Positions 1 through 64,000 of a stretch of DNA of 64,000 nt are shown here, one piece after another. A program made the translations under genes and the position numbers. Within the stretch, counting starts at the first letter, position 1. The number at the start of each line of letters is the position of its first letter. Origin of the DNA: an uncultured Anaerobiospirillum sp. Its GTDB lineage: Bacteria > Pseudomonadota > Gammaproteobacteria > Enterobacterales > Succinivibrionaceae. The notes under the pieces are model-generated. The model was given only the letters and a program-made list of their open reading frames with translations, was not told the DNA's origin and did not search any database. The stretch lies in contig CALXYZ010000001.1 of assembly GCA_944393075.1 (NCBI GenBank), positions 6,610-70,609 of the forward strand, in the 5' to 3' direction.

Positions 1-321
1 GATCTTCTTGGTGATTAAGCGGGCCTTTAAGAGGCTAGCCATATCAACGACGTCACCCTCAATGCGGTTTAAGTCGTTTAAGAGAACTTCAGCGGTAAGA
101 TCCGACTTTGGCGAATAGAAGCCAAACTTTGGTAAACGGATCTTTAATGGCATCTGACCGCCTTCGAAACCTGGGCGGACGTTAGGGCTCTTACGAGCAC
201 CAGAACCTTTGATACCGCGACCGCAGGTCTTACCTAAGCCAGAGCCAATACCACGGCCAACGCGAACGTGCTTTGGACGGGAGCCAGCAGCAGGCTTCAG
301 AGTATTAAGACGCATTTCCAT
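1..321 (-). CDS. rplO: 50S ribosomal protein L15, N-terminal part (3' end lies beyond the left window edge)
   Basis: Minus-strand reading from ATG at 321-319 gives [39 protein letters not shown]..., an L15 N-terminus. A second in-frame ATG at 315-313 gives the usual MRLNTL start. It lies directly after rpmD, as in spc operons. Confidence 0.9.
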
Positions 322-324
322 GGA

Positions 325-510
325 TTACTCCTCCACCTTGATCATGTAGCTGACCTTGTTGATCATGCCACGAACCGATGGAGTATCTTCTAACTCCACA
401 GTGTGACGGATGCGACGTAAGCCCAAGCCACGGATAGTAGCAACGTGATCTGGCTTGCGGCCAATGATGCTACGCACTTGGGTAACTTTGATGGTTTTCT
501 TCTCGGCCAT
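325..510 (-). CDS. rpmD: 50S ribosomal protein L30
   Basis: 61 aa; [30 protein letters not shown] is L30-like; lies between rpsE and rplO. Confidence 0.97.
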
Positions 511-513
511 TTC

Positions 514-1020
514 TTACTCCAAGATTTCCTGAACGCTGAGACCGCGCTTAGCGGCGATCTGCTCTGGAGTACGCTGCGAAGCTAAAGCAGCAACGGTAGC
601 ACGAACCACATTGATTGGGTTGGTGGAACCGTAGGTCTTAGCTAAGACGTTGCGAACACCAGCAACCTCTAACACTGCGCGCATAGCACCGCCGGCAATA
701 ATACCGGAACCTTCAGAGGCTGGTTGCATATAAACCATAGAGCCCGAGTGCTCACCCTTCACAGCGTGGAATAAGGTGCCATCATTTAAGGAGATGTCCT
801 TATTAATGTTGCGACGGGCTTGCTCAATAGCCTTTTGAATAGCGGCAGGAACCTCAGAGGCCTTGCCATAGCCATAACCAACGTGGCCGTTACCATCACC
901 AACGACAGTTAAAGCAGTGAACGAGAAAATACGACCACCCTTAACCACCTTAGCGACGCGATTGACAGCGACTAACTTCTCTTGAAGCTCGCCAGCTTGA
1001 GTTTCATCTTTGTGCTGCAT
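514..1020 (-). CDS. rpsE: 30S ribosomal protein S5
   Basis: 168 aa; [53 protein letters not shown] matches S5; spc-operon order. Confidence 0.97.
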
Positions 1021-1032
1021 TTAAGTACACTC

Positions 1033-1386
1033 CTAGAACTTGAGGCCAGCTTCACGAGCAGCATCAGCCAGAGCTGCAACACGGCCGTGATACTTGTAAC
1101 CGGAACGGTCGAAAGCGACGGTAGTAACCTGAGCGGCTAAAGCACGCTCTGCCACGGTCTTACCGATAAGCTTGGCAGCCTCGATATTGCCGGTGTACTT
1201 AATGTCCTTGATTAAGTCCTTCTCTAAGGTGCTAGCGCAAGCTAAGACGTGGCTGTCCTTGTCGATGATCTGAGCGTAGATATGACGAGGAGTACGGGTA
1301 ACGACGAGGCGGGTGACACCGAGCTCGTGCATCTTAGCGCGGGACTTCGTAGCACGACGAATGCGCGATTGCTTCTTATCCAACAT
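1033..1386 (-). CDS. rplR: 50S ribosomal protein L18
   Basis: 117 aa; [12 protein letters not shown]...[14 protein letters not shown]...[22 protein letters not shown] matches L18. Confidence 0.97.
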
Positions 1387-1401
1387 GGTATTACCTCAAT
1401 C

Positions 1402-1935
1402 CTACTTCTTCTTAGCTTCCTTGATACGCACCACTTCATCAGAGTAGCGGATACCCTTGCCCTTGTAAGGCTCAGGAGCGCGGTAAGCGCGGATATCAGC
1501 AGCAACCTGACCTAAAAGTGCCTTATCAAAGCCCTTTAAGACGATTTCGGTCTGGCTTGGAGTCTCGCAGGTGATACCCTCTGGTAGCACGTGCTCAACT
1601 GGGTGAGAGAAGCCTAAAGCTAAGTTTAAGACGTTGCCCTTAGCCTGAGCACGGAAACCCACGCCCACTAAGGTTAACTTCTTCTCGTAGCCCTTGTCTA
1701 AACCGACAACCATGTTGTGCAATAAGGCACGGGTAGTACCAGATTGCATGTTAGCCTCAGCAGAGTCGTCCACCACCTTCACATGCAGAGCATTGTCGGT
1801 GAAGTCAACCTTTACCTTTGGGTGGAGAGGTAACTGCAGTTGGCCCTTCTTAGACTTAATAGTGATTAATTGGCCGTCGATGGAGACCTCGACGCCTTGA
1901 GGAACAAACACTGGTTCCTTAGCAATACGTGACAT
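1402..1935 (-). CDS. rplF: 50S ribosomal protein L6
   Basis: 177 aa; [31 protein letters not shown] and C-terminal [13 protein letters not shown] match L6. Confidence 0.97.
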
Positions 1936-1944
1936 GTCCCCTCC

Positions 1945-2337
1945 TTATGCGACGTAGCAGATAACTTCGCCGCCTAAACCGTCCTTACGGGCGGCACGGT
2001 CAGTCATCAGACCCTTTGAGGTCGAGATAACCGCAATACCTAAGCCATTCATGATACGTGGCAGGTCGCGGCACTTCTTGTAGATGCGCAGGCCAGGACG
2101 AGATACGCGCTCAATCATCTCAACGACAGGCTTGCCCTCGTAGTACTTGAGGCCGATCTCTAAAATCTTCTTGGTGTCACCAGTGACATTCACAGAAGCG
2201 ATATAACCCTCTTTTAACAGAAGATTAGCGATTGCTAACTTCTGCTTGGAGGAAGGCATGGACACCATAACCTTGCCAGAAGCTTGGCCGTTACGGATGC
2301 GGGTCAGCAAATCCGCGATAGGATCTTGCATGCTCAT
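1945..2337 (-). CDS. rpsH: 30S ribosomal protein S8
   Basis: 130 aa; [18 protein letters not shown] and C-terminal [11 protein letters not shown] match S8. Confidence 0.97.
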
Positions 2338-2351
2338 CAGTCTCTCTCCTC

Positions 2352-2657
2352 TTACCAGCTTGCCTTGTGGAGGCCAGGAATCTCACCGCGCATCATGTGC
2401 TCACGGAGCTTGATACGGCATAAGCCGAACTTGCGCAGGTAACCATGTGGACGGCCAGTCTCAGCGCAACGATTGCGTTGACGGCATGGGCTAGAATCGC
2501 GTGGCAGGGCAGCTAAGGCCTGCACAGCAGCGAAACGCTCTTCATCAGAAAGAGAGGTGTTAGAAATCTTTTGCTTGAGCTCTTGGCGCTTTGCAAAGTA
2601 CTTGTCAGCAAGGCGCTGTCTCTTGAGCTCACGGTTCTTCATAGAAGTCTTAGCCAT
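2352..2657 (-). CDS. rpsN: 30S ribosomal protein S14
   Basis: 101 aa; [34 protein letters not shown] is the S14 C-terminus. Confidence 0.97.
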
Positions 2658-2673
2658 GATAGGTTCGTCCTGA

Positions 2674-3222
2674 TTACTTAGCCTGAGTGCGGAATGGGAA
2701 CTTGAAAGCCTCTAATAAGGCACGTCCCTCTTCATCAGTCTTAGCGGTGGTGGTGATGGTGATATCGAGGCCACGAATGGTGTCGACCTTGTCGTAATCG
2801 ATCTCTGGGAAGATGATCTGCTCACGAACACCCATCGAGTAGTTACCACGGCCATCGAAAGACTTCGATGATAAACCACGGAAGTCACGGATACGTGGGA
2901 TAGCGATCACGATTAAACGCTCTAAGAACTCCCACATACGCTCGCCGCGTAAAGTGACCTTACAGCCAATTGGATAGCCTTCACGAATGTGGAAGCCTGC
3001 CACCGACTTGCGAACCTTGGTGATTAATGGCTTCTGGCCAGAGATGGCAGCCATATCGCGTGCAGCATTCTCTAAGACTTTCTTGTCTGCTACAGCCTCA
3101 CCGACACCCATGTTGAGGGTGATCTTCACAATCCGAGGGACTTGCATGACTGTTTGGTAACCAAACTTCTCAGTTAAAGCTTTGATTACTTCCTGCTTGT
3201 ATTGATCATGCAGTTTCGCCAT
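2674..3222 (-). CDS. rplE: 50S ribosomal protein L5
   Basis: 182 aa; [12 protein letters not shown]...[19 protein letters not shown] matches L5. Confidence 0.97.
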
Positions 3223-3269
3223 CGTTATTACTCCTGAATAAAACTGCTATTAAGTGCTAAGAGCTTAAA

Positions 3270-3599
3270 TTAAGCCTTATTATTTGGAACGATTTCGTTG
3301 GTGGACTTGAAGAAGCGAACCTTCTTACCGTTCTCAAAGCGGAAACCAATCTTGTCTGCGCGGTTGCTGCTTTGGTTTAAGATAGCAACGTTAGAGACGT
3401 GAATTGGGGCTTCCATTTCGATGATGCCACCTTCAACACCAGCAGATGGATTTGGCTTGGTGTGCTTCTTAACCTTGTTAACGCCGGAGACGATAACCTT
3501 GTTCTCTTTGGTGAGCACCTTGGTGACAGTACCGGTTTGGCCCTTGCTCTTGCCGGTAATCACGATAACTTCATCATTCTGGCGGATTTTCGCTGCCAT
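3270..3599 (-). CDS. rplX: 50S ribosomal protein L24
   Basis: 109 aa; [25 protein letters not shown] (KOW motif) matches L24. Confidence 0.96.
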
Positions 3600-3616
3600 G
3601 TTGATACCCCTTAGAA

Positions 3617-3985
3617 CTAGAGTACTTCTGGAGCTAAAGACACGATCTTCATGAACTGCTCACCGCGAAGCTCACGAGTGACAGGTCCGAAAATACGAGT
3701 GCCAATAGGCTCGTGCTGACCGTTTAATAAAACAGCAGCATTGCTATCAAAGCGAATGACAGAACCGTCAGCGCGACGCACGCCTTTCTTGGTGCGCACT
3801 ACAACAGCGTCAACAACATCGCCCTTCTTGACCTTGCCGCGTGGGATTGCTTCCTTGACGGACACCTTGATGATGTCGCCAATAGCAGCATAACGGCGAT
3901 GAGATCCACCGAGGACCTTAATGCACATTACGCTACGTGCACCCGAGTTGTCAGCAACGTCGAGCATACTTTGCATCTGGATCAT
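3617..3985 (-). CDS. rplN: 50S ribosomal protein L14
   Basis: 122 aa; [41 protein letters not shown] matches L14; first gene of the spc block. Confidence 0.97.
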
Positions 3986-4120
3986 TTAAATAATGCTCCA
4001 AGGTAAATAAAACAAAACCTACCCTGCCATACAAGTTAAGCATTTTGCGCTCTCAAAGCCGCTTAACCAGTGGCTTATACGCGCTTAACTTAACCATTGC
4101 AATCAGGCAAAGGGCGCTGA

Positions 4121-4149
4121 ATGATACCATGAAATCACAGTCTTCGCAA
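4121..4149 (-). promoter_or_regulatory. Candidate sigma70 promoter for the detached spc operon
   Basis: Minus strand reads TTGCGA-N17-TATCAT (-35 at 4149-4144, -10 at 4126-4121), about 135 nt upstream of the rplN ATG and downstream of the terminator-like hairpin at 4226-4271. Confidence 0.4.
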
Positions 4150-4225
4150 GTTTTTGCGATTCATCTCGCATTTTCTGCAACTAGCCCGCGACTATCTCAA
4201 ACTACTGTGGCCCACTATCAGCTGT

Positions 4226-4271
4226 CTAAAAACGACGCGCGCAAGTTACCTCAGTAAAGATAACTTGCGCG
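4226..4271 (-). terminator. Rho-independent terminator candidate after the GT-D gene
   Basis: Perfect 11-bp stem CGCGCAAGTTA / TAACTTGCGCG (4238-4248 with 4261-4271) and a 12-nt loop. On the minus strand it is followed by CGTCGTTTTT. Confidence 0.5.
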
Positions 4272-4329
4272 ACGTAATGAAATGGAAGACTCTAATACAG
4301 CTTTGGTGCCGACAAAAGACTATTTCTGG

Positions 4330-5253
4330 CTAGTCCTTGTCATAGAACTTAGTAATTTCCTTTGAGGACAAACCTTCTTTTAAGCGCCACGAGTTGTAGT
4401 CCTTAGCAAGATGGCCAATGTCAATAGCACGATGACCTGCTTTAGCCAAGCGATAAGCAAGACAAGTTGCAGTTTGACCGAGGATTATGAACTTAGTCTT
4501 ACTAGGATCAGTCCGTAGAGCTTGTTCTACTAACGAGTCAATCTTGTCATAAGCGTTAGTGCGCGGGCCGTAAATGTACTCAATGCTACGAGCACTATCA
4601 AAGCAGTTGTACTTGATCTTATTGAAGACCGTTTTGCCGCAGATCATGACGATATCTTTGCCTTCCCACAACTTGCCAATGTGCTTAAAGTACTCCTCAT
4701 AATCAATATCGACGAGGAGGTGATAAGGCATTGAAATGTTGGTGTCGTAGTAAACGCAGGACTTATCTAAATAAGGTTGCAACCATCCTCTTAAACGAGC
4801 ACTGGTAGAGCGATAGAACAATCGTTGGTGATCATTGATTCCCTGCAGAGAGTTATATGCATGGTATGGCACCGCAACCCTAAGATTAGGGAGCTTAGAA
4901 GCAGCTACTTCCTTAAGCTCTGCGATAATGGCACTATCAGCATCTTGGAACACACCATTTTCGCTATTTGCCATCATTGCAATTTCACCATCCCCGAAAC
5001 GCGCAAGGCTTAGCGTATCGTTTTCAAGAAGAGCATTAACAGTGTCATAAGAATTGAAAACCTTAGGAGCAAGATCTTTCATCAAACCCTTTTCCCAAGC
5101 TTGATTGTCAATCATGTCAGACACTAACTGCAGCATCTTATACTGATGCTCTTCATTACATGCAGAATCAATGCTTCTGATGTTGTAGCGGCATAGATAC
5201 TTGAGATTGCGAAAAAACAACTCGATACCATGCACAAATGGGATATGAGCCAT
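4330..5253 (-). CDS. DUF1792 / GT-D-type glycosyltransferase
   Basis: 307 aa; SLARFGDGEIAMM followed by VFQDADSAIIAELKEV resembles the N-terminal signature of DUF1792 (GT-D fold) sugar transferases. Co-oriented with the GT25 gene 56 bp upstream. Visibly more A+T-rich than the neighbouring ribosomal genes. Confidence 0.6.
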   Translation of the reverse strand: MAHIPFVHGIELFFRNLKYLCRYNIRSIDSACNEEHQYKMLQLVSDMIDNQAWEKGLMKDLAPKVFNSYDTVNALLENDTLSLARFGDGEIAMMANSENGVFQDADSAIIAELKEVAASKLPNLRVAVPYHAYNSLQGINDHQRLFYRSTSARLRGWLQPYLDKSCVYYDTNISMPYHLLVDIDYEEYFKHIGKLWEGKDIVMICGKTVFNKIKYNCFDSARSIEYIYGPRTNAYDKIDSLVEQALRTDPSKTKFIILGQTATCLAYRLAKAGHRAIDIGHLAKDYNSWRLKEGLSSKEITKFYDKD

Positions 5254-5309
5254 TTCAATAAATCCTATTGCGATCCAACTAACCTATCTTCCACACTGCG
5301 CAAAAAACA

Positions 5310-6059
5310 CTAACGCATGCGATGAAGCGGACGCGCATCACCTGTGCCATCAATATCAGAAGCAAACGCATTACAAATGACAAGCTTGTCTTGGGGATGG
5401 CATGTATATAGGCGCAAGCCGTTGTAAGCGATTAATCCTGTTAAATAATCAGCAGGCATTCTTACTGGATACCCTAAGTCAATCAGTCGCTGGCAGGCCT
5501 TTCGGTTAATAAGAAAACATGAAAGCAAGAAAGACATTCGGCGACGGTTAAATATAGGATTTAATCCCCTCATGCCTTCAGGAAACATAGAGAACTCAGA
5601 AGTAAGTTTGATTGGTTTGCTCCAGAAAAAGCTACGAATACCATTCAAATGAGCAAACTGAACCAAATCCCATTTATCACTATGCTTAATAACCTCCGCT
5701 AACACTGCCGCAAAGTCAGGCTTTAGCAGAGCATCGTCCTCTAATACCAATGCATAATCCAGATTGCGATCGAGAATCTCTTGGTACAGACGCAAATGCG
5801 AAAAAGCGCATCCAACTTCAGCAGGCGAGAGCTTATCGCCCATCACCACACTGCGGCCTAGTGGCAAGCTAATCTTTACCTCATCTGCAATAGCGAGCTT
5901 AGACTTGATCTCAGGATGCTCATCTAAATGCGCCATAACTTCACGGCCGTTTGTAGCTTCAAAAACCTCTGGCTCTAGCTCTGCTTCTTGGCATGTCTTA
6001 ATGCAAGCTTCACGGCGCTCACTGCTCTTAGGCAGATTAATGATAAAGGTTGGAACCAT
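5310..6059 (-). CDS. Glycosyltransferase family 25 (LOS/LPS core glycosyltransferase, Lic2B/LpsA-like)
   Basis: ORF is open to 6074 (TTG). The ATG at 6059 gives MVPTFIINLPKSSERREACIK, the typical GT25 N-terminus, and aligns with the start of the paralogue at 27039. LEDDALL acidic motif present. Confidence 0.8.
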   Translation of the reverse strand: MVPTFIINLPKSSERREACIKTCQEAELEPEVFEATNGREVMAHLDEHPEIKSKLAIADEVKISLPLGRSVVMGDKLSPAEVGCAFSHLRLYQEILDRNLDYALVLEDDALLKPDFAAVLAEVIKHSDKWDLVQFAHLNGIRSFFWSKPIKLTSEFSMFPEGMRGLNPIFNRRRMSFLLSCFLINRKACQRLIDLGYPVRMPADYLTGLIAYNGLRLYTCHPQDKLVICNAFASDIDGTGDARPLHRMR

Positions 6060-6271
6060 ACAACACACTTGCAAGCGCTAATAGCGCTACAGCCCCCATG
6101 AGATCGATCAATAAATCGAAGTAACAAGCAGATAACGAGCAATCGTGCACAACACCACCTTACTCATATCAACCTTATTGATAAGAGTTGAAAGCATAAG
6201 GTTCAGGCTCTGGCTCTGGCCAAGGCCCAATGCTCCTACCATGTACTTCACTGACTTGCACTATGCTATAG

Positions 6272-6325
6272 AAAAAAACAAAGGCCCTTAGAGCATAGCA
6301 CATACATACCAAACTCTAAGAGCCT
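6272..6325 (-). terminator. Terminator-like hairpin after rpsQ
   Basis: Arms GGCCCTTAGAG (6283-6293) and CTCTAAGAGCC (6315-6325) pair with one mismatch. On the minus strand the stem is followed by TTTGTTTTTTT. Confidence 0.45.
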
Positions 6326-6409
6326 TTATTGTTTATTGAGACTCAGATACCGTCATTTAACGTGGCTGTTTCTGAGTCATCTCATAGCTTATTAGCTAAT
6401 GAGTTGTGC

Positions 6410-6679
6410 TTATTCAGCCTTCTCGACCACAGAGACTAAAGTCCAAGCAATGGTCTTAGCAACTGGACGGCACTCCTTGATCTCGACTAAGTCGCCCTTG
6501 CGAGCAGCATTCTCGACATCTTGGACGTGGAACTTGGTGGTACGCTTTAAGATCTTGCCGTAGATTGGGTGCTTAACGCGACGCTCAACAGCAACCACAC
6601 AAGCCTTTTGCATCTTATCGCTAACAACGCGACCGCGGAGGGTGCGTGCTACCTTTTGAGTGTTCTGAGTATCAGACAT
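6410..6679 (-). CDS. rpsQ: 30S ribosomal protein S17
   Basis: 89 aa; [31 protein letters not shown] matches S17; last gene of the S10 block. Confidence 0.97.
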
Positions 6680-6691
6680 TTAGCACTACCT

Positions 6692-6895
6692 CTATTGAGC
6701 GCTAGCAGCGCGAAGCTTTTCGGACAATAAGGTGTTCACACGAGCGATGTCACGACGCACAAGACGTAAACGATCAGTGTTTTGTAACTGATTCATCTTG
6801 TGTTGGAAACGCAGGTTGAACTGCTCGCGTTGAAGATTCTTAAGCTCTGCCTTAAGCTCTTCAGCGGACATAGAAATGAACTTGCTAGCACTCAT
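6692..6895 (-). CDS. rpmC: 50S ribosomal protein L29
   Basis: 67 aa; ELKAELKNLQREQFNLRFQ matches L29; 1-nt overlap with the rplP stop. Confidence 0.95.
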   Translation of the reverse strand: MSASKFISMSAEELKAELKNLQREQFNLRFQHKMNQLQNTDRLRLVRRDIARVNTLLSEKLRAASAQ

Positions 6896-7308
6896 TAGAT
6901 CACCGCCTTACGAACGAAAGTAGTGGTAACTGATAACTTAGCAGCTGCTAAGCGGAAAGCCTCACGAGCAACCTCTTCAGGAATACCACTGATCTCAAAG
7001 AGCACCTTACCAGGTTGAATTGGGCAAACCCAATACTCAACGGTACCCTTACCCTTACCCATACGAACACCGAGAGCCTTCTGGGTGATTGGCTTGTCTG
7101 GGAACACACGGATCCAAACCTTACCAACACGCTTCATCTCACGGGTGAAAGCACGACGGGCAGCCTCAATCTCACGGGCAGTGATCTGACCACGAGAAGT
7201 AGCCTTTAAACCGTACTCGCCGAAGGATACTTCGCTACCTGCGTAGGCTAAGCCCTCGTTACGACCCTTTTGGGTCTTGCGGTACTTTGTACGCTTTGGT
7301 TGTAACAT
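6895..7308 (-). CDS. rplP: 50S ribosomal protein L16
   Basis: 137 aa; [21 protein letters not shown]...[10 protein letters not shown] matches L16. Confidence 0.97.
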
Positions 7309-7323
7309 CTACTCTATCCTCCG

Positions 7324-8139
7324 TTACTCAGCAGCGGCTGGAGCAGCTGCGGCAGCTGGGGCCTCAGAGCCAGCTGGCTTCTTTTGGCCTTGCGCACGAT
7401 CAGAGCGGCCACCACGGCGGTTGTTGCGTGGACCATTGTCATTACGACGGCGGCCCTTGCGATCAGCTGGAGCATTACGCTCTTCAGTCTCTTCTTGGTT
7501 GAGAGGTAATTGACCTAAAACCTCACCCTTGAAGATCCAGACCTTAACACCGATCACACCGTAGGTGGTAACAGCCTCAGATAAGGCGTAGTCGATGTCA
7601 GCACGTAAGGTGTGCAGAGGCACGCGGCCTTCACGCAACCACTCGGAACGAGCGATTTCAGCACCACCTAAACGGCCAGAGACTTCGACCTTGATACCCT
7701 TGGCACCAACACGCATTGCGTTTTGGATAGCCTTCTTCATGGCGCGGCGGAACATGACGCGGCGCTCTAACTGAGAAGCGATAGAGTCGGCGACTAACTT
7801 AGCGTCGAGATCAGGCTTACGAACCTCGCTGATGTTAACCTGAGCAGGAACACCGGCGATCTCGGTAATCTTCTTGCGAAGCTTCTCAACGTCTTCGCCC
7901 TTCTTGCCAATGACGATACCAGGACGAGCAGTGTGAATGGTCACACGGATGCTCTTAGCTGGACGGTCGATGACAATCTTGGATACAGAGGCGTTCTTGA
8001 GCTCTTCAGTTAAGTACTTACGAACTTCAAAATCGCTCTTGATATTAGCTGGGAAATTAGCGGTTGATGCGTACCAGACCGAAGCGTAAGGCTTAGTGAT
8101 ACCAAGTCTTATTCCGATCGGATTAACCTTCTGACCCAT
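7324..8139 (-). CDS. rpsC: 30S ribosomal protein S3 with extended Arg/Gly then Ala/Pro C-terminal tail
   Basis: 271 aa; [24 protein letters not shown] and the KH-domain region match S3. After GEVLGQ there is a 58-aa low-complexity tail ending [17 protein letters not shown]. Confidence 0.96.
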
Positions 8140-8151
8140 CTTAAGCTCCTG

Positions 8152-8490
8152 TTAACGCTCGGCAACGTAAATGGTAATGTGAGAGGTTCTCTTCACGATA
8201 CGGTCTGCACGGCCTTTAGCACGTGGCATAACACGCTTTAATGATGGACCCTCGTCGATCATGATCTTAGAAACAACTAAGTTAGAAGAATCTAAACCCT
8301 CGTTGTTCTCGGCATTAGCAATAGCAGAGTTTAAGACCTGACCAATTAAGGCTGCAGCCTTACGTGGGCTGAACTTTAAGAGGTTGACGGCCTGCTCAAC
8401 TGGCATACCGCGGATCTGATCGGCAACTAAACGAGCCTTTTGGGCCGAAGTACGGGCAAAGCGATGTACGGCCTTAACTTCGTTACTCAT
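8152..8490 (-). CDS. rplV: 50S ribosomal protein L22
   Basis: 112 aa; [35 protein letters not shown] matches L22. Confidence 0.97.
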
Positions 8491-8501
8491 GCACTTTACT
8501 C

Positions 8502-8777
8502 CTACTTACCCTTCTTGTCCGTAGCAGCGTGGCCACGGAAAGTACGTGTTGGGGCGAACTCACCCAGCTTGTGACCAACCATTTCATCGGACACGTAGAC
8601 AGGAACGTGCTGACGGCCATTGTGCACAGCAATCGTCATACCGATCATGGCAGGAATAATCATTGAACGGCGCGACCAGGTCTTGATTGGCTTCTTATCA
8701 GTGCTAGCAGCTGCCTGTTCGACCTTCTTCAGTAAGTGCGCGTCAATAAACGGGCCTTTCTTTAAAGAACGTGGCAT
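8502..8777 (-). CDS. rpsS: 30S ribosomal protein S19
   Basis: 91 aa; [20 protein letters not shown]...[11 protein letters not shown] matches S19. Confidence 0.97.
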
Positions 8778-8796
8778 GTTTCTTCCTCACTAACGA

Positions 8797-9612
8797 TTAA
8801 CGGTGACGAACAATGTACTTGTCAGTACGCTTGTTCTTACGGGTCTTGTAACCCTTGCATGGGGTACCCCATGGCGAACGAGGTTGAATGCCCTTGTTAC
8901 GGCCCTCACCACCACCGTGTGGGTGGTCGATTGGGTTCATGGACATACCGCGAACGGTAGGACGAACACCACGCCAACGGTTGGCACCAGCCTTACCTAA
9001 TTGACGAAGCATGTGCTCGCTGTTACCGACTTCACCGATAGTTGCACGGCCGTTAGCGAGAACGCGACGCATTTCACCAGAACGCATACGTAAGGTAACG
9101 TAGTCACCCTCACGAGCCAAGATCTGGCAGAAAGCACCAGCAGAACGAGCAAACTGAGCACCCTGACCTGGAACTAACTCCACAGCGTGGACGTTGGTAC
9201 CAACAGGGATGTTGCGCAGTGGTAAAGCGTTACCAACCTTGATTGGAGCGCTATCACCGCTCATGATCTTATCGCCAGCCTGTAAGCCCTTAGGAGCTAA
9301 GATGTAGCGACGCTCACCATCAGTGTAGAGCACTAATGCGATGTGAGCAGAACGGTTTGGATCGTACTCAAGACGCTCAACGCGACCCTCGATACCATCC
9401 TTCTGACGCTTGAAATCGATTAAACGATAGCGTTGCTTGTGACCACCACCGATATGACGGGTAGAGATGTGGCCGTAGTTATCACGACCGCCAGTCTTAC
9501 GCTTCTCCACCACTAACGATGGGCATGGACCGCCTTTCCACAAATCAGGATTCTTGATTTGAATCACATGGCGACGACCTGCGGAGGTAGGCTTAGTCTT
9601 GATGATAGCCAT
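8797..9612 (-). CDS. rplB: 50S ribosomal protein L2
   Basis: 271 aa; [25 protein letters not shown] and [13 protein letters not shown] match L2. Confidence 0.97.
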
Positions 9613-9926
9613 TAGTTGCTCTCCTTGTCAGCAGCCATAGAGCCAAAGTTTAACTTTTCACCTTCAGCTAAGGTAACGTAGGCCTTCTTCCAGTCAGAAC
9701 GAACACCCATACCGTGAGCAGAACGGCGCTTCTTACCTAACACGTTTAAGGTACGAACGGATGCAACCTTAACTTTGAAGATGGTCTCGACAGCTTGCTT
9801 GATCTCGTACTTGGTTGCGTCAGGTAATACCTTGAAGACAATGCAGTTGTTGCTATCAGCAACAATACTGCTCTTCTCAGTAAGAACTGGGGCGCGAAGG
9901 ATGTTCATTAAACGAGCGTACATCAT
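9612..9926 (-). CDS. rplW: 50S ribosomal protein L23
   Basis: 104 aa; [11 protein letters not shown]...[16 protein letters not shown] matches L23; overlaps the rplD stop and abuts rplB. Confidence 0.95.
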
Positions 9927-10537
9927 TTGGTGATATCCTCCTCAACCTTCTTGAGAGCAGCGGCGGTAATTAATACCTTGTCAAAGCCGACTAAGTTCAC
10001 TGGGTTGAACGAAGCGGTACCTGGCTGGCAGACTTCAACCTTGTACAGGTTGCGAGCAGCTAAGAACAGGTTCTCGTCGAAAGCCTCGGTCACAATTAAG
10101 ACCTGCTTTAACTCAAGATCCTTGAGCTTGTTGACTAAGGTCTTGGTCTTGCAGTTTTCGAGCTTTAAGTCCTCAACGACGACTAAGCGGTCTTGACGGA
10201 CTAACTCAGAAAGGATGCTGCTCATAGCAGCACGGTACATCTTACGATTGACCTTCTGGCTCCAGTCTTGTGGCTTGGCAGCGAAGATGGTGCCACCAGC
10301 ACGCCATAATGGAGAACGGGTAGAACCAGCGCGAGCGCGGCCAGTACCCTTTTGGCGGAAAGGCTTCTTACCGCCACCGGAAACCTCAGAACGGGTCTTT
10401 TGCGCTTTAGTTCCAGCGCGAGCAGTACTCAGGTAAGCAACAACTACCTGATGTACCAGCGCCTCATTGAACTCGCGACCAAAGGCACTTTCGGACACCT
10501 CTAGTGGCTTCTCAGCGCCAATCATCTTTAATTCCAT
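9923..10537 (-). CDS. rplD: 50S ribosomal protein L4
   Basis: 204 aa; [30 protein letters not shown] matches L4. Confidence 0.97.
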
Positions 10538-10554
10538 GATTCCTTTACCTCAGG

Positions 10555-11193
10555 TTAAGCTTTAACACTTGGCCTTACGATGAGATCCCCGTTGTTAGCA
10601 CCAGGAACGGCACCCTTAACGAGGAGCAGGTTGCGCTCGGCATCGATACGAACGAGATCTAAGCACATAACAGTGACTTTCTCGCCACCCATGCGGCCAA
10701 CCATCTTCTTGCCCTTGAACACGCGACCTGGGGTCTGGTTTTGACCAGTGGAACCAGGAACACGGTGGGAGCGAGAGTTACCGTGAGTAAAGTCCTGAGT
10801 ACGGAAGTTGTAGCGCTTAACGGTACCAGCGGTGCCCTTACCCTTAGACTGGCCAGTGACATCCACCTTCTTCACGCCTTCTAAAGCGTCAACCTTAAGC
10901 TCAGAGCCGACTTGATAAGCTTCAAGCTCGGAAGGCTCTAAACGGAACTCCCATAAACCGCGACCAGCAGCGACACCGGTCTTAGCAAAATGACCGATTT
11001 CAGCCTTAGTCATGCGGGAAGCCTTACGCTCACCAGTGGTAACTTGGATTGCGCAGTAGCCGTCGTTCTCAAGATTCTTGATCTGAGTGACGCGGTTAGC
11101 TTCAACCTGAATGACGGTGACAGGAATCGACTTACCGTCCTCGTTGAATACGCGGGTCATGCCCAGCTTGCGGCCGATTAAACCGATAGACAT
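10555..11193 (-). CDS. rplC: 50S ribosomal protein L3
   Basis: 212 aa; [28 protein letters not shown] matches L3. Confidence 0.97.
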
Positions 11194-11210
11194 TGTAGTA
11201 ATCCCCCTCG

Positions 11211-11564
<354 letters not shown>

Positions 11565-11741
11565 CTATCCCTATTCCCCATAGCCAAAATTGGCAAGAAC
11601 AAAGACAAGAGGACGCTCTACAAACAAGTCTTCCAAGATTAGGAAGAGTATCTCAGCCACAGTCAGATGCTGGAGGGCTGGCCTGTGCTAAAAACATTGT
11701 AAGAACCACATGTTGTGATGTGGCGCACAGAAATTGCGCCT

Positions 11742-11769
11742 ATTATACCCATTAAAAGCGCGAATTCAA
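11742..11769 (-). promoter_or_regulatory. Candidate sigma70 promoter of the S10 operon
   Basis: Minus strand reads TTGAAT-N16-TATAAT (-35 at 11769-11764, -10 at 11747-11742), preceded by an A/T-rich run (AAAAAAATCAAAAAAG). It leaves a roughly 210-nt leader before rpsJ, similar in size to known S10 leaders. Confidence 0.5.
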
Positions 11770-11897
11770 GCTTTTTTGATTTTTTTAGTTATTCAACAAT
11801 TCAAAGCAAACAAAGTGTTATCTTCAAAACATTAACTTGATATCAAAATGTAGATCCCTGTCAGTCGTAGCAAACGGGTCTCCCACAAGGTACTAAC

Positions 11898-12980
11898 ATG
11901 CTTTCCACAAAGCCCCTCATTTCGGTTATTGTGCCAGTTTTCAATACTGGCTCTTACCTAAAAGACTGCATTGAGTCCGTTTTAAATCAGGACTATCCAA
12001 GCATTGAATTAGTCATCATTGACGATGCTAGCAGTGATGCTGAGACCCTTCAAATACTTCAGGAATACGAAGAACGAGAAAATAGTGTTCTTGTACAAGA
12101 ACTTGGGGCATCTAATCAAACTGTACCCGTTGAACAAAGACGCGTTCATGTTACTCATCTAGAGCATAATCAAGGACTCAGCCATGCTCGCAATACTGGA
12201 GTCAGCTATTGCCATGGAGAATACTTTATATTTCTTGACTCTGATGATTTATTAGTACAAGGCGCTATTTCAAAACTTTGGGCGGCTATATCTCAATATC
12301 ACGTGGATCTAGTTATTTGCCAAATAGAGAACTTTAGCGATATGCCAAATGTAGATTTGAACTTTGAAGCTGTTAAAGTCGAATTACCTCCTAATAAGTT
12401 CATCGACTTGGCTGTATTTGCTAGAGAACAAAAGCTCTTCTCATTTCCGATTACAGCTTATGGCAAGCTCATAAACACGCAGAGATATCAAGAAAGTGGT
12501 AACTACTTTGAACAAGGACGTATTTTTGAAGATGCTGACTGGGGCACGCGTTTAGCATTGGGACTCAAGTCAGCAGTATATATTGATGTTATAGGTTGTA
12601 AGAGACGCTTGCGTGCAAACTCTATTACGGCAAACGTTAATGCATCCAATCGTCTTGACATGTTCAAAAGTCAAAGCAGTGTTTGGCGCGCAATCAAAGA
12701 TCATGGCTTTGATCGTCTATATAAAGATGAGTTTGTACTCTCCAGCTTTGGAGGCTTTGAGTACCGCTTTAACCTCATGACAGATAAAAACTTGAAGCAG
12801 CTTACCGTTGCTAAAATGCGCGATTTTTTTGCAGATCTAGACATAAAATTGCCTGCAAAGCCAAACCGTTTATACTGCGCTTTGCACCATGTTCTCTATA
12901 AGATCACAACAAATACTAAGCAGAAGAGCTGGCACAAAATAGCCTACCATTACGCAAGAATGTACTTAAAGTGTCATTAG
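11898..12980 (+). CDS. Glycosyltransferase family 2
   Basis: 360 aa; ISVIVPVFNTGSYLKDCIESVLNQDYPSIELVIIDDASSD and FLDSDD are classic GT2 (GT-A, DxD) motifs. The gene is visibly A+T-rich. Confidence 0.85.
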   Translation: MLSTKPLISVIVPVFNTGSYLKDCIESVLNQDYPSIELVIIDDASSDAETLQILQEYEERENSVLVQELGASNQTVPVEQRRVHVTHLEHNQGLSHARNTGVSYCHGEYFIFLDSDDLLVQGAISKLWAAISQYHVDLVICQIENFSDMPNVDLNFEAVKVELPPNKFIDLAVFAREQKLFSFPITAYGKLINTQRYQESGNYFEQGRIFEDADWGTRLALGLKSAVYIDVIGCKRRLRANSITANVNASNRLDMFKSQSSVWRAIKDHGFDRLYKDEFVLSSFGGFEYRFNLMTDKNLKQLTVAKMRDFFADLDIKLPAKPNRLYCALHHVLYKITTNTKQKSWHKIAYHYARMYLKCH

Positions 12981-13008
12981 TCCGCAATTTATGTGATTAG
13001 GGATTTAC

Positions 13009-13665
13009 TTACTTCTCACATGCTGTCTTGATTGCAGGGATATTGACATCCTTCTGATAAACTGCACTCTCTTTGGAGAAAACGCAGCCACAGTAGAGCT
13101 GGTTATAGAAGTTAAACTCCTTAACCAGCTTATAGCGGCGCGTTACCAGCCCCTCCTTACGCCAGTCCTCACTCCAATAAGTCACGCCAGTGGCCTCTTG
13201 TGCTGCAAATCCGGCAGCATCAACCTGCTTCTTGTTCTTCCAGCGCGAGGTAGCAAGTGTGGTCGTAAAGTGGGTAAAACCATGCTCCTTTGCGTACATA
13301 GCTGTAGCCGTAAGGCGTTCAGTAAAGCACACAGTACAGCGCGCGCCGCGCTCAGGTTCATGCTCTAAACCTTTTACAGCCGCAAACCACTCTTTAGTCT
13401 CGTACTCAGGAATCACGTACTCAAAATCAAGGAGCTGCGCTAACTCAATGAGTTCATCTCGGCGCTTTTCATACTCAGCACGAGGATGAATGTTAGGGTT
13501 GTAGAAGAATAAGGTAGGCTTGATGCCATGAACTTTAAAGCACTCAAGCACAGCACCACAGCATGGAGCACAGCACACCTGCACCAACAGCTTCTCCATG
13601 CCCTCAGGAAGCACTAACTTTGTCTTTGGTGTCTGACCAAAATCATCAGGCAAAACCAAACTCAC
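13009..13665 (-). CDS. queH: Epoxyqueuosine reductase QueH (DUF208)
   Basis: 218 aa; VQVCCAPCCGAVLE, FFYNPNIHP and the C-terminal CGCVFS cysteine cluster are the DUF208/QueH pattern. Confidence 0.8.
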   Translation of the reverse strand: MSLVLPDDFGQTPKTKLVLPEGMEKLLVQVCCAPCCGAVLECFKVHGIKPTLFFYNPNIHPRAEYEKRRDELIELAQLLDFEYVIPEYETKEWFAAVKGLEHEPERGARCTVCFTERLTATAMYAKEHGFTHFTTTLATSRWKNKKQVDAAGFAAQEATGVTYWSEDWRKEGLVTRRYKLVKEFNFYNQLYCGCVFSKESAVYQKDVNIPAIKTACEK

Positions 13666-13678
13666 TGCCAGAGTCCTC

Positions 13679-15772
13679 CTACTTTACTGCCACATCAGAG
13701 TCAGCATTGGAAGCATCAGCAGCTGTCACTGCAGCAGCCTCAGCCTCTTCCTTAGGCTTAAACTGAGAGTTGTAGAGCGTAGCATAGGCACCGTTTTGTG
13801 CTAACAACTCTTCGTGATTACCCTTTTCTACAATGTAGCCATCGTTGACCACCATGATGACATCGGCATCGCGAATGGTAGAGAGACGGTGGGCAATAAC
13901 CAATGTGGTACGGCCTTTCATCAGCTCATCTAGGGCTTTTTGCACCACCTTTTCAGAGCGATTATCAAGAGCCGAGGTAGCCTCATCTAGGATCACAAGA
14001 GGAGCATTGCGAATAATGGCACGGGCAATTGCTAGACGTTGCTTCTGGCCACCTGACAGAACCACGCCACGCTCTCCAATCTCGGTATCCAAGCCATTAG
14101 GCATACTAGCGACAAACTCATCTAAGTAGGCACTCTTTAAGGCCATCTTAATTTCGTCTTCAGTTGCATCAGCCTTGCCCAGCAGAATGTTCTGCCTAAT
14201 AGTGCCAGCAAAGAGGAAGTTATCTTGGAAGACATAAGCAACCTGATGGCGTAGTGACTCTAGGGTATAGTCACGGATATCAACACCATCTATTAAGATC
14301 TGTCCAGACTTGATCTCATAGAGGCGAGTAATCAGTGAGCAAACGGTGGTTTTACCACCACCAGAATTACCGACTAAGGCTACTTTCTGACCAACATTGA
14401 CCTTAAAGGAAACATCCTTGAGCACATCATGACTGCCATCATAGGTGAAAGCTACATGTTTGAACTCAATGTCCTTCTTGATACCTTCAAGCACCTTATC
14501 GCCTTCGTTCTTACCGCTCTCAAAAGACTCGTAGTCAAGCAAGTCGTAAATGCGATCTAAGGCTAGCAGTGCAGACTGAACCTGAATGTAGTTGTTACCA
14601 ATGCTCTTGAGTGGGGTGTAGAGCATGATTAAGGCAGCCAAGAATGACACAAACTCACCAGAAGTTAGAGAGCCATTCACAATCAGAGTCACACCAAAAT
14701 ACAAGACACCAGCTACACCTAAGGAGCTAACGAAGTGCATCACTGGCGAGAGCCAGTTAGTATCACGCACCATCTTCACTCCCATCTTGAATAGGTAATC
14801 AGCTTGCTGATAAAAGCGCTGATACATGTACTGCTTGAGATTAAAGCTCTTAATAACTTTTGAGCCCAAGGTCGTCTCGTTATAAAGCGTGATCATGCCT
14901 GTAGAGGCTGTGACGGTGTGATTGACGATTCGTTTTACTCGACGACGCACAATGCGCATTGGGACGATCAAGAAGCACACAACACCAACGGCAACAATGG
15001 TGAGCTCCCAAGAGTTGTAGATCAACACACAAAGCAGAGACACCGAAGAGAAGAACTTGGTCAAAAAGAGTCTGATGTTTTGGATCAGACCAGAAGATGC
15101 ACTCTCGGAATCATTGAAAAAGCGCAAAATCACAGAGCCAGAGTTGTTGGCATCATAAAAACGGCTATCAAACGAGAGCAGCTTCTCGTAGAGCTTGGCG
15201 CGCATCAATAGATTGACGGCACCGCCCACATAGCCATTAACCAATGATGAGAAATAGATAAAAATACCTTGAATCAAGGTAAAGCCTATGATGACCAAAG
15301 GCACATAGTCAGCAAACTGTTTCTCTTGCTCCACCATCACTTGATCAGTAAATGGCTTTAAGAACAAAGCAATCACAGCATCTAAAGCGCCTACTGGCAC
15401 CGTAAGAATAATGCCTAGCACAGCCAACATCCAATATGGCTTTAAGAACGGCCAAAAGCGCTTATACCCTCGCCAGAATGAGGTAGAATCCTGTTGTGAC
15501 AGATCGCTTAAGATAATTGGATGGTAGAGCTTTTGCGCCTCAGCAGCTTTGGCGCTTTCCTCAGCTTCTGCTGCCGCACTCACGGTATCAGTCTTGTTGT
15601 CATAATCTGACTTAGCTTTGGCCTCTTTTGAAGCACCGCTAGACTCAGACTGATCATGCTGAACAAGATGCTCAGTATCAGATTGCTCAATGGCGCCCTT
15701 CACCTCTGCAACTTCAGGCTGTTTAGCAGTATTTTGATCTTGATTTGGTGGGGTCGTCTTAGGATCGTCCAT
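13679..15772 (-). CDS. msbA: ABC exporter (fused permease and ATPase), MsbA-like lipid A flippase, with low-complexity N-terminal extension
   Basis: ORF is open to 15826; first ATG with plausible context is at 15772 (MDDPKTTPPNQ). Six-TM exporter domain, then Walker A GNSGGGKTT, signature LSGGQKQRLAIARA and Walker B LVILDEATSALD. RDYTLESLRHQVAYVFQ resembles MsbA. About 105 aa of Q/E/S/A/K-rich sequence precede the first TM helix. Confidence 0.6.
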   Translation of the reverse strand: MDDPKTTPPNQDQNTAKQPEVAEVKGAIEQSDTEHLVQHDQSESSGASKEAKAKSDYDNKTDTVSAAAEAEESAKAAEAQKLYHPIILSDLSQQDSTSFWRGYKRFWPFLKPYWMLAVLGIILTVPVGALDAVIALFLKPFTDQVMVEQEKQFADYVPLVIIGFTLIQGIFIYFSSLVNGYVGGAVNLLMRAKLYEKLLSFDSRFYDANNSGSVILRFFNDSESASSGLIQNIRLFLTKFFSSVSLLCVLIYNSWELTIVAVGVVCFLIVPMRIVRRRVKRIVNHTVTASTGMITLYNETTLGSKVIKSFNLKQYMYQRFYQQADYLFKMGVKMVRDTNWLSPVMHFVSSLGVAGVLYFGVTLIVNGSLTSGEFVSFLAALIMLYTPLKSIGNNYIQVQSALLALDRIYDLLDYESFESGKNEGDKVLEGIKKDIEFKHVAFTYDGSHDVLKDVSFKVNVGQKVALVGNSGGGKTTVCSLITRLYEIKSGQILIDGVDIRDYTLESLRHQVAYVFQDNFLFAGTIRQNILLGKADATEDEIKMALKSAYLDEFVASMPNGLDTEIGERGVVLSGGQKQRLAIARAIIRNAPLVILDEATSALDNRSEKVVQKALDELMKGRTTLVIAHRLSTIRDADVIMVVNDGYIVEKGNHEELLAQNGAYATLYNSQFKPKEEAEAAAVTAADASNADSDVAVK

Positions 15773-16083
15773 CGCGGGAACTCCATAGAAAGCAGAAAAA
15801 ACCTCTATGCGCGGTTTTAAATGCACAAAAAACCGTCATGCGGCCTTCACAGGGCCATGGGCTCTAAATAGGGAACTTTCATCCCCTCTATGACTCTCAT
15901 CTTAAGAGTGCATAAAACACCCTCACAAGGGCGAAAAAAGCAAAGAGCCTGAACTGCACTATTTCCTTATACACACAAGGAGTTGATAAAAGCAGCTCTA
16001 GGCTCTATTTTAAGGCATTGTGCTACCTCGGCTACACTGCAACCATGTATCGGTTGCAATTTCCAAAGCCCAATGCTCAAGGT

Positions 16084-16124
16084 CTAAGTCCTAAGTCCTA
16101 AGACCAAGACCAAGACCAAGACCA
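16084..16124. repeat. Compound short tandem repeat (CTAAGTC x2.7 then AGACCA/ACCAAG x3.5)
   Basis: Read directly: ctaagtcctaagtcctaagaccaagaccaagaccaagacca, just downstream of the ddl stop. Confidence 0.9.
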
Positions 16125-16131
16125 TTTTTGA

Positions 16132-17154
16132 TTAACGCTCTTGTTTTGCAGCAATTGCGTTCTCGATGCAATCACTAAAGAACTCAGACATTGGCAGACC
16201 GGCGTGCTCAACCAACTTAGGGAACATCGAAATAGGAGTCATGCCAGGGAAGGTGTTGATCTCGTTTAAGTACACCACACCATCATCGCCTAAGAAGAAA
16301 TCGATACGCGACAGGTGACGCAGACCTAAGCCTTTAAAGGCGCGGCGAGCCATGCTCTTGATAATGTCTTTTTGGACAGGGTTTAAGTCCTTAACCTCAA
16401 CAGTGGTAGTGGACTTACTATCAGAGCTGTACTTCTCATCAAAGGTGTAGAAGAGATCTTGAGGGATCACGATCTCACCAGGATCGGTGATGTGAAGCTC
16501 ACCCTTGTACTCATAGGCAGCCACTTCAAGCTCACGGTGCACAATAGTCTTTTCAATCAATACCAATGAGCTGTAGCCTAAGGCCTCACGCAAGGTTGCG
16601 TCTAACTTAGACTCATCAGTGACATGGTAGCAGCCAATAGAAGAACCTTGGCTGGCAGCTTTGATATAAACATCACCATGGAAGGCAATAAAAGCGTCAT
16701 GCATACGCTTTAACGAGGCTTCACTATCATCAGCGACAAAGATGTAAGGGGTATTCTCGATGTTTAAAGCGCTTAAGTAGAGCTTGGTAGTAACCTTGTT
16801 GAAGCAATTGATGCTAGCTTCCTTTTCACAACCGATAAATGGCACGTTGTTTAAGGCCAACATAGCTTGGAAATCACCAGTTTCACCAGGGAAACCGTGT
16901 AAGCAAGGTACCACGCAATCAATTGCCACCGTGCTCTTGCTGCCATTAGCAGCTTCAATCTCAAAATTGTTGCCGGAGCTAAAGAAGCCCTTTGCACCAT
17001 CCTTAAACGTAAAAACGCGATCATGGAGTACGCAGCTTAATACGTGATGCTCTGGATTCTTTTCTAACTGTTCTTGCACATAGCCAGCAGAAATCAGGGA
17101 AATATCGTGCTCAGTGCTATCACCACCGGCAACCAATAAAATGTTCTTTGCCAT
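16132..17154 (-). CDS. ddl: D-alanine--D-alanine ligase
   Basis: ORF is open to 17199. The ATG at 17154 gives MAKNILLVAGGDSTEHDISLISAGYV, the Ddl N-terminus. ATP-grasp motifs follow (GSSIG..., C-terminal LNEINTFPGMT). Confidence 0.9.
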   Translation of the reverse strand: MAKNILLVAGGDSTEHDISLISAGYVQEQLEKNPEHHVLSCVLHDRVFTFKDGAKGFFSSGNNFEIEAANGSKSTVAIDCVVPCLHGFPGETGDFQAMLALNNVPFIGCEKEASINCFNKVTTKLYLSALNIENTPYIFVADDSEASLKRMHDAFIAFHGDVYIKAASQGSSIGCYHVTDESKLDATLREALGYSSLVLIEKTIVHRELEVAAYEYKGELHITDPGEIVIPQDLFYTFDEKYSSDSKSTTTVEVKDLNPVQKDIIKSMARRAFKGLGLRHLSRIDFFLGDDGVVYLNEINTFPGMTPISMFPKLVEHAGLPMSEFFSDCIENAIAAKQER

Positions 17155-17205
17155 ATGAGTTTTCAGGAGCGCTGCTCCCAACCCAAGATCCAAGATCAAA
17201 GATAA

Positions 17206-17231
17206 GCTCAGCGCCTAAGTGGCGCTTGAGC
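17206..17231 (-). terminator. Terminator-like hairpin between cysS and ddl
   Basis: GCTCAGCGCC-TAAGT-GGCGCTTGAGC (one bulge). On the minus strand it is followed by TTATCTTTG. Confidence 0.35.
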
Positions 17232-17315
17232 ATTAAAGTAGATATGTGCAAGCCATGTCTAAGACACAACTTGCAAGTAATAGCCAAATAACGGCACTAA
17301 CAGACGGAAAGTCTA

Positions 17316-18734
17316 CTAAGCACGACGCCAAGTAGTACCTTGAGGGCCATCCTCAAGGATAATACCCATTGCCTTGAGCTGATCACGAGCAGCATCGGCA
17401 GCAGCAAAATCCTTACGAGCACGAGCGTCCTTGCGAGCAGCAATTAAAGCCTCAATTTGAGCCACTTCATCATCCGCACTACCAGCACCATCGGCAGAAG
17501 CATTAGCAGCACTATCACCAGCACCTTGCAGGAACTTAGCTGGATCTTGGTAGAGCAGACCTAACACATCGGCAAGCTCGTGCAGGCGGCCAGCTAAAGC
17601 CTCAGCCTTAGCATCGTCTTTGCCCTTGCAGGAGTTGATAGCCTTAGCCAGATCAAACAAGACTGAAATAGCACCTGGAGTGTTGAAATCGTCATCCATA
17701 TAGGCCTTAAAGCGGGTGACATACTCCTCACTATCAGCAGTTGCAGTACCAACCTTCACATCGCGTAAGGCGGTGTAGAGGCGCTGCATGGAGGCTTTAG
17801 CCTTGTCTAAGTTGTCTTGGGTATAGTTGAGAGGGCTACGGTATTGAGCCGACAGCAAGAAGAAGCGAATGACCTCAGCATCGTAGTGCTCTAACACCTC
17901 ACGGATGGTGAAGAAGTTGTTGAGCGACTTCGACATCTTCTCATGATCAATCATGACCATGCCCGAGTGCATCCAGTAGTTGACGTACTGGCTATCAAAA
18001 GCGCAACAGCTTTGAGCAATCTCATTCTCATGGTGAGGGAAAATCAGGTCAGAACCACCACCATGAATATCGAAAGTAGTACCCAAGTACTTGCTGTTCA
18101 TCGCAGAACATTCGATATGCCAACCAGGTCGACCTGCACCCCAAGGGGAGTCCCATGCAGGCTCGCCCTCTTTTGACATCTTCCACAGCACGAAGTCAAA
18201 AGGATTGCGCTTAGACTTCTCAACCTCGATACGGGCACCGGCATTGAGTTCATCAAGCTTTTGGCCAGACAAGCGACCATAACGGGTAAAGCTATCGATC
18301 GCGAACATGACATCACCGTTGGCAGCTACGTAAGCATGGCCTTTGTCGATGAGGCGCTTGGTGATATCGATAATGGCCTCGATATTGTCAGTAGCGCGAG
18401 GCTCTAGATCAGGACGCTTGATGTTGAGCTTGTCAAAATCAACATACATCTCAGCAATAAAATGCTCAGCTAGCTCCTTTGCACTGACGCCTTTCTCATT
18501 GGCACGCTTGATGATTTTGTCATCGATATCAGTGATGTTGCGCACGTACTTAACGTTAAAGCCACTGTAGCGCAGGTAACGCACAATCATGTCGAAGTTC
18601 ACAAAAGTGCGAGCGTGACCAATGTGGCACAAGTCATACACCGTTACGCCACAGACGTACATACCAATTTCGCCTGGAGTGATTGGTACAAAGTCCTCTT
18701 TTTGTCGCGTAATGGTATTGTGAATCTGGAGCAT
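17316..18734 (-). CDS. cysS: Cysteine--tRNA ligase
   Basis: ORF is open to 18791. The ATG at 18734 gives [44 protein letters not shown] (HIGH motif); KMSKS present. Confidence 0.95.
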
Positions 18735-18825
18735 TTTTCTCCTGAATCCTCTTCGTGTGATAAAGTGTGTGCTGAAAACAGCTGGAATCAAGCTTCCATT
18801 TTATCAAGCAAGGTCAAATTCAAAA

Positions 18826-19335
18826 ATGGTTATTATCAAGACTAACAAGGGTAACATCGTCATTGAGCTCGAAATGGAGAAGGCTCCAATCACCTGCGAG
18901 AACTTCTTAAAGTACGTGCGCAGTGGCCACTACAACGGTACTATCTTCCACCGTGTTATCCCTGGCTTCATGATCCAAGGTGGTGGTCTTACCCCTGAGA
19001 TGCAACCAAAGGAGACCTTAGATCCTATCAAGAACGAGGCTGACAACGGCTTGACCAACGTTGCTTATACCGTTGCCATGGCTCGTACCAATGACCCACA
19101 CTCTGCTACCTGCCAGTTCTTCATCAACACTGTTGATAACGACTTCCTGAACTACAACAAGCGTAACCATGAGTGGGGTTACTGCGTCTTCGGCAAAGTG
19201 GTACAAGGCCAAGACGTGGTGCAAAAGATCTCCGATGTGAAGACTGATAACAAGACTTTCTACCCACATCGCGATGTTCCTGTTGAGCCAGTTATCATCG
19301 AGAGCTGCGAAGAGATCGACTCCCTGCCAGAATAA
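18826..19335 (+). CDS. ppiB: Peptidyl-prolyl cis-trans isomerase B (cyclophilin type)
   Basis: ORF opens at 18757. The ATG at 18826 gives [31 protein letters not shown]...[14 protein letters not shown], cytoplasmic cyclophilin. Divergent from cysS and followed by lpxH, as in E. coli. Confidence 0.93.
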
Positions 19336-19418
19336 CTGAGCGACATCAGCTCGTTTCCTTTCTTGCTTGAATGCGGCTTAGCCCAGCCTGAGCCGCATTA
19401 GGCATAGACATACAAGTA

Positions 19419-19469
19419 GGGTCTGCCTCTGAGCACTGCTCAGTACTTAGAGGCAGGCCTTATTTTTTT
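19419..19469 (+). terminator. Rho-independent terminator after ppiB
   Basis: GGTCTGCCTCT...AGAGGCAGGCC (11-bp stem, one mismatch) followed by TTATTTTTTT. Confidence 0.6.
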
Positions 19470-19486
19470 AGATCCGGCGCGACCAT

Positions 19487-20299
19487 ATGGCCCTATACGT
19501 CATTGCAGACTTGCATCTTCAAGAACAAAGCCCAGAGTTATTGCAAGCTTTCCATAACTTTGTCTCTTGCCTCAACAACGACGATGAACTCTACATCATT
19601 GGCGATCTTTTCAATGTCTATGTGGGTTTAGATCCTGAAGATAAAGCCCAAGATCTAGTTCGGACTACACTCAATAAGGCTAGTTCACGTGGAGTGCAAT
19701 GCTTCTTCATCCACGGCAATCGCGATTTTCTGGTGAATACCAAGGAAGCGCAATACTTTGGCTTACAGCTGTTGCCAGACGTTACTTATATCAGCGCAGG
19801 TCATCATATAGGGCTTCTTTTAACCCACGGCGATCTCTTGTGCACAAACGATCAGGCTTACCAAGCTTATAGACGCAAGGTCAGTAACCGCTTACTGCAA
19901 TGGCTCTTTCGTCGACTGCCTCTTAAGAAGCGGAGACAGATCGGGCACAATATCCGCGCCCAAAGTAAGGATGCAGAGAGCCGCTACCGCGATCCAGCTA
20001 TTTATGGCATTGCACGTGAGGCTCTAGAGCGTTACTGCAAAGACTATCAAGACCAAGGAAAGCCAATATCTTTTATTGTTCATGGCCACATCCACGAATT
20101 TAGCTCCTTCCACAATGAAGTAACCGGCCTTACAACGCGCTTTGTTCTTGGGGCATGGGGTAGTCATTACAGCTACTTTAAGCTTGATCGTGGAAGTGGT
20201 GTTTGTGCGCTCAAAGAAGAGCCAATTGAGGCTTTACTTAGCGAGCTGTCTTCGGTGCAGGATGGAGCTCAGCACTTCAGCGCAACCCAATCGACTTAA
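19487..20299 (+). CDS. lpxH: UDP-2,3-diacylglucosamine diphosphatase
   Basis: 270 aa; LYVIADLHL, LYIIGDLF, FIHGNRDFL, THGDLLCT and HGHIH are the LpxH calcineurin-like motifs. Confidence 0.9.
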   Translation: MALYVIADLHLQEQSPELLQAFHNFVSCLNNDDELYIIGDLFNVYVGLDPEDKAQDLVRTTLNKASSRGVQCFFIHGNRDFLVNTKEAQYFGLQLLPDVTYISAGHHIGLLLTHGDLLCTNDQAYQAYRRKVSNRLLQWLFRRLPLKKRRQIGHNIRAQSKDAESRYRDPAIYGIAREALERYCKDYQDQGKPISFIVHGHIHEFSSFHNEVTGLTTRFVLGAWGSHYSYFKLDRGSGVCALKEEPIEALLSELSSVQDGAQHFSATQST

Positions 20300-20428
20300 G
20301 AAACAGCTCAAATATCGTTTCACAGCACAGAAATGCTGCGCAAATTTGTCAAAACTTGATGCCGATTAAAAGGGGAGTGACGTCGTGTGCTAAGATAGCC
20401 ACTAGCATATTTTCTGAGGAGTAGATTT

Positions 20429-20758
20429 ATGAGCGACAAGATTGTACATCTGACCGATGATACTTTTGAGTCTGAGGTTTTACAGTCTGATAAGCCTGTC
20501 TTATTAGACTTCTGGGCTCCATGGTGCGGTCCTTGCCGTATGGTTGGCCCAATCTTAGACGAATTCGCTAATGAACAAGATGACATCAAGGTTTGCAAGA
20601 TCGACATCGATAAGCACCAAGAAGCCGCTACCAAGTGGCAAGTGGTAAGCATTCCAACTCTGCTCGTGTTCAACGAGGGTGAAATGGTTGGCAAGCACAT
20701 CGGTGCTATCTCCAAGGCTGACCTTGAGGCTTTCATCAAAGCTTCCTTAGGCCTGTAA
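20429..20758 (+). CDS. trxA: Thioredoxin
   Basis: 109 aa; VLLDFWAPWCGPCRMVGPILDE with the WCGPC active site. Confidence 0.96.
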   Translation: MSDKIVHLTDDTFESEVLQSDKPVLLDFWAPWCGPCRMVGPILDEFANEQDDIKVCKIDIDKHQEAATKWQVVSIPTLLVFNEGEMVGKHIGAISKADLEAFIKASLGL

Positions 20759-20811
20759 TGACAAAGCTTAGCAAGTCATTGCACCAACATCATTGCAGCA
20801 ATATTTTGTAT

Positions 20812-20843
20812 GCTGTACCAAAAGAAGAGCGCCATTAGGCGCT
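20812..20843. terminator. Bidirectional rho-independent terminator between trxA and pyrE
   Basis: Perfect 12-bp stem AAGAAGAGCGCC-ATTA-GGCGCTCTTCTT, flanked by AAA on the left and GTTT on the right. Confidence 0.75.
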
Positions 20844-20889
20844 CTTCTTGTTTGGGTCGGATAGCCAAGATCAAAAGGCTAATAACCCC

Positions 20890-21531
20890 TTAGGCTCCAT
20901 ACTTCTCGCGATAGGCCAGCATGTCATCTAAGTGAGCACTTAAAGCTGCATCATCTTTGATGTAAGTGACCAAATCATCGAACGACACAATAGACACAAT
21001 GTCGATGCCCAAGGTACGCTTTGCTTCATCAATAGCGCTCTCGTTACCCTGACCTTTCTCTTTGCGATTTAAAGCGATCAGAGCTGCCTTAAAGTTAGCA
21101 CCGTTAGCCTTGATAATGGCGTCAGACTCACGGATAGCAGTGCCAGCAGTGATTACATCATCGATTAAGAGCACATCACCCTTGAGTGGAGCGCCTACTA
21201 AGTTACCACCCTCACCATGATCCTTAGCCTCCTTGCGGTTAAAGCACCAAGGAGTGTTGATTTTGTGCTCACAACTTAAAGCCATGGCAGTAGCGCAAGC
21301 TAAAGGAATGCCCTTGTAAGCTGGGCCAAACAAGACATCAAACTTGATCTTGCTGTCCACCACAGCGTGGGCATAGCACGAACCTAAGGTAAAGAGGTCA
21401 TCACCGGTGCAGAAGCCACCAGCATTAAAGAAATAAGGGCTCTGACGACCCGACTTTAAGGTAAAGCTACCAAACTTCAGCACACCACGAGCTAAAGCCA
21501 ACTCAATAAAGCGACGCTGATACTCCTGCAT
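20890..21531 (-). CDS. pyrE: Orotate phosphoribosyltransferase
   Basis: 213 aa; [36 protein letters not shown] and the PRPP-binding [12 protein letters not shown]. Confidence 0.95.
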
Positions 21532-21876
21532 GAGCCATCTCCCTTTGGCAGAAACACTAACAAATCTAAAAAGACAAACCTTAGCGGCAGCAGCCCCATA
21601 TATTTATGGATGCTCAGTATCACTGCTGACAGGGCAGTCTTTTTTCAAAAACACCCCATTATACGGCATCGATCAATGCCTTGAAAAACAGCATTCCTAC
21701 GGCTTTGCTCTACGCTGTCTCCCCTTAATCAGGCTTAATCAATGCACGTGCTATACTCACACCAGAAATTTGAGTTCGCAATGAGTTTTCAGGCACGCGT
21801 GGCTACCTCCTAGCTTGCTAGGTCTTGTTTTTTGCTTGCGCTACCGTTGCCTCTAAATCAATCCTAAGGTTTTATC

Positions 21877-22845
21877 ATGGCCATCATCAAAAGCATGACC
21901 GGTCATGCCCTTGTACAAGGGCAAAGTGTCGCCGGTATCATCGAGATTGCAATTAAGTCTGTAAACAGCCGCTTTGTAGAGATCATTGCGACCTTAGGTG
22001 AGGGTGTGCCGCAGCTTGAGTACGAGTGCAACCAAGTACTCAAAGAGGTACTGCACCGAGGCAAGATCGAATACTCTGTCACCCTACTCCCTGATAGCCA
22101 TAACACTAACTCACTTATGCTCAATGAGCTCTTAGTGCGCGAGCTATTACAGCACCTCAAGCACTTAGAAAGCATTGTGGACAACGAGCTTGATGCTAAT
22201 ACCAGCACCAATCTGCAAAAGCTCAACATGTTAGAGCTGTTGCAGTATCCAAACGTACTTCGTGCTGCACCGGTAGATCAAGAATGCTTCAAGAATGAGA
22301 TTGTTGAGCTCATGCGCTCTGCTGTAGCCAAGTTCGATGAACAGCGTCAGCGTGAAGGAGCACAGCTGCGCAAAGTACTTCTGGAGCGTTTAGACCAAAT
22401 CTCTGAGCAGCTAGACCTCGTACAAACCCAACTACAAAACCTCGTAAAGCAAGAACGCGAGCGCATGCAGCGACGTGTGGATTCACTGCGCGTCAATCTC
22501 GATCACGATCGTTTTGAGATGGAGGTGGCTTTGCTGGCACAAAAGGCCGATATCGCAGAAGAGTATGATCGCCTCCGCTGCCACGTGCGTACCGCCCGCT
22601 CCATCCTCAACACTGAGCCTAATAGCGATAGAAGCGCTGGCACTGGAAGTGGCACTGATGCAGCCAACGGCAATGGCAACAGCTCACAGCCGATTGGTAA
22701 GCGCTTAGACTTCCTTATGCAGGAGTTTGTGCGCGAGGCAACTACTCTCGGTAACAAGGCTAGCAACCTCAATCTGACTCATATCGCAGTTGAGCTTAAG
22801 GTGCTCATCGAGCAGATGCGTGAGCAAGTGCAGAACATCGAATAG
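21877..22845 (+). CDS. yicC: YicC-family protein
   Basis: 322 aa; N-terminal SMTGHA..., C-terminal DUF1732-like FLMQEFVREATTLGNKASN. Carries an internal low-complexity insert, NSDRSAGTGSGTDAANGNGNSSQ. Confidence 0.85.
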   Translation: MAIIKSMTGHALVQGQSVAGIIEIAIKSVNSRFVEIIATLGEGVPQLEYECNQVLKEVLHRGKIEYSVTLLPDSHNTNSLMLNELLVRELLQHLKHLESIVDNELDANTSTNLQKLNMLELLQYPNVLRAAPVDQECFKNEIVELMRSAVAKFDEQRQREGAQLRKVLLERLDQISEQLDLVQTQLQNLVKQERERMQRRVDSLRVNLDHDRFEMEVALLAQKADIAEEYDRLRCHVRTARSILNTEPNSDRSAGTGSGTDAANGNGNSSQPIGKRLDFLMQEFVREATTLGNKASNLNLTHIAVELKVLIEQMREQVQNIE

Positions 22846-22881
22846 CATGCTTGCCTGACTGCCTGCTTGCATGGCTTTCTG

Positions 22882-23400
22882 CTATTGCGGCAAAGACTTA
22901 AGGGGGAGGCGGTCTTGGAATGGGAAAGCCTCAAGCAAGCGCTCACAGTGACTACGAAAAGATGGCGGTGTGAAGAACACCGAACCATCACTATCAAGGG
23001 GCTTCACAACCTCCACTACATCGTGAAAACCTACTGGAACAGCTTGTTTTTGGCCGGTGCCCAAGAAGAAGTCGTCGAACTTAAACGTGGAGTGCTTCTG
23101 CAGTGGCTGCTCCGTGTACTGCAACATAGCCGCAGGAATGCCATAGACTTGAGCCACGATAATGCCGTGCAGTGACGTGCTGGCAATCAGATCACACGAG
23201 CAGAGCTCGTCTATGCACTTCTCTAAACTGGCTTTAGAACCGTCACGAACCATTGATATCAGCAAGATCTCATCACCATAGGCCTGATGTAGAGCCTGTT
23301 TAAACGAGCTGTGCGTACAGCAAACGGGTTTGACAAGTTCAAACGCATCTAAAAGAGGCTGCTTAAGTATAAACCTACAGGTGTTAATGCCTTATGGTAC
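22882..23400 (-). pseudogene. Polysaccharide pyruvyl-transferase-like remnant (C-terminal portion only)
   Basis: The 127-aa ORF contains CDLIASTSLHGIIVAQVYGIPAAML...FKFDDFFLGTG, which resembles the C-terminal half of EpsO/WcaK-type pyruvyl transferases. The frame stays open upstream of its TTG to about 23400, then hits TAA. No intact N-terminal half was found. Confidence 0.35.
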
Positions 23401-23439
23401 AAGGGCTAGAGGCTGATTTATGCTGTACGCACAGCTCGT
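23304..23439. repeat. 19-bp perfect inverted repeat pair enclosing a 98-bp spacer
   Basis: ACGAGCTGTGCGTACAGCA at 23304-23322 is the exact reverse complement of TGCTGTACGCACAGCTCGT at 23421-23439. Confidence 0.9.
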
Positions 23440-23642
23440 CCAATCTTAGTGGTGATGATAGCGATAATAGAAATCGTTCTAAAACAATTGTCGCACAAAA
23501 CACAAAAGCAATGGGCTACAATTGATAATGGAGCAAAAGAAACCAAGTTTTGCGCCAAAGCATTTGCGCAAAGCCATCATAAAAATTAAAAACACCATAC
23601 GAGCGTAGATAGTAAACTGTCACTATCCGCGCCAAAAACACC

Positions 23643-24776
23643 ATGTCTATAAAAACACCGTCAAAGATAGTCTTTGAGGCTGAAAGCGGCCTTGGAGACT
23701 CTATTGAGTACATCCCTGCTCTATACATGCTGCGGCAAATGTACCCTCAATCCGAAATTGTAGTAGCCACATGTGGTTCTGGCCTCGATCTTTTCGCACA
23801 GCTGCCTTACGTTGATCGTGTATTCGCCACTAGCCACACCCCTGAAGGTCTACAAGAGGCAATCAACTCATTTGCTGGCGCAGAACCAGCTGACCTCGTA
23901 ATCGCAGTTGAGCGCAACAGGAGAGTGATCAATGCGGCCTTAGAAACCAAAGCTCAAAAGGTGGTGACTTTCTCCTACCTTAAGGCACTATTCACTCCAA
24001 GATTGCACTTTACGTCCTACATCAAACGCAATGCCCTACATGAGATCTGGCACTATCAGCATCTCGTGCGAGCCTGTGCCCCTAGGATCTACGACCAAGC
24101 CTTTGTGCAAGCTGATTTATCTCAAGCACGTGCTCGCTATGACCAAGAAGCAGCTAAACATATACAGGACTTTTTGCGGCAGGCATATGCAGCTAGCTTT
24201 CAGCACTTAATTGTGCTCAATCCAGCATGTCGAACTGCCGAGAAAAAAGGCTTCAACCTCAAGCACGAGAGCTACTTTACTTTAGCTGATCACTTAGCAT
24301 CTCGTTTTCCTCAATGCCTTTTCGTGCTCTCCAGCCATAAGAAAGAGCCTTATGCGGAGTTGGCTGGTGCTAGCACGCACCATAACCTTAAGACCTTCAC
24401 TAACACTGGATCCATATTGAGGCTGATTGCCCTAGTAGACAATGCTAGCCTTGTTATTGCGCCAAGTACTGGTACTGTGCATATAGCTGACAATTTAGGA
24501 GTTGATGTGTGTGCCATCTACCCACACTATGACGACAAGCGCTGGTCAGCTGATGGCTTTAATCAGCTCCTGAGCAAACAAGCTCAAAAGCGAGGCCTTT
24601 CTTCATCTCAAACGACACCCCACAACCATTTTGCTTGTCTCTACTTACCCGATGCGTGGCAGAGCCACTACGAGCAGTACCTAAGTAGCTTTGAGCAGCA
24701 ATGCGTGAAAGTAATTACAGAGCAAACTCTAAGGATGCCTCGCAAAATGATGTCTCGCACCCAAGAGCAAATGTAG
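23643..24776 (+). CDS. Glycosyltransferase family 9-like (heptosyltransferase superfamily), paralogue 1
   Basis: 377 aa; N-terminal GLGDSIEYIPALYMLRQMYPQSEIVV and C-terminal PSTGTVHIADNLGVDVCAIY mirror the GT9 GD...P...L and DSGP.H.A.A.G.P motifs. Close paralogue of 25686-26885. Confidence 0.7.
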   Translation: MSIKTPSKIVFEAESGLGDSIEYIPALYMLRQMYPQSEIVVATCGSGLDLFAQLPYVDRVFATSHTPEGLQEAINSFAGAEPADLVIAVERNRRVINAALETKAQKVVTFSYLKALFTPRLHFTSYIKRNALHEIWHYQHLVRACAPRIYDQAFVQADLSQARARYDQEAAKHIQDFLRQAYAASFQHLIVLNPACRTAEKKGFNLKHESYFTLADHLASRFPQCLFVLSSHKKEPYAELAGASTHHNLKTFTNTGSILRLIALVDNASLVIAPSTGTVHIADNLGVDVCAIYPHYDDKRWSADGFNQLLSKQAQKRGLSSSQTTPHNHFACLYLPDAWQSHYEQYLSSFEQQCVKVITEQTLRMPRKMMSRTQEQM

Positions 24777-25007
24777 ACCATCGAAGCCACATCTCAAGCA
24801 AAGCCTACCATAGGCGCTTCGGCAGAAAAGTCATTACAGCAGGGCAAAACCTAAGTAACGCCTTGCTGTCGTTTGCTCAATTGGTCAATTAGCAGCGTCA
24901 ATCTCTCCCTAAGCCCCTATCACGCTGTATCTTAGACTTGCTTTGCTGCGCTGCTACCCCCTCTATTCCTAAAGCAATTACGACATCACACCACATACCC
25001 AAATGTC

Positions 25008-25037
25008 TTGACAGACACAGCTTTTTTGGCCTAAAAT
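25008..25037 (+). promoter_or_regulatory. Near-consensus sigma70 promoter in the gap between the GT9 paralogues
   Basis: TTGACA (25008-25013), 18-nt spacer, TAAAAT (25032-25037). A G9 tract lies 25 nt downstream. Confidence 0.45.
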
Positions 25038-25061
25038 GCTATGCATAATTTTTATGGTAAC

Positions 25062-25070
25062 GGGGGGGGG
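25062..25070. repeat. Homopolymeric G9 tract
   Basis: Read directly: ggtaacGGGGGGGGGtactac. Intergenic, downstream of the candidate promoter and 615 nt upstream of the second GT9 gene. Confidence 0.95.
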
Positions 25071-25340
25071 TACTACTATTTTTTGATCGTTGAACTTCTT
25101 TTCTGAAGTACCGTAACGATTCTAACAAAGTCTGGAGACTGGCTAACAGCCTGTTTTAATGGTGTTTTGGCTTCTTAGCCTTCTCCTTGCTCCATTTTGC
25201 AAGCTTTGCAGCATCAGCCTCAAAAAGGAAGGGACCTTAACGATCAATCAATCTAGTGCAACCTCTGTTTTCTCTGTGCTCTTCAACGTAGCGGGATTTC
25301 AGCTCTATAGCTGAGATTTCTACGAGGAGACCACTTGATA

Positions 25341-25440
25341 GCTTTGCGCCATGTAAGGCCTAAGTCCGTTGCTATAAGGAATATGTTCCAGCCTGCTACT
25401 CGGTTCTTAGGCATCAACCACGCAAAGCCAACAGAGAGTT
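25341..25440 (+). repeat. About 100-bp intergenic module, copy 1 (core 20-mer CTAAGTCCGTTGCTATAAGG at 25360-25379)
   Basis: Shares GCTTTGCG...ATGT...CTAAGTCCGTTGCTATAAGG...CGCAAAGCC with 26931-27030. Confidence 0.8.
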
Positions 25441-25685
25441 TTGCAAAGATGCCTGCTTCCGCTATCCCTCATACTAACCTCACCACGCATCACCAAATAT
25501 GGGGTCGACACAGCGTGGTTATCTGCGCATCGCTTTTTGTACCTTTGTCTTACTCCCTCTCATCTGAAAAGCCTCCTGCACTAGCAGCAATTTCCTGTCG
25601 CACAGCTCGCAACAAGAGCCATAACATTCAGACAGAGTTCCCAATCGAGCAGATCACTGATCGTGTGTCTTAGTCGACAAAGGCA

Positions 25686-26885
25686 ATGCAAATGAGGTTG
25701 ACCATGAACACTAATCACCCACAAGACAAGAGCGAGTTCCGCAGAATTATCTTTGAGGCCCAAAGTGCAGTAGGAGACTCCATTGAGTACATACCTGCGC
25801 TATATGTGTTGCGCCAGATGTACCCACAAGCAGAGATCTTGGTTTCTACTTATGGCTTTGGCACCAGTCTCTTTGCACAACTGCCTTTTATTGATCGTGT
25901 CTACGACACCGAGCATACCCAAGAAGGCTTTTGGAATGCTGCTTACTCCTTCCATGATGAGCAGGGCAATACGGCCTGTGCCGACCTCATTATCATTCCA
26001 GATCGTCGTGGTGATACGATTAGAACAGCATTAAGCACTGATGCCAGAAAGATTGTGACGTTCTCACACCTTAAGGCTCTTTTTATCCCACGGTTACATT
26101 TCACGTCCTACATCTCGCGCTGGAAGTGTCATGAGATTCTCCACTATCAACACTTGATGCACGCTTGCGACCATAAACGCTACAACAAGGTCTTTGCCCA
26201 AGCAGACTTCAGTCAGGCAAAAGTGCGCTATGAAGACCAAGACAAGCGACAGGTGCAGGACTTTTTGCGTGATGCTAACGCTGACTCATATCAACACCTT
26301 GTTGTGGTCAACCCTCATAGTCACACAGCCGAGCGCTGCGGTTTTAATCTGAAAGTAGATGATTACTTAAATCTTACTGAGCGCTTAGCACTCTCTTTCC
26401 CTCAATGCCTGTTCGTCGTTTCAAGCTTCGGAACTCACACCTATCAAGAGCACAGCTATCAGGCACTTAATCTCAAGATCTTCATTAACCAACGAGGCAT
26501 CTTGTCTTTAGTGGCTCTTATCGACCATGCCAGTCTAGTTATATCGCCAAGTACGGCCGCAGTACACATTGCCGACAACCTCGGTGTTGATGTGTGCGCC
26601 ATCTACCCACACTACGATCAGTACCGATGGTCAGGTGACGGCATGAATCAACTCTTAGCCAAGCAGGCTAGAAAACTTGGCAGAGCTTCTTCTCATGCTA
26701 AGAACATCAACCGCTTTTCCTGCATCTATTTGCCTCAAAACTGGCAAAAGAACTACGAACAGTACCTGATCGACTTTGAGCAACTTTGCTCTCAGTTCAT
26801 TCAAACACACACCTTAAAGCAACCGCGCAAGCTGTTTCTGTCAGATCCACAAGAACAAGCATTAGAGGCCACTAATTCTAAGTAG
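25686..26885 (+). CDS. Glycosyltransferase family 9-like, paralogue 2
   Basis: 399 aa; collinear with 23643-24776 over nearly the full length (AVGDSIEYIPALYVLRQMYPQAEILV ... PSTAAVHIADNLGVDVCAIYPHYD). Confidence 0.7.
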   Translation: MQMRLTMNTNHPQDKSEFRRIIFEAQSAVGDSIEYIPALYVLRQMYPQAEILVSTYGFGTSLFAQLPFIDRVYDTEHTQEGFWNAAYSFHDEQGNTACADLIIIPDRRGDTIRTALSTDARKIVTFSHLKALFIPRLHFTSYISRWKCHEILHYQHLMHACDHKRYNKVFAQADFSQAKVRYEDQDKRQVQDFLRDANADSYQHLVVVNPHSHTAERCGFNLKVDDYLNLTERLALSFPQCLFVVSSFGTHTYQEHSYQALNLKIFINQRGILSLVALIDHASLVISPSTAAVHIADNLGVDVCAIYPHYDQYRWSGDGMNQLLAKQARKLGRASSHAKNINRFSCIYLPQNWQKNYEQYLIDFEQLCSQFIQTHTLKQPRKLFLSDPQEQALEATNSK

Positions 26886-26930
26886 TGCGCAACCCATGTT
26901 TTGTTAATGATCGCCAAAGATCACCTAATG

Positions 26931-27030
26931 CTTTGCGTTTTGCTATGTCTAAGTCCGTTGCTATAAGGTTATTGGCCGCAAATACTCTACACGGTCAATC
27001 AAGCAGCAACTCCGCAAAGCCGTACGGAGT
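26931..27030 (+). repeat. About 100-bp intergenic module, copy 2 (core 20-mer at 26949-26968)
   Basis: Exact 20-mer CTAAGTCCGTTGCTATAAGG plus flanking similarity to 25341-25440; ends just before the GT25 start codon. Confidence 0.8.
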
Positions 27031-27038
27031 GATGTGCC

Positions 27039-27800
27039 ATGCTACCCGTTTTCATCATTAACTTGCCTCAAAGCACCGACCGTCTTGAATCGTGCCGTGA
27101 AAGCTGCCAGAAGTTAGGAATTAATCCAGAGATATTTGTCGCGACCAATGGCCGTGAGCTCTTAGCCCATCCAGAGAGCAATCCCGAGCTGTTCTCTAAA
27201 GTTGTACTTCAAGATCAAACTCATATTGATCTGCCACTTGGTCGTCATGTCATCATGGATGACCCACTCACACCAGGTGAAGTTGGCTGCTCTTTATCCC
27301 ACTTACGTCTCTACCAAGAAATTCTAGACCGTAAGCTAGACTACGCCTTGATTCTTGAAGATGACACTCTTCTCAAGGAGTCTTGCACTGAAGTCTTAAA
27401 GGCTATCGTAGAGCGCAAGGATCAGTGGGACATAGTGCAACTATCGCATGATAGCGGCCTAAGGCAGCTCATCAAGGCTTGTGATATCAAGCTTACAAGA
27501 GACATCAGCATGCACAGAGAAGGCATGGGATTCCTTGACCCTATATTTAATCGTCGTCGTTGCTCTTATCTCACATCATGCTATCTCATTAATGCCGAAG
27601 CATGTAAGCGTCTTATTGAAATAGGTTACCCTGTGCGTTTACCAGCGGACTTCCTATTAGGCTTTACCGCTTACCATGGACTGCGCTTATACACTTGTCA
27701 CCCACAGCACTTATTGCTTGATTGCCACAGCTTCGCTTCTACCATCAGCGCACAACCAGTCACTACACAAGCAGACACAACATTCCATAAGAAGCACTAG
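27039..27800 (+). CDS. Glycosyltransferase family 25, paralogue 2
   Basis: 253 aa; MLPVFIINLPQSTDRLESCRESCQKLG..., LEDDTLL. Collinear with 5310-6059 along the whole length (VGC..SHLRLYQEILDR.LDYAL.LEDD, IFNRRR, GYPVR.PAD, GLRLYTCHPQ). Confidence 0.85.
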   Translation: MLPVFIINLPQSTDRLESCRESCQKLGINPEIFVATNGRELLAHPESNPELFSKVVLQDQTHIDLPLGRHVIMDDPLTPGEVGCSLSHLRLYQEILDRKLDYALILEDDTLLKESCTEVLKAIVERKDQWDIVQLSHDSGLRQLIKACDIKLTRDISMHREGMGFLDPIFNRRRCSYLTSCYLINAEACKRLIEIGYPVRLPADFLLGFTAYHGLRLYTCHPQHLLLDCHSFASTISAQPVTTQADTTFHKKH

Positions 27801-27823
27801 CGTGCAACACCACATGACTACGG

Positions 27824-30800
27824 TTATGTACGACTTAAGCGCACTTCGTTCTCATTGTTGTTGTCGCTAAATGGCTCGTAGTTTGGCAGCGGGATATTGA
27901 GGTACTCCAAGAGTGAGCGCAGCTCCATATCGATCTCATGGTAGACGTAACCGTTTTCCTGTCGCTCACTTATCACCTGTTGCAGCATCTCAAGGAACTG
28001 CGGCACACTCTTGATGTGGAGACGCTCGCGCAATGTAATGCCTCCATACTGCTGATCTCGGAAGTTAAAAGCAGCTTGTAACATTAACTTGAGGCCGAGC
28101 GTCAGGTAGAGCACAAAGTTCTTGCCGCGCATAAGCTGCTTGAGTGTTGGGTGCATGCGCAGAGCAAAAGCATTGATCTGGGCTTGCTCCACTTTGAAGA
28201 CATCAAGGCTCATGAGGTCAAAGGTGCTTTCACTGGCACGCAGGAACTCATGTGCTTTTAGGACTTCATCCACTTCTCCTAGGCGGTTACTGATAAAGAC
28301 CTTAAATGCGCCACTAGAGCTAGCTAAATCACTAGCAAAAATCTGCTGTAAGTGACGATCTAAACGAGCAAGCTCTCGTGTAGTGAGCGCCTCCGAGCCA
28401 AAATCAAAAGCGCTATCAGCAGCCTCGTCTTCATTGTCGAAGCTCACTAAAGACTTATCGTAATGACCACCAATTGGCGCGAAGTCATCCTCATAGCTAG
28501 CAATGCCACCGCTACCAACACCATCACCTAGCTGATGAGATGCCTCATCGCTATCAACAGCGCCCGCCCCAAAAACATCGTCATCAAAGTCATCGTCAGG
28601 CACATCAAAGAAGTCGCCGGCGTCATCCTCTTCCTCTGATAACAAATCACCAGTAGAGCCTAAAGCTTCTTTGTCATTGCTACTGTTGTGGCTAGAATCG
28701 ACAGCAATATCGTTGTCCTGCTGATCACTTTTACGAAGGAAAGAGAACACATCCTCAACTTCCTCATAGTCGTCATAGTCATCATCGTCATTGCCGACAT
28801 CGAGAAACGAGTCGTCTATGTCTTCATCACTAGCTGAGCTATAAGACATCCAGCTCTTAGTACCTGTACCACTACTAGGAACAGCGCCCGCCCCTGATAC
28901 AGGCTTAAACTCAGGCTCTGAGATAGATGGCCGCTTGAGCTTCTCATCAGAGATCACATCAGCAAAGGCAGAGGCACTGTGTGGGGTGGTATAAGCGGCT
29001 GCAGCCCGTGCCGTGCTCCTAAAAGAACGCTGTTGCTGCTGCTTGAGATGCTCTAAGCGCTGATTCTTACTAGTGCTTACATACTCTTCCAGTAACACAT
29101 CGATAGCATCGATGGCATCGAAATCAGATGCAGACAGAATCTTCTCAGGATCCTGTTGAGCCTTGGCCTCCATTAGAGTCTGCATAGCCTCATTGGTACA
29201 AGGTCTAACTACAGAATCACTCTGCCAAAACTGCTGATCTTGCGGCATGTTCAGTCTGTTAGCACGCGCAAAGCCTAAGAACTCATCGTCATCTTCAAAC
29301 GCATCACGCTCGTTCTCTTGAGCTAATAGTTCCTTGCGCTCTAAAGCCTCATCACGCAAAGCCAATAGAGGCTTTAAGTCGAACACGACATGGACAAAGA
29401 GATCAGCAGCCAGCTTTCGCGGCAATGCCGTTTGCGTACTACCAGTAAAGAGCTCACCTCTGCGGCTGCTACTGTTGCTACTACTGCCAATACCTTGTCC
29501 CCAAGCACTATCAGCGGCACTACTTACGTCATACTCAGGGTAGTGCTGTATCAGCTTAAAGGAGCAAACGAAGACATGGTGATCAGCGTTATAGTTTTTG
29601 AGCTGTGTAAGCTCAATTTCACAACGTCGCAGTAAGTACTGACTCACCAAGTGCTCTAAAGGCAGCGACAACATAAACTTGTCCCCTGCCTGATAGAGAT
29701 GGCGTAAGCTTGCAAAGAGACGATCAGTTCGGCTTGAGAGTAATACCACCTCACTTTCTTTTATTGGGTCGCTCTTTGACGCCTTAATCCCCTTCAGTAA
29801 ATCACTAGAACGAATGGTCTTAAGCGCAGGAGCTTTCTGCCCATTATTGTTAGCCCCACCACTCCATGAGCGCATATCGGTATTGATATCTTCAGCATCA
29901 ACACTTGCGCTGACGCTGGCACTTGCACTAACTCCAGCACTAGGCTCAGTACTAATTCGACGCGAAGAGACACGACTTTCCTCTTCACCTCCCATGGAAT
30001 CATTACCGCTCTTACTAGAGTCTTGGGAGCTGATCATGGCCGAGCTAATAGAACCTAAGCCACTAATACTGCCTAGGCTCTGTAAGGCTATTTGAGCTTG
30101 GCGCTGCAGTTCCTGTGGATCAGGAGATAGATGATGAAATTGTTGTTGGAAATCTTCTTCGCTCTTAGCAAAGTATGGAGACACGCTCGCCATAGTACTG
30201 GTGCGGGCGCTGTCATTTGTGAACGCAGCAACGTCACTTAAGGTAGTGCCATCACTGCCCGTGATCATGCCAAAGACACCGATCTCATTAGCCTTAGCAT
30301 TAGGGTCTTGCGGCAGTTGTGGCAAACCATGGTTCTTCACGTAACCACAGAGATCTTCAAGACTGGTATAGCTGCTGTTATACGTACTAAAGGCATGTGG
30401 GATACCACTTTTCGCACTCATTATGAGTAAAGTGCGGTCATCCTGCGACTGAGCAAACTGCTTAAGCTGCAAAGCAAGAGCTGTTCTACTAAGACGCGAG
30501 AGACTAAATCCCTGTGAGCCTACACTTGCTTTGGCATGAGAGGTCATGCCAGCGCCCGCACCACGAGTACCACTAATAGCACTCTGCTCTAACAGCGCTA
30601 GTTGCTTTTTAATGGCCTCATCTAGGTAGCTGTTGTTGGTGCTAAGCGAACACTCTTTGCTCAAGAGACGCATGGAGATGTTGCTTGGATATGCTCCATC
30701 AATGGCATAAAACACCTCGCCTTTGCTTTGACGACGTGCACACAGTCCCTGCAAAGTATCAAAGTAACGGGTGATATCAACATCACTGATGTCTTGCAGC

Positions 30801-31372
30801 AGAGAGTTGATATCCTTTTCCGTCATGCTATTTGGGTAAGCAAGGCGATTGTCAGCAGTAAAGTGCAGATATTGGCTAAAGTCGATGGTCTGATGAATAA
30901 GGCAGTAATAAGCAAGCGAGAGCAGCTTGATATTACGCTCTGCCACTGCAAAGTAGCGATTAAACGCTACCAAGAACGGAGTGTTGGCGATAACATGGTC
31001 TAAGACCCAAGTAGCACCAGACTGATAGAACTGCTGCACCTGCATGGAGTTGGCGCGAGCCACACCAGACTTAGGCTTGAAGACAAACTTGTACTCTTTA
31101 GTGGTAGCATGAGTGCCGCTCTCTACAGCTTCACGATAGACATTGTAGGAACGCAGCTCCGGAATAGTCTCTAAGAACTCATCCTTCCACACAACAAGGC
31201 CAGTCTCACCACCACCTAAAATCTTGCCGACTGACTTACGACCTTGGTTCGTGGCTACACGACCTTGGAACTTCTTGACAGTGTAAGGCCACAAATAGGC
31301 GTATTTGTTGGCAACCTTGACCACCTTTAGTGGTGGCAGCTCTGGCAAGTTAGATTGCGACGAGATAGCCAT
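27824..31372 (-). CDS. Large orphan protein (1182 aa) with long acidic and Ser/Gly/Ala low-complexity tracts; possible degenerate IS1634/IS4-type transposase derivative
   Basis: Uninterrupted 3.5-kb ORF. N-terminal KYAYLWPYTVKKFQGRVATNQGRKSVGKILG, then SGATWVLDHV, EVFYAIDGAY, LLIMSAKSG, and C-terminal RASESTFDLMS...ALRMHPTLKQLMRGKNFVLYLTLGLKLMLQ. From memory these resemble, in order, the conserved blocks of IS1634-family DDE transposases. No terminal inverted repeats seen. Confidence 0.5.
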   Translation of the reverse strand: MAISSQSNLPELPPLKVVKVANKYAYLWPYTVKKFQGRVATNQGRKSVGKILGGGETGLVVWKDEFLETIPELRSYNVYREAVESGTHATTKEYKFVFKPKSGVARANSMQVQQFYQSGATWVLDHVIANTPFLVAFNRYFAVAERNIKLLSLAYYCLIHQTIDFSQYLHFTADNRLAYPNSMTEKDINSLLQDISDVDITRYFDTLQGLCARRQSKGEVFYAIDGAYPSNISMRLLSKECSLSTNNSYLDEAIKKQLALLEQSAISGTRGAGAGMTSHAKASVGSQGFSLSRLSRTALALQLKQFAQSQDDRTLLIMSAKSGIPHAFSTYNSSYTSLEDLCGYVKNHGLPQLPQDPNAKANEIGVFGMITGSDGTTLSDVAAFTNDSARTSTMASVSPYFAKSEEDFQQQFHHLSPDPQELQRQAQIALQSLGSISGLGSISSAMISSQDSSKSGNDSMGGEEESRVSSRRISTEPSAGVSASASVSASVDAEDINTDMRSWSGGANNNGQKAPALKTIRSSDLLKGIKASKSDPIKESEVVLLSSRTDRLFASLRHLYQAGDKFMLSLPLEHLVSQYLLRRCEIELTQLKNYNADHHVFVCSFKLIQHYPEYDVSSAADSAWGQGIGSSSNSSSRRGELFTGSTQTALPRKLAADLFVHVVFDLKPLLALRDEALERKELLAQENERDAFEDDDEFLGFARANRLNMPQDQQFWQSDSVVRPCTNEAMQTLMEAKAQQDPEKILSASDFDAIDAIDVLLEEYVSTSKNQRLEHLKQQQQRSFRSTARAAAAYTTPHSASAFADVISDEKLKRPSISEPEFKPVSGAGAVPSSGTGTKSWMSYSSASDEDIDDSFLDVGNDDDDYDDYEEVEDVFSFLRKSDQQDNDIAVDSSHNSSNDKEALGSTGDLLSEEEDDAGDFFDVPDDDFDDDVFGAGAVDSDEASHQLGDGVGSGGIASYEDDFAPIGGHYDKSLVSFDNEDEAADSAFDFGSEALTTRELARLDRHLQQIFASDLASSSGAFKVFISNRLGEVDEVLKAHEFLRASESTFDLMSLDVFKVEQAQINAFALRMHPTLKQLMRGKNFVLYLTLGLKLMLQAAFNFRDQQYGGITLRERLHIKSVPQFLEMLQQVISERQENGYVYHEIDMELRSLLEYLNIPLPNYEPFSDNNNENEVRLSRT

Positions 31373-31837
31373 ATAAGAGTCCTACAAGTCTAGTGTTGTT
31401 GTGATATCACAAGTACTACACCTAGCACTAGGCGCAATGTGCACCACATAACATGAGCCAGTAATAGCTCATTAGAGTCTTTACTTGTCCAGCTAGTTTA
31501 CACTTAACCGTTTTGCATACTGTAGTAAGCGGCTTTTACTAGGTGATTACTATGCTATGGTCTTTAAACTGATCGTTCTCTTGGTCAGCTAGAGTACTAC
31601 TGGTACCGCTGCGGATCATCACTAGTAACTTGCAGGAGGAGTTCCAGCTACTATTGCTTCTTAGGATTTTAACCAAGACCTGCTCTAGGCCGCTTATGTC
31701 AGTTTGTTTTGTGCAATCAAGCTTGATAGTCAATGGAGCAAGAGCACACAAGAGCACTATCTGTCCACAGCCACATCAACAGCCCCAAGTTAAAATGACA
31801 AGCATTCAGCAGCTGTAAGACAAAACAATGTTATCAG

Positions 31838-33892
31838 CTACTCGTACACTATCTCCACCGGAGGAATATGGTGCGGGTTGTTGATAAAGCTTGTTCTTTG
31901 CTTTCCCAGATCAACTCCCATAATATCGAGGATGTAGTTATTGACAGGGATAGAGCCAGCCCATGAAAAATGATCTGCATCTGAGAATATTGGCAGATTA
32001 TCGGTTGTCAAAACCAAACAAGAATCTTCATCACAGTAGACCACACTAGGATCGATATAGGTAATGGATCCCTTGCCACTCTCATCGATAATAGCATTGT
32101 TAGCCTGTAACTGTTTGACTGTGTCTTCTAGCACTTTGTTTAAAGGCACTTTCTCACTTGGTTCACGCTGCTCTTGGCATGAGAAAACATAACTTAAGGC
32201 ATTGCCAACAGGGTTATTCAAACGCCTCATAAAAAAGCAGTTTTTTCCCGAGTTCAATTGCACATAGCGCTGACGTCCTATGATATAGAGATCATGACCT
32301 TTTAAATCAGAGGCTAACTCGGCAAGATCTCTATTGATTAAATCCCCATACTGCTCATCTGATAGGTCAGTTAGGCGCTGATTATCAGATCGACGCTGAA
32401 CATCTTCAGAGTATCGCGTCCAGTTTTGAGCGATCAAGATTGGAGCATCTGGCGATTCTTTAGCAGCTTGAATCAAGTTGTCATAACGGATTTGACAAGG
32501 GCCTTTGGTTCTTTGGCAGCCCTCAAGATGAGCAAAATGGCTCTTATAAGAGTAACAACCATCACGGCATACCGATACGATGTGCAAGCCTCGCTCAATC
32601 ATATCTGAAGAGTATTGTCTGGCATAGCTATCACCTGAAATGATGATATCTACAGGACGCTCCAAATCGCCTAAATGCTGGGCTTGGCCGTTATGATTTG
32701 CAAAGTTGCCTCCATATTTAGCAAAATCTTCGATCTCAGGATGAATTGCACGCCAAGGCAATCCATCTTTGGCTATACCAAGCGAGGCGAAGATAATCAC
32801 AGTATACAGACCCAAAAACTTATAACCATAGTTACGGCGGCACTCAATAGAGTAGTGCATGAGCGCGCCCAAAGCAAAGATCATAAGTAACAAGCCCAAT
32901 AGAGCAACATTAGTCAGGATCTCAAACTTGTTGATAAAGACAATCAAAGGCCAGTGTACTAGGTAGATGGCAAAAGACCAAAGTCCTAGCTTCTGGAACA
33001 AATCCCAGCGCAAATGTGACTTTTGGTTGTCAGCAGCAATACACAAATAAGTGCCAAAAAGTGGGGGCACCGCGGAGATATTAGGCCATCCTGAGGCATC
33101 GCTTACCAGAAAAATCGATACGATAATAATGACAAGTCCTACAGCTTCTAATGCTGCTGGGCTGATCTTCTGCGCTAGTTTGGCAACCCCATTAGCTTCA
33201 CCACCTACACCTTTACTCAATCCTTGAAAGAAAGAGAGAGGATAAAAGTAAGCCAGGGCGCCAAATAGCAGCTCAAAGGCACGTGATGGGAGCAAATAGT
33301 AAGAGTTGTTTGGGTTGATAGTGGTGTAAACACAAGCAAAGACAAGCAATACCACAGTCAAGCTAAGCAGCAACAAACCAATAGCCTTGTTTGCAAGGAA
33401 GCGCTTTGCCAGCATCAAGACAAAAGGATATGCAATATAAAACTGCCACTCAACAGAGAGAGACCAAGTATGTAAAAACATACGCTCGGTTGCGGCTTCA
33501 TCAAAATAGCCTGTACGGCTTGCAAAGTAATGATTTGATACAAATAGAAGAGCTTTTGATGCTTCACGCCCAGCCGTTTCAAGATCTTTCGCTCCTATAG
33601 TTAAGCACCCAAGCAACAAAAAGAAGATGACTGTGGTAACGAGCGCAGGACAAATACGCTTAGCTCGACGCTTGTAGAAGTTAAGGACACTAAAGTTACC
33701 GGCATCAAGCCCTCTCATGATGATCATGGTCATAAGGAAGCCAGAGATCACAAAGAAGATATCAACGCCTAAAAATCCTCCTTTGATGGCATCGACATTA
33801 GGAAGCATCACGTGATCAATGTGAAAGAGCGTTACAGACAGCACGGCAATTGCGCGCAGGCCAGTAATGTCTTGGCGTAAGGCCTTAGCCAT
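31838..33892 (-). CDS. Acyltransferase-3 family membrane protein with C-terminal SGNH domain (OafA/YrhL-type O-acetyltransferase)
   Basis: 684 aa; N-terminal ITGLRAIAVLSVTLFHI..., multiple TM helices, then IIISGDSYARQY (SGNH block I GDS). A+T-rich relative to its neighbours. Confidence 0.85.
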   Translation of the reverse strand: MAKALRQDITGLRAIAVLSVTLFHIDHVMLPNVDAIKGGFLGVDIFFVISGFLMTMIIMRGLDAGNFSVLNFYKRRAKRICPALVTTVIFFLLLGCLTIGAKDLETAGREASKALLFVSNHYFASRTGYFDEAATERMFLHTWSLSVEWQFYIAYPFVLMLAKRFLANKAIGLLLLSLTVVLLVFACVYTTINPNNSYYLLPSRAFELLFGALAYFYPLSFFQGLSKGVGGEANGVAKLAQKISPAALEAVGLVIIIVSIFLVSDASGWPNISAVPPLFGTYLCIAADNQKSHLRWDLFQKLGLWSFAIYLVHWPLIVFINKFEILTNVALLGLLLMIFALGALMHYSIECRRNYGYKFLGLYTVIIFASLGIAKDGLPWRAIHPEIEDFAKYGGNFANHNGQAQHLGDLERPVDIIISGDSYARQYSSDMIERGLHIVSVCRDGCYSYKSHFAHLEGCQRTKGPCQIRYDNLIQAAKESPDAPILIAQNWTRYSEDVQRRSDNQRLTDLSDEQYGDLINRDLAELASDLKGHDLYIIGRQRYVQLNSGKNCFFMRRLNNPVGNALSYVFSCQEQREPSEKVPLNKVLEDTVKQLQANNAIIDESGKGSITYIDPSVVYCDEDSCLVLTTDNLPIFSDADHFSWAGSIPVNNYILDIMGVDLGKQRTSFINNPHHIPPVEIVYE

Positions 33893-34100
33893 GGGGAACT
33901 CCTGAGCATGCTTTACAAAATTAGCTTTAGCTTGATGGAAAAGCAGATCTATCTAGCGATAACGCCGCCTATTATAGCCGTTTTGCTACAACCAAAAAGT
34001 TATACAGAACTTAATGCGATGGAGATATGAGGCCCGACGCCCGCTCTTTTATTCAGGGACGGGCGCCGTTATGGAAGGAGTGAAGAGTACTGAGGAGGGA

Positions 34101-34859
34101 TTAGCGGTCTTGAGGTAGAGTGTAGCCTTCAGGTCGCTTTACCTTTGGATCAAGCTCATGCATAGCCTTGATCATACGCTCACGCAGCTCTTGGGTTTGA
34201 GCGTTGATCTGCGCACGCTCTAAGGTGGCACCATCGAGCGGCTCTAGCAAGGTGATATGCACCTCGCCATTGTTGAGGCGGCCTAAGTCGATTTGATTTG
34301 CATAGGTTGAGGTAACAAAAGGAATGACCTTAACCTTTGCCAACATGGCAGTGTGCAGGGCACCGCTCTTAAATGGGCCTACAGGGCCATAGCCAGAACG
34401 CGTACCCTCTGGGAACATCCAGATCGATAAGCCCTTGGTCTTGATCTTCTCCACGATCTTTAAGAACAAATCACCAGCCTTCGAGCGCTTGTTGCGGTCT
34501 AAGAGGATGTTGCCAGATAAGAAGAAGAGAATGCCAAAGATTGGGGTATAGAGCAGGCTCTTCTTACCCACGCACACAAGACCAGGTTGCGGCAGGTCGG
34601 CCATGGTCACAATGTCCCAGTTGCTTTGGTGCAAGCCCACAAAGATAGCAGGCATGTCCTTACGCACGGACTTAGGATCAAAGTCCATGACGACTTTGAC
34701 GCCAATGACGCGCTGGGCTAAACGCAGCATCTGCGTCAGAGCATAGACATTGCCCTTATGCATTGGACGGCAGAGGCAAACAATCAGGCCCAAAACGAGC
34801 CACAGCAAAGCCATGATCAGCAAAATAAGCACACGCAGTGGATAAATGATGTAGCGCAT
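34101..34859 (-). CDS. plsC: 1-acyl-sn-glycerol-3-phosphate acyltransferase
   Basis: 252 aa; HQSNWD (HX4D) and MFPEGTRS motifs; adjacent to parC as in E. coli. Confidence 0.9.
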   Translation of the reverse strand: MRYIIYPLRVLILLIMALLWLVLGLIVCLCRPMHKGNVYALTQMLRLAQRVIGVKVVMDFDPKSVRKDMPAIFVGLHQSNWDIVTMADLPQPGLVCVGKKSLLYTPIFGILFFLSGNILLDRNKRSKAGDLFLKIVEKIKTKGLSIWMFPEGTRSGYGPVGPFKSGALHTAMLAKVKVIPFVTSTYANQIDLGRLNNGEVHITLLEPLDGATLERAQINAQTQELRERMIKAMHELDPKVKRPEGYTLPQDR

Positions 34860-34944
34860 AAGATTGTTCTCAAGGTTGTGACTGAGCAGCAGCTAGTGGA
34901 ACTAAACGTTGTTACTGGCTTGCTGCTGCTCTGTCTGAGTTTGG

Positions 34945-34988
34945 GGCTTAAAGCTTGGCTTAAGGCTTGGCTTAAGGCTTAGCTTAAG
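34945..34988. repeat. 12-nt tandem repeat GGCTTAAGGCTT x3.7
   Basis: ggcttaaagctt ggcttaaggctt ggcttaaggctt agcttaag; the last units overlap the parC stop codon (34979-34981) and its last codons. Confidence 0.9.
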
Positions 34989-37312
34989 ATCGGCTCGTCA
35001 TCGTCCAAGGCCTCATCTGACTGATCTGCAACAGGTGCGGCTATCGTTGGAAGAGGGGCAGGGATCACCTCAATGTAGTCGATTCGTTGCACCTGGCTTG
35101 GTAAAGACTCACCCATACGGTCACGAATACCAATACGCTCAGCAATATCTTCTGGCTTAAGCTTGAGCTTTTTACGACCGCTGTGAAGCTCCACGCTATC
35201 GTTATCAGCGCAGCATGCGAAATCGGCCAAGCCATCAATACCAGAGTCGAGCTTGCCTGCTGGAATGCGCATCAGCTTCAAGCCCTTACCACGAGGTAAG
35301 ACCTTAATCTCGTTTGCTCTGTAGAGTAGCATTCTGCCCTGCTTGCTGACGAAGATCATGATGGTATTGTCTGGATCGGCAACCTTCTGCGGCATCAGCA
35401 AGGTAGCACCATCATCAATGGTCACCAAGCTTTTACCTGCCTTGTTGCGCGAGATCATGTCTTGGAGCTTGCAGATAAAGCCAAAGCATTTATCGGTAGC
35501 GAGCATGAAGTGATCGTTAGCGTCACCGGCAATCACGGCCGTGATGAACTCATTAGCTTGCAGCGTGATCTTGGTGGAGATTGGCTCACCTTGGCCTCTA
35601 GCAGAAGGCAAGTCCTTGATCATGATGCTGAAACTACGTCCGAGGTTACTTAAGAAGACCGCGTACTGATTGCTCTTGCCAACAGCGTGTGCGAGGTAGC
35701 TATCACCACTCTTGTAGTTGAGGCTCATTGGATCGATGCTATCGCCAGTGGCGGCACGCACCCAGCCCATCTTCGATAAAACCACGGTCATGGTCTGACT
35801 TGGGATGGCAGCGTTGAGATCCATCTCCTTGGCCTCAGCACGCTCTACCACAGCACAGCGACGCTTATCACCATAGCGCTTGTTGTCAGCTTGGAGCTCG
35901 CTCTTGATAAAGCCTTTGAGCTTTTCTGGGTGCTCTAAGAGCTCTTGTAGCTCACTGAATTCGCTTTCTAATTTAGCGATCTCATCCTTGATCTTGACCT
36001 CTTCTAAGCGAGCTAATTGTCTGAGCTTGGTGTCTAAGATGTAATCAGCCTGCACCTCAGTTAAACCAAAGCGCTTCATCAGCTTCTGCTTTGGATCTTT
36101 TTCGGTACGGATGATCTCAATGACCTCATCTAAATCGTCGTAGACCGTCATCAAGCCCTGCAATAAGTGCAGGCGCTTGTTGATCGTCTCAGAGCGATGG
36201 ACAAAGCGCTTTTTCACGGTCTCAGAGCGGAAGGTTAACCACTCAGAGAGAATGGTCTTCAGGCTCTTGACCTGTGGGTTGCCATCTAAGCCCAAGATAT
36301 TGAGGTTGACACGATAGGTGCACTCAAGATCGGTTGTCGCAAAGAGGTGGCTCATCAGCTCATCAACATCAGTACGCTTACGTGGCACGATGATGAGGCG
36401 GCATGGGTGCTCATGGTCGCTAGCATTGATCAGGTCGGTGACCATAGGCAGCTTCTTTTTGACCATGAGATCGGCGATCTCTTTTTCGATCTGGCCGACA
36501 CCGACTTGGAAAGGCAGGGCAGTGATGACAATGCCATCCTTGCTCTCTTCGTAGACAGCGCGCACGCGAATGGTACCTTTACCACTCTCGTAGATCTTCA
36601 GGAGCTCATCTTTTGGCGTAATGATGTCAGCACCACAAGGGTAATCAGGGCCTTGCACATACTTCATCAAATCCTTGACCGTGGCGTTCGGATGATCGAG
36701 CAAGTGGATTGAGGCCTTGATCAGCTCACTTAAGTTGTGAGGAGGGATATCGGTAGCCATACCAACGGCAATACCCATAGTGCCGTTGAGCAGGATATTA
36801 GGGACGCGGGCTGGCAAAGCTTTTGGTTCATCGACAGTGCCATCGAAGTTAGGCATCCAATCGACGCAGCCTAAGTTCAAGTCCTCCAAAAGCAATTCAG
36901 CGTTAGAGGACAGTCGAGCCTCGGTATAACGCATGGCAGCAAATGACTTAGGGTCTTCGACATCACCCCAGTTACCTTGACCATCAATAAGAGGATAGCG
37001 ATAGGTAAATGGCTGGGCCATCAACACCATAGCTTCATAGCAAGCAGTATCGCCGTGAGGGTGGTACTTACCCAAAACCTCACCCACGGTACGGGCTGAC
37101 TTCACGTGCTTAGCCTTGTAGTTGATACCAAGCTTAGCCATGGCGTAGATGATGCGGCGCTGTACCGGCTTCATACCATCACTGACAGATGGGAGAGCAC
37201 GATCACGGATCACACTCATGGAGTAATTGAGGTAGGCATCCTGCACAAAGTTTTGCAGAGGCTGCTGCTCAATACCCTCCAAACTCAGTTCGCTATTCTT
37301 AATCTCGCTCAT
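34979..37312 (-). CDS. parC: DNA topoisomerase IV subunit A
   Basis: 777 aa; [79 protein letters not shown] match ParC rather than GyrA. Confidence 0.93.
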
Positions 37313-37383
37313 TCCTTTCCTTTCTGCGGCATCCCCAGATCCGTATCAGAGCAATGTACCTAACAACAAAGTGGAAAGCCCAA

Positions 37384-37446
37384 GGCGCCTAGGCGCTTAG
37401 CCGCTTAAACGCTTAGGCATAGGCGTTTATACGCTTAGCCGCTTTG
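37384..37446. repeat. Degenerate CGCTTAG-based repeat cluster upstream of parC
   Basis: CGCTTAGCCGCTT occurs at 37394-37406 and 37432-37444, with CGCTTAGG between them. Confidence 0.8.
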
Positions 37447-37837
37447 TCGCTATTGTTGGGTCATGGTCTACAGGAGCTGTGGCTGCTGACGGCCTTTTGA
37501 GGTGAACTTCAAGTGATTCCAGAGCATCGGTAGATCTGTGGATCTAGCACACGATATGCACAGGGATCTGCAAAAATAGGCTAAAATCAGGGACTGACTG
37601 CATGTATGCAGTTGGCCATGTAAGCCTAAAAAGTAAATCATTCTACACCATCACCACCATCTTTGCTTAGATTGCACATATTCAGCGATTACGAATGTAA
37701 GTAGCTTACATCCAAGCCCTTTTGTGTTGAGATAGTGTTGAGCACTTGTTGATGCGGTGGTGATCCCCAGAGGAATAGTCCCCTTGAAGAAAGATCGCTT
37801 TGTAGTATGGGGTCAGGCTGCTACTCCAAGCCTGCAG

Positions 37838-38578
37838 ATGCAGAGCCTATCCATATGCTCCTTTTGCTCTTGTGCCTTAAAGCAGCTCTTGAGCTCTTTG
37901 CGGGACATAGCTTTGCTGCCAGTGTTGCTGGTGTTGCTGCTACTTGGCAATGCTCTCTCTTCTACGACGGCTGTTGCTGTTACCTCTGAGGTGGCCGTGA
38001 AGGCTATTGGCGTTAATACCGCCAACTTACCGCCAGAGCTCTACACCAAAGCGGTGATGGACGGAGTGATTGTGGATGATGACTTTAACTATGCGCGCTT
38101 AGGGCGTATCAGCGGTATCAACATCTTCCCACAGGGCTATCGTGCCGCCAAAAACCTTGTCGATAAGGTTGTGGTCTACAAACAGCGCCATCAGATGATT
38201 CTCTACAAGAACGGCCATGTGGTGCGCTCTTATTGGATCGCTTTGTCCGACCGTCCTGAGGGTCACAAGGTGATGCAAGGCGATCGCCGTACTCCTGAGG
38301 GCCTCTACACCCTAGACTACGTGAAAGAGAACTCCTACTACTACCGAGCTTTCCACATCTCCTACCCTAACCTCAAGGATATCGAAAATGCCCGTCGTTT
38401 AGGCGTGAACCCAGGTGGTCTGATTATGGTGCACGGACAGCCACCATCAAATAGCGAGTATCATGAGACTGTGCAGCGCTCCGACTGGACTAATGGCTGC
38501 ATCGCGATCTTAAACCCAGAGATCGATGAGTTTATCTCGCTTGTTGACCCAGGCACGCCAATCGAGATCTTTCCATAA
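37838..38578 (+). CDS. L,D-transpeptidase-fold periplasmic protein, YafK/DpaA-like
   Basis: ORF opens at GTG 37757. The ATG at 37838 precedes a hydrophobic signal-like segment (LLPVLLVLLLLGNALSS). C-terminal GDRRTPEGLY...ISYPN...GGLIMVHGQP...WTNGCIAILN is the YkuD-fold His/Cys catalytic pattern of YafK-type proteins. Confidence 0.8.
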   Translation: MQSLSICSFCSCALKQLLSSLRDIALLPVLLVLLLLGNALSSTTAVAVTSEVAVKAIGVNTANLPPELYTKAVMDGVIVDDDFNYARLGRISGINIFPQGYRAAKNLVDKVVVYKQRHQMILYKNGHVVRSYWIALSDRPEGHKVMQGDRRTPEGLYTLDYVKENSYYYRAFHISYPNLKDIENARRLGVNPGGLIMVHGQPPSNSEYHETVQRSDWTNGCIAILNPEIDEFISLVDPGTPIEIFP

Positions 38579-38644
38579 CTCACCAAACAATATCACCGCC
38601 TCAAAGGAGCTCAGGTAGCCCCAATAGTAAGGAGAAGCTAAGCT

Positions 38645-39862
38645 ATGGCGCTCAAACATGTCTTTTTCAATTTGCGCGATAACCTACGCTTTAATTGGGC
38701 TAAGCACAAGTTTGGCTTTATCCCTGAAGGCACCGAGGCTGATTTCCGCTTTGCTGAACTTAAGAAAGTGGTGGTGTTAAAGCTAGACGGCAAGCTTGGT
38801 GATACCGAGGTCATGACCCACTTCTACAGCGCCATGCGCAAGGCTCAGCCGCGTTTGTTGCTCTGTGTAGTCTGCCCACAGCACCTCGTACCTATCTACA
38901 AAGACATTTTAGGCTTTGATCTGGTTCTGACCTCATCGCGCAAGCCAAAAGAAGATGAAATCAAAAAGCTCTGCGCCCAGATCCTCAATGCTGACCCACG
39001 CAGTACTAATGTTGATTTGGTGGTAACTACAGAGCCACGTTTCCGTCCACGTGACTTTATCTTCGATTACTACCTCAAGCCACGATACGTCGCTGGCTGC
39101 GATGTCCGCCTCAAGGGCAGCTCCATCAACCTCTTTTTGTTTGACCCAGACCGCGACACACAGCGCGTCAGCGCATGCTTCTGCGATCTCATGGACAAAG
39201 GTGGCCTCAGCTATGAGCCTATCGCATACGTGCCTTTTGTAACGGAAGAGTCCCTTGCTAAAGCTCGTAGCAGCATCCAAAAAGACCTTGGGTTAGAGCT
39301 TGCAGGCAGTGCTACTAGCGCAGAGCAGCAGAAGCCATTGTCATTGCCATTGCCATTGCCATTGCCATTGCTCATTGGCATCAACCCCTGCGGTGCTCCA
39401 AGTGCACGTCGTTTTACTGTGGAGATGGTGTGCAGCATCATGCAGCACCTACATCAGCAACGACCTGAAACGCGTTTTGTGCTGCTCCTGCCTGAGAGTA
39501 TGGCCGATTTTCGTAATGGCCTAGTGAGCGCTTGGGAGAGTGCAGGCGGTAACACCAATGAAGTGTTGCTCCTGCCAGAGAAGAGCTCGATTATGGACTT
39601 TGCGTCCTATATCCATCTCTTAGATGGCCTGATTACGGTTGATACCGCAGCCGTGCACCTAGCCTGCGCGAGCAAGGTGCCACAGCTTGCCTTCTATTTA
39701 GGCGATGAGCATACCGTAGAGGACAAGCGTTGGGCTCCAGTAAGTCCAGTGGCTCAGGTGGTTCAACCCCATGTGGACATGCTCTCTGACGTCAGCTCTG
39801 AGTCTGTTCTGCCCGTCTGCAGCGAATTTGTCTCTAAACTGAGCTCGCGCGGTCAGTTCTAG
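38645..39862 (+). CDS. Glycosyltransferase family 9-like protein with internal (Pro-Leu)n linker
   Basis: 405 aa; VVVLKLDGKLGDTEVMTHFYSAMRKAQPRLLL (N-terminal GT9-like) and ITVDTAAVHLACASKVPQLAFY (C-terminal GT9-like). PLSLPLPLPLPLLIG lies between the two halves. Confidence 0.6.
   Translation: MALKHVFFNLRDNLRFNWAKHKFGFIPEGTEADFRFAELKKVVVLKLDGKLGDTEVMTHFYSAMRKAQPRLLLCVVCPQHLVPIYKDILGFDLVLTSSRKPKEDEIKKLCAQILNADPRSTNVDLVVTTEPRFRPRDFIFDYYLKPRYVAGCDVRLKGSSINLFLFDPDRDTQRVSACFCDLMDKGGLSYEPIAYVPFVTEESLAKARSSIQKDLGLELAGSATSAEQQKPLSLPLPLPLPLLIGINPCGAPSARRFTVEMVCSIMQHLHQQRPETRFVLLLPESMADFRNGLVSAWESAGGNTNEVLLLPEKSSIMDFASYIHLLDGLITVDTAAVHLACASKVPQLAFYLGDEHTVEDKRWAPVSPVAQVVQPHVDMLSDVSSESVLPVCSEFVSKLSSRGQF
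39335..39377 (+). repeat. Hexanucleotide repeat (Y)CATTG x6-7 inside the GT9-like gene
   Basis: ccattg tcattg ccattg ccattg ccattg ccattg ctcattg, in frame, encoding PLSLPLPLPLPL. Confidence 0.95.
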
Positions 39863-39899
39863 CCCAAGGCTAGTCCTAGGATGAGGCCTAGACCTGTTC

Positions 39900-40355
39900 C
39901 TAATCTAAGACTTCAGGCAAATAGCGCAGGCAGATGTCGCTAACACCATGCTCCTTGATGTCGGTGAAAGGAGCGCTGACGGTGACGCGCATAATGGCAA
40001 CGGTCAGGCTTTCGCCCTCATGCTCGCCAGCGCGAGTCACTGAGTTTAAAGCCAGCTGCAAAATGGCTTGATCGGCTTCGCTCTCAGACTCAGACGAGCC
40101 CTCTTCCTCAACCTCAACTAAGCCGCCATCATCATCCCAAAACTCTGGAGTGAGCTCGGAGATAGCTACCTGTAGGTCAAAGCGGGTAGTGTTGAGGTGC
40201 TTTTGCACCATATGGCGCGAGGCAGTGGTTGGGAATTCAGTGGACTCAAAGCAACCAAATACAGTGTCGATTAAGAGGTCGCTTAAGTAATCAAAGTCCT
40301 CATCGGACATGGTGTCGATCAGGTTTTGGAGGGCATCGCCTTGAAGATAGGACAT
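39900..40355 (-). CDS. Hypothetical acidic protein (151 aa)
   Basis: Clean ORF with D/E-rich composition (EVEEEGSSESESEAD); no family recognised. Separated from rpoA-2 by a terminator. Confidence 0.5.
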   Translation of the reverse strand: MSYLQGDALQNLIDTMSDEDFDYLSDLLIDTVFGCFESTEFPTTASRHMVQKHLNTTRFDLQVAISELTPEFWDDDGGLVEVEEEGSSESESEADQAILQLALNSVTRAGEHEGESLTVAIMRVTVSAPFTDIKEHGVSDICLRYLPEVLD

Positions 40356-40411
40356 GGGCTGGGCTCTTTGTTCTGTTCTGTTTTATTTTTATGGTGGTGA
40401 AGCAGCAGATA

Positions 40412-40439
40412 CAAAAAAGGCCGCAATGCGGCCCTTTTG
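40412..40439. terminator. Bidirectional rho-independent terminator downstream of rpoA-2
   Basis: AAAAAA-GGCCGC-AAT-GCGGCC-CTTTT; a second hairpin GTGTGC...GCACAC follows at about 40441-40467. Confidence 0.7.
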
Positions 40440-40498
40440 CTGTGTGCGATGCGATATTGCAGCACACAAGTTCCTCACTAATAGCGCGCGGCGCGTGA

Positions 40499-41485
40499 TT
40501 AGTGGTTGATCTCGAAGTCTGATGGAGGCCAGTGCTCTAAACGCATGCCTAAGGACAGACCACGCTCGGCTAACACGTCCTTGATCTCGGTTAAGGACTT
40601 CTTGCCTAAGTTTGGAGTCTTGAGTAACTCGACTTCGGTGCGTTGCACTAAGTCGCCGATGTACTTGATACCCTCGGCCTTTAAGCAGTTGGCAGAACGC
40701 ACAGTGAGCTCTAAATCCTCGACTGGGCAGATTAACTTTGGATCGATCAGTGGACGGAAAGTAGTGTCCTCTGCTGGCTCGACCGAGTTTCTGATGTCGA
40801 TGAAAGAGTTTAATTGCTCAGCAAAGATGGTGGCAGCCATGGAAATAGCAACCTCTGGCTTGATGGTACCATTGGTCTCAATGGTTAAGTCCAGAGCTTC
40901 CATGTTGTTGGCTAAGGTGCGTGGACGCACAGCCACATTTAAAACTGGGCAGTAGGAGACGTCGATTAAGAGGCGGCCAATGAAACGATTGTCACCATTC
41001 TCGATGTATGGCTGGCTTTGAGCCTGAACATAACCACGACCACGAGATACGTGCAGAGTCATGTTGAGCTCAATCGAAGGATCGGTGATGTGGCAGAGCA
41101 CAAGATCAGGATTCTTGATCTCAACATTGCTTGGGCACTCGATGTCACCGGCGGTGACAGGGCCAATACCGCTCTTGCTGATGTGCAAAATAGGGTCAGT
41201 GGTGGACACGCCCTCACATTGCACTGCGACTTCCTTGAGGTTTAAGAGGATCAACAACACATCTTCTTGTACACCTTCAAGGGCGCTGTATTCGTGCACC
41301 GCACCAGCGATCTCTACCTCGGTAATGGCGTAGCCAGGAATGGAGGAGAGCATGATACGACGCAATGCGGTACCCATAATTTGGGCGTAGTTTGGCTCAA
41401 AAGGCTCAAGGGTCACACGGCTAACATTGCGTGCAATTTCCTCGACTTCCTTAATGTTTGGCCTGAGAAAATCAATTTGCTCCAA
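40499..41485 (-). CDS. rpoA: DNA-directed RNA polymerase alpha subunit, paralogue 2 (downstream of rplQ)
   Basis: 328 aa; [57 protein letters not shown], and a canonical C-terminal domain [67 protein letters not shown]. Confidence 0.93.
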
Positions 41486-41763
41486 GGTTCCACCCTCAAA
41501 TTGTTAGAAGTTAGGCATGGCCGCATGTCTGCTTGAAACTGAACAGACGACGCGTCATAGGTGACAAGAGAGCCCTGAAAAAAGCATGCCGCAAGCAGCT
41601 TTTTGTTTGATGGGGGCTGATCTTCGTGCTTAGAGTTGCTTGTCAGATTGCAGCAAACGGCACCGTATCTAAGATGCGGTGCCGTTTGGGATCGTAACGC
41701 CAGAGGCGTTGCGACGAAGCAAGCTAGAGGGAGAACCTTAAAGTTCTCCCCTAGCCATGCAAA

Positions 41764-42147
41764 TTAGTCTTCGCTGCTCTCAGATTGAGTGCGGTCAACT
41801 AACATGATGTAAGCCATAGGGGCATTGTCGCCTTGACGGAAGCCGCACTTTAAGATGCGGGTGTAACCGCCGTTACGCTCGGCGCTGACCTTGGCCACTT
41901 CGTCGAATAACTTCTTGACGGAGTCATCGCTACGTAAACGAGCGAAAGCTAAACGACGGTTAGCAACAGTGTCACCCTTCTTAGCTAAGGTGATTAAACG
42001 CTCAACAAAGCGACGTAATTCCTTGGCCTTTGGCAGGGTGGTCTTGATGACCTCATGCTCAATCAGAGCATTGGCTAAATTGCGGTACAGCGCTGCACGG
42101 TGTGCAGAGGTGCGACCTAAGTGGCGACCGCTTAAACGATGACGCAT
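41764..42147 (-). CDS. rplQ: 50S ribosomal protein L17
   Basis: 127 aa; [56 protein letters not shown] matches L17. Confidence 0.97.
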
Positions 42148-42190
42148 GGTGAAATCCTTCCTGTATAAACAGAGTGTGCAGAGACTTTAC

Positions 42191-43252
42191 TTACTTAGAA
42201 CGCTGTAAGTTCTGAGGAGGCCAGTTTGGCACACGCATGCCTAAAGATAAGCCGCGGGTAGCCAAAACGTCCTTGATTTCGGTTAAGGACTTCTTGCCTA
42301 AGTTTGGAGTCTTGAGTAACTCCACCTCAGTGCGTTGCACTAAATCGCCGATGTAGAAGATCTCCTCTGCCTTTAAGCAATTAGCAGAGCGCACGGTCAG
42401 CTCTAAGTCTTCAACTGGCTGCATTAACACCGGATCAGGAAGTGGAGGTGCAGCAGGGGTGCTGACACGCTCAGCAATGTCTTCCTTGTCGATGAGGTTG
42501 ATCATCTGATCGCAGATGAGATCAGAGCTTTGCATTAAGGCCTCATCAGGGCTGATGGTGCCATTAGTCTCAAGCTCGATGACCAAGCGATCTAAGTCAG
42601 TACGCTGCTCAACACGGGCAGACTCGACCTCATAGACGTAACGGGTGATAGGGCAGAATGCGGCATCAATTAAGATCTCGTCTTCTTCCTTAGCTGGTAA
42701 GTGCTTAGGAGAGGTTGATTCCACATAGCCATGACCGTAAACGACACGGAGATTCATCGACAGCGAAGCCTTAGCCCCCTTAAGAGTACAAATAATGTGC
42801 TCAGGGTTGATGATGCTCATGCCCTCATGGCAGGTGATATCACCGGCACGCACCACACCTTCACCTTGCTTGGAGAGCTTAAACCACACTGGGCCTTGGA
42901 CGTTGTGGTTTGAGGCAATGGCGACGGTCTTTAAGTTCATCACCACCTCAAACAACGACTCAACCATATCTTCCTTGATATCGTTGAGGCTCTTAACGCC
43001 CTCAATTTGGAAGGCATCAAAGGCATATCCAGGGAGGATCTTGAGTAAGATGTCATTTAAGGCAAAGCCGATGGTATTACCATAGCCGCGCTCAAGTGGC
43101 TCTAAAGCGATGCGCACATGGTTTGGGCCTAACTCGGTAAAACCAGTTGGCTTTGGTTTAAGCAATTCACAAACTGACACTATTTGATACCCCACAAGCG
43201 GTACACAAGCTGATAAAAGCGCTGACTCTGCAAGAGCTATATCACCCACCAC
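42191..43252 (-). CDS. rpoA: DNA-directed RNA polymerase alpha subunit, paralogue 1 (canonical operon position)
   Basis: Longest ORF starts at GTG 43252. There is no in-frame ATG in the first 90+ codons. GTG at 43180 ([11 protein letters not shown], which aligns with E. coli MQGSVTEFLKPR) would give about 329 aa. [35 protein letters not shown] and a canonical C-terminal domain are present. Confidence 0.9.
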
Positions 43253-43268
43253 GCCATTTTGGCATCTG

Positions 43269-43316
43269 CCTTAGATCTACCTTAGATCTACTTAGATCTA
43301 CTTAGATCTTCCTTAG
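43269..43316. repeat. 10/11-nt tandem repeat (C)CTTAGATCTA x4.5
   Basis: ccttagatcta ccttagatcta cttagatcta cttagatctt ccttag, in the rpsD-rpoA spacer. Confidence 0.95.
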
Positions 43317-43512
43317 AAAGCTCTAAGCAAGCCTGCGCCGCAGTAAAGAGGCGCAAGTGCTTGTCAGGAGAAAAGGCGGCAATGGCACGACAAAGCTTTC
43401 ACTTTCAGGAGGAACAGAAAGATTTGTCTTGGTATGAGCCTTATCTGCAAAGTCAGAACCGCAACTTGTGAAACAAGTGAAAAGAGGTTCAGGCTTTTGC
43501 CTGTAATGACTA

Positions 43513-44136
43513 CTACTTAGAGTAGAATTCGACGATGAGCTGTTCCTTGATATCGGAAGGAAGCTCAGAACGCTCAGGCTTGTTCTTGTAAGTACCCTTC
43601 ATGGCGCTGTGATCGACGTCGATCCAAGTTGGCTTAACAGCACGCTGGCCAGCTAAATCGATAGCGGCCTTGATACGGAGCTGCTTCTTAGCCTTCTCAC
43701 GCACAGCGATCTCATCGGATGGCTGAACCTGATAGGATGGGATGTTGATGACACGGCCATTGACAGTGATAGCCTTGTGGCTGACTAACTGACGGGACTC
43801 CATACGAGTGGAGCCGAAGCCCATGCGATAGACCACGTTGTCTAAGCGGCCCTCTAACAGCTGTAACAGGTTCTCACCGGTGTTACCTGGCATGTTAGAA
43901 GCCTTCTTGTAGTAGTTGTGGAACTGACGCTCGAGCACGCCGTAGATACGACGAACCTTTTGCTTCTCACGTAACTGAGAGCCGTAGTCGGATAAGCGAG
44001 CCTTGTTAGCGCCGTGCTGACCAGGTGCAGTGTCTAACTTGCACTTGGTGTCAATGGAACGCACACCAGACTTTAAAAATAAGTCCACGCCCTCGCGACG
44101 GCTTAACTTTAGAGCTGGCCCTGTATGTTTTGCCAT
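43513..44136 (-). CDS. rpsD: 30S ribosomal protein S4
   Basis: 207 aa; [33 protein letters not shown] matches S4. Confidence 0.97.
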
Positions 44137-44179
44137 TTATCTTTCTCCAATAAAAAAGCAGATACCAGATGAACCGTTT

Positions 44180-44668
44180 TTAGACGCGACGCTTCTTTGG
44201 CGGACGGCAACCGTTGTGTGGGATCGGAGTAACATCGGTGATGTTAGTGATCTTGTAGCCGATCGCATTTAAAGCGCGAATCGAGGACTCGCGACCTGGA
44301 CCTGGACCCTTGACTAAAACTTCAAGGTTCTTGACGCCATATTCCTTGGCAGCCTCGCCAGCACGCTCAGCAGCAACCTGAGCTGCATAAGGAGTGGACT
44401 TACGGGAGCCACGGAAGCCCGAACCACCAGCGGTAGCCCAAGAGAGGGTGTTACCTTGACGGTCAGAGATGGTGACAATGGTATTGTTGAAAGATGCGTG
44501 GATGTGAGCGACGCCATCAGCGATCTGCTTCTTGCCGCGCTTGCCGCCACGGGAACGTGGAGCAGAGGCAGACTTAGTAGCAGTAGCTGGAGCGGCAGCT
44601 GGGGCCTGAGCAGCAGGAGCTGCTGGAGTTGCTGGGGTTGCAGCTTGTTGGATTTCTTCAGCCATCAT
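44180..44668 (-). CDS. rpsK: 30S ribosomal protein S11 with Ala/Pro-rich N-terminal extension
   Basis: 162 aa; the core [28 protein letters not shown]... matches S11, preceded by [42 protein letters not shown]. Confidence 0.95.
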
Positions 44669-44676
44669 GTGCCTCC

Positions 44677-45033
44677 TTACTTCTTAATGCTCTTACGAGG
44701 ACCCTTACGGGTACGTGCATTAGTCTTGGTACGTTGGCCGCGAACAGGTAAGCCGCGACGGTGACGTAAGCCACGATAAGAACCAAGATCCATGAGGCGC
44801 TTGATGTTCATGGAAATTTCACGACGCAAGTCGCCTTCTACGGTGTACTTAGCAACCTCAGCACGAATCTTATCTAAGGTAGCCTCGTCGAGTTCCTTGA
44901 ACTTGGTTAACTCTTCAACCCCAGTAGCACGGCAGATGTCGCGTGCACGAGTAGGGCCGATGCCGTAGATGGATTGCAGAGCAATCACGGCGATCTTGTG
45001 ATCAGGCACATTGATGCCAGCGATACGGGCCAC
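44677..45033 (-). CDS. rpsM: 30S ribosomal protein S13
   Basis: GTG at 45033 preceded by AGGAGA gives (M)[29 protein letters not shown], the S13 N-terminus. The ORF track extends to 45078, but that extension has no S13 counterpart. Confidence 0.95.
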
Positions 45034-45361
45034 TATTGATCTCCTAGAAAAAGGTCGGTTTAACATATGCCATCGCAAAGCCCGTTAGGATACGCGACAG
45101 CAGTTATAGTGCACTTTGGCAAATTAAGCGGAACCTAAGGCCAAACAAGCGGCGACAAACAGCTAGCAAAAAACGCTGCTGCGCGGCACTTGGGCCTATC
45201 GTGCGATCATCAGGCCGCACGAAATCATCGCATGATCTGCTCACACGCTCACACTCAAAGAGTAAGTAGTGATGAAAGCGAGAAAACGGATGTCTGAAGC
45301 AAAGGTCTCTCTATCGCAAAAGAGTTTTGTTCAGAAAATTTAGGTAGGCTGTGATCTGCGT

Positions 45362-45390
45362 ATTTTACGTGATTCATCTCAAAGAATCAA
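45362..45390 (-). promoter_or_regulatory. Candidate sigma70 promoter of the alpha operon
   Basis: Minus strand reads TTGATT-N17-TAAAAT (-35 at 45390-45385, -10 at 45367-45362), about 330 nt upstream of the rpsM GTG. Confidence 0.35.
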
Positions 45391-45609
45391 CAAAAAGTTG
45401 CAGGTGCACAAACGCGGCATTTTATTACTTTCTGTGGCAAAAGAAAAGATGTTTTCAGGGTTTGCGGGCTTTAAAGCTTGTATGCAAGCCGTTTTCGCGA
45501 AAAAAATTTTTCGTGCATCCGTGCTTTTTGTGCGTTTTCGCACATCTTGCACCTCAATGCATCAGTACTTTCGCACCAAAGCTTAATGCCTAACTGCCAC
45601 GAAGCCACG

Positions 45610-45788
45610 CTGCGGCAGCTGCCACAGCTGCCGCAGTTGGCAACAGCCCCTACTCCCTGTACAGCCAGCGCTGCCTGCGCCGCCTGAACCGCCTGCGGTC
45701 GCAGCCGCAGCCATAGCCGAGCCGTGGCTCGGGTGGCCGTGGCCTCGGGCCGCTACCTTCCCAAGCGCGCTAACGCCGCTTGGGAAGG
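45610..45788. repeat. Cluster of GC-rich perfect hairpins (REP-like)
   Basis: CTGCGGCAGCTG-CCA-CAGCTGCCGCAG (45610-45636, 12-bp stem); CCGAGCC-GT-GGCTCGG (45717-45732); CCTTCCCAAGCG-CGCTAACGC-CGCTTGGGAAGG (45756-45788, 12-bp stem). Confidence 0.85.
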
Positions 45789-45838
45789 TGCTTGTATGAC
45801 CTGTGGTGCTGTTGCTAGAGCTAGAGCTAAAGCTAGAG

Positions 45839-47062
45839 CTATCGCAGGAGGTTTGGCGGCAGCAGACCTAGCTGATTGAGCAGGCGCATAACCGGCTCTA
45901 CACCTAAGATGACACAGACAATGACCACCGCGATCACGATGATAAAGCCCATAAAGACCACGGCAAAACGGATAGTACCTTGGGCCTTGATGATCTCTAA
46001 GGTACTAAGCTGTGACAGGATGTGGCTTAGTGGGGTCATCTGCTCTTTTAGACGCTGATAGTCGCCATTGAGGTCAAGGCGGTTAGCTAACTCTTGCGAC
46101 AGATCAAGCGCCAGTCGATTCTTGGGGTCGATGGAGCTGACAAGGTATTCCTTGGTCAAAAAGAGCTCTACACTGTGGTAGAGGAAGGTCAGATCCTTAA
46201 GATTGCGGCGGTAACGACGGCGCAGACGAGCGCTGTTTTGCATCTTGTCACCAAGGATGCGTCCCACCAGCTTGTTAATGCGCTGTAGTGAGTGCTTGTA
46301 ACCTAGAGCCTGACCGATGAGCAAGATCAAAGGCACCATGGTGTTGGCTGTAGCCATGGTTGGTACCAAACCACGAAAGCCGATATAGCGCATAAACTCC
46401 ATACCAACACAGTCAGAGCAGCAGGCAAAGGCGTGATGGCGGATAAAGCCGACACCGCACTGCACTGAGCTACCGCGGATGTAGCGCGAGCAGAGGCTTA
46501 AAAAGAGGTCGTTGACCGAACCAGCCTCCACACTTAGCGTTGGAGACTCTATATAGAAGAGCTCGTAATCAGGAAAGGTCAGCTCACTATCACCGCTGCC
46601 ACCTCCACTAGTTTTGCTCTTAGCTTTGGCCTTGTTGGCCTTGGCTTTAGCGCGCGCCCCCATACTGCGAGCGTTAGTGGTGGAACTGATGGTAAGGTTG
46701 TGCGGCTCTTCGACAAAGATACCCTTTTGCATCGAGACTTCTTCGACGAAGACAAAGATATTGCAAGGGAATGGGCTGTTGTGGAAGAGCTTGAGGAAGT
46801 AGGTTTGGGCAAAGTCGTGGTTAAAGGCCTGATAGCGGCCGTTTTGGTGGCACAGGTCGTAGAAGGTACTGCCACGCAGGAAGTTATCGTCAAAGAGGGA
46901 GATATGCTCGCTCTCTAAGTTGATCTGATCGTACTTACGAAAGTCGTAGGCAGCGGTAGTGACCTTAAAGGCGATGCGATAGAACTTGATACTCGTATTG
47001 GAGTTGACATAGTTGTCGGTGCTTTTGATCTTTCGCAGCGGCTCGCTCATATTGCCTCCCAC
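45839..47062 (-). CDS. Hypothetical protein (407 aa) with C-terminal transmembrane helix
   Basis: Clean ORF. C-terminal FAVVFMGFIIVIAVVIVCVILGV hydrophobic helix, internal KAKANKAKAKSKTSGGGSG tract, Cys-rich segment CGVGFIRHHAFACCSDCVG. No family recognised. Confidence 0.5.
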   Translation of the reverse strand: MGGNMSEPLRKIKSTDNYVNSNTSIKFYRIAFKVTTAAYDFRKYDQINLESEHISLFDDNFLRGSTFYDLCHQNGRYQAFNHDFAQTYFLKLFHNSPFPCNIFVFVEEVSMQKGIFVEEPHNLTISSTTNARSMGARAKAKANKAKAKSKTSGGGSGDSELTFPDYELFYIESPTLSVEAGSVNDLFLSLCSRYIRGSSVQCGVGFIRHHAFACCSDCVGMEFMRYIGFRGLVPTMATANTMVPLILLIGQALGYKHSLQRINKLVGRILGDKMQNSARLRRRYRRNLKDLTFLYHSVELFLTKEYLVSSIDPKNRLALDLSQELANRLDLNGDYQRLKEQMTPLSHILSQLSTLEIIKAQGTIRFAVVFMGFIIVIAVVIVCVILGVEPVMRLLNQLGLLPPNLLR

Positions 47063-47350
47063 CTTGTCTCCTTGCCTACAAACAAAGGCGTACTACCTCT
47101 AACCGAGATTGGACGTAGCACTCCTTTTCTCTCCATTCTCTATAACGGCTAGAGCCGCAAGCTCTGTGATACAAAGCGCAATGCGGCTCTAGTTAGCAAG
47201 GCAACAATTAGGCCTACAGGCCACGGCTGCGATTACTTCGCAGGAGTTTTGACCTTAGCTTTGAGCGGTGCGGTCATGGTCGCAGCTGTCGCTGCGGACG
47301 CTGCCGACGCTCCCGACTTGTCGGCAATGACATCAGGGCCGTCAATAACC

Positions 47351-50300
47351 TCAACGTCGTTGTCGCCACGGCACTGATGCCTCTGTAGCGGCGCCATCGG
47401 CAGCATCGGCTGCGTACACGTCGACAGCCTTGCCGCCGTTAGCGTAGGCGGCGGCCATCATTTGGACTTGAGCCTGAGCTAACTTGTTCTGCTCTTCAAT
47501 GAAGTGCAGGATCTTGTCGGTGTCGATGTTGCGCACGGTGACATCCATCTGATCGAATGGGATCTCGATGTTGTTGTCAGCAAAAATACGCAGCGTCTCG
47601 GTGCTTAAGAAGTCATACACGACCTTACGCTTACCAATCTCGTTGACGTAGAGCTCGCACATGATGGTCACGGCGCTTGGATCTAAGCTCTTTACGTAGA
47701 TTGCTGGGCGGTTCTCACGGTTGAGGTCACGGCAGCGACGAATGATACCGCGCAGCAGATCCTTAGCCTTATTGATATCCGCACCGTAAGCAATACCCAC
47801 AGCAAACTCGATCTTGGTCACGGTACTAGACAGCGACCAGTTGGTCAGGGCTGAGGTGATGAATTGTTTGTTAGGAATCACCACTTCTTTGTTGTCAAAG
47901 GAGATGATCGTGGTAGCACGGATACGAATCTTGTTCACGGTACCGGAGATAGTGTCTAGAGTGACGATATCGCCCACACGCAGCTGGCGTTCAAACAAGA
48001 TGATGATACCGGACACGAAGTTAGCGAAGATCTCCTGCAAGCCAAAGCCTAAGCCCACCGAGAGGGCGGCAACTAACCACTGCAAGTTATCCCAACTAAT
48101 GCCTAACGAACCGGCCGCCAAGATCACAGCTAATGTCGTGATGGCATAGGAGGTAATGAGCTTGACAGTGTAGCCGGCACTCTTAGCATTGCTACCTGAG
48201 CGCAGCATAAAGAGGCGCTCAATAAGCATTGGTAAGTTGCGGTTTAAGACCACAGCCACCATGACAATGATGACGGCTAACAGCACATCGCCTAACGATA
48301 AGGCGGTGGTGACCATCTTGCCATCAACCTCAGTGACGCTCTCATAGAGGTAGATCTCGTCTAAGTAGCTGAGCACACCTGCAAGGTCGTTCCATTGCAG
48401 ATACATAAAGTAGACAAAGACGACCAAGATGATGGCGTTAAAGAGCTTGTAAGCACGGTTATTGACAAGCTCCAAGCGGAAAGAAGATCCACTGCTACCA
48501 CCTGAGCTGCCAGAACCAGATCCTAAGCCCGAACCAGATCCCGAGACGCCACTTCTCTTATTACCAGCAGCGCGGCTATTGCGCTCGCGGTTAGCCGCAG
48601 CAATGGCTCTGTTGTTCATGGCATTGCTGCTGATATTACTGGAGCTAGAGCCAACACCTTGCGCGGCCAAGACCTCTTGCAAGTGCATACGGCGTACTTT
48701 GTCCATGATCTTGATCTCGGCGACGTAGAGAGTTCGACGGAGGGTTTGCGACAAGATCATGTAGGCAAATCCGATGTACAGCGTGAAAGCCACACGGTTG
48801 AGCAGCTGAATCACAGTGTAGTAGTAACCCAAGCACAGCATGAGCGTGATGGTCAGAGGCGTACAAATACCTAAGACTGCTAGGGTACAGGTCATCATGG
48901 TTGGCTGATACTGCTTGAAAGTGCGCCACACGATGATGCCAGCATACACGGTTAAGTAGAGGAAGCCTAAGATCATCAAGAGATAGCCCAAGCTATCGTT
49001 TGGAATCTTGGTTGGCTCTAACTCACGCATGTTGGCGATGGTCAGCATTGGAATACTGACGTACCAGATCTGATCGATAACCTGACGGCTACGGGCAATC
49101 TTGCCTGGAGCAAAGGAGAAGTAGCGCTGTACTACCGAGTTTGGCTCCAAGATGTGGCGCATATAGAGGAAGCAGCCCACATGCAGCGTCAGGTAATAAG
49201 TCAGCATCAGCTGATCTTTGAAATTATCCAAGGTGATAAAGATAAAGATTGAGCCGATGAAAGTGATGACCACCACTGATGGGATGATCATAAACAGGTG
49301 CAAGAACAGCGCACGCACTGTCAGCGTGTAACCATCAGTAGGCTTATCAAGATGCATTGCCAAGCGATTGGCGGTCTTTTTCAGACTTGGGTTGACCTTA
49401 GTGAAGATCAAACCCAAGATCGCTAATGGCAGGAAGATCTTGAGGTAGTTGACGGTGTTTTCGTGGGTGAACAGGTCGTTGCTCAGATACGACTTGATGT
49501 CGTCTACCTGCAAGAGCAAACGTGGCAGCGTGGTTGAGAAGAAGTTAAGACCAATACCGTTGTTGCTGGTAAGCCAGAACAAATGGTCATTGATCATGGT
49601 GCGCACACGTGAGCTCGCCTCGGTCAGATCACCATACTTAGCACGCAAGTCGGTAGCAACGGTCAGGCTATCAGACATAGCGTTGTAGAGCTGATCGTAA
49701 AGGTCGCGGCGTTGGCGCATGATCTGGACGAGCGTCTCGGAGAAAGGAGCTAACTCCGGATCGTCGCGCACCATGTCGTTGACATAGCTCTGTACATCAA
49801 AGATCTGCTCACGGAAGTTGCGTAAATCAAACATCCACAAATTGAGATTTGGGATGAGCTCATCGAGGTTAAAAGAGATGTTGATTTGTGGCAGCTCACC
49901 CTGCTGACGGTTAAGCATGCGCGATAAGATCACACTACCACTAAGATCAGTAAGTTGCTCTTGCAGATTCTGCTCAATTTGGCGGGTGGTGGCTAAAGCG
50001 GCGGTAACCTCCTGCACCTCACGCGTCATTTGCGCATTGTCGTTGAGCAACACTTCGATATGGCGAGCGATTTCTTTGTTGGTATCTGACTCACGCTTAA
50101 CCTGAGGTAAGAACTGGCCACTGACAGCTGCAGCATCAGAGGTCACACCGTCCACAGTAGACGAATCGAGGTTAGCGCTGCCACTCTCACTAGAGCTCCT
50201 AGTAGCCGTGCTCACCCCCAAATTGAAGTCAGTATCGGTAACAGTCAGCTGATTGCTCAGAAGCTCGTCTTGGGCTGCGCGTACCTTTTCTAAGTACTTG

Positions 50301-51460
50301 GAGAGGTAATCCTTATGGAGGTTGTAGATATGCAGTTTGTAGTTAGCGACATCTTGGAACACCGAGATCGAACGCAGCTCAGTTTGCAAAATCTCGTTGT
50401 GCTTTTGCTGCACTGCGATCTCAAACTGCAGCACCATAGTCTCATCACGGAGGGTGTTAGGGCTGTTGAGCAGAGTGTTGATCTTAGAGATACGGGCGTT
50501 GTTAGCCGAGATCAGGTTTTGCGCACGCGATGGTAAGGTCTGGAGCGAGTTGTAGGCCGAAGTGGCATCAGACAACTCGTTTTGCACCTCCAATAACTGG
50601 GCATTGAGCTGATCTAACAAGGCATTGATGCCATCTAAGTTCAGAGGGGTTTCGCTACTTTCGCCACCAGCGCCAATCTCACCACCTGCACTATCCTCAC
50701 TACCTGCACCTGCTGACGCGGCATCTTCACTAACATCATCGGTAGTAATAATCTCTGGTGGCTCTTGGGTATAGGTTTCATTGGCAGCAGCTAAGGCCTG
50801 CTCTAACTCCACAATCAGGTCTTGTGCTTGCTCTTGCTTGCTCTTGATACGGCGCTCTTCTTGGAGCAGATTCTCGTAGCGCGTCACGAGGCTCATACCA
50901 AGCTCAATAGCCTGTAAGGAGCGCTCTTTATCAGCATCAGACAGTTCTTTGTTGGCCTTAATAGCCTCAGAACGGGCATTGAGCTGCTTGCGGTTTAAAA
51001 TCCACTCACTTTGGACACTTTCATCAGGATCTTTGTTGTCTAAAAGTACGGCACTACTATCTTGAGTCAATGAGCCCACATCAGTGACGATATCGGATAG
51101 CACTTCTAAAGGAAGTGATGAACCTCCAGTACCAGTACCAGTGGCGGAGTTGGCAGCATCAGCAGCAGCCTCTCTTTCAGCAGGAGCCGCACCACCAGTA
51201 ATAGAGGTTTCGATAGCCGCGGCAATATCAGCCTCAGCATAAGATTGCTGCCAGGTACCGCTCACAGCCACGACTGCAAGGCACATAAACACGGCCAGCA
51301 GCCATGATAAAGACCGAGAACTAATCGATGATGTAGACGCAGAAGCAACCGCAGTAGCAGTCGTAGACGCAGCCACTGCGGCGTTAGCGCCAACGGCCGT
51401 CTGCGCTGGTAAAGCGCAGGAGGCTAGTGCAGCTTGATGAGCAAAGATAGTCTTGAACAT
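47351..51460 (-). CDS. MscS-family mechanosensitive channel, MscK/MscM-like (large periplasmic coiled-coil N-terminus)
   Basis: ORF is open to 51643. The ATG at 51460 gives MFKTIFAHQAALASCALPAQ (signal-like). Long Q/E/L-rich coiled-coil region, about 10 TM helices, then the MscS core EIFANFVSGIIILFERQLRVGDIVTLDTISGTVNKIRIRATTIISFDNKEVVIPNKQFITSALTNWS. Confidence 0.85.
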   Translation of the reverse strand: MFKTIFAHQAALASCALPAQTAVGANAAVAASTTATAVASASTSSISSRSLSWLLAVFMCLAVVAVSGTWQQSYAEADIAAAIETSITGGAAPAEREAAADAANSATGTGTGGSSLPLEVLSDIVTDVGSLTQDSSAVLLDNKDPDESVQSEWILNRKQLNARSEAIKANKELSDADKERSLQAIELGMSLVTRYENLLQEERRIKSKQEQAQDLIVELEQALAAANETYTQEPPEIITTDDVSEDAASAGAGSEDSAGGEIGAGGESSETPLNLDGINALLDQLNAQLLEVQNELSDATSAYNSLQTLPSRAQNLISANNARISKINTLLNSPNTLRDETMVLQFEIAVQQKHNEILQTELRSISVFQDVANYKLHIYNLHKDYLSKYLEKVRAAQDELLSNQLTVTDTDFNLGVSTATRSSSESGSANLDSSTVDGVTSDAAAVSGQFLPQVKRESDTNKEIARHIEVLLNDNAQMTREVQEVTAALATTRQIEQNLQEQLTDLSGSVILSRMLNRQQGELPQINISFNLDELIPNLNLWMFDLRNFREQIFDVQSYVNDMVRDDPELAPFSETLVQIMRQRRDLYDQLYNAMSDSLTVATDLRAKYGDLTEASSRVRTMINDHLFWLTSNNGIGLNFFSTTLPRLLLQVDDIKSYLSNDLFTHENTVNYLKIFLPLAILGLIFTKVNPSLKKTANRLAMHLDKPTDGYTLTVRALFLHLFMIIPSVVVITFIGSIFIFITLDNFKDQLMLTYYLTLHVGCFLYMRHILEPNSVVQRYFSFAPGKIARSRQVIDQIWYVSIPMLTIANMRELEPTKIPNDSLGYLLMILGFLYLTVYAGIIVWRTFKQYQPTMMTCTLAVLGICTPLTITLMLCLGYYYTVIQLLNRVAFTLYIGFAYMILSQTLRRTLYVAEIKIMDKVRRMHLQEVLAAQGVGSSSSNISSNAMNNRAIAAANRERNSRAAGNKRSGVSGSGSGLGSGSGSSGGSSGSSFRLELVNNRAYKLFNAIILVVFVYFMYLQWNDLAGVLSYLDEIYLYESVTEVDGKMVTTALSLGDVLLAVIIVMVAVVLNRNLPMLIERLFMLRSGSNAKSAGYTVKLITSYAITTLAVILAAGSLGISWDNLQWLVAALSVGLGFGLQEIFANFVSGIIILFERQLRVGDIVTLDTISGTVNKIRIRATTIISFDNKEVVIPNKQFITSALTNWSLSSTVTKIEFAVGIAYGADINKAKDLLRGIIRRCRDLNRENRPAIYVKSLDPSAVTIMCELYVNEIGKRKVVYDFLSTETLRIFADNNIEIPFDQMDVTVRNIDTDKILHFIEEQNKLAQAQVQMMAAAYANGGKAVDVYAADAADGAATEASVPWRQRR

Positions 51461-51536
51461 GGTGGGCAAGTCCCTACTTTGTTTGATCCTGAGCGAGCCA
51501 TAGCAGATATGCAGTATTAAGTACCACAAGCACAGC

Positions 51537-51582
51537 AAGCTCGAAGCTCGAAGCGCGAAGCGCAGAAGCACGAAAGCGAGCT
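51537..51582. repeat. Degenerate 7-nt tandem repeat AAGC(T/G)CG x6
   Basis: aagctcg aagctcg aagcgcg aagcgca gaagcac gaaagcg, upstream of the probable MscK-like start. Confidence 0.85.
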
Positions 51583-52249
51583 GTGGTGCGCTAACCGTAC
51601 CAAAGATGGCTTGTTTGCCATTATCGAAGCCTAAAAGAAACAAAGCAACTCACAGTGCTTGGATATGCAAGCTAGCTCATATGGCAATGGTCACGAGCCT
51701 TGATGGTAGGCGAATACTGGTCGCTTAGAGATATTGGTGCTACAACAGTGCAGTGGATTTTTTACCTACATATTTGATCAAATTGCGATTTTTCGTGCGG
51801 CAAAAGCCCGCGCAGCTGCATCAGAGGCCCAAAATTGTGGTATTATGTCGCGCAAAGTGAGCTTGAGGCCTCGTTTAAGGCTTAAAGATCACGTTTCTTA
51901 TGAGCAGCACACAAGATCACATCGTAGGTGATCTTTGATCCTGCCCTTCCTTAAGAGCCAAGCGTATTGCCTAAGCAAATGAGCTTAGCGTAGCCTCGCG
52001 TTTTGGTTTTCTCTTTTTCCTACAAGTTTAGATCCTCTGGGTTCTAAATCATGCGTGACCATGATGCATGTACCCCATGCAAAGCAAGCTATGCATGCAC
52101 TGTATGCACTGCTGCTTGATGTGATAAGGCATGAAGTCTTGCGGTGTGGTTGCATAAAAGCACAAATAAACAAGAAAAGGGAAAAGAGGAAAGTTGCCAA
52201 ACGCTTTGTTACCCGCGATACCCGAGGTCTTTAGGGTTCTAAAAGACAT

Positions 52250-52314
52250 GCTTAGCTAAAGCTTGAAGCTGAGCTGAAGCTAAAGTTAAAGTTAAAGCTA
52301 AAGCTGAAGCTTAA
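52250..52314. repeat. Hexamer-based tandem repeat (GCTAAA/GCTGAA/GTTAAA) about x10
   Basis: gcttagctaaagcttgaagctgagctgaagctaaagttaaagttaaagctaaagctgaagctta, in the long non-coding region upstream of rho. Confidence 0.9.
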
Positions 52315-52881
52315 TGAGCATGTTAATCCTTATTGATCCCATCTGTGAGTTGTCCAATTTTTCAGATCTAAACGTCCTTTCTTTACTACTCTCCACGTTT
52401 GAGTGTTGAGAAATGCGTGCTTTTCTTGATGCAGCACTTCAAAGGAAACAACGATCTCAGCCTCAAGGAATATTCCTGTTATGTTACCAATCAGGCTTGC
52501 CTGAAGATTGTGCTTTTGGCTTGATCTTAAGCTTGTAAGTTTTTGAGTGTGTAACTAGCAGCCCTAAAACGTAGAAGCATGGATTAGACGACGTAGACGG
52601 CTTAGACAGAGATAAGACAAGGTTAGCCTAGCCTAGGCAAAGCTTGGCAAGGTCAGGCGAGAACCTACGACTGATAGCTGATAGCGATAGCGATAGCCGT
52701 GGGCCGATGACTGAAGGTGGGAGTGATGAGGGTTAAGCTTGCCTCTAGAGAGCGGCAAGGCCACAAGCAAAAGCCATGTTGCCACATGCTCATGCTTGCT
52801 TGCTAAATGTAGCCTGTAGCCTGATCTTGCGGTGAGTTTTGGTTCCTGATTTGTCCATTACACCTTTCCTTTTGTTGTTCT

Positions 52882-54141
52882 ATGAACCTTAACGAACTTA
52901 AAAACACTCCGGTCGCACAACTGGTTGCTATGTGCGAGCAAGCAGGTATTGAAAACACTGCCCGTTTAGGTAAAAAAGAGATCATCTTCAACCTCTTAAA
53001 GCTGTGTGCCCGTACAGGTGAGGATATCTTCGGTGAAGGCGTCATCGAAATCTTACCTGATGGCTTTGGCTTCTTACGTAGTGCCGACAGCTCTTACTTA
53101 GCAGGTCCAGATGATATCTACGTATCTCCAAGCCAAGTACGTCGCTTCAACTTACGTACTGGCGACTCGATCTCCGGTAAGATTCGCCCACCAAAGGAAG
53201 GTGAGCGTTACTTTGCCCTCCTGAAAGTCGATGCGGTCAACTTTGAGCAGCCAGAGAAGGCCCGCAACAAGATCTTATTTGAAAACCTCACCCCTATCTT
53301 CCCAGACGAGCGCATGCGCCTTGAGATCGGCAACGGCTCCAAAGAAGATATCACCTCGCGCGTGATCGACCTTACTGCTCCTATTGGTAAGGGCCAGCGT
53401 GCACTCATCGTCGCCCCTCCAAAGGCTGGTAAGACCGTTCTTCTGCAAAACGTCGCCCATTCCATCTCCGTCAACAATCCTGAGTGCGTATTAATAGTGC
53501 TCCTCATCGACGAACGTCCTGAGGAAGTGACCGAAATGCGCCGTATGGTCAATGGTGAAGTGGTGGCTTCGACCTTCGATGAGCCAGCAGCCCGTCACGT
53601 GCAGGTAGCCGAGATGGTAATCGAAAAGGCTAAGCGCTTAGTTGAGCACAAGCGTGACGTCGTGATCTTCATGGACTCGATTACCCGTTTAGCCCGTGCC
53701 TACAACACCGTGATCCCTGCTTCTGGCAAGGTCTTAACCGGTGGTGTGGACGCCAACGCTCTGCAACGTCCAAAGCGTCTCTTTGGTGCTGCCCGTAACG
53801 TTGAGGAAGGTGGCTCTCTGACCATTATTGGTACTGCCTTAATCGACACTGGCTCCAAGATGGACGAAGTGATCTACGAAGAGTTCAAGGGCACTGGTAA
53901 CATGGAGCTGCACTTATCCCGTAAGATCGCTGACAAGCGCGTCTACCCAGCAATTGACGTGACTCGTTCTGGTACTCGTCGTGAGGAGCTCTTAACCTCC
54001 GCAGACGAGCTGCAAAAGATGTGGATCTTACGTAAGTTCCTCCACCCAATGGGTGAAATTGAGGCTATGGAGTTCCTCTTAGACAAGCTTTCCATGACCA
54101 AGACCAACGACGAGTTCTTCGAGGCCATGAAGCGCTCCTAA
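52882..54141 (+). CDS. rho: Transcription termination factor Rho
   Basis: 419 aa; [32 protein letters not shown], Walker [10 protein letters not shown]-terminal [17 protein letters not shown]. Confidence 0.97.
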
Positions 54142-54365
54142 AAGAGCACAGTCCAGTCTTTTCCATCGCGTCGTACCTTTCGTGTGCGACCATAACAATC
54201 AGGATCCAGTGGTGGCTGCCATGCTGCAAGCAGCCACCACAAAATCCTGAGCTGTGCTATCAGCATCAGACTTGCAGACTACAGACTTGCAGGCTTGCAG
54301 GCTTATCCCCTTTCCACTCTTCGCACAGAGGCTGTGCGCTTCTAGGTGTTCTAATTTTGTGTGCA

Positions 54366-54416
54366 CTGTGCTTTGCGCTGTGCTTTGCGCTGTGCTTTGT
54401 GCTGTGCTTTGTGCTG
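54366..54416. repeat. 12-nt tandem repeat CTGTGCTTTG(C/T)G x4.3
   Basis: ctgtgctttgcg ctgtgctttgcg ctgtgctttgtg ctgtgctttgtg ctg, between rho and the ybjD-like gene. Confidence 0.95.
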
Positions 54417-54621
54417 CAAGCACAAAGTCACAATTGTTGCTAGCAAACAGTTTTGTCATAACAGCGCCTGCACCCTAGAGCCTGTGCTTTGCTGAGAGCT
54501 TTTCGCTTACTGATAGCAAAGCCAAAAATGCATTGATCCATTTCAAAGATATAGAACGACGACCGGTTTTCGGCAGCAAATCGTGCTAAGTTGAAAGACG
54601 ATGTTGCGTCAGGAGGTCGAA

Positions 54622-57600
54622 ATGTTCTTACAGCGTGCCGAGATTCAGAACTTCCGAGGAATACGTCATTTAACTGTTGATTTTGAGCGTGATACCACAG
54701 TATTGATTGGTGAAAACGCTTGGGGTAAATCGTCTTTACTGTACGCTTTGTTTGCGATCTTAGGTAAAGGTGAGAATCATCTGTGCACCTTCACCCCAGA
54801 CGATCTCTACATTCCAATTCGCCTCGATTCAGACCTTGAAGGCATTGGCGATGAAGCTAGTGATAGCGATGGAGAGGAGCTCAGTAAGGATAAGGCCCAA
54901 ACATCAGCCACATCTCAAGATGCTGCTCCAAAAGAGCAAGGCACCTCCACTACTGCTGCCCCTACAGTTTCTACTGCCTCCACTGTCTCTACAGCCGAGA
55001 CCGCTTCAGCATCATACGCTTCTGCTGCTACTGCTACTGCTACTGCTACCACTACTACTAATGCTGCTACTACAGAGACAACAGAGACAACAGACACCAC
55101 CAAAGGCGTCACCGTAGAGGGTGTGCTAGAGCCTAGTGCCTCTGAGCAAGAGGCTATTGAGCGCGGCGCCCGTGCTTTAGCTGCCGCTCAGTGCTGTCCA
55201 CCTGCACAGCAGCTACGTCAACTTGAATTCTTAAAGCCGATCAAGGTCATTACCACCCCTGACTATCAGCGCCGTTACTACAGCGTGCCTAATGCTAACG
55301 GTATGGGTCAGGTGATGCACATTGTCGACGTGCCTGTAAGTGAACTCAACGATGAAGAAAAAGCTGCTGCTTTTCCATCGCGTGCTCGCCACAACAAGCA
55401 TAAGAACAAGCACAAGCATGGCAAGCAACCAGCTCATACAGCTCATACAGCTCATACAGCCCATACAGCACAGGTACATCAAACACCTTTTAAAGGTCAG
55501 TCGGTCTCAGTGTCGCTGCGTCCACGTCAGTACACTGAAGCTCTGACCAACTTCCTTGCTGGTACTAGTGCGGCCCCTACCCATCTTGCTAATAGCAAAG
55601 CCCTTAAGAACACAGCAGCCAATGAGATTGCTGCTGCTTTAGCTGACAGCGCGGTTGAGGAGTCCTCAATTTCCAAGTCTTCACAGGCTTCAGCTGCTCT
55701 GCGTGGTATGTCTACCAAAGACATCATGAATGCCGTTGGTGAGTCCTTAGTCGGCAAAAGCGCCAAAGACATCAAGAAGCAAGCGCAGTCCGCTGTCACT
55801 GCCGCAGCAGAGATCACTGCTATCGGTACAAGTAAGGCTAATAGCAACGGCATTGGCAACGGCAATGGTAATGGTAATGGTAATGGCAAGCCTAAGCTCC
55901 ATCATGCAGCGCTCATGCTTGAATCCTTGCGACTGGCTCAACAAGCTGAAGCTCTTTATGAGCAAGGCTTACCTCTTTACTACAATCCATCACGCAGTGA
56001 GCTGATGGAGCGTGCGCAAAACGTCTTAAACGAGAAGGAAGGCTTAGAGCAAGAAGCTGTCGATAGCGCACGTGATGATATGGCCTTCTATGAGAGCGAC
56101 GTCTATAAGGACAAGGCTGAGAGTATCGTTATCGATCTCATTTTCTGTGAGAGTGATTATGGTGTCTTAAACTCGGTACCACGCTTCTCTGGTTTAAAGA
56201 ACGGTAGCTACTTAGGCGAGGATGGACTTTATCGCATCCACTATCGTGTCAGCGCTAAGATGCAGCTGATTGCCTCAAATGAAGCCCCTAATGACAAGAC
56301 TGCCGTTACGGCAGCCACTGCCACTGCTACTGGAGCTAGTGCTGGTGCTAATGCGGGTGCCGATACCGATGCTGACTATGATTCGACTTGCGTTCAAGGT
56401 GAGCACTTTGTGACTTGCCATGAGATCCTTGATGCTAAGGAGCAGCCAATCGAAGATAGCATCGCCAAGCGCATCATTCGTGAGCTCATCATCCTCAACC
56501 CATTACTGCGTATTCGTGACCGTCGAATGCTCAAGCCTCAGATGTATGAGGTAGTAGAGCAAATCGATCACCCAAAGGATGCCGCAAAGGCCCAAGCCAC
56601 AGACCAAGCTAATCTATCAGACACGGCCGTAGATATTGAAGTTGTCGCTACCCCAAATGCCAGTGCTAGTTCTAGTGCTAGTGCTAGTGCCAGCGCTGCT
56701 ACTACCGACAATACAGCTAATACAGCCAATGATGAAGGTGAAGAAGAGCTTGATTTAAAGACCATCTCGCACTTCTTTGCGGATCTGACCTCTGATGAGG
56801 ACTGGACTTCTAAGCAGATCAAAGACGGTATTGATGTGCTCAATACCATTGCCTCGAAGTACCTCGTCAACTACCAGAGTAACAACCTGACGACTACCTA
56901 CCACGTAGATCTTGATGCCATTCAAAGCCGTACCGCACGCGATATTGTGACGCACCCAGTGTCGATCAGTACCCTCAACTCACTTAAGAACGCTCTGACT
57001 GACTCCAAGCCATCAAGAGCTAGGTTCTTGTTGTCGCTGCTTGCTGGTGCCTTCTTGATGTCTAAGGGACAGCGAGAGATCGATGAACAGTCCCGACCAA
57101 TTTTGATTTTGGAAGACTTGGAGAGCCGCTTCCACCCTACTCTGCTGCTTAATCTGTGGGCTATCTTGCAGCTTCTCCCTATCCAAAAGGTGGTGACGAC
57201 CAACTCAGCGCAACTGCTGAGTGCTATGCCAATGAGCAAGATCCGCCGTCTGTGTAAGCAGTACTACGATGTGCGCTGCTACAGCATTCGTGATCGTGCC
57301 TTTAGCCGTGACGACGCCCGTAAGATTGCCTTCCACATCCGCATGAACAGACCAAACACCTTGTTCGCTCGCTGCTGGTTGTTAGTTGAAGGCGAAACCG
57401 AGGTTTGGGTCTTAAACGAAATTGCTGATGTTTTAGGCTTCAACTTAGCTTGCAGTGGTGTGGCTTTAATTGAATTTGCGCAATGCGGTCTCAATCCTCT
57501 GATTAAGCTAGCTAAGCAAATGGGTATCTCCTACCACGTCCTCACCGACGGTGATGACGCAGGACGCCACTATGCGCAAACAGTACGTGACTTCGTGGGC

Positions 57601-58770
57601 AATACCAATCTGCCAGATCACTTGAGCGTTATGCCTCATGTCGATATCGAGCACTATCTCTACACTTCAGGTTTTGCTGACGTGTACCAACGTGCGGCTA
57701 ACATCGCCTTGAAGAATCAGCCAGTGGTCTCTAAGAACAAGCACCAAAAGAGTCCACCACCATTAGATAGCATTGGTAATGAAGACGGCTCTAAGGACAA
57801 GAGTGCAGAAAAGAAATTTGATCGCGTCATTGATGTCGATGTGGCGAGCATCACAGACCTTGCTGATCAGCCAACTAAGTCCAAGAAGGAGAAGAACAAA
57901 GAGAAGGGTCAGGACAAGAATAAGGGTGGCAGCAAGCAAGCTGTGTTAAAGAACCACAGCTTAGATAGCGTCATCAAGAGCGTGCTGCACTACAACTTGG
58001 GCAAGAACGTCCAAGAGCTCTTAAAAGCGGTGAACCGTGGTCGTCTCCAGGGTCAGAGCAAAAAGGCGCAGATCATTGATATCTCACAGCTCTCTAAAGG
58101 TGACGTCTCGGCTTTCTACCACTACGTCCACAATCTCATTATGGAGATGCCACGCCCAAGCCATAACCTGACTAAGCGCCAGAGCCGTATCCTCAATATC
58201 TTAAAGAGCGAGCGTGCCTTACTCTTAGATCAGGTCAACCGCAATGAGCAGCGTCTCAACAAGCAAAATGCGGCCAATGCCGCTGCAGCTGCTGCTGAGA
58301 CTATGGCTAACCTCAACAAGAACAAGGCCAAAGCTGATAAGGACAAGGCCAGCGTCAACGCCAGCACCAGCGCAAGCACTAGCGCCTTTTCCAGAAACGG
58401 CAATAACAACAGCAATGGCAATGGTAGTGGTAGTGGTGGTAAGTCCAAGGTGGAAAAGGCCGATAAGATTGCCAAGATCGATACTAAGAACGCCTCTTCA
58501 GATGACAGCAAAGCAGTAGAGACCGAGCGCCTCAATGGCAAGACCACTAATGCCGCTTTTGGTGCTTGGTCAGATGCTGAGCTTAGTAAGAAGGGAATGT
58601 CGGTCAAGAAGGTGATCGAGGCGGCGATCCACAAGAACACCAAGCCAGGGATGGCGATCTTGGTTAGTGAGGCTATGCATCAGCGTGGCCCTGACTCCGT
58701 ACCGCTGCTCTTTAAGACCATGTTCCGTAAGATCAGACGCTTAGCGCAAAACGAGTTCGGCCTAGAGTAG
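54622..58770 (+). CDS. ybjD: OLD-family ATP-dependent endonuclease homologue (YbjD-like), greatly expanded by insertions
   Basis: The ATG at 54622 is preceded by AGGAGG (54611-54616). N-terminal MFLQRAEIQNFRGIRHLTV...VLIGENAWGKSSLLYAL (ABC/AAA Walker A). C-terminal FHIRMNRPNTLFARCWLLVEGETEVWVLNEIA...IEFAQCGLNPLIKLAKQMGISYHVLTDGDDAGRHY (Toprim). Final KPGMAILVSEAMHQRGPDSVPLLFKTMFRKI. These blocks match my memory of E. coli YbjD (about 550 aa); this ORF is about 1380 aa. Confidence 0.85.
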   Translation: MFLQRAEIQNFRGIRHLTVDFERDTTVLIGENAWGKSSLLYALFAILGKGENHLCTFTPDDLYIPIRLDSDLEGIGDEASDSDGEELSKDKAQTSATSQDAAPKEQGTSTTAAPTVSTASTVSTAETASASYASAATATATATTTTNAATTETTETTDTTKGVTVEGVLEPSASEQEAIERGARALAAAQCCPPAQQLRQLEFLKPIKVITTPDYQRRYYSVPNANGMGQVMHIVDVPVSELNDEEKAAAFPSRARHNKHKNKHKHGKQPAHTAHTAHTAHTAQVHQTPFKGQSVSVSLRPRQYTEALTNFLAGTSAAPTHLANSKALKNTAANEIAAALADSAVEESSISKSSQASAALRGMSTKDIMNAVGESLVGKSAKDIKKQAQSAVTAAAEITAIGTSKANSNGIGNGNGNGNGNGKPKLHHAALMLESLRLAQQAEALYEQGLPLYYNPSRSELMERAQNVLNEKEGLEQEAVDSARDDMAFYESDVYKDKAESIVIDLIFCESDYGVLNSVPRFSGLKNGSYLGEDGLYRIHYRVSAKMQLIASNEAPNDKTAVTAATATATGASAGANAGADTDADYDSTCVQGEHFVTCHEILDAKEQPIEDSIAKRIIRELIILNPLLRIRDRRMLKPQMYEVVEQIDHPKDAAKAQATDQANLSDTAVDIEVVATPNASASSSASASASAATTDNTANTANDEGEEELDLKTISHFFADLTSDEDWTSKQIKDGIDVLNTIASKYLVNYQSNNLTTTYHVDLDAIQSRTARDIVTHPVSISTLNSLKNALTDSKPSRARFLLSLLAGAFLMSKGQREIDEQSRPILILEDLESRFHPTLLLNLWAILQLLPIQKVVTTNSAQLLSAMPMSKIRRLCKQYYDVRCYSIRDRAFSRDDARKIAFHIRMNRPNTLFARCWLLVEGETEVWVLNEIADVLGFNLACSGVALIEFAQCGLNPLIKLAKQMGISYHVLTDGDDAGRHYAQTVRDFVGNTNLPDHLSVMPHVDIEHYLYTSGFADVYQRAANIALKNQPVVSKNKHQKSPPPLDSIGNEDGSKDKSAEKKFDRVIDVDVASITDLADQPTKSKKEKNKEKGQDKNKGGSKQAVLKNHSLDSVIKSVLHYNLGKNVQELLKAVNRGRLQGQSKKAQIIDISQLSKGDVSAFYHYVHNLIMEMPRPSHNLTKRQSRILNILKSERALLLDQVNRNEQRLNKQNAANAAAAAAETMANLNKNKAKADKDKASVNASTSASTSAFSRNGNNNSNGNGSGSGGKSKVEKADKIAKIDTKNASSDDSKAVETERLNGKTTNAAFGAWSDAELSKKGMSVKKVIEAAIHKNTKPGMAILVSEAMHQRGPDSVPLLFKTMFRKIRRLAQNEFGLE

Positions 58771-58797
58771 ACCATTCTCCCTGAGGTCTTAAGAACA

Positions 58798-58835
58798 CCA
58801 AGCCCCGCAGAGCAAGCTTTGCGGGGCTTGGTTGT
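58798..58835. terminator. Bidirectional terminator between the ybjD-like gene and yhhQ
   Basis: Perfect 12-bp stem CCAAGCCCCGCA...TGCGGGGCTTGG followed by TTGTTT. Confidence 0.7.
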
Positions 58836-58910
58836 TTAGGGCCTAGAGGCTTTTGCGACTCTTAGCTAATCCACGTGGAGCGCTTGCCTCACCTTCTAAC
58901 CTTGGTTTAG

Positions 58911-59558
58911 TTAGGCGATAGTCGACACTGCATTGAGTGGGCGGTGTAAGACGTACTTGGAGAGGAAGGCTAAGAAAGCACCATAGATTGGGACAAAGAT
59001 AGCCAAGCATACGATGAGCTTCACAGCGTAGTCCACCCAAGCTAAGGACACCCAGTTTGCGGCCATGTATGGGTCAACGCACTGGTAGAAAGCGATTGAG
59101 AAGAAAGCAAAGGTGTCGAGTAAGTTACCGAAGATCGAAGAGGCAGCAGGAGCTGGCCACCAGCGTGGTAACTGACGTAAGCGCTGGAAAACTAAGATGT
59201 CGGCTAACTGGCCAAAGATATAAGCGCCAAATGAAGCAGCAGCAATACGGAACACAAAGATCGAGAAGGTGCCTAAAGCCTCAATGCCTTGGTACTTACC
59301 AAAGGCAAAGATGGTACCGACGATATAAGAGGCGATCAGTGCAGGGATCATGGCACAGAAGATCACCTTACGAGCTTTCTTGGCACCGTAGAGTCTAACC
59401 GTCAGATCGGTGGTCACGAAGACAAATGGGAAGGTAAAGGTACCAACCGTAGTCTCAATTCCCAAGACCGTGATAGGGATCTGCACGGCGTAGTTACTCA
59501 GCACAATGATGAAGATGTGGAATAAGAACAGGCGTCTTAACGGAAAGTCTAACTGCAT
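58911..59558 (-). CDS. yhhQ: Queuosine-precursor transporter (YhhQ/DUF165 family)
   Basis: ORF track starts at TTG 59585. The ATG at 59558 gives MQLDFPLRRLFLFHIFIIVLSNYAVQIPI... FPFVFVTTDLTVRLYGAKKARKVIF, VFQRLRQLPRWWPAPAASSIFGNLLDTFAFFSIAF match YhhQ. Confidence 0.88.
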   Translation of the reverse strand: MQLDFPLRRLFLFHIFIIVLSNYAVQIPITVLGIETTVGTFTFPFVFVTTDLTVRLYGAKKARKVIFCAMIPALIASYIVGTIFAFGKYQGIEALGTFSIFVFRIAAASFGAYIFGQLADILVFQRLRQLPRWWPAPAASSIFGNLLDTFAFFSIAFYQCVDPYMAANWVSLAWVDYAVKLIVCLAIFVPIYGAFLAFLSKYVLHRPLNAVSTIA

Positions 59559-60384
59559 AATGATGCTCTCGGTTAAAAAAGGCAAACTAACGCTGCGGCC
59601 ACGCCGCGAATTCTGTGCTTATCGCAAATCGACTGGGAGCAGGAAACAAGCATCACAGTGTGATGTAGAAATGAGGCTCAGGCCTATACCTGAGATGAAG
59701 ACGTGCGGGTGCCAATCAATATCACAGCTAAAAATGCGGAAACTTGGCGTCTATTTTAGAAGGTGTGCATACACTCCTGACGGAGAACACCACGGGGAAT
59801 GGGACGTGGACGTGGCTTGAATTAGAGCTATATCTATTCCCAAATTACAAGCTACGACTACAGACGTCACCTAACCGTGCTCTGTGTCTGTATACAGTGT
59901 CTTGTACACAGTGTCCTATACCCATAGGAAGTCTAGTGCCCTCCAATTGGAGCCCTAGAGCCATCCGCGTTTTTAGCCTGCCTCAAACTACTCATCTGCT
60001 GCGATACGCCTGCGCTTACTCTGTTTTAGAGCATTCGCTTGCGATTGCTATCGTCAAAGTAATCGAAGCTGTACTGATCTTGTCTGCCACCCAAGATGCT
60101 CAAGGAGCGAACCCCTTAAGCGTGTACGGCTAAGAAAATCGAATTTTAGGCCTACGTGTTGTAGGCACCGCAATTCTACACGAATTCGAGGCTGTGGCGA
60201 ATTTTTTTCGCGCGCTTTTCTTGACTGTAAGCTGATGGCACTCTGTTATGATGAGAAAAGCGCCCGAGTAGCGCGGCATCATGCCGCTTGGTTGGGCGTA
60301 AAGATTGCGAGGCAAATGCTAGAAAGCACCAAAGCGGTGCTAAGGCTATTGCTGATATTTTAGGTTGTAGGCGGAGGTTGCGCA

Positions 60385-63300
60385 GTGGCTGACAAAAACG
60401 CTATCAAGAGACTAATCTTGATTGACGGCTCATCTTTCTTGTATCGGGCCTATTATGCAGTAAAGCAGAACTTTACGACTAAAGAGGGCATTCCTACTGG
60501 CGCTACCTTTATCATCACGCGCATGTTCCGCAACCTGCTCGACAAGTTCATGGGCGATAAGTTTGTTGTGGTCTTTGATGCTAAAGGCCCATCCTTCCGC
60601 CGCGAAATGTACGCCGAGTACAAGGCCACCCGTCCACCAATGCCTGACGATCTCAGAGCACAAATCGATGCTGTGCACTCTATTACTGAGGCTATGGGCT
60701 TTCCTTTAGTGTCGGTACAAGGTGTAGAGGCCGACGACGTATTGGGATCGTACACCCGCAAAGCCCAAGAGCTCGGTATGGAAGTCATTATCTGCACCGG
60801 CGATAAAGACTTAGCTCAATTAGTGCAACCAGGCGTCTCTATTCTCGATACCATGCGCGACACTATGTTTGACGCGGCTATGGTGCAAGAGAAGTACGGT
60901 GTGCCACCAGAGCATATCGTTGACTTCCTCGCCCTCAAAGGCGACTCCTCCGATAACATCCCCGGCATGAAAGGCGTTGGTGACAAGACTGCTGTCGCTG
61001 TGATCTTGGCCCTAGGTGGTGTCTTTGATATCAAAGAGCACCTCGATAACGTTAAGGATCTCAAATTCCGTGGCGCCTCTACCTTTGCCAAGCGCTTTAT
61101 GGAACAGTGGCCAGAGATTGAGCTGAGTTACCGCCTCGCCACCATCAAATGCGACGTGGAATTGCCTATAGCTATCGAAGACCTCCCATATCCAAAAGAG
61201 GATAACGATACTCTGATCGCCTTATTTGAGCGCTTAGAGTTCCATCGCTTTGCTGCCGAACAACGTGTTCGTAAGTTAGAGCAAGAGGGTAAAGCCGCCT
61301 CTTTATCCGCAACCACAGCGCCCGCCCCTATGGCCGCTGCAGCTTCTGCAGCTGCAGCTCCTACGACCGCGGCCGCTGCCGCTGCTAATACCACGAGCCC
61401 AGCTGAGGCGGGTGCAGTAGATGCTGCAGATGCAGACACTGCTACCAAGAAAGACTCTCCTGCTGCTGAGGACGCTATCTTGATTCCGCAGAAGCTACGT
61501 CGTCGTGGTCGCCCATCCTTAGCCGAAAAGCAGAGCTTACTAATCGCCGCTGGTGCAGCAGCAGCAACTACAGAGACTACTACTGCTGCTACTGATGACG
61601 ACGATCCAGATCCAATTATGGAAGCGCTAGCCGCCAAGAGGCTGCAGGCTGAAGCTGCCACAGCTGCTAAAGCCGCGGATGCAGATGCTAATGCTGATGC
61701 TAATACCGAGGTTCAAACTGGCACCAAAACCCAACCCAGCACCAGCACCAGCACTAAAGGCACTGCTGCATCCAACAAAAAGAGCGGCATGGCTGACATC
61801 TTGGACATCTCCAAGCACCGTAACCACGGTAACGTCAATCAGTACTTGTCTAGCTTTAAAGTGGTCACTACCACTACAGAGCTGCGCGATATGATCCGTG
61901 CCATCAAGGCCGCGCCTTTATTTGCTTTCTACTTAGAGGAGAGCTCCTCTCACACCCCTGATAGCAGCTTGATTGGTGCTGCCTTTAGCTTGGGTGATGG
62001 TGCCTCATACTATGTACCTCTGCGCCATAGCTACATTGGCGTGGATGCGCAATTACCAGCCACCCAAGCCATCAACGCGCTGCGTACTATTTTTGAGAAA
62101 GAAGACCTGCCAAAAGCTTGCTACGACGTCAAGCTCAACCGCTTATACTTGCACTTCTTAGGTATTGAGCTCAAGGGCTATGTAGCCGATCCTCTGATCA
62201 TGGCTCATATCATTGATTCCTCCCGCGCGGGTGAACTTATCAACCTCGCCCAAGACTTCCTAGAGTACGTGCCTCTAAACAAGCAGCACCTTTCCCCCGA
62301 GAAAGTTGTCAGCATTGCTAAGATGGATATAGACATCTTTAAGGACTTTGCATGCGAACAGGCCCTGCTTGCCTATAAGCTCTATGAGGTCTTAATCTCC
62401 AAGATTGCTAACTTAGAGAATGGCAAGACTATACTTGACCACGAAATGCAGGTGCTTGACGTGCTCTTTGATATGGAGAGCATTGGCGCCCTCTTAGATG
62501 GCCGCGTCCTGACCCGCCAAGCCCGACAGCTCAAGGAAGACATGTATTTAGTACAAGAGGATATCTTTGACCTAGCTGGCCACAAATTCAACATCTCCTC
62601 ACCAAAACAGCTCTCTAAGGTGCTGTTTGAGGAACTGGCTATCCCATATCCACGCAAGACCCAGAAGTTTGATAAAAACGGCAACCGATCGTACTCCACC
62701 GCTGATGACGTCTTAAACGAGATTGGCGATGACTACGACATCATCCGCAAGATTCAGCGCTATCGCATGCTCTCTAAGCTAGTATCTACCTACGCTGACA
62801 AGCTGCCATTACTTATTTCGCCACGCACTGGCCGCATCCATACTTGCTTTAACCTAGCAGGCACGGTCACCGGTCGCCTGTCGTCATCTGACCCTAACTT
62901 GCAGAACATCCCTGCGCGTACCAAGGAAGGTAAACAGATCCGTGGCAGCTTTGTTGCACCTGAGGGCTACCACATCGTATCAGCCGACTACTCGCAAATT
63001 GAGTTGCGCTTGATCGCCCACTTCTCTCAGGATCAAAACCTCATTGAGGCTTTCCATCAGCATCAGGACATTCACCGCGTCACTGCCGCCGAGGTCTTAG
63101 GCAAGAACATCGCGGATGTCACTGACGATGAACGTAAACATGCTAAGGCCACCAACTTTGGACTGATGTACGGCATGAGTGCCCATGGTCTCTCGAAGCA
63201 AACCGGCATGAGCTACGCTGATGCCAAGAACTACATTGAGCGCTACTTTGATAAGTACCCTAGCATCAAAGCCATGATGGACAAGGTCATTGCTGAGGCT

Positions 63301-63660
63301 AAGCAGCACGGCTACGTCACCACCTTGCTGGGCAACCGCGTCTTTATCAAGGGCATCAATAGTACCGGCATGGGCCAGCGCACAGCCGAGCGTGCGGCAA
63401 TTAATGCCCCAATGCAGGGTAGTGCTGCCGACATCATTAAAAAGGCCATGGTTGAGGTCAATGCCTATATCAAGACTCTGCCGAAGGACAGCGTCCACAT
63501 GACGCTGCAGGTGCATGACGAACTGGTCTTTGAGGTACGCGATGACCTCGTCGATGAATTCTGCACCAAGGTCAAGGAAATCATGGAGCACGTAGTCTCG
63601 ATCTCCGTGCCACTTGAAGTCGGTATCGGCATTGGCGTCAACTGGGCTGAAGCCCACTAG
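60385..63660 (+). CDS. polA: DNA polymerase I with about 170-aa low-complexity insertion in the 5'-nuclease/Klenow linker
   Basis: GTG start after [24 protein letters not shown] (5'-3' exonuclease). C-terminal [53 protein letters not shown] (family A polymerase motifs A/B/C). Confidence 0.96.
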
Positions 63661-63748
63661 CCGCTGCTGGCCACTACCACCTAACCTTACTTTACCGGCG
63701 CCCGCCACCGCAAAACAAGAGCAATGCGGGTGCCATAGCCCTCTTCAG

Positions 63749-63792
63749 CCACTGTCTTTACCCTGTCCACCCACTGTCATTACCCTGTCCAC
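63749..63792. repeat. 22-bp direct tandem repeat x2
   Basis: CCACTGTCTTTACCCTGTCCAC / CCACTGTCATTACCCTGTCCAC (one mismatch), between polA and alaS. Confidence 0.95.
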
Positions 63793-63907
63793 CCGCAAAC
63801 GCTTAATTTTGGCGAGAGAACCGCGAAAAGTTGGCGCTGATTTCGATTTTCGTAGGTATAATTGTGAATTCAGATTTTTGGTTGAATCAAATCAGAGTGC
63901 GCTTTTC

Positions 63908-64000
63908 ATGTACATGACCACTGATGAGATTCGTTCAACGTTTCTCAACTTCTTTAAGGATCACGGCCACGAGATCGTGCGATCGAGCTCGTTAGTGCCA
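63908..64000 (+). CDS. alaS: Alanine--tRNA ligase, N-terminal fragment (runs off the right window edge)
   Basis: ATG at 63908 gives [31 protein letters not shown], the AlaRS N-terminus. A TATAAT lies at 63856-63861. Confidence 0.85.

Follow-up and report, generated by a model that had tools for sequence, protein, structure and literature searches.

A single-copy gene of Anaerobiospirillum that is very probably a domesticated descendant of an IS1634-family DDE transposase

In the window analyzed here, that is, a stretch of 64,000 nucleotides from an uncultured Anaerobiospirillum sp. (contig CALXYZ010000001.1; its genome hereafter designated G000), an open reading frame of 1182 codons (27824-31372, reverse strand) runs without interruption and converges with a GT25 gene, just as a preliminary description made from the sequence had stated; the GT25 gene (27039-27800, forward strand; PF01755) is separated from it by a gap of 23 bp. 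All of the orthologues carry an AGGA or GGAG element equivalent to the one listed in Table 1 and begin with ATG GCN, and no conserved DNA motif was found upstream of the gene. No credible terminal inverted repeats were found around the gene, since the sole bracketing pair has one arm inside the GT25 gene; the same absence had been noted previously. Abundant repeats were likewise not found in the flanks, where the highest genome-wide count of any 16-mer was 3. The copy count proposed in the preliminary description returned a single gene in its own genome, lying 29 kb from polA.

Table 1 Segments and sites of the 1182-aa protein gene in the window.
Feature	Coordinates	Strand	Remark
Whole gene, 1182 codons and stop	27824..31372	-	Single-copy IS1634-family transposase derivative
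Shine-Dalgarno-like AGGA	31380..31383	-	7 nt 5' of ATG
Residues 1-118	31019..31372	-	Beta-rich N-terminal module common to IS1634-subfamily transposases
Residues 119-245	30638..31018	-	Helical region with AGATWVLD block and first catalytic strand
D225 codon	30698..30700	-	Equivalent of first catalytic Asp (D1)
Residues 246-300	30473..30637	-	Insert A, partly helical
Residues 301-345	30338..30472	-	Conserved strand pair (LLIMSAKSGIPHAF), homologous to transposase LLMLVNQETGMPLYY
Residues 346-539	29756..30337	-	Insert B, mostly disordered
Residues 540-670	29363..29755	-	Second-Asp strand and start of N3-C1 spacer
S547 codon	29732..29734	-	Position of second catalytic Asp (D2)
Residues 671-800	28973..29362	-	Insert C1, helical
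Residues 801-1000	28373..28972	-	Insert C2, disordered, strongly acidic
Residues 920-934	28571..28615	-	Acidic-aromatic motif DFFDVPDDDFDDDVF
GC-rich 14-mer GGGGCGGGCGCTGT	28557..28570	-	Genome-wide word in insert C2, read as GAGAV
Residues 1001-1182	27827..28372	-	C-terminal module homologous to YREK helix, GK.FV.FLA helix and transposase C-terminal part
Residues 1041-1055	28208..28252	-	Remnant of Y-(2)-R-(3)-E-(6)-K signature

The 1182-aa protein gave zero matches to the sequence models of Pfam, NCBIfam, and PDB, even at E <= 10. Thus, it scored nothing on NF033559, the IS1634 model with a curated cut-off of 100 bits, or on PF01609 (DDE_Tnp_1), and other long forms likewise had zero matches. 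Sister genera have relatives of 600-650 aa that reach 160-200 bits on NF033559 and also match PF01609, and with these transposases the 1182-aa protein is collinear end to end. In BLASTP comparisons, residues 9-236 aligned to them at 32-35% identity (E 1e-28 to 8e-30), the C-terminus (1020-1168) at E 2e-7, and the middle (541-612) at E 0.02. Moreover, an HMM built from 34 transposases and no long form recognized the 1182-aa protein at E 1.6e-69 and, with E 1e-40 to 1e-79, each of the 30 long forms, the matching segments being collinear throughout; the HMM search suggested earlier was therefore fruitless as a direct Pfam/NCBIfam match and successful with the transposase-only HMM. Comparison of a long-only with the transposase-only profile by hhalign gave a probability of 100 (E 1.3e-52, 579 columns), and a quick, unrooted tree divided long forms from transposases by a single branch with an SH-aLRT value of 100.

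The protein had been called an orphan, which it is not: when 1.84 billion representative proteins were searched exhaustively, long homologues turned up in about 17 clusters. The named members are from Anaerobiospirillum, where they carry the label 'hypothetical protein'. The only other IS1634-class reading frame in G000 belongs to an unrelated subgroup. The 600-650-aa relatives are multi-copy; in G078, an element of about 2.1 kb with terminal inverted repeats is present at least 5 times (99.5-99.9% identity). Another genus has a separate derivative of 1309 aa, which shows that a transposase can swell in this way more than once.

The structure prediction that had been proposed pointed in the same direction. 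The AlphaFold model of the 1182-aa protein has a pTM of 0.65, with pLDDT values of 85-95 in the folded modules, and its best match among solved structures, found with VIA-align, is the Tn5 transposase (1MM8; Z 12.7, rmsd 6.3, 304 residues), covering model residues 119-1131 at a sequence identity of 10%. The next matches in VIA-align have Z <= 8.6 and are nearly all other RNase-H-fold proteins; Foldseek returned no match with the same model. Because direct Pfam, NCBIfam, and PDB matches are lacking and Foldseek was empty, the family membership rests on transitive and profile evidence together with one structural aligner. Collectively, BLASTP, the transposase-only HMM, hhalign, and the Tn5 structural match uphold the earlier proposal of a swollen, catalytically degenerate IS1634/IS4-type derivative.

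The protein retains every structural module of the transposase in the same order, namely, the beta-rich N-terminal module, the RNase-H-like core, which is spread across residues ~217-1090, and the helical C-terminal module. Residues 1-118, with 62-65% identity and 0-1 indel columns among the long forms, are presumed to be the DNA-recognition module; they lie outside the Tn5 match and have no solved structural relative (best Z 3.1). The Tn5 match starts in the following segment (119-245), where G119, T121, and D125 of the AGATWVLD block are invariant in long forms and transposases. In residues 540-670, H661 is invariant and D665 near-invariant, and the C-terminal module (1001-1182) shows 48-50% identity among the long forms, 0-1 indel columns, and a dN/dS of 0.01. 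Of the five sequence islands previously matched to transposase blocks, four (N-terminal, AGATWVLD, D225, and C-terminal, the last comprising GK.FV.FLA and the YREK-equivalent region) were rightly placed in the IS1634 alignment, and the second-Asp block was misassigned: LLIMSAKSG (residues 315-323) aligns to the strand pair LLMLVNQETGMP between D1 and D2, and the true D2 position is Ser547.

The IS1634 family (NCBIfam NF033559) was defined by De Palmenaer et al. 2008 (PMC2266710). With its 600-650-aa Succinivibrionaceae subfamily the 1182-aa protein shares all modules and their order, the Tn5-like core, an extended second Asp-to-Glu spacer, and 32-35% identity over the N-terminal 230 residues. 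Three or four inserts make it about double the length of these relatives, and it has lost the second Asp together with the YREK residues Y, R, and K. Whereas the element of a functional member is 1.5-2 kb long, ends in terminal inverted repeats, makes 5-6-bp target duplications, and is usually multi-copy, the gene in the window is single-copy, vertically inherited, and devoid of inverted repeats.

Relative to these transposases, ~580 residues of insert (~49% of the protein) have been gained, mostly in the second Asp-to-Glu (N3-C1) spacer, which measures ~500 residues versus ~180 in the relatives; a long spacer at this place is a natural feature of IS1634 transposases (PMC2266710). About half of the protein had been taken for low-complexity sequence, which holds roughly for the share of inserts but not for disorder, predicted for 398 of the 1182 residues (34%). 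Insert A includes a 31-residue Gly/Ala/Ser stretch that occurs only in the window species and its pair species. Insert B contains a conserved L.SLGS...LG.I island at residues 430-442, and its equivalent segment has a dN/dS of 0.05 (G001 vs G008). Insert C1 comprises a 47-residue helix (748-794) and a conserved FWQS..V.R..T island (715-726). Insert C2 (28% D+E; net charge -47) is the only segment with relaxed constraint, having a dN/dS of ~0.45 in the G001/G008 pair and many indels. The motif DFFDVPDDDFDDDVF in C2 is one copy of a D-F-[FL]-x-V-x-D-D-D unit, which is present in 1-5 copies in the window clade and varies in copy number between close species. The 14-mer GGGGCGGGCGCTGT has settled four times in the inserts of the window species, further copies lying at 28881-28894 (exact) and at 30199-30212 and 30550-30563 (variant).

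Asp stands at D1 in 32 of the 34 transposases and at D2 likewise in 32 of the 34, and the residues of the YREK signature around the catalytic Glu, which has a variant form in this family, are kept in the transposases displayed. At D1, the 1182-aa protein retains D225, and other long-form lineages have E or Q. At D2, it has S547 in VVLLSSRTD, aligned to transposase ivVsDRGY, a position filled by S or A in all of the window clade. The YREK region reads H..L...E......S, with Y, R, and K replaced by His, Leu, and Ser; E1048 is present, and most other long forms have T, N, K, Q, or S in its place. The triad reads E-D-E in G004 and D-D-(S/Q/T) in P0020-24; in the G005 clade, Q occupies D1, and K, S, or T the E position. 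Because different lineages lost different catalytic residues, the function was lost before the lineages split. From these replacements, the catalytic chemistry of the 1182-aa protein is judged to be lost, and the retention of D225 and E1048 may leave some residual metal binding.

The inheritance of the gene was consistent across the genus. In each of G000-G009, which are draft assemblies with collapsed repeats possible, one locus was found, and in nine other species of the genus the gene is held by the same polA / Vut_1 / DUF2813 / rho / MscK / PRT chromosomal region; a long form was not found in G010 (same genus, 93% complete genome). In three species belonging to two subclades, polA lies directly 5' of the gene on the same strand (gaps of 22, 46, and 213 bp), and in three more the gene is one gene away from polA. 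A tree of the N and C modules has the polA topology (5/5 splits, 8 species), their pairwise identities correlate with those of polA (r = 0.87), and they diverge at about the rate of polA. Fixation on the chromosome is very probably ancestral, dating to the common ancestor of the sampled Anaerobiospirillum species, with vertical inheritance since, and the original insertion site was probably just downstream of polA. No plasmid (72,556 records) or phage (50,697 records) matched residues 1-345 in a tblastn search. One might still regard the gene as belonging to an unusual mobile element of very low copy number whose transposase has become enlarged and still works, as D225 and the third-position Glu E1048 are present in the window species and a long second Asp-to-Glu spacer is natural in IS1634 transposases (PMC2266710). 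This is, however, contradicted by the Ser in place of the second Asp, the loss of Y, R, and K, the single copy without terminal inverted repeats, the syntenic region in the nine other species, and the tree identical in topology to that of polA, and is opposed also by the lack of plasmid and phage matches; we consider it highly improbable.

The dN/dS of the whole gene is 0.15 (G001 vs G008) or 0.20 (G006 vs G007); the modules derived from the transposase have values of 0.01-0.11, and inserts A, B, and C1 values of 0.05-0.08. The reading frame is open in every species (896-1796 aa). These data bear on the view that the gene is a decaying relic, that is, a dead IS copy drifting to loss and filling with low-complexity junk. 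Such decay would accord with the catalytic residues lost in differing ways per lineage, the fast-evolving, indel-rich acidic region (dN/dS 0.45), and the GC-rich word settled four times in the inserts. Nevertheless, it is contradicted by the open frames, the low dN/dS overall and in the N, D2, and C modules, the near absence of indels from N and C modules that diverge about as fast as polA, and the conserved start codon and ribosome-binding site, and can hardly be correct. Of the two fates named in the preliminary description, domesticated or decaying, domestication is favored because of the purifying selection, the conserved chromosomal region, and the polA-congruent tree. Indeed, the four properties by which Bertels et al. 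2017 (PMC5581495) recognize a domesticated bacterial transposase, namely, about one copy per genome without recent duplicates, absence from plasmids and other transfer vehicles, vertical inheritance at a conserved location with a housekeeping-like phylogeny, and purifying selection on an intact frame, are all found in this gene. Taken as a whole, the evidence is best explained by exaptation (domestication): the gene very probably descends from a DDE transposase of the IS1634 family.

In the Tn5 transposase, the N-terminal part contacts the DNA ends and the C-terminal part serves dimerization, roles that suggest how the modules retained in the 1182-aa protein might act. We infer that the domesticated protein binds or pairs DNA without cleavage: the N-terminal module would still recognize specific DNA, and the C-terminal module would probably pair the protein as a dimer, without cutting, after the model of the Tn5-type synaptic complex. 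The acidic-aromatic motifs may either recruit a partner protein or fold back onto the DNA-binding surface. For the cellular role, our two best guesses are a DNA-bound factor linked to replication or repair and a trans-dominant blocker of incoming IS of the same subfamily.

A non-catalytic form with a role is known from Tn5 itself, in which Inh, an N-terminally truncated inhibitor, is encoded by the same gene as the active transposase; the window genome, unlike that case, has no active partner transposase. An inhibitor of this kind, guarding the genus against IS of its own subfamily by occupying their ends or poisoning transposase dimers, would need just those modules that are retained under the strongest constraint, N-terminal recognition and C-terminal. 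Moreover, the 600-aa subfamily transposase is found in 0/11 genomes of the genus and matches occur in 9/16 other genera, a contrast that represents a single evolutionary event and is therefore not statistical evidence. Long-term selection is, however, hard to explain without a cognate IS, and in G011 a long derivative coexists with transposases. At the locus, the ends of one active relative (the G078 element) were not found, and in the genome they show no enrichment, with near-matches only modestly above the reversed control. We regard the inhibitor role as unlikely.

A similarly low likelihood is given to a DNA-bound factor that works with replication or repair proteins recruited by the acidic-aromatic motifs. 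That the gene directly follows polA in the same orientation in three species, and is one gene off in three more, points to such a factor, as does the reported binding of IS1634 transposases to the beta sliding clamp via a C-terminal motif (PMC4549789). Yet the gene of the window species is 29 kb from polA, the adjacency elsewhere may merely mark the original insertion site, and neither the D-F-F-x-V motif nor the C-terminal tail (E-V-R-L-S-R) fits the QLxLF clamp consensus. More speculatively, these elements can be combined into a picture that we consider doubtful, in which a dead Tn5-like transposase still recognizes and pairs specific DNA sites without cutting and an evolvable acidic-aromatic array on a disordered loop brings in replication or repair proteins; the gene would have begun as an insertion just downstream of polA and, in some species, might still share a transcript with polA.

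Among eukaryotes, transposase domestication is well documented. To our knowledge, it is rarely documented in bacteria, the textbook case being the tyrosine-type RAYT, and no exapted bacterial DDE transposase of the IS4 or IS1634 type was described in the literature that we found. RAYT (TnpA-REP) was described as the first prokaryotic domesticated transposase (PMC8266576), and resembles the present gene in being single-copy, chromosomal, vertically inherited, and housekeeping-like. RAYTs are, however, HUH/Y1 enzymes that keep their catalytic residues and are flanked by abundant REP/REPIN substrates, whereas the 1182-aa protein is of the DDE type, catalytically degenerate, and without abundant flanking repeats. 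In eukaryotes, ALP1 and ALP2 are Harbinger-derived domesticated DDE transposases that have lost catalysis (PMC7282668, PMC4890758), another DDE fold under selection after catalytic loss and reused as a non-enzymatic component; they belong to another superfamily and another domain of life, and their partner is a Polycomb complex.

In the present case, active relatives still jump in sister genera, and across the genus the derivative is fixed and syntenic and diverges in step with polA. The differing catalytic losses show the remaining targets of selection, namely, the N- and C-terminal modules. Since the profile route rescues a gene missed by every curated model, the 'hypothetical proteins' of the long family can now be named, and as the gene is present in cultured isolates of Anaerobiospirillum, direct tests of its DNA targets and partners are possible. 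If a dead, Tn5-like transposase does pair sites in this way, the protein would represent a new type of chromosomal factor in bacteria.

The long gene is one uninterrupted ORF, as had been claimed before, and is convergent with the family-25 glycosyltransferase gene, which ends 23 bp away; its surroundings comprise lipo-oligosaccharide genes together with parC, plsC, and yicC and, farther along, rho and polA. Its 1182-residue product (hereafter designated the window protein) gave no match, even at E ≤ 10, in Pfam, NCBIfam, or the sequences of solved structures (PDB), none among the PADLOC defence models, and no usable one in the ESM Atlas. The label "orphan" in the preliminary description did not hold: a word-based search returned nine homologues of 1016–1187 residues, the two that carry names both being annotated as hypothetical proteins of Anaerobiospirillum, and when 1.84 billion representative proteins were searched exhaustively with a profile, only 90 matched, about 17 of them long forms (888–1796 residues) and the remainder proteins of about 600 residues or fragments. 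Cultured Anaerobiospirillum isolates are among the sources of the long forms. When the long-form profile was run against 98 genomes of the same family as the window organism, a long form was found in 10 of the 11 genomes of its genus, its own counted.

Other genera contain ORFs of 600–680 residues, often multi-copy, that match the N-terminal 240 positions of the profile (E down to 1e-42) and, more weakly, its C-terminal 150. These short relatives score 160–200 bits on NF033559 (cut-off, 100) and also match PF01609; judged by their sequences, they are true IS1634-family transposases. In the complete genome of one sister genus (G078), the element is ~2.1 kb long, occurs in at least five copies of 99.5–99.9% identity, and is delimited by inverted repeats of ~14 nt. 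BLASTP aligned the window protein with the short transposases in three collinear segments, namely residues 9–236 (32–35% identity; E 1e-28 to 8e-30), residues 1020–1168 (27% identity; E 2e-7), and, weakly, residues 541–612 (E 0.02). Moreover, an HMM built from 34 short transposases alone matched all 30 long forms examined (30/30) in collinear pieces (E 1e-40 to 1e-79), and profile–profile comparison of the long forms with the transposases gave a probability of 100 (E 1.3e-52) over 579 columns, spanning nearly the whole transposase. The HMM check proposed earlier therefore gave nothing by direct Pfam or NCBIfam matching and a clear match with the transposase-only HMM. The window's genome has just one further IS1634-class ORF (contig C105; 587 residues), which scores 117 bits on NF033559 and belongs to a separate subgroup; as a cognate active copy it was rejected, its similarity to the window protein being undetectable.

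AlphaFold, run on an alignment of 52 sequences, gave a model of the full window protein (pTM 0.65) that contains both confident modules and disordered stretches, which are listed in the table. Foldseek found no match to this model at E ≤ 0.001, and the transposase profile had none among PDB sequences. Structural alignment against representatives placed Tn5 transposase (1MM8) at the top (Z 12.7; rmsd 6.3; 304 residues), and the runners-up (Z ≤ 8.6) are nearly all RNase-H-fold proteins, including Argonaute PIWI domains, endonuclease V, NurA, and the ISCth4 and piggyBac transposases. Because the Tn5 alignment spans model residues 119–1131, the predicted catalytic core would be built from segments almost 900 residues apart. 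For the beta-rich N module (residues 1–118) folded separately (pLDDT 73), the best matches were at VIA Z 3.1 and Foldseek E 0.68; neither search found a recognisable solved relative, and hence no fold can be assigned. The suggested structure prediction thus yielded a DDE-type match, Foldseek remaining silent, and the proposed origin from an IS1634-type transposase is supported by BLASTP, the transposase-only HMM, the profile–profile comparison, and the Tn5 match.

Features of the long gene, its product, and related loci. G-numbers denote genomes (G000, the window's own; G001–G010, others of the genus; G011, a sister genus), L-numbers loci cut from them, and P-numbers individual long forms; the window clade is the group of long forms that includes the window protein.
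Feature	Position	Strand	Details
Long-gene ORF	window 27824-31372	-	1182 codons, uninterrupted
Confident modules	residues 11-100, 115-260, 300-350, 540-620, 650-700, 740-795, 990-1170		AlphaFold
Disordered stretches	residues 365-534, 626-647, 799-981		AlphaFold
Insert A	residues 246-300
Insert B	residues 346-539		conserved L.SLGS...LG.I island
Insert C	residues 671-1000		within D2-E spacer
D1	D225		transposases D; other long forms D, E or Q
D2	S547		transposases D (SSRTD vs SDRGY); S/A in window clade; D in G004, P0020-24
Y of YREK	H1041		transposases Y; A in window clade; variable elsewhere
R of YREK	L1044		transposases R; L in most long-form lineages
Catalytic E	E1048		transposases E; T, N, K, Q or S in most lineages; E in P0014, G003, G004
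K of YREK	S1055		transposases K; S in window clade; variable elsewhere
N module			dN/dS 0.11, G001/G008
First inserts			dN/dS 0.05-0.08, G001/G008
Acidic region			dN/dS 0.45, G001/G008
C module			dN/dS 0.01, G001/G008
Shared region of long gene			polA, Vut_1 transporter, DUF2813/OLD-type ATPase, rho, MscK-type channel, phosphoribosyltransferase
MscK-type channel	window 47351-51643	-	1430 aa
DUF2813/OLD-TOPRIM ATPase	window 54601-58770	+	1389 aa
DNA polymerase I	window 60385-63660	+	1091 aa
GC-rich 14-mer copies	window 28557-28570, 28881-28894, 30199-30212, 30550-30563, about 61315-61328
Small N-module ORFs	L034:2832-3359, L036:3019-3453	-, -	also G002, G003, G004, G005, G006, G007
Other IS1634-class ORF	L031:1078-2841	+	G000
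Swollen derivative	L033:6571-10500	+	G011; 1309 aa
N-module/thioesterase ORF	L039:1192-2466	+	G000, contig C75; 424 aa
MmeI-type genes	L028:1-7699, L026:848-7382		G005, G007

The catalytic positions of the long forms were read from local hmmsearch alignments to the transposase HMM. Of the 34 transposases, 32 have Asp at D1 and 32 have it at D2; those displayed retain an intact Y-(2)-R-(3)-E-(6)-K signature. The window protein has Ser at D2 and H/L/E/S at the YREK positions and is catalytically degenerate, as had been supposed; LLIMSAKSG, formerly taken for the second-Asp block, proved to be a conserved strand pair between D1 and D2. The triad reads E-D-E in the G004 long form and D-D-(S/Q/T) in P0020-24, and in the G005 clade D1 is Gln and the E position is Lys, Ser, or Thr. 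Separate branches have thus lost separate essential residues while conserving the rest, a pattern which indicates that catalysis would already have been dispensable in the common ancestor of the long forms. The window protein derives from the IS1634 family yet falls outside its functional definition, lacking the full triad, the YREK signature, inverted repeats, mobility, and the model match of functional members.

Relative to the transposases, the window protein carries ~580 extra residues. Insert C occupies a spacer that is already long in the IS1634 family (PMC2266710). Its helical part contains a helix of 47 residues as well as a conserved FWQS..V.R..T island, and its disordered part is 28% Asp plus Glu, with a net charge of -47. 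A D-F-[FL]-x-V-x-D-D-D motif in the acidic part is present in 1–5 copies in the window clade, the number varying between close species, and has a single occurrence among the 34 transposases. The polA, MscK channel, and DUF2813 products of the window are also unusually long against typical lengths, and the swelling of the long gene is in part a habit of the window's genome. DNA polymerase I (960–1183 residues across the genus) has large inter-domain linker inserts, as has the MscK-type channel between its Pfam domains; from these inserts, low-complexity linker swelling looks like a lineage-wide trait. The DUF2813/OLD-TOPRIM ATPase, which scores 278 bits on Gabija GajA models, far exceeds the span of its Pfam model; its proximity to polA is conserved, as is, in several species of the genus, its proximity to the long gene.

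The preliminary description had left the choice between domesticated and decaying. The long gene is single-copy in its own genome by the suggested copy count, made on draft assemblies that could hide repeats, and is bracketed by chance-level inverted-repeat pairs only, which bears out the reported absence of terminal repeats; it had no match among 72,556 plasmid and 50,697 phage records. All nine further species of the genus possessing it have it in the same chromosomal region. In three species, which represent two subclades, polA is followed directly by the long gene in the same orientation, with 22, 46, and 213 bp between them; this position is probably ancestral. The N and C modules (residues 1–118 and 1001–1182) of eight species gave a tree with the topology of the polA tree (5/5 splits), with pairwise identities correlated at r = 0.87, and in a quick, unrooted tree one branch with support of 100 parts the long forms from the transposases. 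By the Nei–Gojobori method, dN/dS of the whole gene was 0.15 and 0.20 in two close pairs (G001 vs G008 and G006 vs G007, respectively). Between more distant species, identity is 48–65% in the N and C modules, with 0–1 indel columns, and 17–42% in the indel-rich inserts; the ribosome-binding site and start codon are conserved. Synteny, the polA-congruent tree, and the dN/dS values favour domestication and speak against decay. The window protein shows all the RAYT-independent properties that Bertels et al. proposed for a domesticated bacterial transposase (PMC5581495), the exception being the RAYT-specific abundant flanking repeats; RAYTs have such repeats, whereas no REPIN-like abundant 16-mers were found in the long-gene flanks.

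Two local peculiarities were observed at these loci. In G006 and G007 (L027 and L026), the long genes have a synonymous divergence of ~0.5 that falls to 0.03 in their terminal ~195 codons, which suggests recent recombination or conversion at the 3' end. In G005 and G007, the long gene is followed immediately by a tandem array of two or three MmeI-type restriction-modification genes.

A free-standing GC-rich word, (CA)GGGGCGGGCGCTGT(T), is hugely over-represented genome-wide in the window's genome. The exact 14-mer is found 77–131 times per genome in the four genomes of the window's subclade, compared with 0–9 times elsewhere in the genus and 0–1 times in 87 sister-genus genomes; its reversed control has 0–1 occurrences per genome throughout. 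Low-complexity linkers of very long ORFs harbour most of the copies, and because these translate as SGAGAV or as TAPAP according to strand, the word is conserved at the DNA level. Uptake-signal sequences likewise settle in tolerant coding regions, but the 14-mer is about ten times rarer. Being enriched inside the long gene, it was considered as a binding site or conserved feature of that gene; its conservation there was rejected, since orthologues in three motif-rich genomes lack a copy.

Other derivatives of the subfamily were also found. ORFs of 144–175 residues in the same genus, conserved between species, contain nothing of the transposase but its N-terminal beta module, which is continued by a basic stretch and then by an acidic-aromatic tail, and may represent a second, separate domestication of the presumed DNA-recognition module. 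The swollen derivative of G011, a sister genus that also carries normal transposase copies, has an N module near those of the transposases (E 1e-43), an insert of ~840 residues, and a weak C module; it had no NCBIfam match and is probably an independent expansion. An ORF of the window's own genome has a weak N-module match (E 2e-6) followed by a hotdog-fold thioesterase domain.

The strongest constraint in the window protein falls on its N- and C-terminal modules. In Tn5-type transposases, the corresponding parts make the contacts to the element ends and stabilise the dimer. Read most simply, the window protein would still recognise specific DNA and may pair two sites, cutting being impossible, and the acidic-aromatic motifs on flexible loops may either attract a partner or cover the DNA-binding surface; recognition without cutting is the mechanism that we infer. 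No terminal repeats of the G078 element were found at the long-gene locus, near-matches to them across the window's genome were only modestly above the reversed control, and no upstream DNA motif was conserved across the species' long genes. A role as a replication- or repair-linked factor is plausible from the ancestral position adjoining polA and from a report that IS1634 transposases bind the sliding clamp (PMC4549789), although a recognisable clamp motif is absent from the window protein. The D-F-F-x-V motif does not match the beta-clamp consensus QLxLF. SSB tips, for their part, require a free C-terminus, and to read the motif as a beta-clamp or SSB-tail-like motif is speculation. A trans-dominant blocker of related IS elements is likewise plausible, in that the genus lacks an active copy of the transposase subfamily, but this genus-level contrast is one evolutionary event and therefore not statistical evidence.

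TnpA-REP has been called the first prokaryotic domesticated transposase (PMC8266576), and no bacterial exapted IS4- or IS1634-type DDE transposase is described in the literature found. Collectively, the results support the earlier interpretation of the long gene as a derivative of the IS1634 family and, of the two fates left open there, favour the domesticated one.

Follow-up and report, generated by a model that had tools for sequence, protein, structure and literature searches.

The 64,000-nucleotide window analysed here carries, on its minus strand, two intact, full-length rpoA open reading frames (ORFs) that flank rplQ, the sole gene between them, with rpsD upstream (Table 1). The genes follow the alpha operon order rpsM-rpsK-rpsD-rpoA-rplQ behind an Alpha_RBS leader, with copy 1 in the exact rpoA slot and copy 2 directly after rplQ. 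The ORFs and their Pfam domains bear out the preliminary description of this DNA, which had reported two full-length alpha subunit genes: both copies contain RNA_pol_L, RNA_pol_A_bac and RNA_pol_A_CTD (PF01193, PF01000 and PF03118), and all three domains score well above their gathering scores. Both copies also align over nearly their whole length with the solved E. coli alpha (E = 1e-98 to 1e-108), with 365 bits for copy 2 and 331 bits for copy 1. Compared with each other by BLASTP, they are 42% identical overall, with N-terminal domains (NTDs) that are about 30% identical and C-terminal domains (CTDs) that are nearly identical, as had been described. Every sequence block quoted in that description is present in the two copies. 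The coordinates first given for copy 1 (42191-43252) had to be corrected, as 43252 marks only the longest ORF; a GTG at 43180, used as the start in 58 of 59 related species, gives a coding sequence of 42191-43180.

The TTG start of copy 2 and its Shine-Dalgarno sequence are present in every species inspected. Codon usage of both copies resembles that of ribosomal protein genes, with CAI values (0.64 and 0.65) near the top of the 32 ORFs in the window. A scan for a copy 2 promoter returned two promoter-like sites versus 4.8 expected by chance, and the terminator palindrome of copy 2 was also picked up on the plus strand. Two 271-aa ORFs with high CAI at 7.3-9.6 kb were suspected of being a second tandem duplication, but they are L2 and S3, which are unrelated.

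Table 1. Features of the alpha operon and its two rpoA copies (window coordinates; residues in E. coli numbering unless a copy's own residues are named).
Feature	Coordinates	Strand	Evidence or remark
Alpha-operon leader (Alpha_RBS, S4 translational operator), overlapping the rpsM start	45001..45112	-	Rfam RF00140, 59.3 bits vs gathering score 38, E = 7e-11
rpsM (ribosomal protein S13)	44677..45033	-	ORF; 118-aa Ribosomal_S13 gene called on identical contigs
rpsK (ribosomal protein S11)	44180..44668	-	ORF; Ribosomal_S11 on identical contigs
rpsD (ribosomal protein S4)	43513..44136	-	Pfam Ribosomal_S4 and S4 domain
rpoA copy 1, 329 aa, GTG start, canonical rpsD-rpoA-rplQ slot; putative beta'-associated alphaII protomer	42191..43180	-	
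Copy 1 codons N42-D43 in place of E. coli R44-R45, the beta-binding determinant	43052..43057	-	Alignment
Copy 1 decayed block, residues 55-86, spanning beta footprint 65-75	42929..43024	-	Within-family conservation only 0.56
Copy 1 3-residue deletion site, DERPIGRLL loop	42662..42694	-	Alignment
Copy 1 retained loop, residues 188-209, beta' footprint and K200 site	42560..42625	-	Identity to consensus 0.77 and 0.76
Copy 1 alpha CTD core	42233..42415	-	Pfam RNA_pol_A_CTD
44-nt tract in copy 1 CTD	42279..42322	-	Direct comparison; identical to 40587..40630
rplQ (ribosomal protein L17)	41764..42147	-	Pfam Ribosomal_L17, E = 9e-38
Structured rplQ-copy 2 spacer, several hairpins	41486..41763	-	RNA fold -107 kcal/mol, z = -6.7 vs shuffles
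A-tract/hairpin/U-tract within the spacer	41578-41604	-	
rpoA copy 2, 328 aa, TTG start, GAGGGTGG just before the start; putative beta-associated alphaI protomer	40499..41485	-	
Copy 2 remodelled segment, residues 28-38, with dimer-interface residues 35 and 38	41378..41410	-	Within-family conservation 0.86
Copy 2 retained block ending LLNLK, residues 40-86, with R42-R43 equivalent to E. coli R44-R45	41234..41374	-	
Copy 2 shortened degenerate loop, 4-residue deletion, beta'-footprint region	40886..40936	-	Alignment
Copy 2 alpha CTD core	40541..40723	-	Pfam RNA_pol_A_CTD
44-nt tract in copy 2 CTD	40587..40630	-	Direct comparison; identical to 42279..42322
Intrinsic terminator 3' of copy 2, GGGCCGCATTGCGGCC then TTTTTTGT	40411..40434	-	From sequence

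In a survey that covered the alpha operon and its flanking region, all Succinivibrionaceae species representatives with enough flanking sequence, about 60 in total, have the layout rpsD-rpoA (copy 1 type)-rplQ-rpoA (copy 2 type), among them the cultured type strains A. succiniciproducens DSM 6400, S. dextrinosolvens DSM 3072 and Succinatimonas hippei YIT 12066; the outgroups carry a single rpoA. An identical arrangement is present on at least 23 independent metagenome contigs, and the split arrangement has become fixed in three or more of the family's five named genera. Copy 1 was never lost in the species surveyed. Such a survey had been proposed as a way to date the duplication, and it places this apparently ancient event before the common ancestor of Anaerobiospirillum, Succinivibrio and Succinatimonas; the N-terminal assembly domain would then have been subfunctionalised. 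Both copies are under strong purifying selection, with dN/dS of 0.04-0.16 in the NTD and 0-0.09 in the CTD (by gene, 0.05-0.16 for copy 1 and 0.04-0.10 for copy 2). Values so far below 1 show that the second copy is not decaying as a pseudogene in relatives, an outcome that had been named as one that would count against a role for both genes. One MAG (L061) has a damaged copy 2.

We compared each copy with the canonical gammaproteobacterial consensus across 57 species, using E. coli residue numbering. The identities to consensus of copy 1 and copy 2, respectively, are 0.89 and 0.39 at residues 28-38, 0.22 and 0.66 at residues 65-75 (the beta footprint), 0.45 and 0.76 at residues 76-90, 0.77 and 0.06 at residues 186-194, 0.76 and 0.46 at residues 195-210 (the beta' footprint), and 0.86 and 0.87 in the CTD. 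The divergence is reciprocal and family-wide, as each copy retains different blocks of the assembly domain; the pattern noted from the single locus, reciprocal loss of assembly-domain blocks with an intact CTD in both copies, is conserved across the 57 species. In copy 2, identity to consensus is 0.66-0.76 over residues 39-90, R44 and R45 are both present in 57/57 species, K86 is kept, and there are only conservative changes at positions 173 and 180; its 186-200 loop is deleted and degenerate in all 57 species (within-family conservation of 0.60). Copy 1 has arginine at neither position 44 nor position 45 in any of the 57 species. Its position 45 is D, G, T or S throughout, and the Arg45 expected of a homodimeric alpha is therefore missing. 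Copy 1 keeps the LEPLERGFG segment, K86, its dimerisation helices and a complete NTD fold, and its position 200, which is variable in copy 2, is R or K in 57/57 species. Judged by its position 45, copy 1 is an alpha homologue that would be unable to work as a canonical homodimer.

In E. coli, an R45A alpha occupies only the beta'-side position. Published data show that the R45A substitution abolishes alpha2-beta formation, and oriented E. coli heterodimers have been built with it from one R45A alpha and one wild-type alpha. Beta protects residues 30-55 and 65-75 of E. coli alpha and beta' protects residues 175-185 and 195-210; insertions at 180 and 200 block beta' binding, in which positions 86, 173 and 180 are also implicated (PMC3294249). 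These published footprint and mutant data match the block kept by each copy, with the exception of the LEPLERGFG segment. The published beta footprint (30-55) includes this segment, but the copy that keeps it is copy 1, on the beta' side, so the mapping of footprints to copies is not perfect.

The dimer interface is asymmetric. A cluster formed by residues 35, 38 and 39 of copy 1 and residues 46, 50 and 227 of copy 2 is ancestral (F/Y-T-L/I with I-S-Q) in 57/57 species, and the mirror cluster (copy 2 residues 35, 38 and 39 with copy 1 residues 46, 50 and 227) is changed on both sides in 57/57 species. Copy 2 has non-ancestral residues at 35 and 38 in essentially all 57 species and at 39 in most, so a copy 2 homodimer would lack an ancestral half-interface on either side. 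Residue 39 of copy 2 covaries with residue 227 of copy 1, with at least two independent transitions. Such asymmetry is what would be expected for cross-pairing of the two paralogues.

The CTD residues that bind DNA or contact activators (R265, N268, C269, G296, K298 and S299; E261; 285-290) are conserved in both copies in the 57 species, with only minor changes at 255, 258 and 318. The two CTDs share an identical tract, first described as 43 nt long, whose true length is 44 nt. It is longer than predicted from gene-wide codon usage (P about 2e-4), and a site-specific null drawn from orthologues gives P about 0.004. The tract had been attributed to either gene conversion or constraint. Gene conversion finds no support: when copy 1 was compared with copy 2 from a different species, identical runs of 35, 41 and 44 nt turned up, synonymous divergence between the paralogous CTDs is 0.96-1.7, and CTD sequences cluster by orthologue; a very short conversion patch is conceivable but not needed as a source. 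Because equally long runs join paralogues of different species, the tract appears to reflect constraint at the codon level.

The alphaI/alphaII heterodimer proposed in the preliminary description survives every computational test that we ran (selection, codon usage, footprints and interface). We add an orientation to it: the RNA polymerase core of this organism, an Anaerobiospirillum-like bacterium of the family Succinivibrionaceae, probably rests on an oriented heterodimer in which copy 2 is the beta-binding alphaI and copy 1 the beta'-binding alphaII, following an ancient duplication and subfunctionalisation. Because copy 2 keeps the beta-binding determinants (R44/R45, helix H1 and the 55-90 block) and lacks the beta'-footprint loop, it would be expected to act as alphaI. 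Having lost R45 and the beta-footprint block, with the loop and LEPLERGFG kept, copy 1 could serve only as alphaII, a role that can be likened to that of the engineered E. coli R45A alpha. The core enzyme would be assembled on this copy 2-copy 1 pair, and since both flexibly tethered CTDs are canonical, binding of UP elements and activators should be unchanged. The two genes are intact, conserved, selectively constrained and reciprocally diverged, and their codons are like those of highly expressed genes; physical heterodimerisation, its orientation and the need for both proteins are what we infer. The conserved weak starts (GTG in copy 1 and TTG in copy 2) may tune each protomer to one per enzyme.

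A rival reading is a mixed population, with a functional 'housekeeping' core built on copy 2 homodimers and a second, specialised polymerase for which copy 1 serves as a facultative alphaII partner. This would make polymerase composition regulated and not obligate. Copy 2 is the more canonical copy (365 vs 331 bits to E. coli alpha), has R45, K86 and conservative residues at 173 and 180, and lies here behind hairpins and a terminator-like element, where it may have its own transcription unit. The R45-bearing alpha1 of Francisella alone gives low activity in vitro (PMC3294249), and a copy 2 homodimer might similarly retain some activity, because K86 is kept and positions 173 and 180 are only conservatively changed. 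However, the 186-200 loop of copy 2, deleted and degenerate in all 57 species with a within-family conservation of only 0.60, points to a lost function and not to a maintained beta' contact, and a copy 2 homodimer would have no ancestral half-interface. Copy 1, moreover, sits where rpoA normally lies in the operon, its codon usage is just as biased, and it is never lost. We consider a mixed population unlikely.

The chance that one copy has ceased to function in RNA polymerase, for example copy 1 as a free CTD-bearing factor or a decoy for UP elements or activators, or that the copies are equivalent duplicates like those of Chloroflexus or Streptomyces avermitilis, seems very small. Copy 1 does lack the residue that beta binding requires, but its constrained beta'-footprint loop, K86, dimerisation helices and NTD fold would be unexpected in a free CTD factor, and copy 2, with its beta'-side loop deleted, would need to fill both positions. 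Duplications of rpoA without subfunctionalisation exist in other bacteria: Chloroflexus spp., S. avermitilis, Psychromonas ingrahamii and Leptospira borgpetersenii have more than one rpoA per genome. Their copies are identical or lack drastic changes to the dimerisation and beta/beta' regions, whereas the changes here are drastic, reciprocal and conserved, and the reciprocal loss of assembly determinants contradicts equivalence. Comparative data refute, to near certainty, the view of the second copy as a chimera from assembly, a recent duplicate homogenised by gene conversion, or an incipient pseudogene. The excess length of the 44-nt tract over the prediction from gene-wide codon usage (P about 2e-4) and the damaged copy 2 of MAG L061 fit such an artefact or decay, but the arrangement recurs in isolates and dozens of independent assemblies, the NTDs share only about 30% identity, and the paralogous CTDs have a synonymous divergence of about 1-1.7. 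Furthermore, CTD orthologues cluster separately, identical runs of 35-44 nt also join copy 1 and copy 2 of different species, and dN/dS is far below 1 for both copies.

An oriented heterodimer has a precedent in the alpha1/alpha2 RNA polymerase heterodimer of Francisella tularensis, which is biochemically proven (Charity 2007; Mukhamedyarov 2011, PMC3294249; PDB 6WMP chains A and B), whereas the Succinivibrionaceae heterodimer is a prediction. For comparison, the Francisella alpha2 sequence was taken from a PDB alignment and a Thiotrichales alpha1-type protein was used in alignments as a stand-in for F. tularensis alpha1. In both systems a pair of full-length but divergent rpoA paralogues has become fixed throughout a lineage; one paralogue retains the R45 equivalent but no longer has the K200-region determinant, and the other retains ARV..RTDLDKL but has no R45 (the residue is Q in Francisella and D or G in the present pair). 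The DERPIG-loop deletion of copy 1 is found at the same place in Francisella/Thiotrichales alpha2, where it is larger. The Thiotrichales alpha1-type protein resembles copy 2 in keeping RR and in the shortening of the same loop by about as many residues (2+2 as aligned). Long branches in both copies and a weakly supported deep phylogeny are also common to the two systems.

The two systems differ in sequence and in gene order. Both copies score 147-217 bits to the Francisella alphas, compared with 331-365 bits to E. coli alpha, and their CTDs are 84-88% identical to that of E. coli, compared with 59-72% to Francisella-lineage CTDs. The genes are adjacent here, with only rplQ between them, but are dispersed in Francisella, as the preliminary description had stated, and the slot is reversed, as the ribosomal-operon copy here is the one without R45. 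The CTDs of the pair are near-identical, whereas those of the alpha1-type and alpha2-type proteins of the Francisella lineage (Thiotrichales) are about 62-66% identical. NJ analysis gave 100% bootstrap support for each paralogue clade but low support at deep nodes, with 12% for grouping copy 1 with copy 2 and 62% for grouping copy 2 with Thiotrichales alpha1; the 62% grouping is most likely due to convergence or long-branch attraction. It is the CTD identities and bit scores, and not the NJ tree, that argue for an origin independent of Francisella. The Succinivibrionaceae pair would thus work like the Francisella system without being a member of it by descent, and its copies do not appear to be orthologues of rpoA1 and rpoA2.

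With moderate confidence, we propose that Succinivibrionaceae use an obligate oriented heterodimer, that a tandem duplication within the alpha operon gave rise to it separately from Francisella, and that the two lineages converged: in each, the beta'-side copy lost R45 and has a DERPIG-loop deletion, and the beta-side copy has a deletion of the 188-209-region loop. Under this proposal only the assembly domain was partitioned, with both CTDs canonical, unlike in Francisella. The parallels between the two lineages would define the minimal position-specific determinants of alpha, and the pair would repeat, within bacteria, the initial step of the Rpb3/Rpb11 split.

Copy 1 would be the natural equivalent of the R45-less subunit in the engineered E. 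coli heterodimer of wild-type and R45A alpha, which cannot nucleate beta binding. An R45-less E. coli alpha is incorporated only at the beta'-associated position, together with an R45-bearing partner. The natural pair differs in having further co-adapted changes (interface residues, two deletions and the decayed 55-86 block), and since copy 2 has also lost sequence, unlike the engineered partner, dependence is probably mutual. In archaeal Rpo3/Rpo11 and eukaryotic Rpb3/Rpb11 (AC40/AC19), a duplicated alpha-like scaffold is likewise split into beta-side and beta'-side subunits. The beta-side subunit of alpha-like pairs carries the R45-equivalent surface (PMC3294249), and an asymmetric module of the Rpo3/Rpo11 type is described in a 2026 review (PMC13374769). 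The likeness is one of analogy only: both copies here, at about 328 aa, include domain 2 and a CTD, and neither is reduced, whereas one partner of the Rpo3/Rpo11 type (Rpo11/Rpb11) is a dimerisation domain only, with no bacterial-type CTD. The bacterial pair also differs in having no extra assembly subunits (Rpb10/12) and in stemming from a recent event in one bacterial family only.

The textbook form of bacterial RNA polymerase is alpha2-beta-beta'-omega, in which the two alphas are identical. Mukhamedyarov et al. 2011 predicted further cases like that of Francisella (PMC3294249), whose enzyme with two different alphas is still called 'unique' in a paper dated September 2026. Our literature searches found no prior report of an rpoA or alpha subunit pair in Succinivibrionaceae or Anaerobiospirillum. 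rpoA is used as a single-copy marker gene, yet it is double in Succinivibrionaceae, where both genes receive the same name from automatic annotation. A second independent case, in a family abundant in animal and human guts and in the rumen, would make alpha splitting a repeatable evolutionary outcome and not a curiosity. The deletions and losses of the two lineages coincide, so a comparison of Succinivibrionaceae with Francisella amounts to a natural mutagenesis experiment that would show which alpha surfaces are needed only on the beta side and which only on the beta' side. The pair would also offer a clean bacterial model of how the archaeal/eukaryotic Rpb3/Rpb11 heterodimer could have started.

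The rpoA gene in its canonical position between rpsD and rplQ (copy 1) and a second rpoA beyond rplQ (copy 2) are both full length, as the preliminary description had claimed. Each product carries all three Pfam alpha domains and aligns end to end with the solved E. coli alpha subunit (331 bits for copy 1 and 365 bits for copy 2). The gene order on the minus strand is an Alpha_RBS leader, rpsM, rpsK, rpsD, copy 1, rplQ, a spacer, copy 2 and a terminator. The two products are 42% identical, with almost all of the identity coming from the C-terminal domain (CTD), in keeping with the earlier statement that the CTDs are nearly alike. The start previously proposed for copy 1 (43252) was not borne out: the gene begins with a GTG at 43180 and encodes a 329-aa product, and this start is kept in 58 of 59 relatives. 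A conserved GTGGGGTA motif precedes the GTG (relatives' loci L007-L083), and copy 2 has a TTG start with a conserved GAGGGTG Shine-Dalgarno in every species inspected (loci L007-L083). Speculatively, the conserved non-ATG starts of both paralogues might set the output of each protomer at one copy per enzyme.

Coordinates of the alpha operon and of other features in the window
Feature	Position	Strand	Remarks
S10-operon genes	7324-11193		L3, L4, L2, S3
151-aa ORF	39900-40355	-	directly downstream of copy 2 terminator
Intrinsic terminator	40411-40434	-	after copy 2
Alpha operon	40499-45112	-	
Copy 2 (rpoA)	40499-41485	-	
Identical tract in copy 2	40587-40630	-	
TTG start of copy 2	41483-41485	-	
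rplQ-copy 2 spacer	41486-41763	-	
A-tract/hairpin/U-tract	41578-41604		within rplQ-copy 2 spacer
rplQ	41764-42147	-	between copy 1 and copy 2
Copy 1 (rpoA)	42191-43180	-	
Identical tract in copy 1	42279-42322	-	
GTG start of copy 1	43178-43180	-	
Tandem repeat	43264-43317		within rpsD-rpoA spacer
rpsD	43513-44136	-	downstream of rpsM and rpsK
rpsM, rpsK		-	downstream of Alpha_RBS leader
Alpha_RBS leader	45001-45112	-	Rfam RF00140, 59 bits
MscK-like channel gene	47351-51643		
rho	52882-54141		
OLD-like gene	54601-58770	+	
polA	60385-63660		

The rplQ-copy 2 spacer (about 281 nt) is highly structured (-107 kcal/mol, z = -6.7 versus shuffled controls) and contains several hairpins, including one flanked by an A-tract and a U-tract. 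Its length is ~100 nt in most relatives and 470-540 nt in some Anaerobiospirillum species. The rpsD-rpoA spacer is unusually long (~330 nt, compared with only ~50-60 nt in related species) and holds 4-5 tandem copies of a 10-11-nt unit (CTTAGATCTA). The acidic 151-aa ORF has no Pfam match; several Anaerobiospirillum genomes encode weak homologues of it (24-44% identity) downstream of copy 2, mostly right next to that gene. The ribosomal-protein cluster is fragmented, the S10-operon genes (including a long 271-aa S3) being ~30 kb from the alpha operon, and the genes preceding the alpha operon are unrelated (a 407-aa ORF without a Pfam match and the gene for a 1430-aa MscK-like channel). A 1389-aa protein with an N-terminal AAA/SMC-like ATPase, a DUF2813 and an OLD-like TOPRIM domain, encoded next to rho and upstream of polA, is unusually long for an OLD-family nuclease-like protein.

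At least 23 metagenome contigs carry the exact copy 2 protein, with identical neighbours. Homologues of copy 1 and copy 2 form two separate families, both restricted to Succinivibrionaceae and both including Anaerobiospirillum, Succinivibrio and Succinatimonas. Identity among copy 2 homologues reaches down to ~68% and then drops directly to 58%, where ordinary single-copy gammaproteobacterial RpoA begins. A survey with a profile of the copy 2 N-terminal assembly domain (NTD), in which each GTDB species was represented by a single genome, followed by tblastn, yielded ~60 Succinivibrionaceae species, the nearest species representative being Candidatus Anaerobiospirillum pullistercoris (86% and 89% identity). 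The arrangement rpsD-rpoA(copy 1 type)-rplQ-rpoA(copy 2 type) was present in every surveyed species with sufficient flanking sequence, and cultured strains with both genes include A. succiniciproducens DSM 6400, S. dextrinosolvens DSM 3072 and S. hippei YIT 12066. Each outgroup that these patterns also matched (Oceanococcus, a Coxiellaceae MAG and others) carries a single rpoA. The presence of both types in Anaerobiospirillum, Succinivibrio and Succinatimonas places the duplication before the split of at least three of the family's five named genera, the names recovered not including Ruminobacter or Succinimonas.

Both copies appear to be working genes. Pairwise Nei-Gojobori estimates of dN/dS between orthologues were 0.05-0.16 for the copy 1 NTD, 0.04-0.10 for the copy 2 NTD and 0-0.09 for the CTD of either copy. 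With the four ribosomal-protein genes of the alpha operon as reference, copy 1 has a codon adaptation index of 0.64 and copy 2 one of 0.65, placing them just below the ribosomal-protein genes among the 32 ORFs of the window. The comparative data refute the possibility that the second copy is a pseudogene decaying in relatives; copy 2 is damaged in only one MAG among ~60 genomes (RUG260, labelled uncultured Succinatimonas sp.; locus L061). There, an internal deletion/frameshift at ~5970-6040 removes roughly codons 15-37, which may be an assembly error.

The reciprocal divergence of the NTDs first described for this pair is conserved over 57 species pairs, with copy 1 and copy 2 keeping opposite segments. 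Identity to the canonical consensus was compared across these pairs and 24 canonical sequences, by E. coli segment (residues are numbered as in E. coli alpha).

Identity of each copy to the canonical alpha consensus, by E. coli segment
Segment	Copy 1	Copy 2
28-38	0.89	0.39
39-55	0.53	0.72
56-64	0.39	0.71
65-75	0.22	0.66
76-90	0.45	0.76
186-194	0.77	0.06
195-210	0.76	0.46
211-235	0.28	0.60
CTD	0.86	0.87

R44 and R45 are present in all 57 copy 2 proteins and in none of the 57 copy 1 proteins, which have S or N followed by G or D. Every copy 1 protein has R or K at position 200, which varies in copy 2 and lies there beside a 4-residue deletion; the DERPIGRLL loop of copy 1 has a 3-residue deletion. 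Within-family conservation drops to 0.56 at residues 65-75 of copy 1 and to 0.60 at residues 186-194 of copy 2, marking sites of relaxed constraint. The remodelled segment 28-38 of copy 2 is conserved at 0.86 and therefore reflects new constraint, not decay.

In E. coli, R45A alpha is reported to occupy the beta'-side position only. E. coli work summarised in PMC3294249 found that R45A abolishes alpha2-beta formation, that beta protects alpha residues 30-55 and 65-75 while beta' protects 175-185 and 195-210, that insertions at 180 and 200 prevent beta' from binding, and that oriented heterodimers could be built from R45A and wild-type alpha. Based on these footprint and mutant data, the residues and segments retained and the sites of relaxation, we assign copy 2 as the putative alphaI (beta-binding protomer) and copy 1 as the putative alphaII (beta'-binding protomer). 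The reciprocal, conserved divergence of the copies maps onto the known DETERMINANTS. The fit is imperfect: LEPLERGFG lies inside the 30-55 beta footprint, yet it is kept by copy 1, assigned to the beta' side.

Residues 35, 38 and 39 of one alpha monomer pack on residues 46, 50 and 227 of the other, and the homodimer has two such clusters (Kannan et al., via PMC3294249). The cluster formed by copy 1 (35, 38, 39) and copy 2 (46, 50, 227) is ancestral (F/Y-T-L/I with I-S-Q) in 57/57 species. In the mirror cluster both sides are non-ancestral, again in 57/57 species, typically Y-I-V (copy 2) with I/V-T-S/H/C (copy 1). Each conserved half therefore finds its complement in the other paralogue, not in its own. 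Residue 39 of copy 2 covaries with residue 227 of copy 1 (V/I with a small residue, L/M with H/Q); the pattern breaks in one of the 57 species, and transitions occurred independently at least twice. We infer that copy 1 pairs with copy 2, this interface pattern being the strongest sequence-only sign of it.

The preliminary description had also noted an identical CTD tract of 43 nt, attributed to gene conversion or constraint; the tract is present and spans 44 nt. A run of this length exceeds expectation from gene-wide codon usage (P about 2e-4). The codons of a 15-residue CTD stretch are nearly fixed among orthologues of both copies, and runs of 35-44 nt also turn up when copy 1 is compared with copy 2 of a different species. 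Given these cross-species runs, a CTD synonymous divergence of about 1-1.7 between copies and paralogue-specific signatures conserved family-wide (KAE[ES]I[FI]Y and LA[TQ]R in copy 1, KAEGIKY and LAER in copy 2), there is no need to invoke gene conversion. Strong constraint reaching codon choice explains the tract.

A search of 1.8 billion representative proteins turned up other alphas without R45; the names attached to these point to a Francisellaceae alpha2 (P0286; 586 bits to PDB 6WMP chain B) and, in Thiotrichales bacterium 19X7-9 / 19S3-7, an alpha2-type (LRQT) together with an alpha1-type alpha in the same genomes (P0248, P0285). The Francisella-style split may extend beyond the genus Francisella. 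Like copy 1, the Francisellaceae/Thiotrichales alpha2 types lack R45, keep ARV..RTDLDKL and have a DERPIG loop deletion. Like copy 2, the alpha1 type, represented by the Thiotrichales protein, keeps RR and has a deletion of similar length (2+2 residues as aligned) in the same loop of the beta'-footprint region. Both Succinivibrionaceae copies resemble E. coli alpha far more than they resemble either Francisella alpha, including in their CTDs (84-88% identity to E. coli versus 59-72% to the Francisella lineage), which argues that the Succinivibrionaceae split is independent in origin and its similarity to Francisella convergent. A neighbour-joining tree gave 100% support for each paralogue clade without resolving the deep nodes, a problem likewise reported for the Francisella alphas in 2011 (PMC3294249). 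Unlike in Francisella, the two rpoA genes are in tandem, the R45-less copy occupies the ribosomal operon, and the two CTDs have stayed alike.

Another full-length alpha in this search (P0405) lacks R44/R45 (ITSV for LRRI) and keeps the CRVEQRTNLDEL loop; its gene (L087 8001-8987; L088 6485-7471) is solitary, with dksA and genes for an autotransporter and an integrase as neighbours, and the protein may be another Francisella-like stand-alone alphaII. Further R45-less representatives are P0270, P0309, P0333, P0339 and P0378. Also among the matches are a 1031-aa protein (P0241) in which alpha-CTD-like stretches occur 12 separate times and several proteins of 480-650 aa with 4-5 such stretches (P0278, P0326, P0331, P0383); these look built from tandem alpha-CTD repeats.

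Full-text literature searches found no link between Succinivibrionaceae or Anaerobiospirillum and an rpoA duplication, and the Francisella enzyme was still termed unique in a September 2026 paper. Other rpoA duplications, in Chloroflexus, S. avermitilis, Psychromonas and Leptospira, were judged not to be subfunctionalised (PMC3294249). We class the Succinivibrionaceae pair as a putative new, independently evolved case of a bacterial RNA polymerase with heterodimeric alpha. Heterodimeric alpha is an established principle that had been predicted to recur; the parallel evolution with Francisella is informative, and the two-rpoA state is a solid, testable and apparently unreported trait found family-wide.

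Follow-up and report, generated by a model that had tools for sequence, protein, structure and literature searches.

The question raised by this locus is how a nuclease gene has come to encode a product far longer than its E. coli counterpart, and whether the added residues form functional units or are dispensable filler. YbjD/OldB, an OLD enzyme of the stand-alone Class 1 type, has an ABC-type ATPase head joined to a C-terminal Toprim metal-dependent nuclease. In the window, by which we mean the whole 64,000-nucleotide stretch of Anaerobiospirillum DNA that was analysed, a single ORF of 1389 aa runs from 54601 to 58770. The start codon at 54622, which had been chosen in a first-pass annotation of the sequence, is the better one because GGAGG lies 5 nt upstream and because the resulting N-terminus matches the MYLQ/MFLQ N-termini of all homologues. 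The preferred product is 1382 aa plus stop, against 552 aa for E. coli YbjD, and this 2.5-fold expansion is the one that the annotation had proposed. Amino acid numbers throughout are counted from 54601 (the longest ORF).

Profile HMMs place the ORF product in this family, with DUF2813 scoring 235.6 bits (cut-off 21), OLD-like TOPRIM giving E = 4e-14 and AAA_15 giving E = 2e-11, and the predicted fold matches those of solved OLD nucleases. Collinearity with E. coli YbjD extends over all 552 aa, with inserts between the blocks, and every conserved block quoted earlier is present. All Walker A, Walker B, EGETE and DGD residues of YbjD are found and are invariant across homologues. Judged from its sequence, the gene is the Anaerobiospirillum version of YbjD/OldB, a predicted Class 1 OLD ATPase-Toprim nuclease whose catalytic scaffold is complete and strongly constrained. 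The gene and its core segments are as follows.

54612..54616, + strand: GGAGG Shine-Dalgarno, read from the sequence, 5 nt upstream of 54622, the likely start
54622..58770, + strand: ybjD/oldB orthologue, 1382 aa plus stop (ORF, Pfam, homologue alignment, Shine-Dalgarno)
54622..54819, + strand: core ATPase N-terminal lobe, aa 8-73; AAA_15 at aa 8-61; pLDDT 82-91
54709-54735, + strand: Walker A GENAWGKSS; G42, K43, S44 and S45 invariant
56098..56262, + strand: core ATPase strands, aa 500-554, IVIDLIFCES and GLYRIHYRV, from alignment to E. coli YbjD; pLDDT 78-94
56392..56565, + strand: core segment, aa 598-655, LNPLLRIRDRRM, from alignments and pLDDT
56734..57360, + strand: core helical region and ATPase C-lobe, aa 712-920; best DUF2813 stretch at aa 715-919
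57100-57117, + strand: Walker B-like ILILED, followed by the H845-P846 motif; E838, D839 and H845 invariant
57361..57714, + strand: Toprim nuclease domain, aa 921-1038; PF20469 at aa 921-985; E930, E932, E934, D983, D985, D1015 and E1017 invariant; Foldseek match to OLD C-terminal regions 6njw and 6nk8
57388-57402 and 57547-57555, + strand: Toprim motifs EGETE and DGD, respectively
58591..58770, + strand: core C-terminal helices, aa 1331-1389, KVI..AIHK.TKPGMAILVSEAM.QRG..SVP, and stop codon, from alignment to the E. coli YbjD C-terminus; pLDDT above 90

The extra residues, approximately 830 in number, are accounted for by four inserts, which were placed by L-INS-i alignment to 12 short orthologues. 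These boundaries agree closely with the intervals 54835-56110, 56280-56385, 56575-56760 and 57715-58600 that the annotation had given.

54820-56097, + strand: insert I1, aa 74-499, 426 aa
56263-56391, + strand: insert I2, aa 555-597, 43 aa, A/T/G/D-rich and predicted disordered, in a hairpin loop; pLDDT below 50
56566-56733, + strand: insert I3, aa 656-711, 56 aa, A/S/T/N-rich and predicted disordered, with an (AS)n repeat; pLDDT below 50
57715-58590, + strand: insert I4, aa 1039-1330, 292 aa

Expansion of this kind is confined to Anaerobiospirillum, where YbjD measures 1046-1494 aa; the protein has 592-637 aa in other Succinivibrionaceae and 539-561 aa in Aeromonas, Vibrio and Enterobacterales. 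Within the genus, enlargement has affected four of the scaffold's surface loops or inter-domain linkers, and the long YbjD is a genuine new architectural variant within a known family.

Most of the inserted sequence is linker. Of the roughly 830 residues added, approximately 595 (about 70%) fall in low-complexity linker regions rich in A, S, T, K and N (19, 11, 10, 9 and 7 percent, respectively). Besides I2 and I3, the linkers are the five segments below.

54820..55137, + strand: I1 linker La, aa 74-179, T/A/S/E-rich and predicted disordered, with in-frame tandem repeats; pLDDT 24-47
55342..55518, + strand: I1 linker Lb1, aa 248-306, K/H/N tract and AHT x 4.4 repeat; pLDDT below 50
55561..55890, + strand: I1 linker Lb2, aa 321-430, GN repeats; pLDDT mostly below 50
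57715..57930, + strand: I4 linker Lc, aa 1039-1110, K/S/D-rich and predicted disordered; pLDDT 31-47
58351..58497, + strand: I4 linker Ld, aa 1251-1299, N/G/S/K-rich and predicted disordered; pLDDT 36-45

Across the genus the linkers differ 3- to 15-fold in length and are 11-18% identical. The scored regions span 39-127 aa for La (aa 74-200; 17% identity), 17-188 aa for I3 (aa 645-714), 42-153 aa for Lc (aa 1039-1116) and 56-222 aa for Ld (aa 1221-1304), and I2 ranges from 5 to 76 aa. The linkers are mostly predicted to be disordered, as read from AlphaFold2 pLDDT below 50 (a proxy only) at aa 86-178, 248-303, 561-598, 645-713, 1042-1110 and 1253-1298, and also at aa 324-427 with three single-residue interruptions; for the inserts, the underlying alignment is shallow, with approximately 30 clade sequences. 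The microsatellite-like coding repeats described earlier are real, and every TRF repeat period in the gene is a multiple of 3.

55025-55094, + strand: CTGCTA, CTA and ACAGAGACA units, encoding T/A/E runs
55430-55469, + strand: AHT repeats, 9 nt x 4.4, within Lb1 arrays spanning 55393-55469
55840-55889, + strand: GN repeats, 6/12 nt
56658-56690, + strand: AS repeats, 6 nt x 5.5, within an I3 array running over 56658-56730
58422-58437, + strand: 6 nt x 2.7 repeat inside the NGNGSGSGG tract

Short reads assemble repeats poorly, and one might suspect that the long ORF is a product of repeat mis-assembly, or that the gene is decaying and makes no functional protein. This explanation is effectively refuted. 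The exact 1389-aa product occurs also in a separate public assembly (ERR4096591), and intact homologues of 1046-1494 aa form 69 cluster representatives (several hundred member sequences) from many samples, including contigs of several Mb. Among the alleles of a sister species group (33 cluster representatives, 1316 to 1374 aa), identity to the reference allele is 89-98% for 32 and 68% for an outlier, P0031. The indels among them keep the reading frame and fall in linkers, except for one of 2 aa in the core and a truncated C-terminus. Length also varies inside 90% clusters, so that repeat-number variation among alleles, for which the annotation had suggested a search, does exist. Furthermore, all catalytic residues are intact, and dN/dS in the core, pooled over five close alleles from that sister group (Ca. 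A. pullistercoris-like, other than the window's species), is 0.02.

The remainder of I1 and I4 has a different character. Two stretches had been called foldable from their letters, and AlphaFold2 folds both confidently; they correspond to the first and third of four modules.

55138..55341, + strand: I1 module M1, aa 180-247, two helices then a three-stranded sheet (strands aa 215-245, pLDDT ~90), motif KVI.TP.YQRRYY.VP...G...HIVD.P.
55519..55560, + strand: short conserved helix within the linker, aa 307-320, RPRQYTEALTNFLA, clade consensus PR....AL..F; pLDDT 89
55891..56097, + strand: I1 module M2, aa 431-499, three-helix unit running into the core strand IVIDLIFCE; pLDDT 77-88
57931..58350, + strand: I4 module M3, aa 1111-1250, orphan helical domain with a terminal helix of ~58 residues; pLDDT 82-97
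58498..58590, + strand: I4 module M4, aa 1300-1330, ER..G...N..YGAL...ELSK.G.S, helices continuous with the core C-terminal bundle; pLDDT above 90

All four modules are 39-43% identical across the clade to those of the window's protein, and the lengths of M1, M3 and M4 are near-fixed. M1 has 41-49 aa in 18 of 18 members (43% identity), the conserved part of M3 has 104 aa in 15 of 18 (43% identity), and M4 has 26 aa in 16 of 18. M2 is more variable than the others (59 aa in 12 of 18 members, range 44-71 aa, 39% identity), and its C-terminal [DE]D..F...DV[FY] element is shared with YbjD loops of other Succinivibrionaceae. None of M1, M3 and M4 can be detected in those short orthologues (592-637 aa). 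M3 showed no relationship to Pfam, to the PDB or to the core, and a search of its profile against 1.84 billion (1.84e9) representatives recovered only expanded YbjD proteins, with no relative outside the clade. The short helix is a candidate linear motif.

Could all of this material, M1-M4 included, be functionally irrelevant slippage product, accumulated in the surface loops of a dispensable enzyme and mirroring a mutational bias of the genus? Several observations are consistent with such neutral growth: the linkers are hypervariable in both length and sequence, low-complexity tracts also occur in other proteins of the genus, and E. coli ybjD is non-essential, its knock-out giving no phage phenotype (PMC13261556). 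However, in the same five sister-species alleles the modules show a pooled dN/dS of 0.03, like the core, versus 0.29 for the linkers, a linker value affected by poor alignment of repeat regions. Module lengths are near-fixed even though overall protein identity across the genus is only 38-54%, the modules (M1 strands, M2, M3 and M4) and the short helix are predicted to fold with pLDDT 77-97, and the shortest clade member (1046 aa) has shrunken linkers but keeps all four modules. We consequently regard neutral growth of the whole as unlikely. M1-M4 are small, genus-specific, predicted folded units under purifying selection as strong as that on the core. The earlier proposal that new domains had been grafted onto the scaffold is thus supported in part, by these four modules, with the qualification that roughly 70% of the added residues are linker.

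The tendency to carry low-complexity sequence extends beyond this gene. ORFs with a low-complexity tract make up 41% in the genus (5.8% of residues) versus 18% (1.4%) in other Succinivibrionaceae; an Aeromonas control scored 51% and 7.1%, values that are confounded, probably by spurious ORFs arising from its high GC content. Such tracts are also seen in PolA, MscK and S3 of the genus, and growth in PolA (960-1110 aa, versus 944-954 aa in other Succinivibrionaceae) and MscK is far less than that in YbjD.

Members of the OLD family are at work in Gabija, in retrons and as P2 Old, and a more ambitious proposal is that the modules serve as novel sensor or effector domains, converting the OLD scaffold into a distinct, Anaerobiospirillum-specific anti-phage system. 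GajA-type OLD HMMs (PADLOC) match the ORF product strongly (2.7e-83), the orphan modules are under selection, and over-expression of E. coli YbjD gives anti-phage phenotypes (PMC13261556). Against this proposal, none of the modules looks like a known sensor or effector, and the gene is flanked neither by a GajB/UvrD-like helicase or a retron reverse transcriptase nor by any other defence gene. Around it lie rho, yhhQ (Vut_1), polA and mscK, and the order mscK-rho-ybjD-yhhQ-polA is conserved across the genus; the window's Rho is 98% identical to Anaerobiospirillum proteins. There is one ybjD locus per Anaerobiospirillum genome among those listed by the scan, and the gene has the GC content of its flanks and no island signature. 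The gene stands alone in a housekeeping neighbourhood, appears to be vertically inherited and lies outside any defence island. For this reason, what is left of the phage-defence framing offered by the first-pass annotation is the set of published E. coli over-expression phenotypes, and we consider a dedicated defence system very improbable.

The best explanation, which we hold to be likely, is that the gene is a vertically inherited YbjD/OldB orthologue whose loops have been enlarged by disordered linkers and four folded, selected modules. The raw material may have come from a general, milder tendency of the genus to lengthen proteins with low-complexity tracts, and the linkers would grow and shrink as repeats with periods divisible by three undergo slippage. 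I1 may have grown stepwise out of an older loop, one that other Succinivibrionaceae already possess at a length of 60-83 aa. The core would still work as in other OLD proteins, where oligomerisation under nucleotide control gates a two-metal Toprim nuclease. M2 and M4 could be extensions of core secondary-structure elements, and M1, the short helix and M3 could be tethered accessory units that make contacts particular to the genus, for example in self-association, in binding a partner or in autoinhibition. The linkers would then serve mainly as flexible spacers, their exact sequence being nearly free to vary.

Among known systems, E. coli YbjD/OldB (b0876; Class 1 OLD; PMC13261556) matches the same DUF2813 and OLD-like TOPRIM models, shares the Walker A GENAWGKSS, the unusual ED Walker B (LLIED/ILILED), EGETE, DGD and the C-terminal helices, and is likewise a stand-alone gene. 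It lacks the four insertions (426, 43, 56 and 292 aa), whereas the protein described here carries four orphan predicted-folded modules and is ~43% low-complexity linker, most of it predicted disordered; in E. coli the neighbouring genes are aqpZ and ybjX rather than rho and yhhQ-polA. The best Foldseek match of the predicted ATPase and Toprim fold is Thermus scotoductus OLD (6P74, E = 1e-9), a solved Class 1 OLD that has the same overall domain order, lacks every one of the inserts and shows only 12% sequence identity. Differences in the inserts and in the arrangement of domains keep the TM-scores low (0.22 query-normalised, 0.40 target-normalised). Gabija GajA (Class 2) and retron Eco8 OLD (Class 3) are the next fold matches and have homologous ATPase and Toprim architecture. 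They differ in having a GajB helicase, or a retron reverse transcriptase with msDNA, as partner, which the window gene does not, and its sequence groups with the DUF2813/YbjD subfamily. The YbjD orthologues of other Succinivibrionaceae (e.g. L009-L014) belong to the same family and carry at the I1 site a loop of 60-83 aa ending in [DE]D..F...DV[FY]. They have no I2 or I4 counterparts and, near I3, nothing more than a short extension in two of them; their extra residues number approximately 60-100, versus approximately 830 in the window protein.

The gene lies within an uninterrupted open reading frame (ORF) at 54601..58770 on the forward strand (1389 aa; residue numbers count from its first codon). 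A second ATG at 54622 follows a GGAGG sequence by 5 nt (54612-54616) and matches, in the alignment, the MYLQ or MFLQ N-terminus of every homologue. Because of this spacing and this shared N-terminus, the sequence indicates that the ybjD gene most likely occupies 54622..58770 and encodes 1382 aa, as the first-pass annotation had proposed. That annotation had also described the product as an OLD-family nuclease homologue whose conserved blocks are collinear with E. coli YbjD, and both statements hold. All of the blocks it quoted are found in the ORF, and E. coli K-12 YbjD (552 aa) aligns end to end, with six core segments covering it completely and in the same order. Pfam DUF2813 is matched with 235.6 bits (cut-off 21) in three stretches separated by the inserts, the OLD-like TOPRIM family PF20469 is matched at aa 921-985 with 53.2 bits (cut-off 23.2), and AAA_15, AAA_23 and SMC_N all match aa 8-61.

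The residues expected of a working OLD core are likewise retained. The Walker A sequence GENAWGKSS, the ED-type Walker B sequence ILILED and the H845-P846 motif are invariant with E. coli YbjD, as are, in the YbjD alignment, the Toprim EGETE (including E930), DGD (D983-G-D985), D1015 and E1017 residues and the C-terminal KPG.AI...RG..SVP helices. Foldseek searches with the predicted model retrieved 6P74 at 1.1e-9, GajA (8u7i and 8sm3) at approximately 1e-9 and the Eco8 OLD protein at 2e-7, and the OLD C-terminal regions 6njw and 6nk8 match the Toprim part. These searches used whole models, so that Toprim and ATPase matches dominate; the same whole models yielded nothing with E < 0.1 in a viral library.

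OLD proteins of Class 2 are accompanied by an adjacent UvrD/PcrA/Rep-like helicase and those of Class 3 by a retron reverse transcriptase (PMC6755086, PMC13261556). Neither a helicase gene of this kind (GajB) nor a retron reverse transcriptase is present in the flanks of ybjD, and by every testable feature the protein belongs to the YbjD/DUF2813 subfamily of the OLD family, Class 1 (stand-alone). Matches to PADLOC models of GajA-type OLD proteins (down to 2.7e-83) arise because the OLD domains are common to both, and identity with Gabija GajA was rejected since the GajB partner gene is missing from the flanks.

What sets this protein apart is its length. In a large protein database we found 69 cluster representatives with lengths of 1046-1494 aa and, across the aligned part, 38-54% identity to the window protein, and public records name the expanded proteins only 'DUF2813 domain-containing protein'. 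A taxon-labelled scan of contigs from GTDB species genomes, with the clade alignment as query, places all of the expanded forms in Anaerobiospirillum.

Length of YbjD by taxon
Anaerobiospirillum: 1046-1494 aa
Other Succinivibrionaceae (Succinivibrio, Ruminobacter, unnamed MAGs, 'Ca. A. merdipullorum'): 592-637 aa
Aeromonas, Tolumonas: 539-540 aa
Vibrio, Photobacterium, Yersinia, E. coli: 552-561 aa

When the core (aa 788-1038) served as query in a word-indexed search, nothing longer than fragments (151-437 aa) came back, and thus no family-wide length distribution, and a literature search for the YbjD expansion and for low complexity in Anaerobiospirillum found nothing relevant.

Upstream of ybjD on the same strand is rho, approximately 480 bp from the likely start, with mscK further upstream, while downstream lie a convergent Vut_1/yhhQ gene and then polA. 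The order mscK-rho-ybjD-yhhQ(Vut_1)-polA recurs across Anaerobiospirillum, and in other Succinivibrionaceae yhhQ-polA is found within 6 kb. The window Rho is 98% identical to Anaerobiospirillum proteins, YhhQ 84-90% and the YbjD core 75-84%. From these identities and the recurring gene order, the window is a piece of Anaerobiospirillum chromosome, and ybjD appears to be a syntenic orthologue rather than an island gene, and apparently a single-copy one, with one locus per Anaerobiospirillum genome listed by the scan. The rho-ybjD intergenic region (54142-54621) carries two tandem arrays, at 54267-54304 (8 nt x 4.9, CAGACTTG) and 54362-54416 (12 nt x 4.6, TGCGCTGTGCTT), and is about twice as long as the spacer of approximately 230 bp at two sister-species loci (L085 and L087). 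A consensus scan around ybjD found two promoter-like sites, both on the opposite strand, versus 5.4 expected, and the corresponding terminator scan was uninformative.

Induction of E. coli YbjD/OldB produces anti-phage and toxic phenotypes that require the ATPase domain, do not require the Toprim domain and are RecBC-independent, and the knock-out has no phage phenotype (PMC13261556). The context of the present locus lends no support to the proposal of a new defence system: it includes no GajB, reverse transcriptase or island and exhibits conserved synteny with housekeeping genes.

We placed the inserts by L-INS-i alignment with 12 short orthologues, and the four insertions outlined in the first-pass annotation fall within approximately 30 nt of the resulting boundaries. 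AlphaFold2 models, computed for two overlapping pieces of the protein with clade alignments as input, divide the inserted sequence into modules predicted to fold confidently (M1-M4 and one short helix) and linkers predicted to be disordered.

Insertions and their predicted parts (forward strand)
Insertion I1, aa 74-499, nt 54820-56097
Module M1 (in I1), aa 180-247, two helices plus a sheet of three strands, strands pLDDT ~90
Short helix (in I1), aa 307-320, nt 55519-55560, RPRQYTEALTNFLA, clade consensus PR....AL..F, pLDDT 89
Module M2 (in I1), aa 431-499, three helices, pLDDT 77-88
Insertion I2, aa 555-597, nt 56263-56391
Insertion I3, aa 656-711, nt 56566-56733
Insertion I4, aa 1039-1330, nt 57715-58590
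Module M3 (in I4), aa 1111-1250, helical domain with a ~58-residue helix, pLDDT 82-97
Module M4 (in I4), aa 1300-1330, continuous with the core C-terminal helices, pLDDT > 90
Predicted disordered (pLDDT < 50), aa 86-178, 248-303, 561-598 (all of I2), 645-713 (all of I3), 1042-1110 and 1253-1298, and aa 324-427 with three single-residue interruptions

Low-complexity linkers total approximately 595 aa, or about 43% of the protein, and most of this sequence is predicted to be disordered. Their composition is dominated by A (19%), S (11%), T (10%), K (9%) and N (7%). Tandem Repeats Finder confirmed the microsatellite-like coding sequence noted in the first-pass annotation, with periods that are all multiples of three.

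Tandem repeats within ybjD (forward strand)
55025-55094, tandem repeat
55430-55469, AHT repeats, 9 nt x 4.4
55840-55889, GN repeats
56658-56690, AS repeats
58422-58437, tandem repeat

The short helix at aa 307-320 sits inside an otherwise disordered linker, and in the model it looks like a candidate short linear binding motif. By eye only, several other Succinivibrionaceae carry an RPPLNF-like motif (RP.LNF), similar to the short helix, in the loop at the I1 site.

Modules and linkers differ sharply in how they vary. Among 18 diverse clade members, with identity measured against the window protein, M3 is 104 aa long in 15 and M4 is 26 aa in 16, M2 ranges from 44 to 71 aa (mostly 59) and M1 from 41 to 49 aa; identities are 39% for M2 and 43% for each of the other three. 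By comparison, the linkers La (39-127 aa, 17% identity) and Lb (19-193 aa, 18%) of I1, the all-linker insertions I2 (5-76 aa, 13%) and I3 (17-188 aa, 14%), and the linkers Lc (42-153 aa, 11%) and Ld (56-222 aa, 16%) of I4 are variable in both respects. The shortest clade member (1046 aa) retains all four modules.

A comparison of alleles reveals the same division. Within one species-level group, 32 of 33 cluster representatives (1316-1374 aa) share 89-98% identity with the reference allele, and a single outlier shares 68%. Indels among them keep the frame and lie in linkers, apart from one core indel of 2 aa and a truncated C-terminus in two sequences, and length differs even inside single 90% clusters. 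The first-pass annotation had raised the prospect of such repeat-number variation among strains. Nei-Gojobori dN/dS values, pooled over the ten pairs formed by five such sister-species alleles (L006 and L085-L088), are 0.02 for the core, 0.03 for the modules and 0.29 for the linkers, the last being less reliable because repeats align uncertainly. The modules are thus constrained as much as the catalytic scaffold, and the linkers are approximately ten-fold more relaxed, yet short of full neutrality.

These data bear on two explanations for so large a protein. First, the many intact alleles and the very low core dN/dS exclude an artefact or a pseudogene, as does the presence of the identical product in another public assembly. 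Second, neutral bloat of all the inserted sequence fits the linkers, but not modules that combine a dN/dS of 0.03 with near-fixed lengths and confidently predicted folds.

A third explanation, insertion of an intein or mobile element, is also excluded, since Pfam reveals no Hint, homing-endonuclease or other recognisable domain in the inserts. Pfam searches with each insert alone (E up to 1) gave no credible match beyond chance level, and neither the M3 profile nor the stretch from M1 to M2 (aa 180-499) matched PDB sequences above chance level. Among 1.84 billion cluster representatives, the M3 profile found 12 proteins, each of which is either an expanded YbjD protein already known or a fragment that would fit one. 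Three M3-profile matches (P0194, P0196 and P0197) were rejected as unrelated tandem-repeat proteins with scores summed over repeats. Derivation of M3 by duplication of a core segment was likewise rejected (probability 0.5% when hhalign compared the M3 profile with E. coli YbjD). M1, M3 and M4 are undetectable in short and intermediate orthologues. The intermediate Succinivibrionaceae orthologues do have a loop, 60-83 aa long, where I1 is inserted, and inspection upstream of the re-entry strand revealed that this loop and M2 close with the same [DE]D..F...DV[FY] element, which argues that I1 grew stepwise from an older, smaller loop.

Anaerobiospirillum has a general propensity for low complexity. 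Among ORFs of at least 200 aa, 37% in the window and 41% in other Anaerobiospirillum loci carry a low-complexity tract (5.8-6.5% of residues), versus 18% (1.4% of residues) in other Succinivibrionaceae loci and 22% (1.9%) in Enterobacterales and Vibrio loci; the 51% in Aeromonas loci is confounded, probably by GC-rich spurious ORFs, and was left out as a baseline. PolA provides a second example at the same locus: its 1091 aa fall within a genus range of 960-1110 aa, compared with 928 aa for the E. coli enzyme and 944-954 aa elsewhere in the Succinivibrionaceae, and the additional residues form a low-complexity linker between domains. Further cases were observed in the window.

Low-complexity tracts elsewhere in the window, and a tandem repeat next to polA
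60385-63660 (+), PolA, ~180-aa A/T/D-rich linker (~61250-61800) between the 5'-nuclease and 3'-5' exonuclease domains
63749-63794, 22-nt tandem repeat x 2.1 (95% matches), directly downstream of polA
47351-51460 (-), MscK-type mechanosensitive channel homologue, 1369 aa versus 1113 positions in the NCBIfam MscK model, tracts near the N-terminus and at aa 937-1001
7324-8139 (-), ribosomal protein S3, 271 aa, C-terminal tail of ~50 aa (aa 221-271)
27824-31372 (-), ORF of 1182 aa, seven tracts, among them long acidic D/E-rich stretches, unmatched in Pfam and NCBIfam
45839-47050 (-) and 38645-39862 (+), ORFs of ~400 aa each with tracts, no Pfam or NCBIfam match

Among the cases seen, none comes close to YbjD in lengthening (2.5-fold versus at most 1.2-fold for the others), and orphan modules predicted to fold were found, among the examples examined, in YbjD only.

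OLD proteins of the stand-alone type (Class 1), YbjD/OldB among them, occur widely. The relevance of the present protein is limited to the question of what YbjD does physiologically, for which the genus offers a natural experiment: the scaffold has gained four orphan modules, and selection holds them as tightly as it does the catalytic core. The sites of insertion show where the surface tolerates or makes use of additions, and the partners of the modules could hint at the cellular role of YbjD-type enzymes. Among bacteria it further offers an unusually clear example of linkers that are predicted to be disordered and probably driven by slippage, combined with the fixation of small units that are predicted to fold and have no detectable ancestry.

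In OLD proteins an ABC-type ATPase controls oligomerisation and regulation and is coupled to a Toprim nuclease of the two-metal type (PMC6755086). We infer that the core would work as in YbjD, that the linkers may arise and change through replication slippage and serve as flexible spacers, and that M2 and M4 would be continuations of elements in the core. M1, the short helix and M3 may be tethered accessory units whose genus-specific contacts would serve self-association, partner binding or autoinhibition. A more ambitious reading, which we regard as rather unlikely, is that M1-M4 and the short helix constitute a genus-specific interaction platform, tethered to the OLD scaffold by long disordered linkers, that would direct the nuclease to some cellular machine or to a nucleic-acid structure, or drive self-assembly into higher-order or condensate-like bodies. 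If so, an OLD enzyme that is normally compact would now act as a scaffold protein in Anaerobiospirillum, and its new role there might be a housekeeping one.

Measured against known systems, the protein is not a new kind of system; it is a known family with a variant architecture. Gabija GajA, whose operon partner GajB has no counterpart here, shares its OLD domains, and what is new is the architecture itself: four insertion sites, approximately 595 aa of low-complexity linker and four orphan modules confined to one genus.
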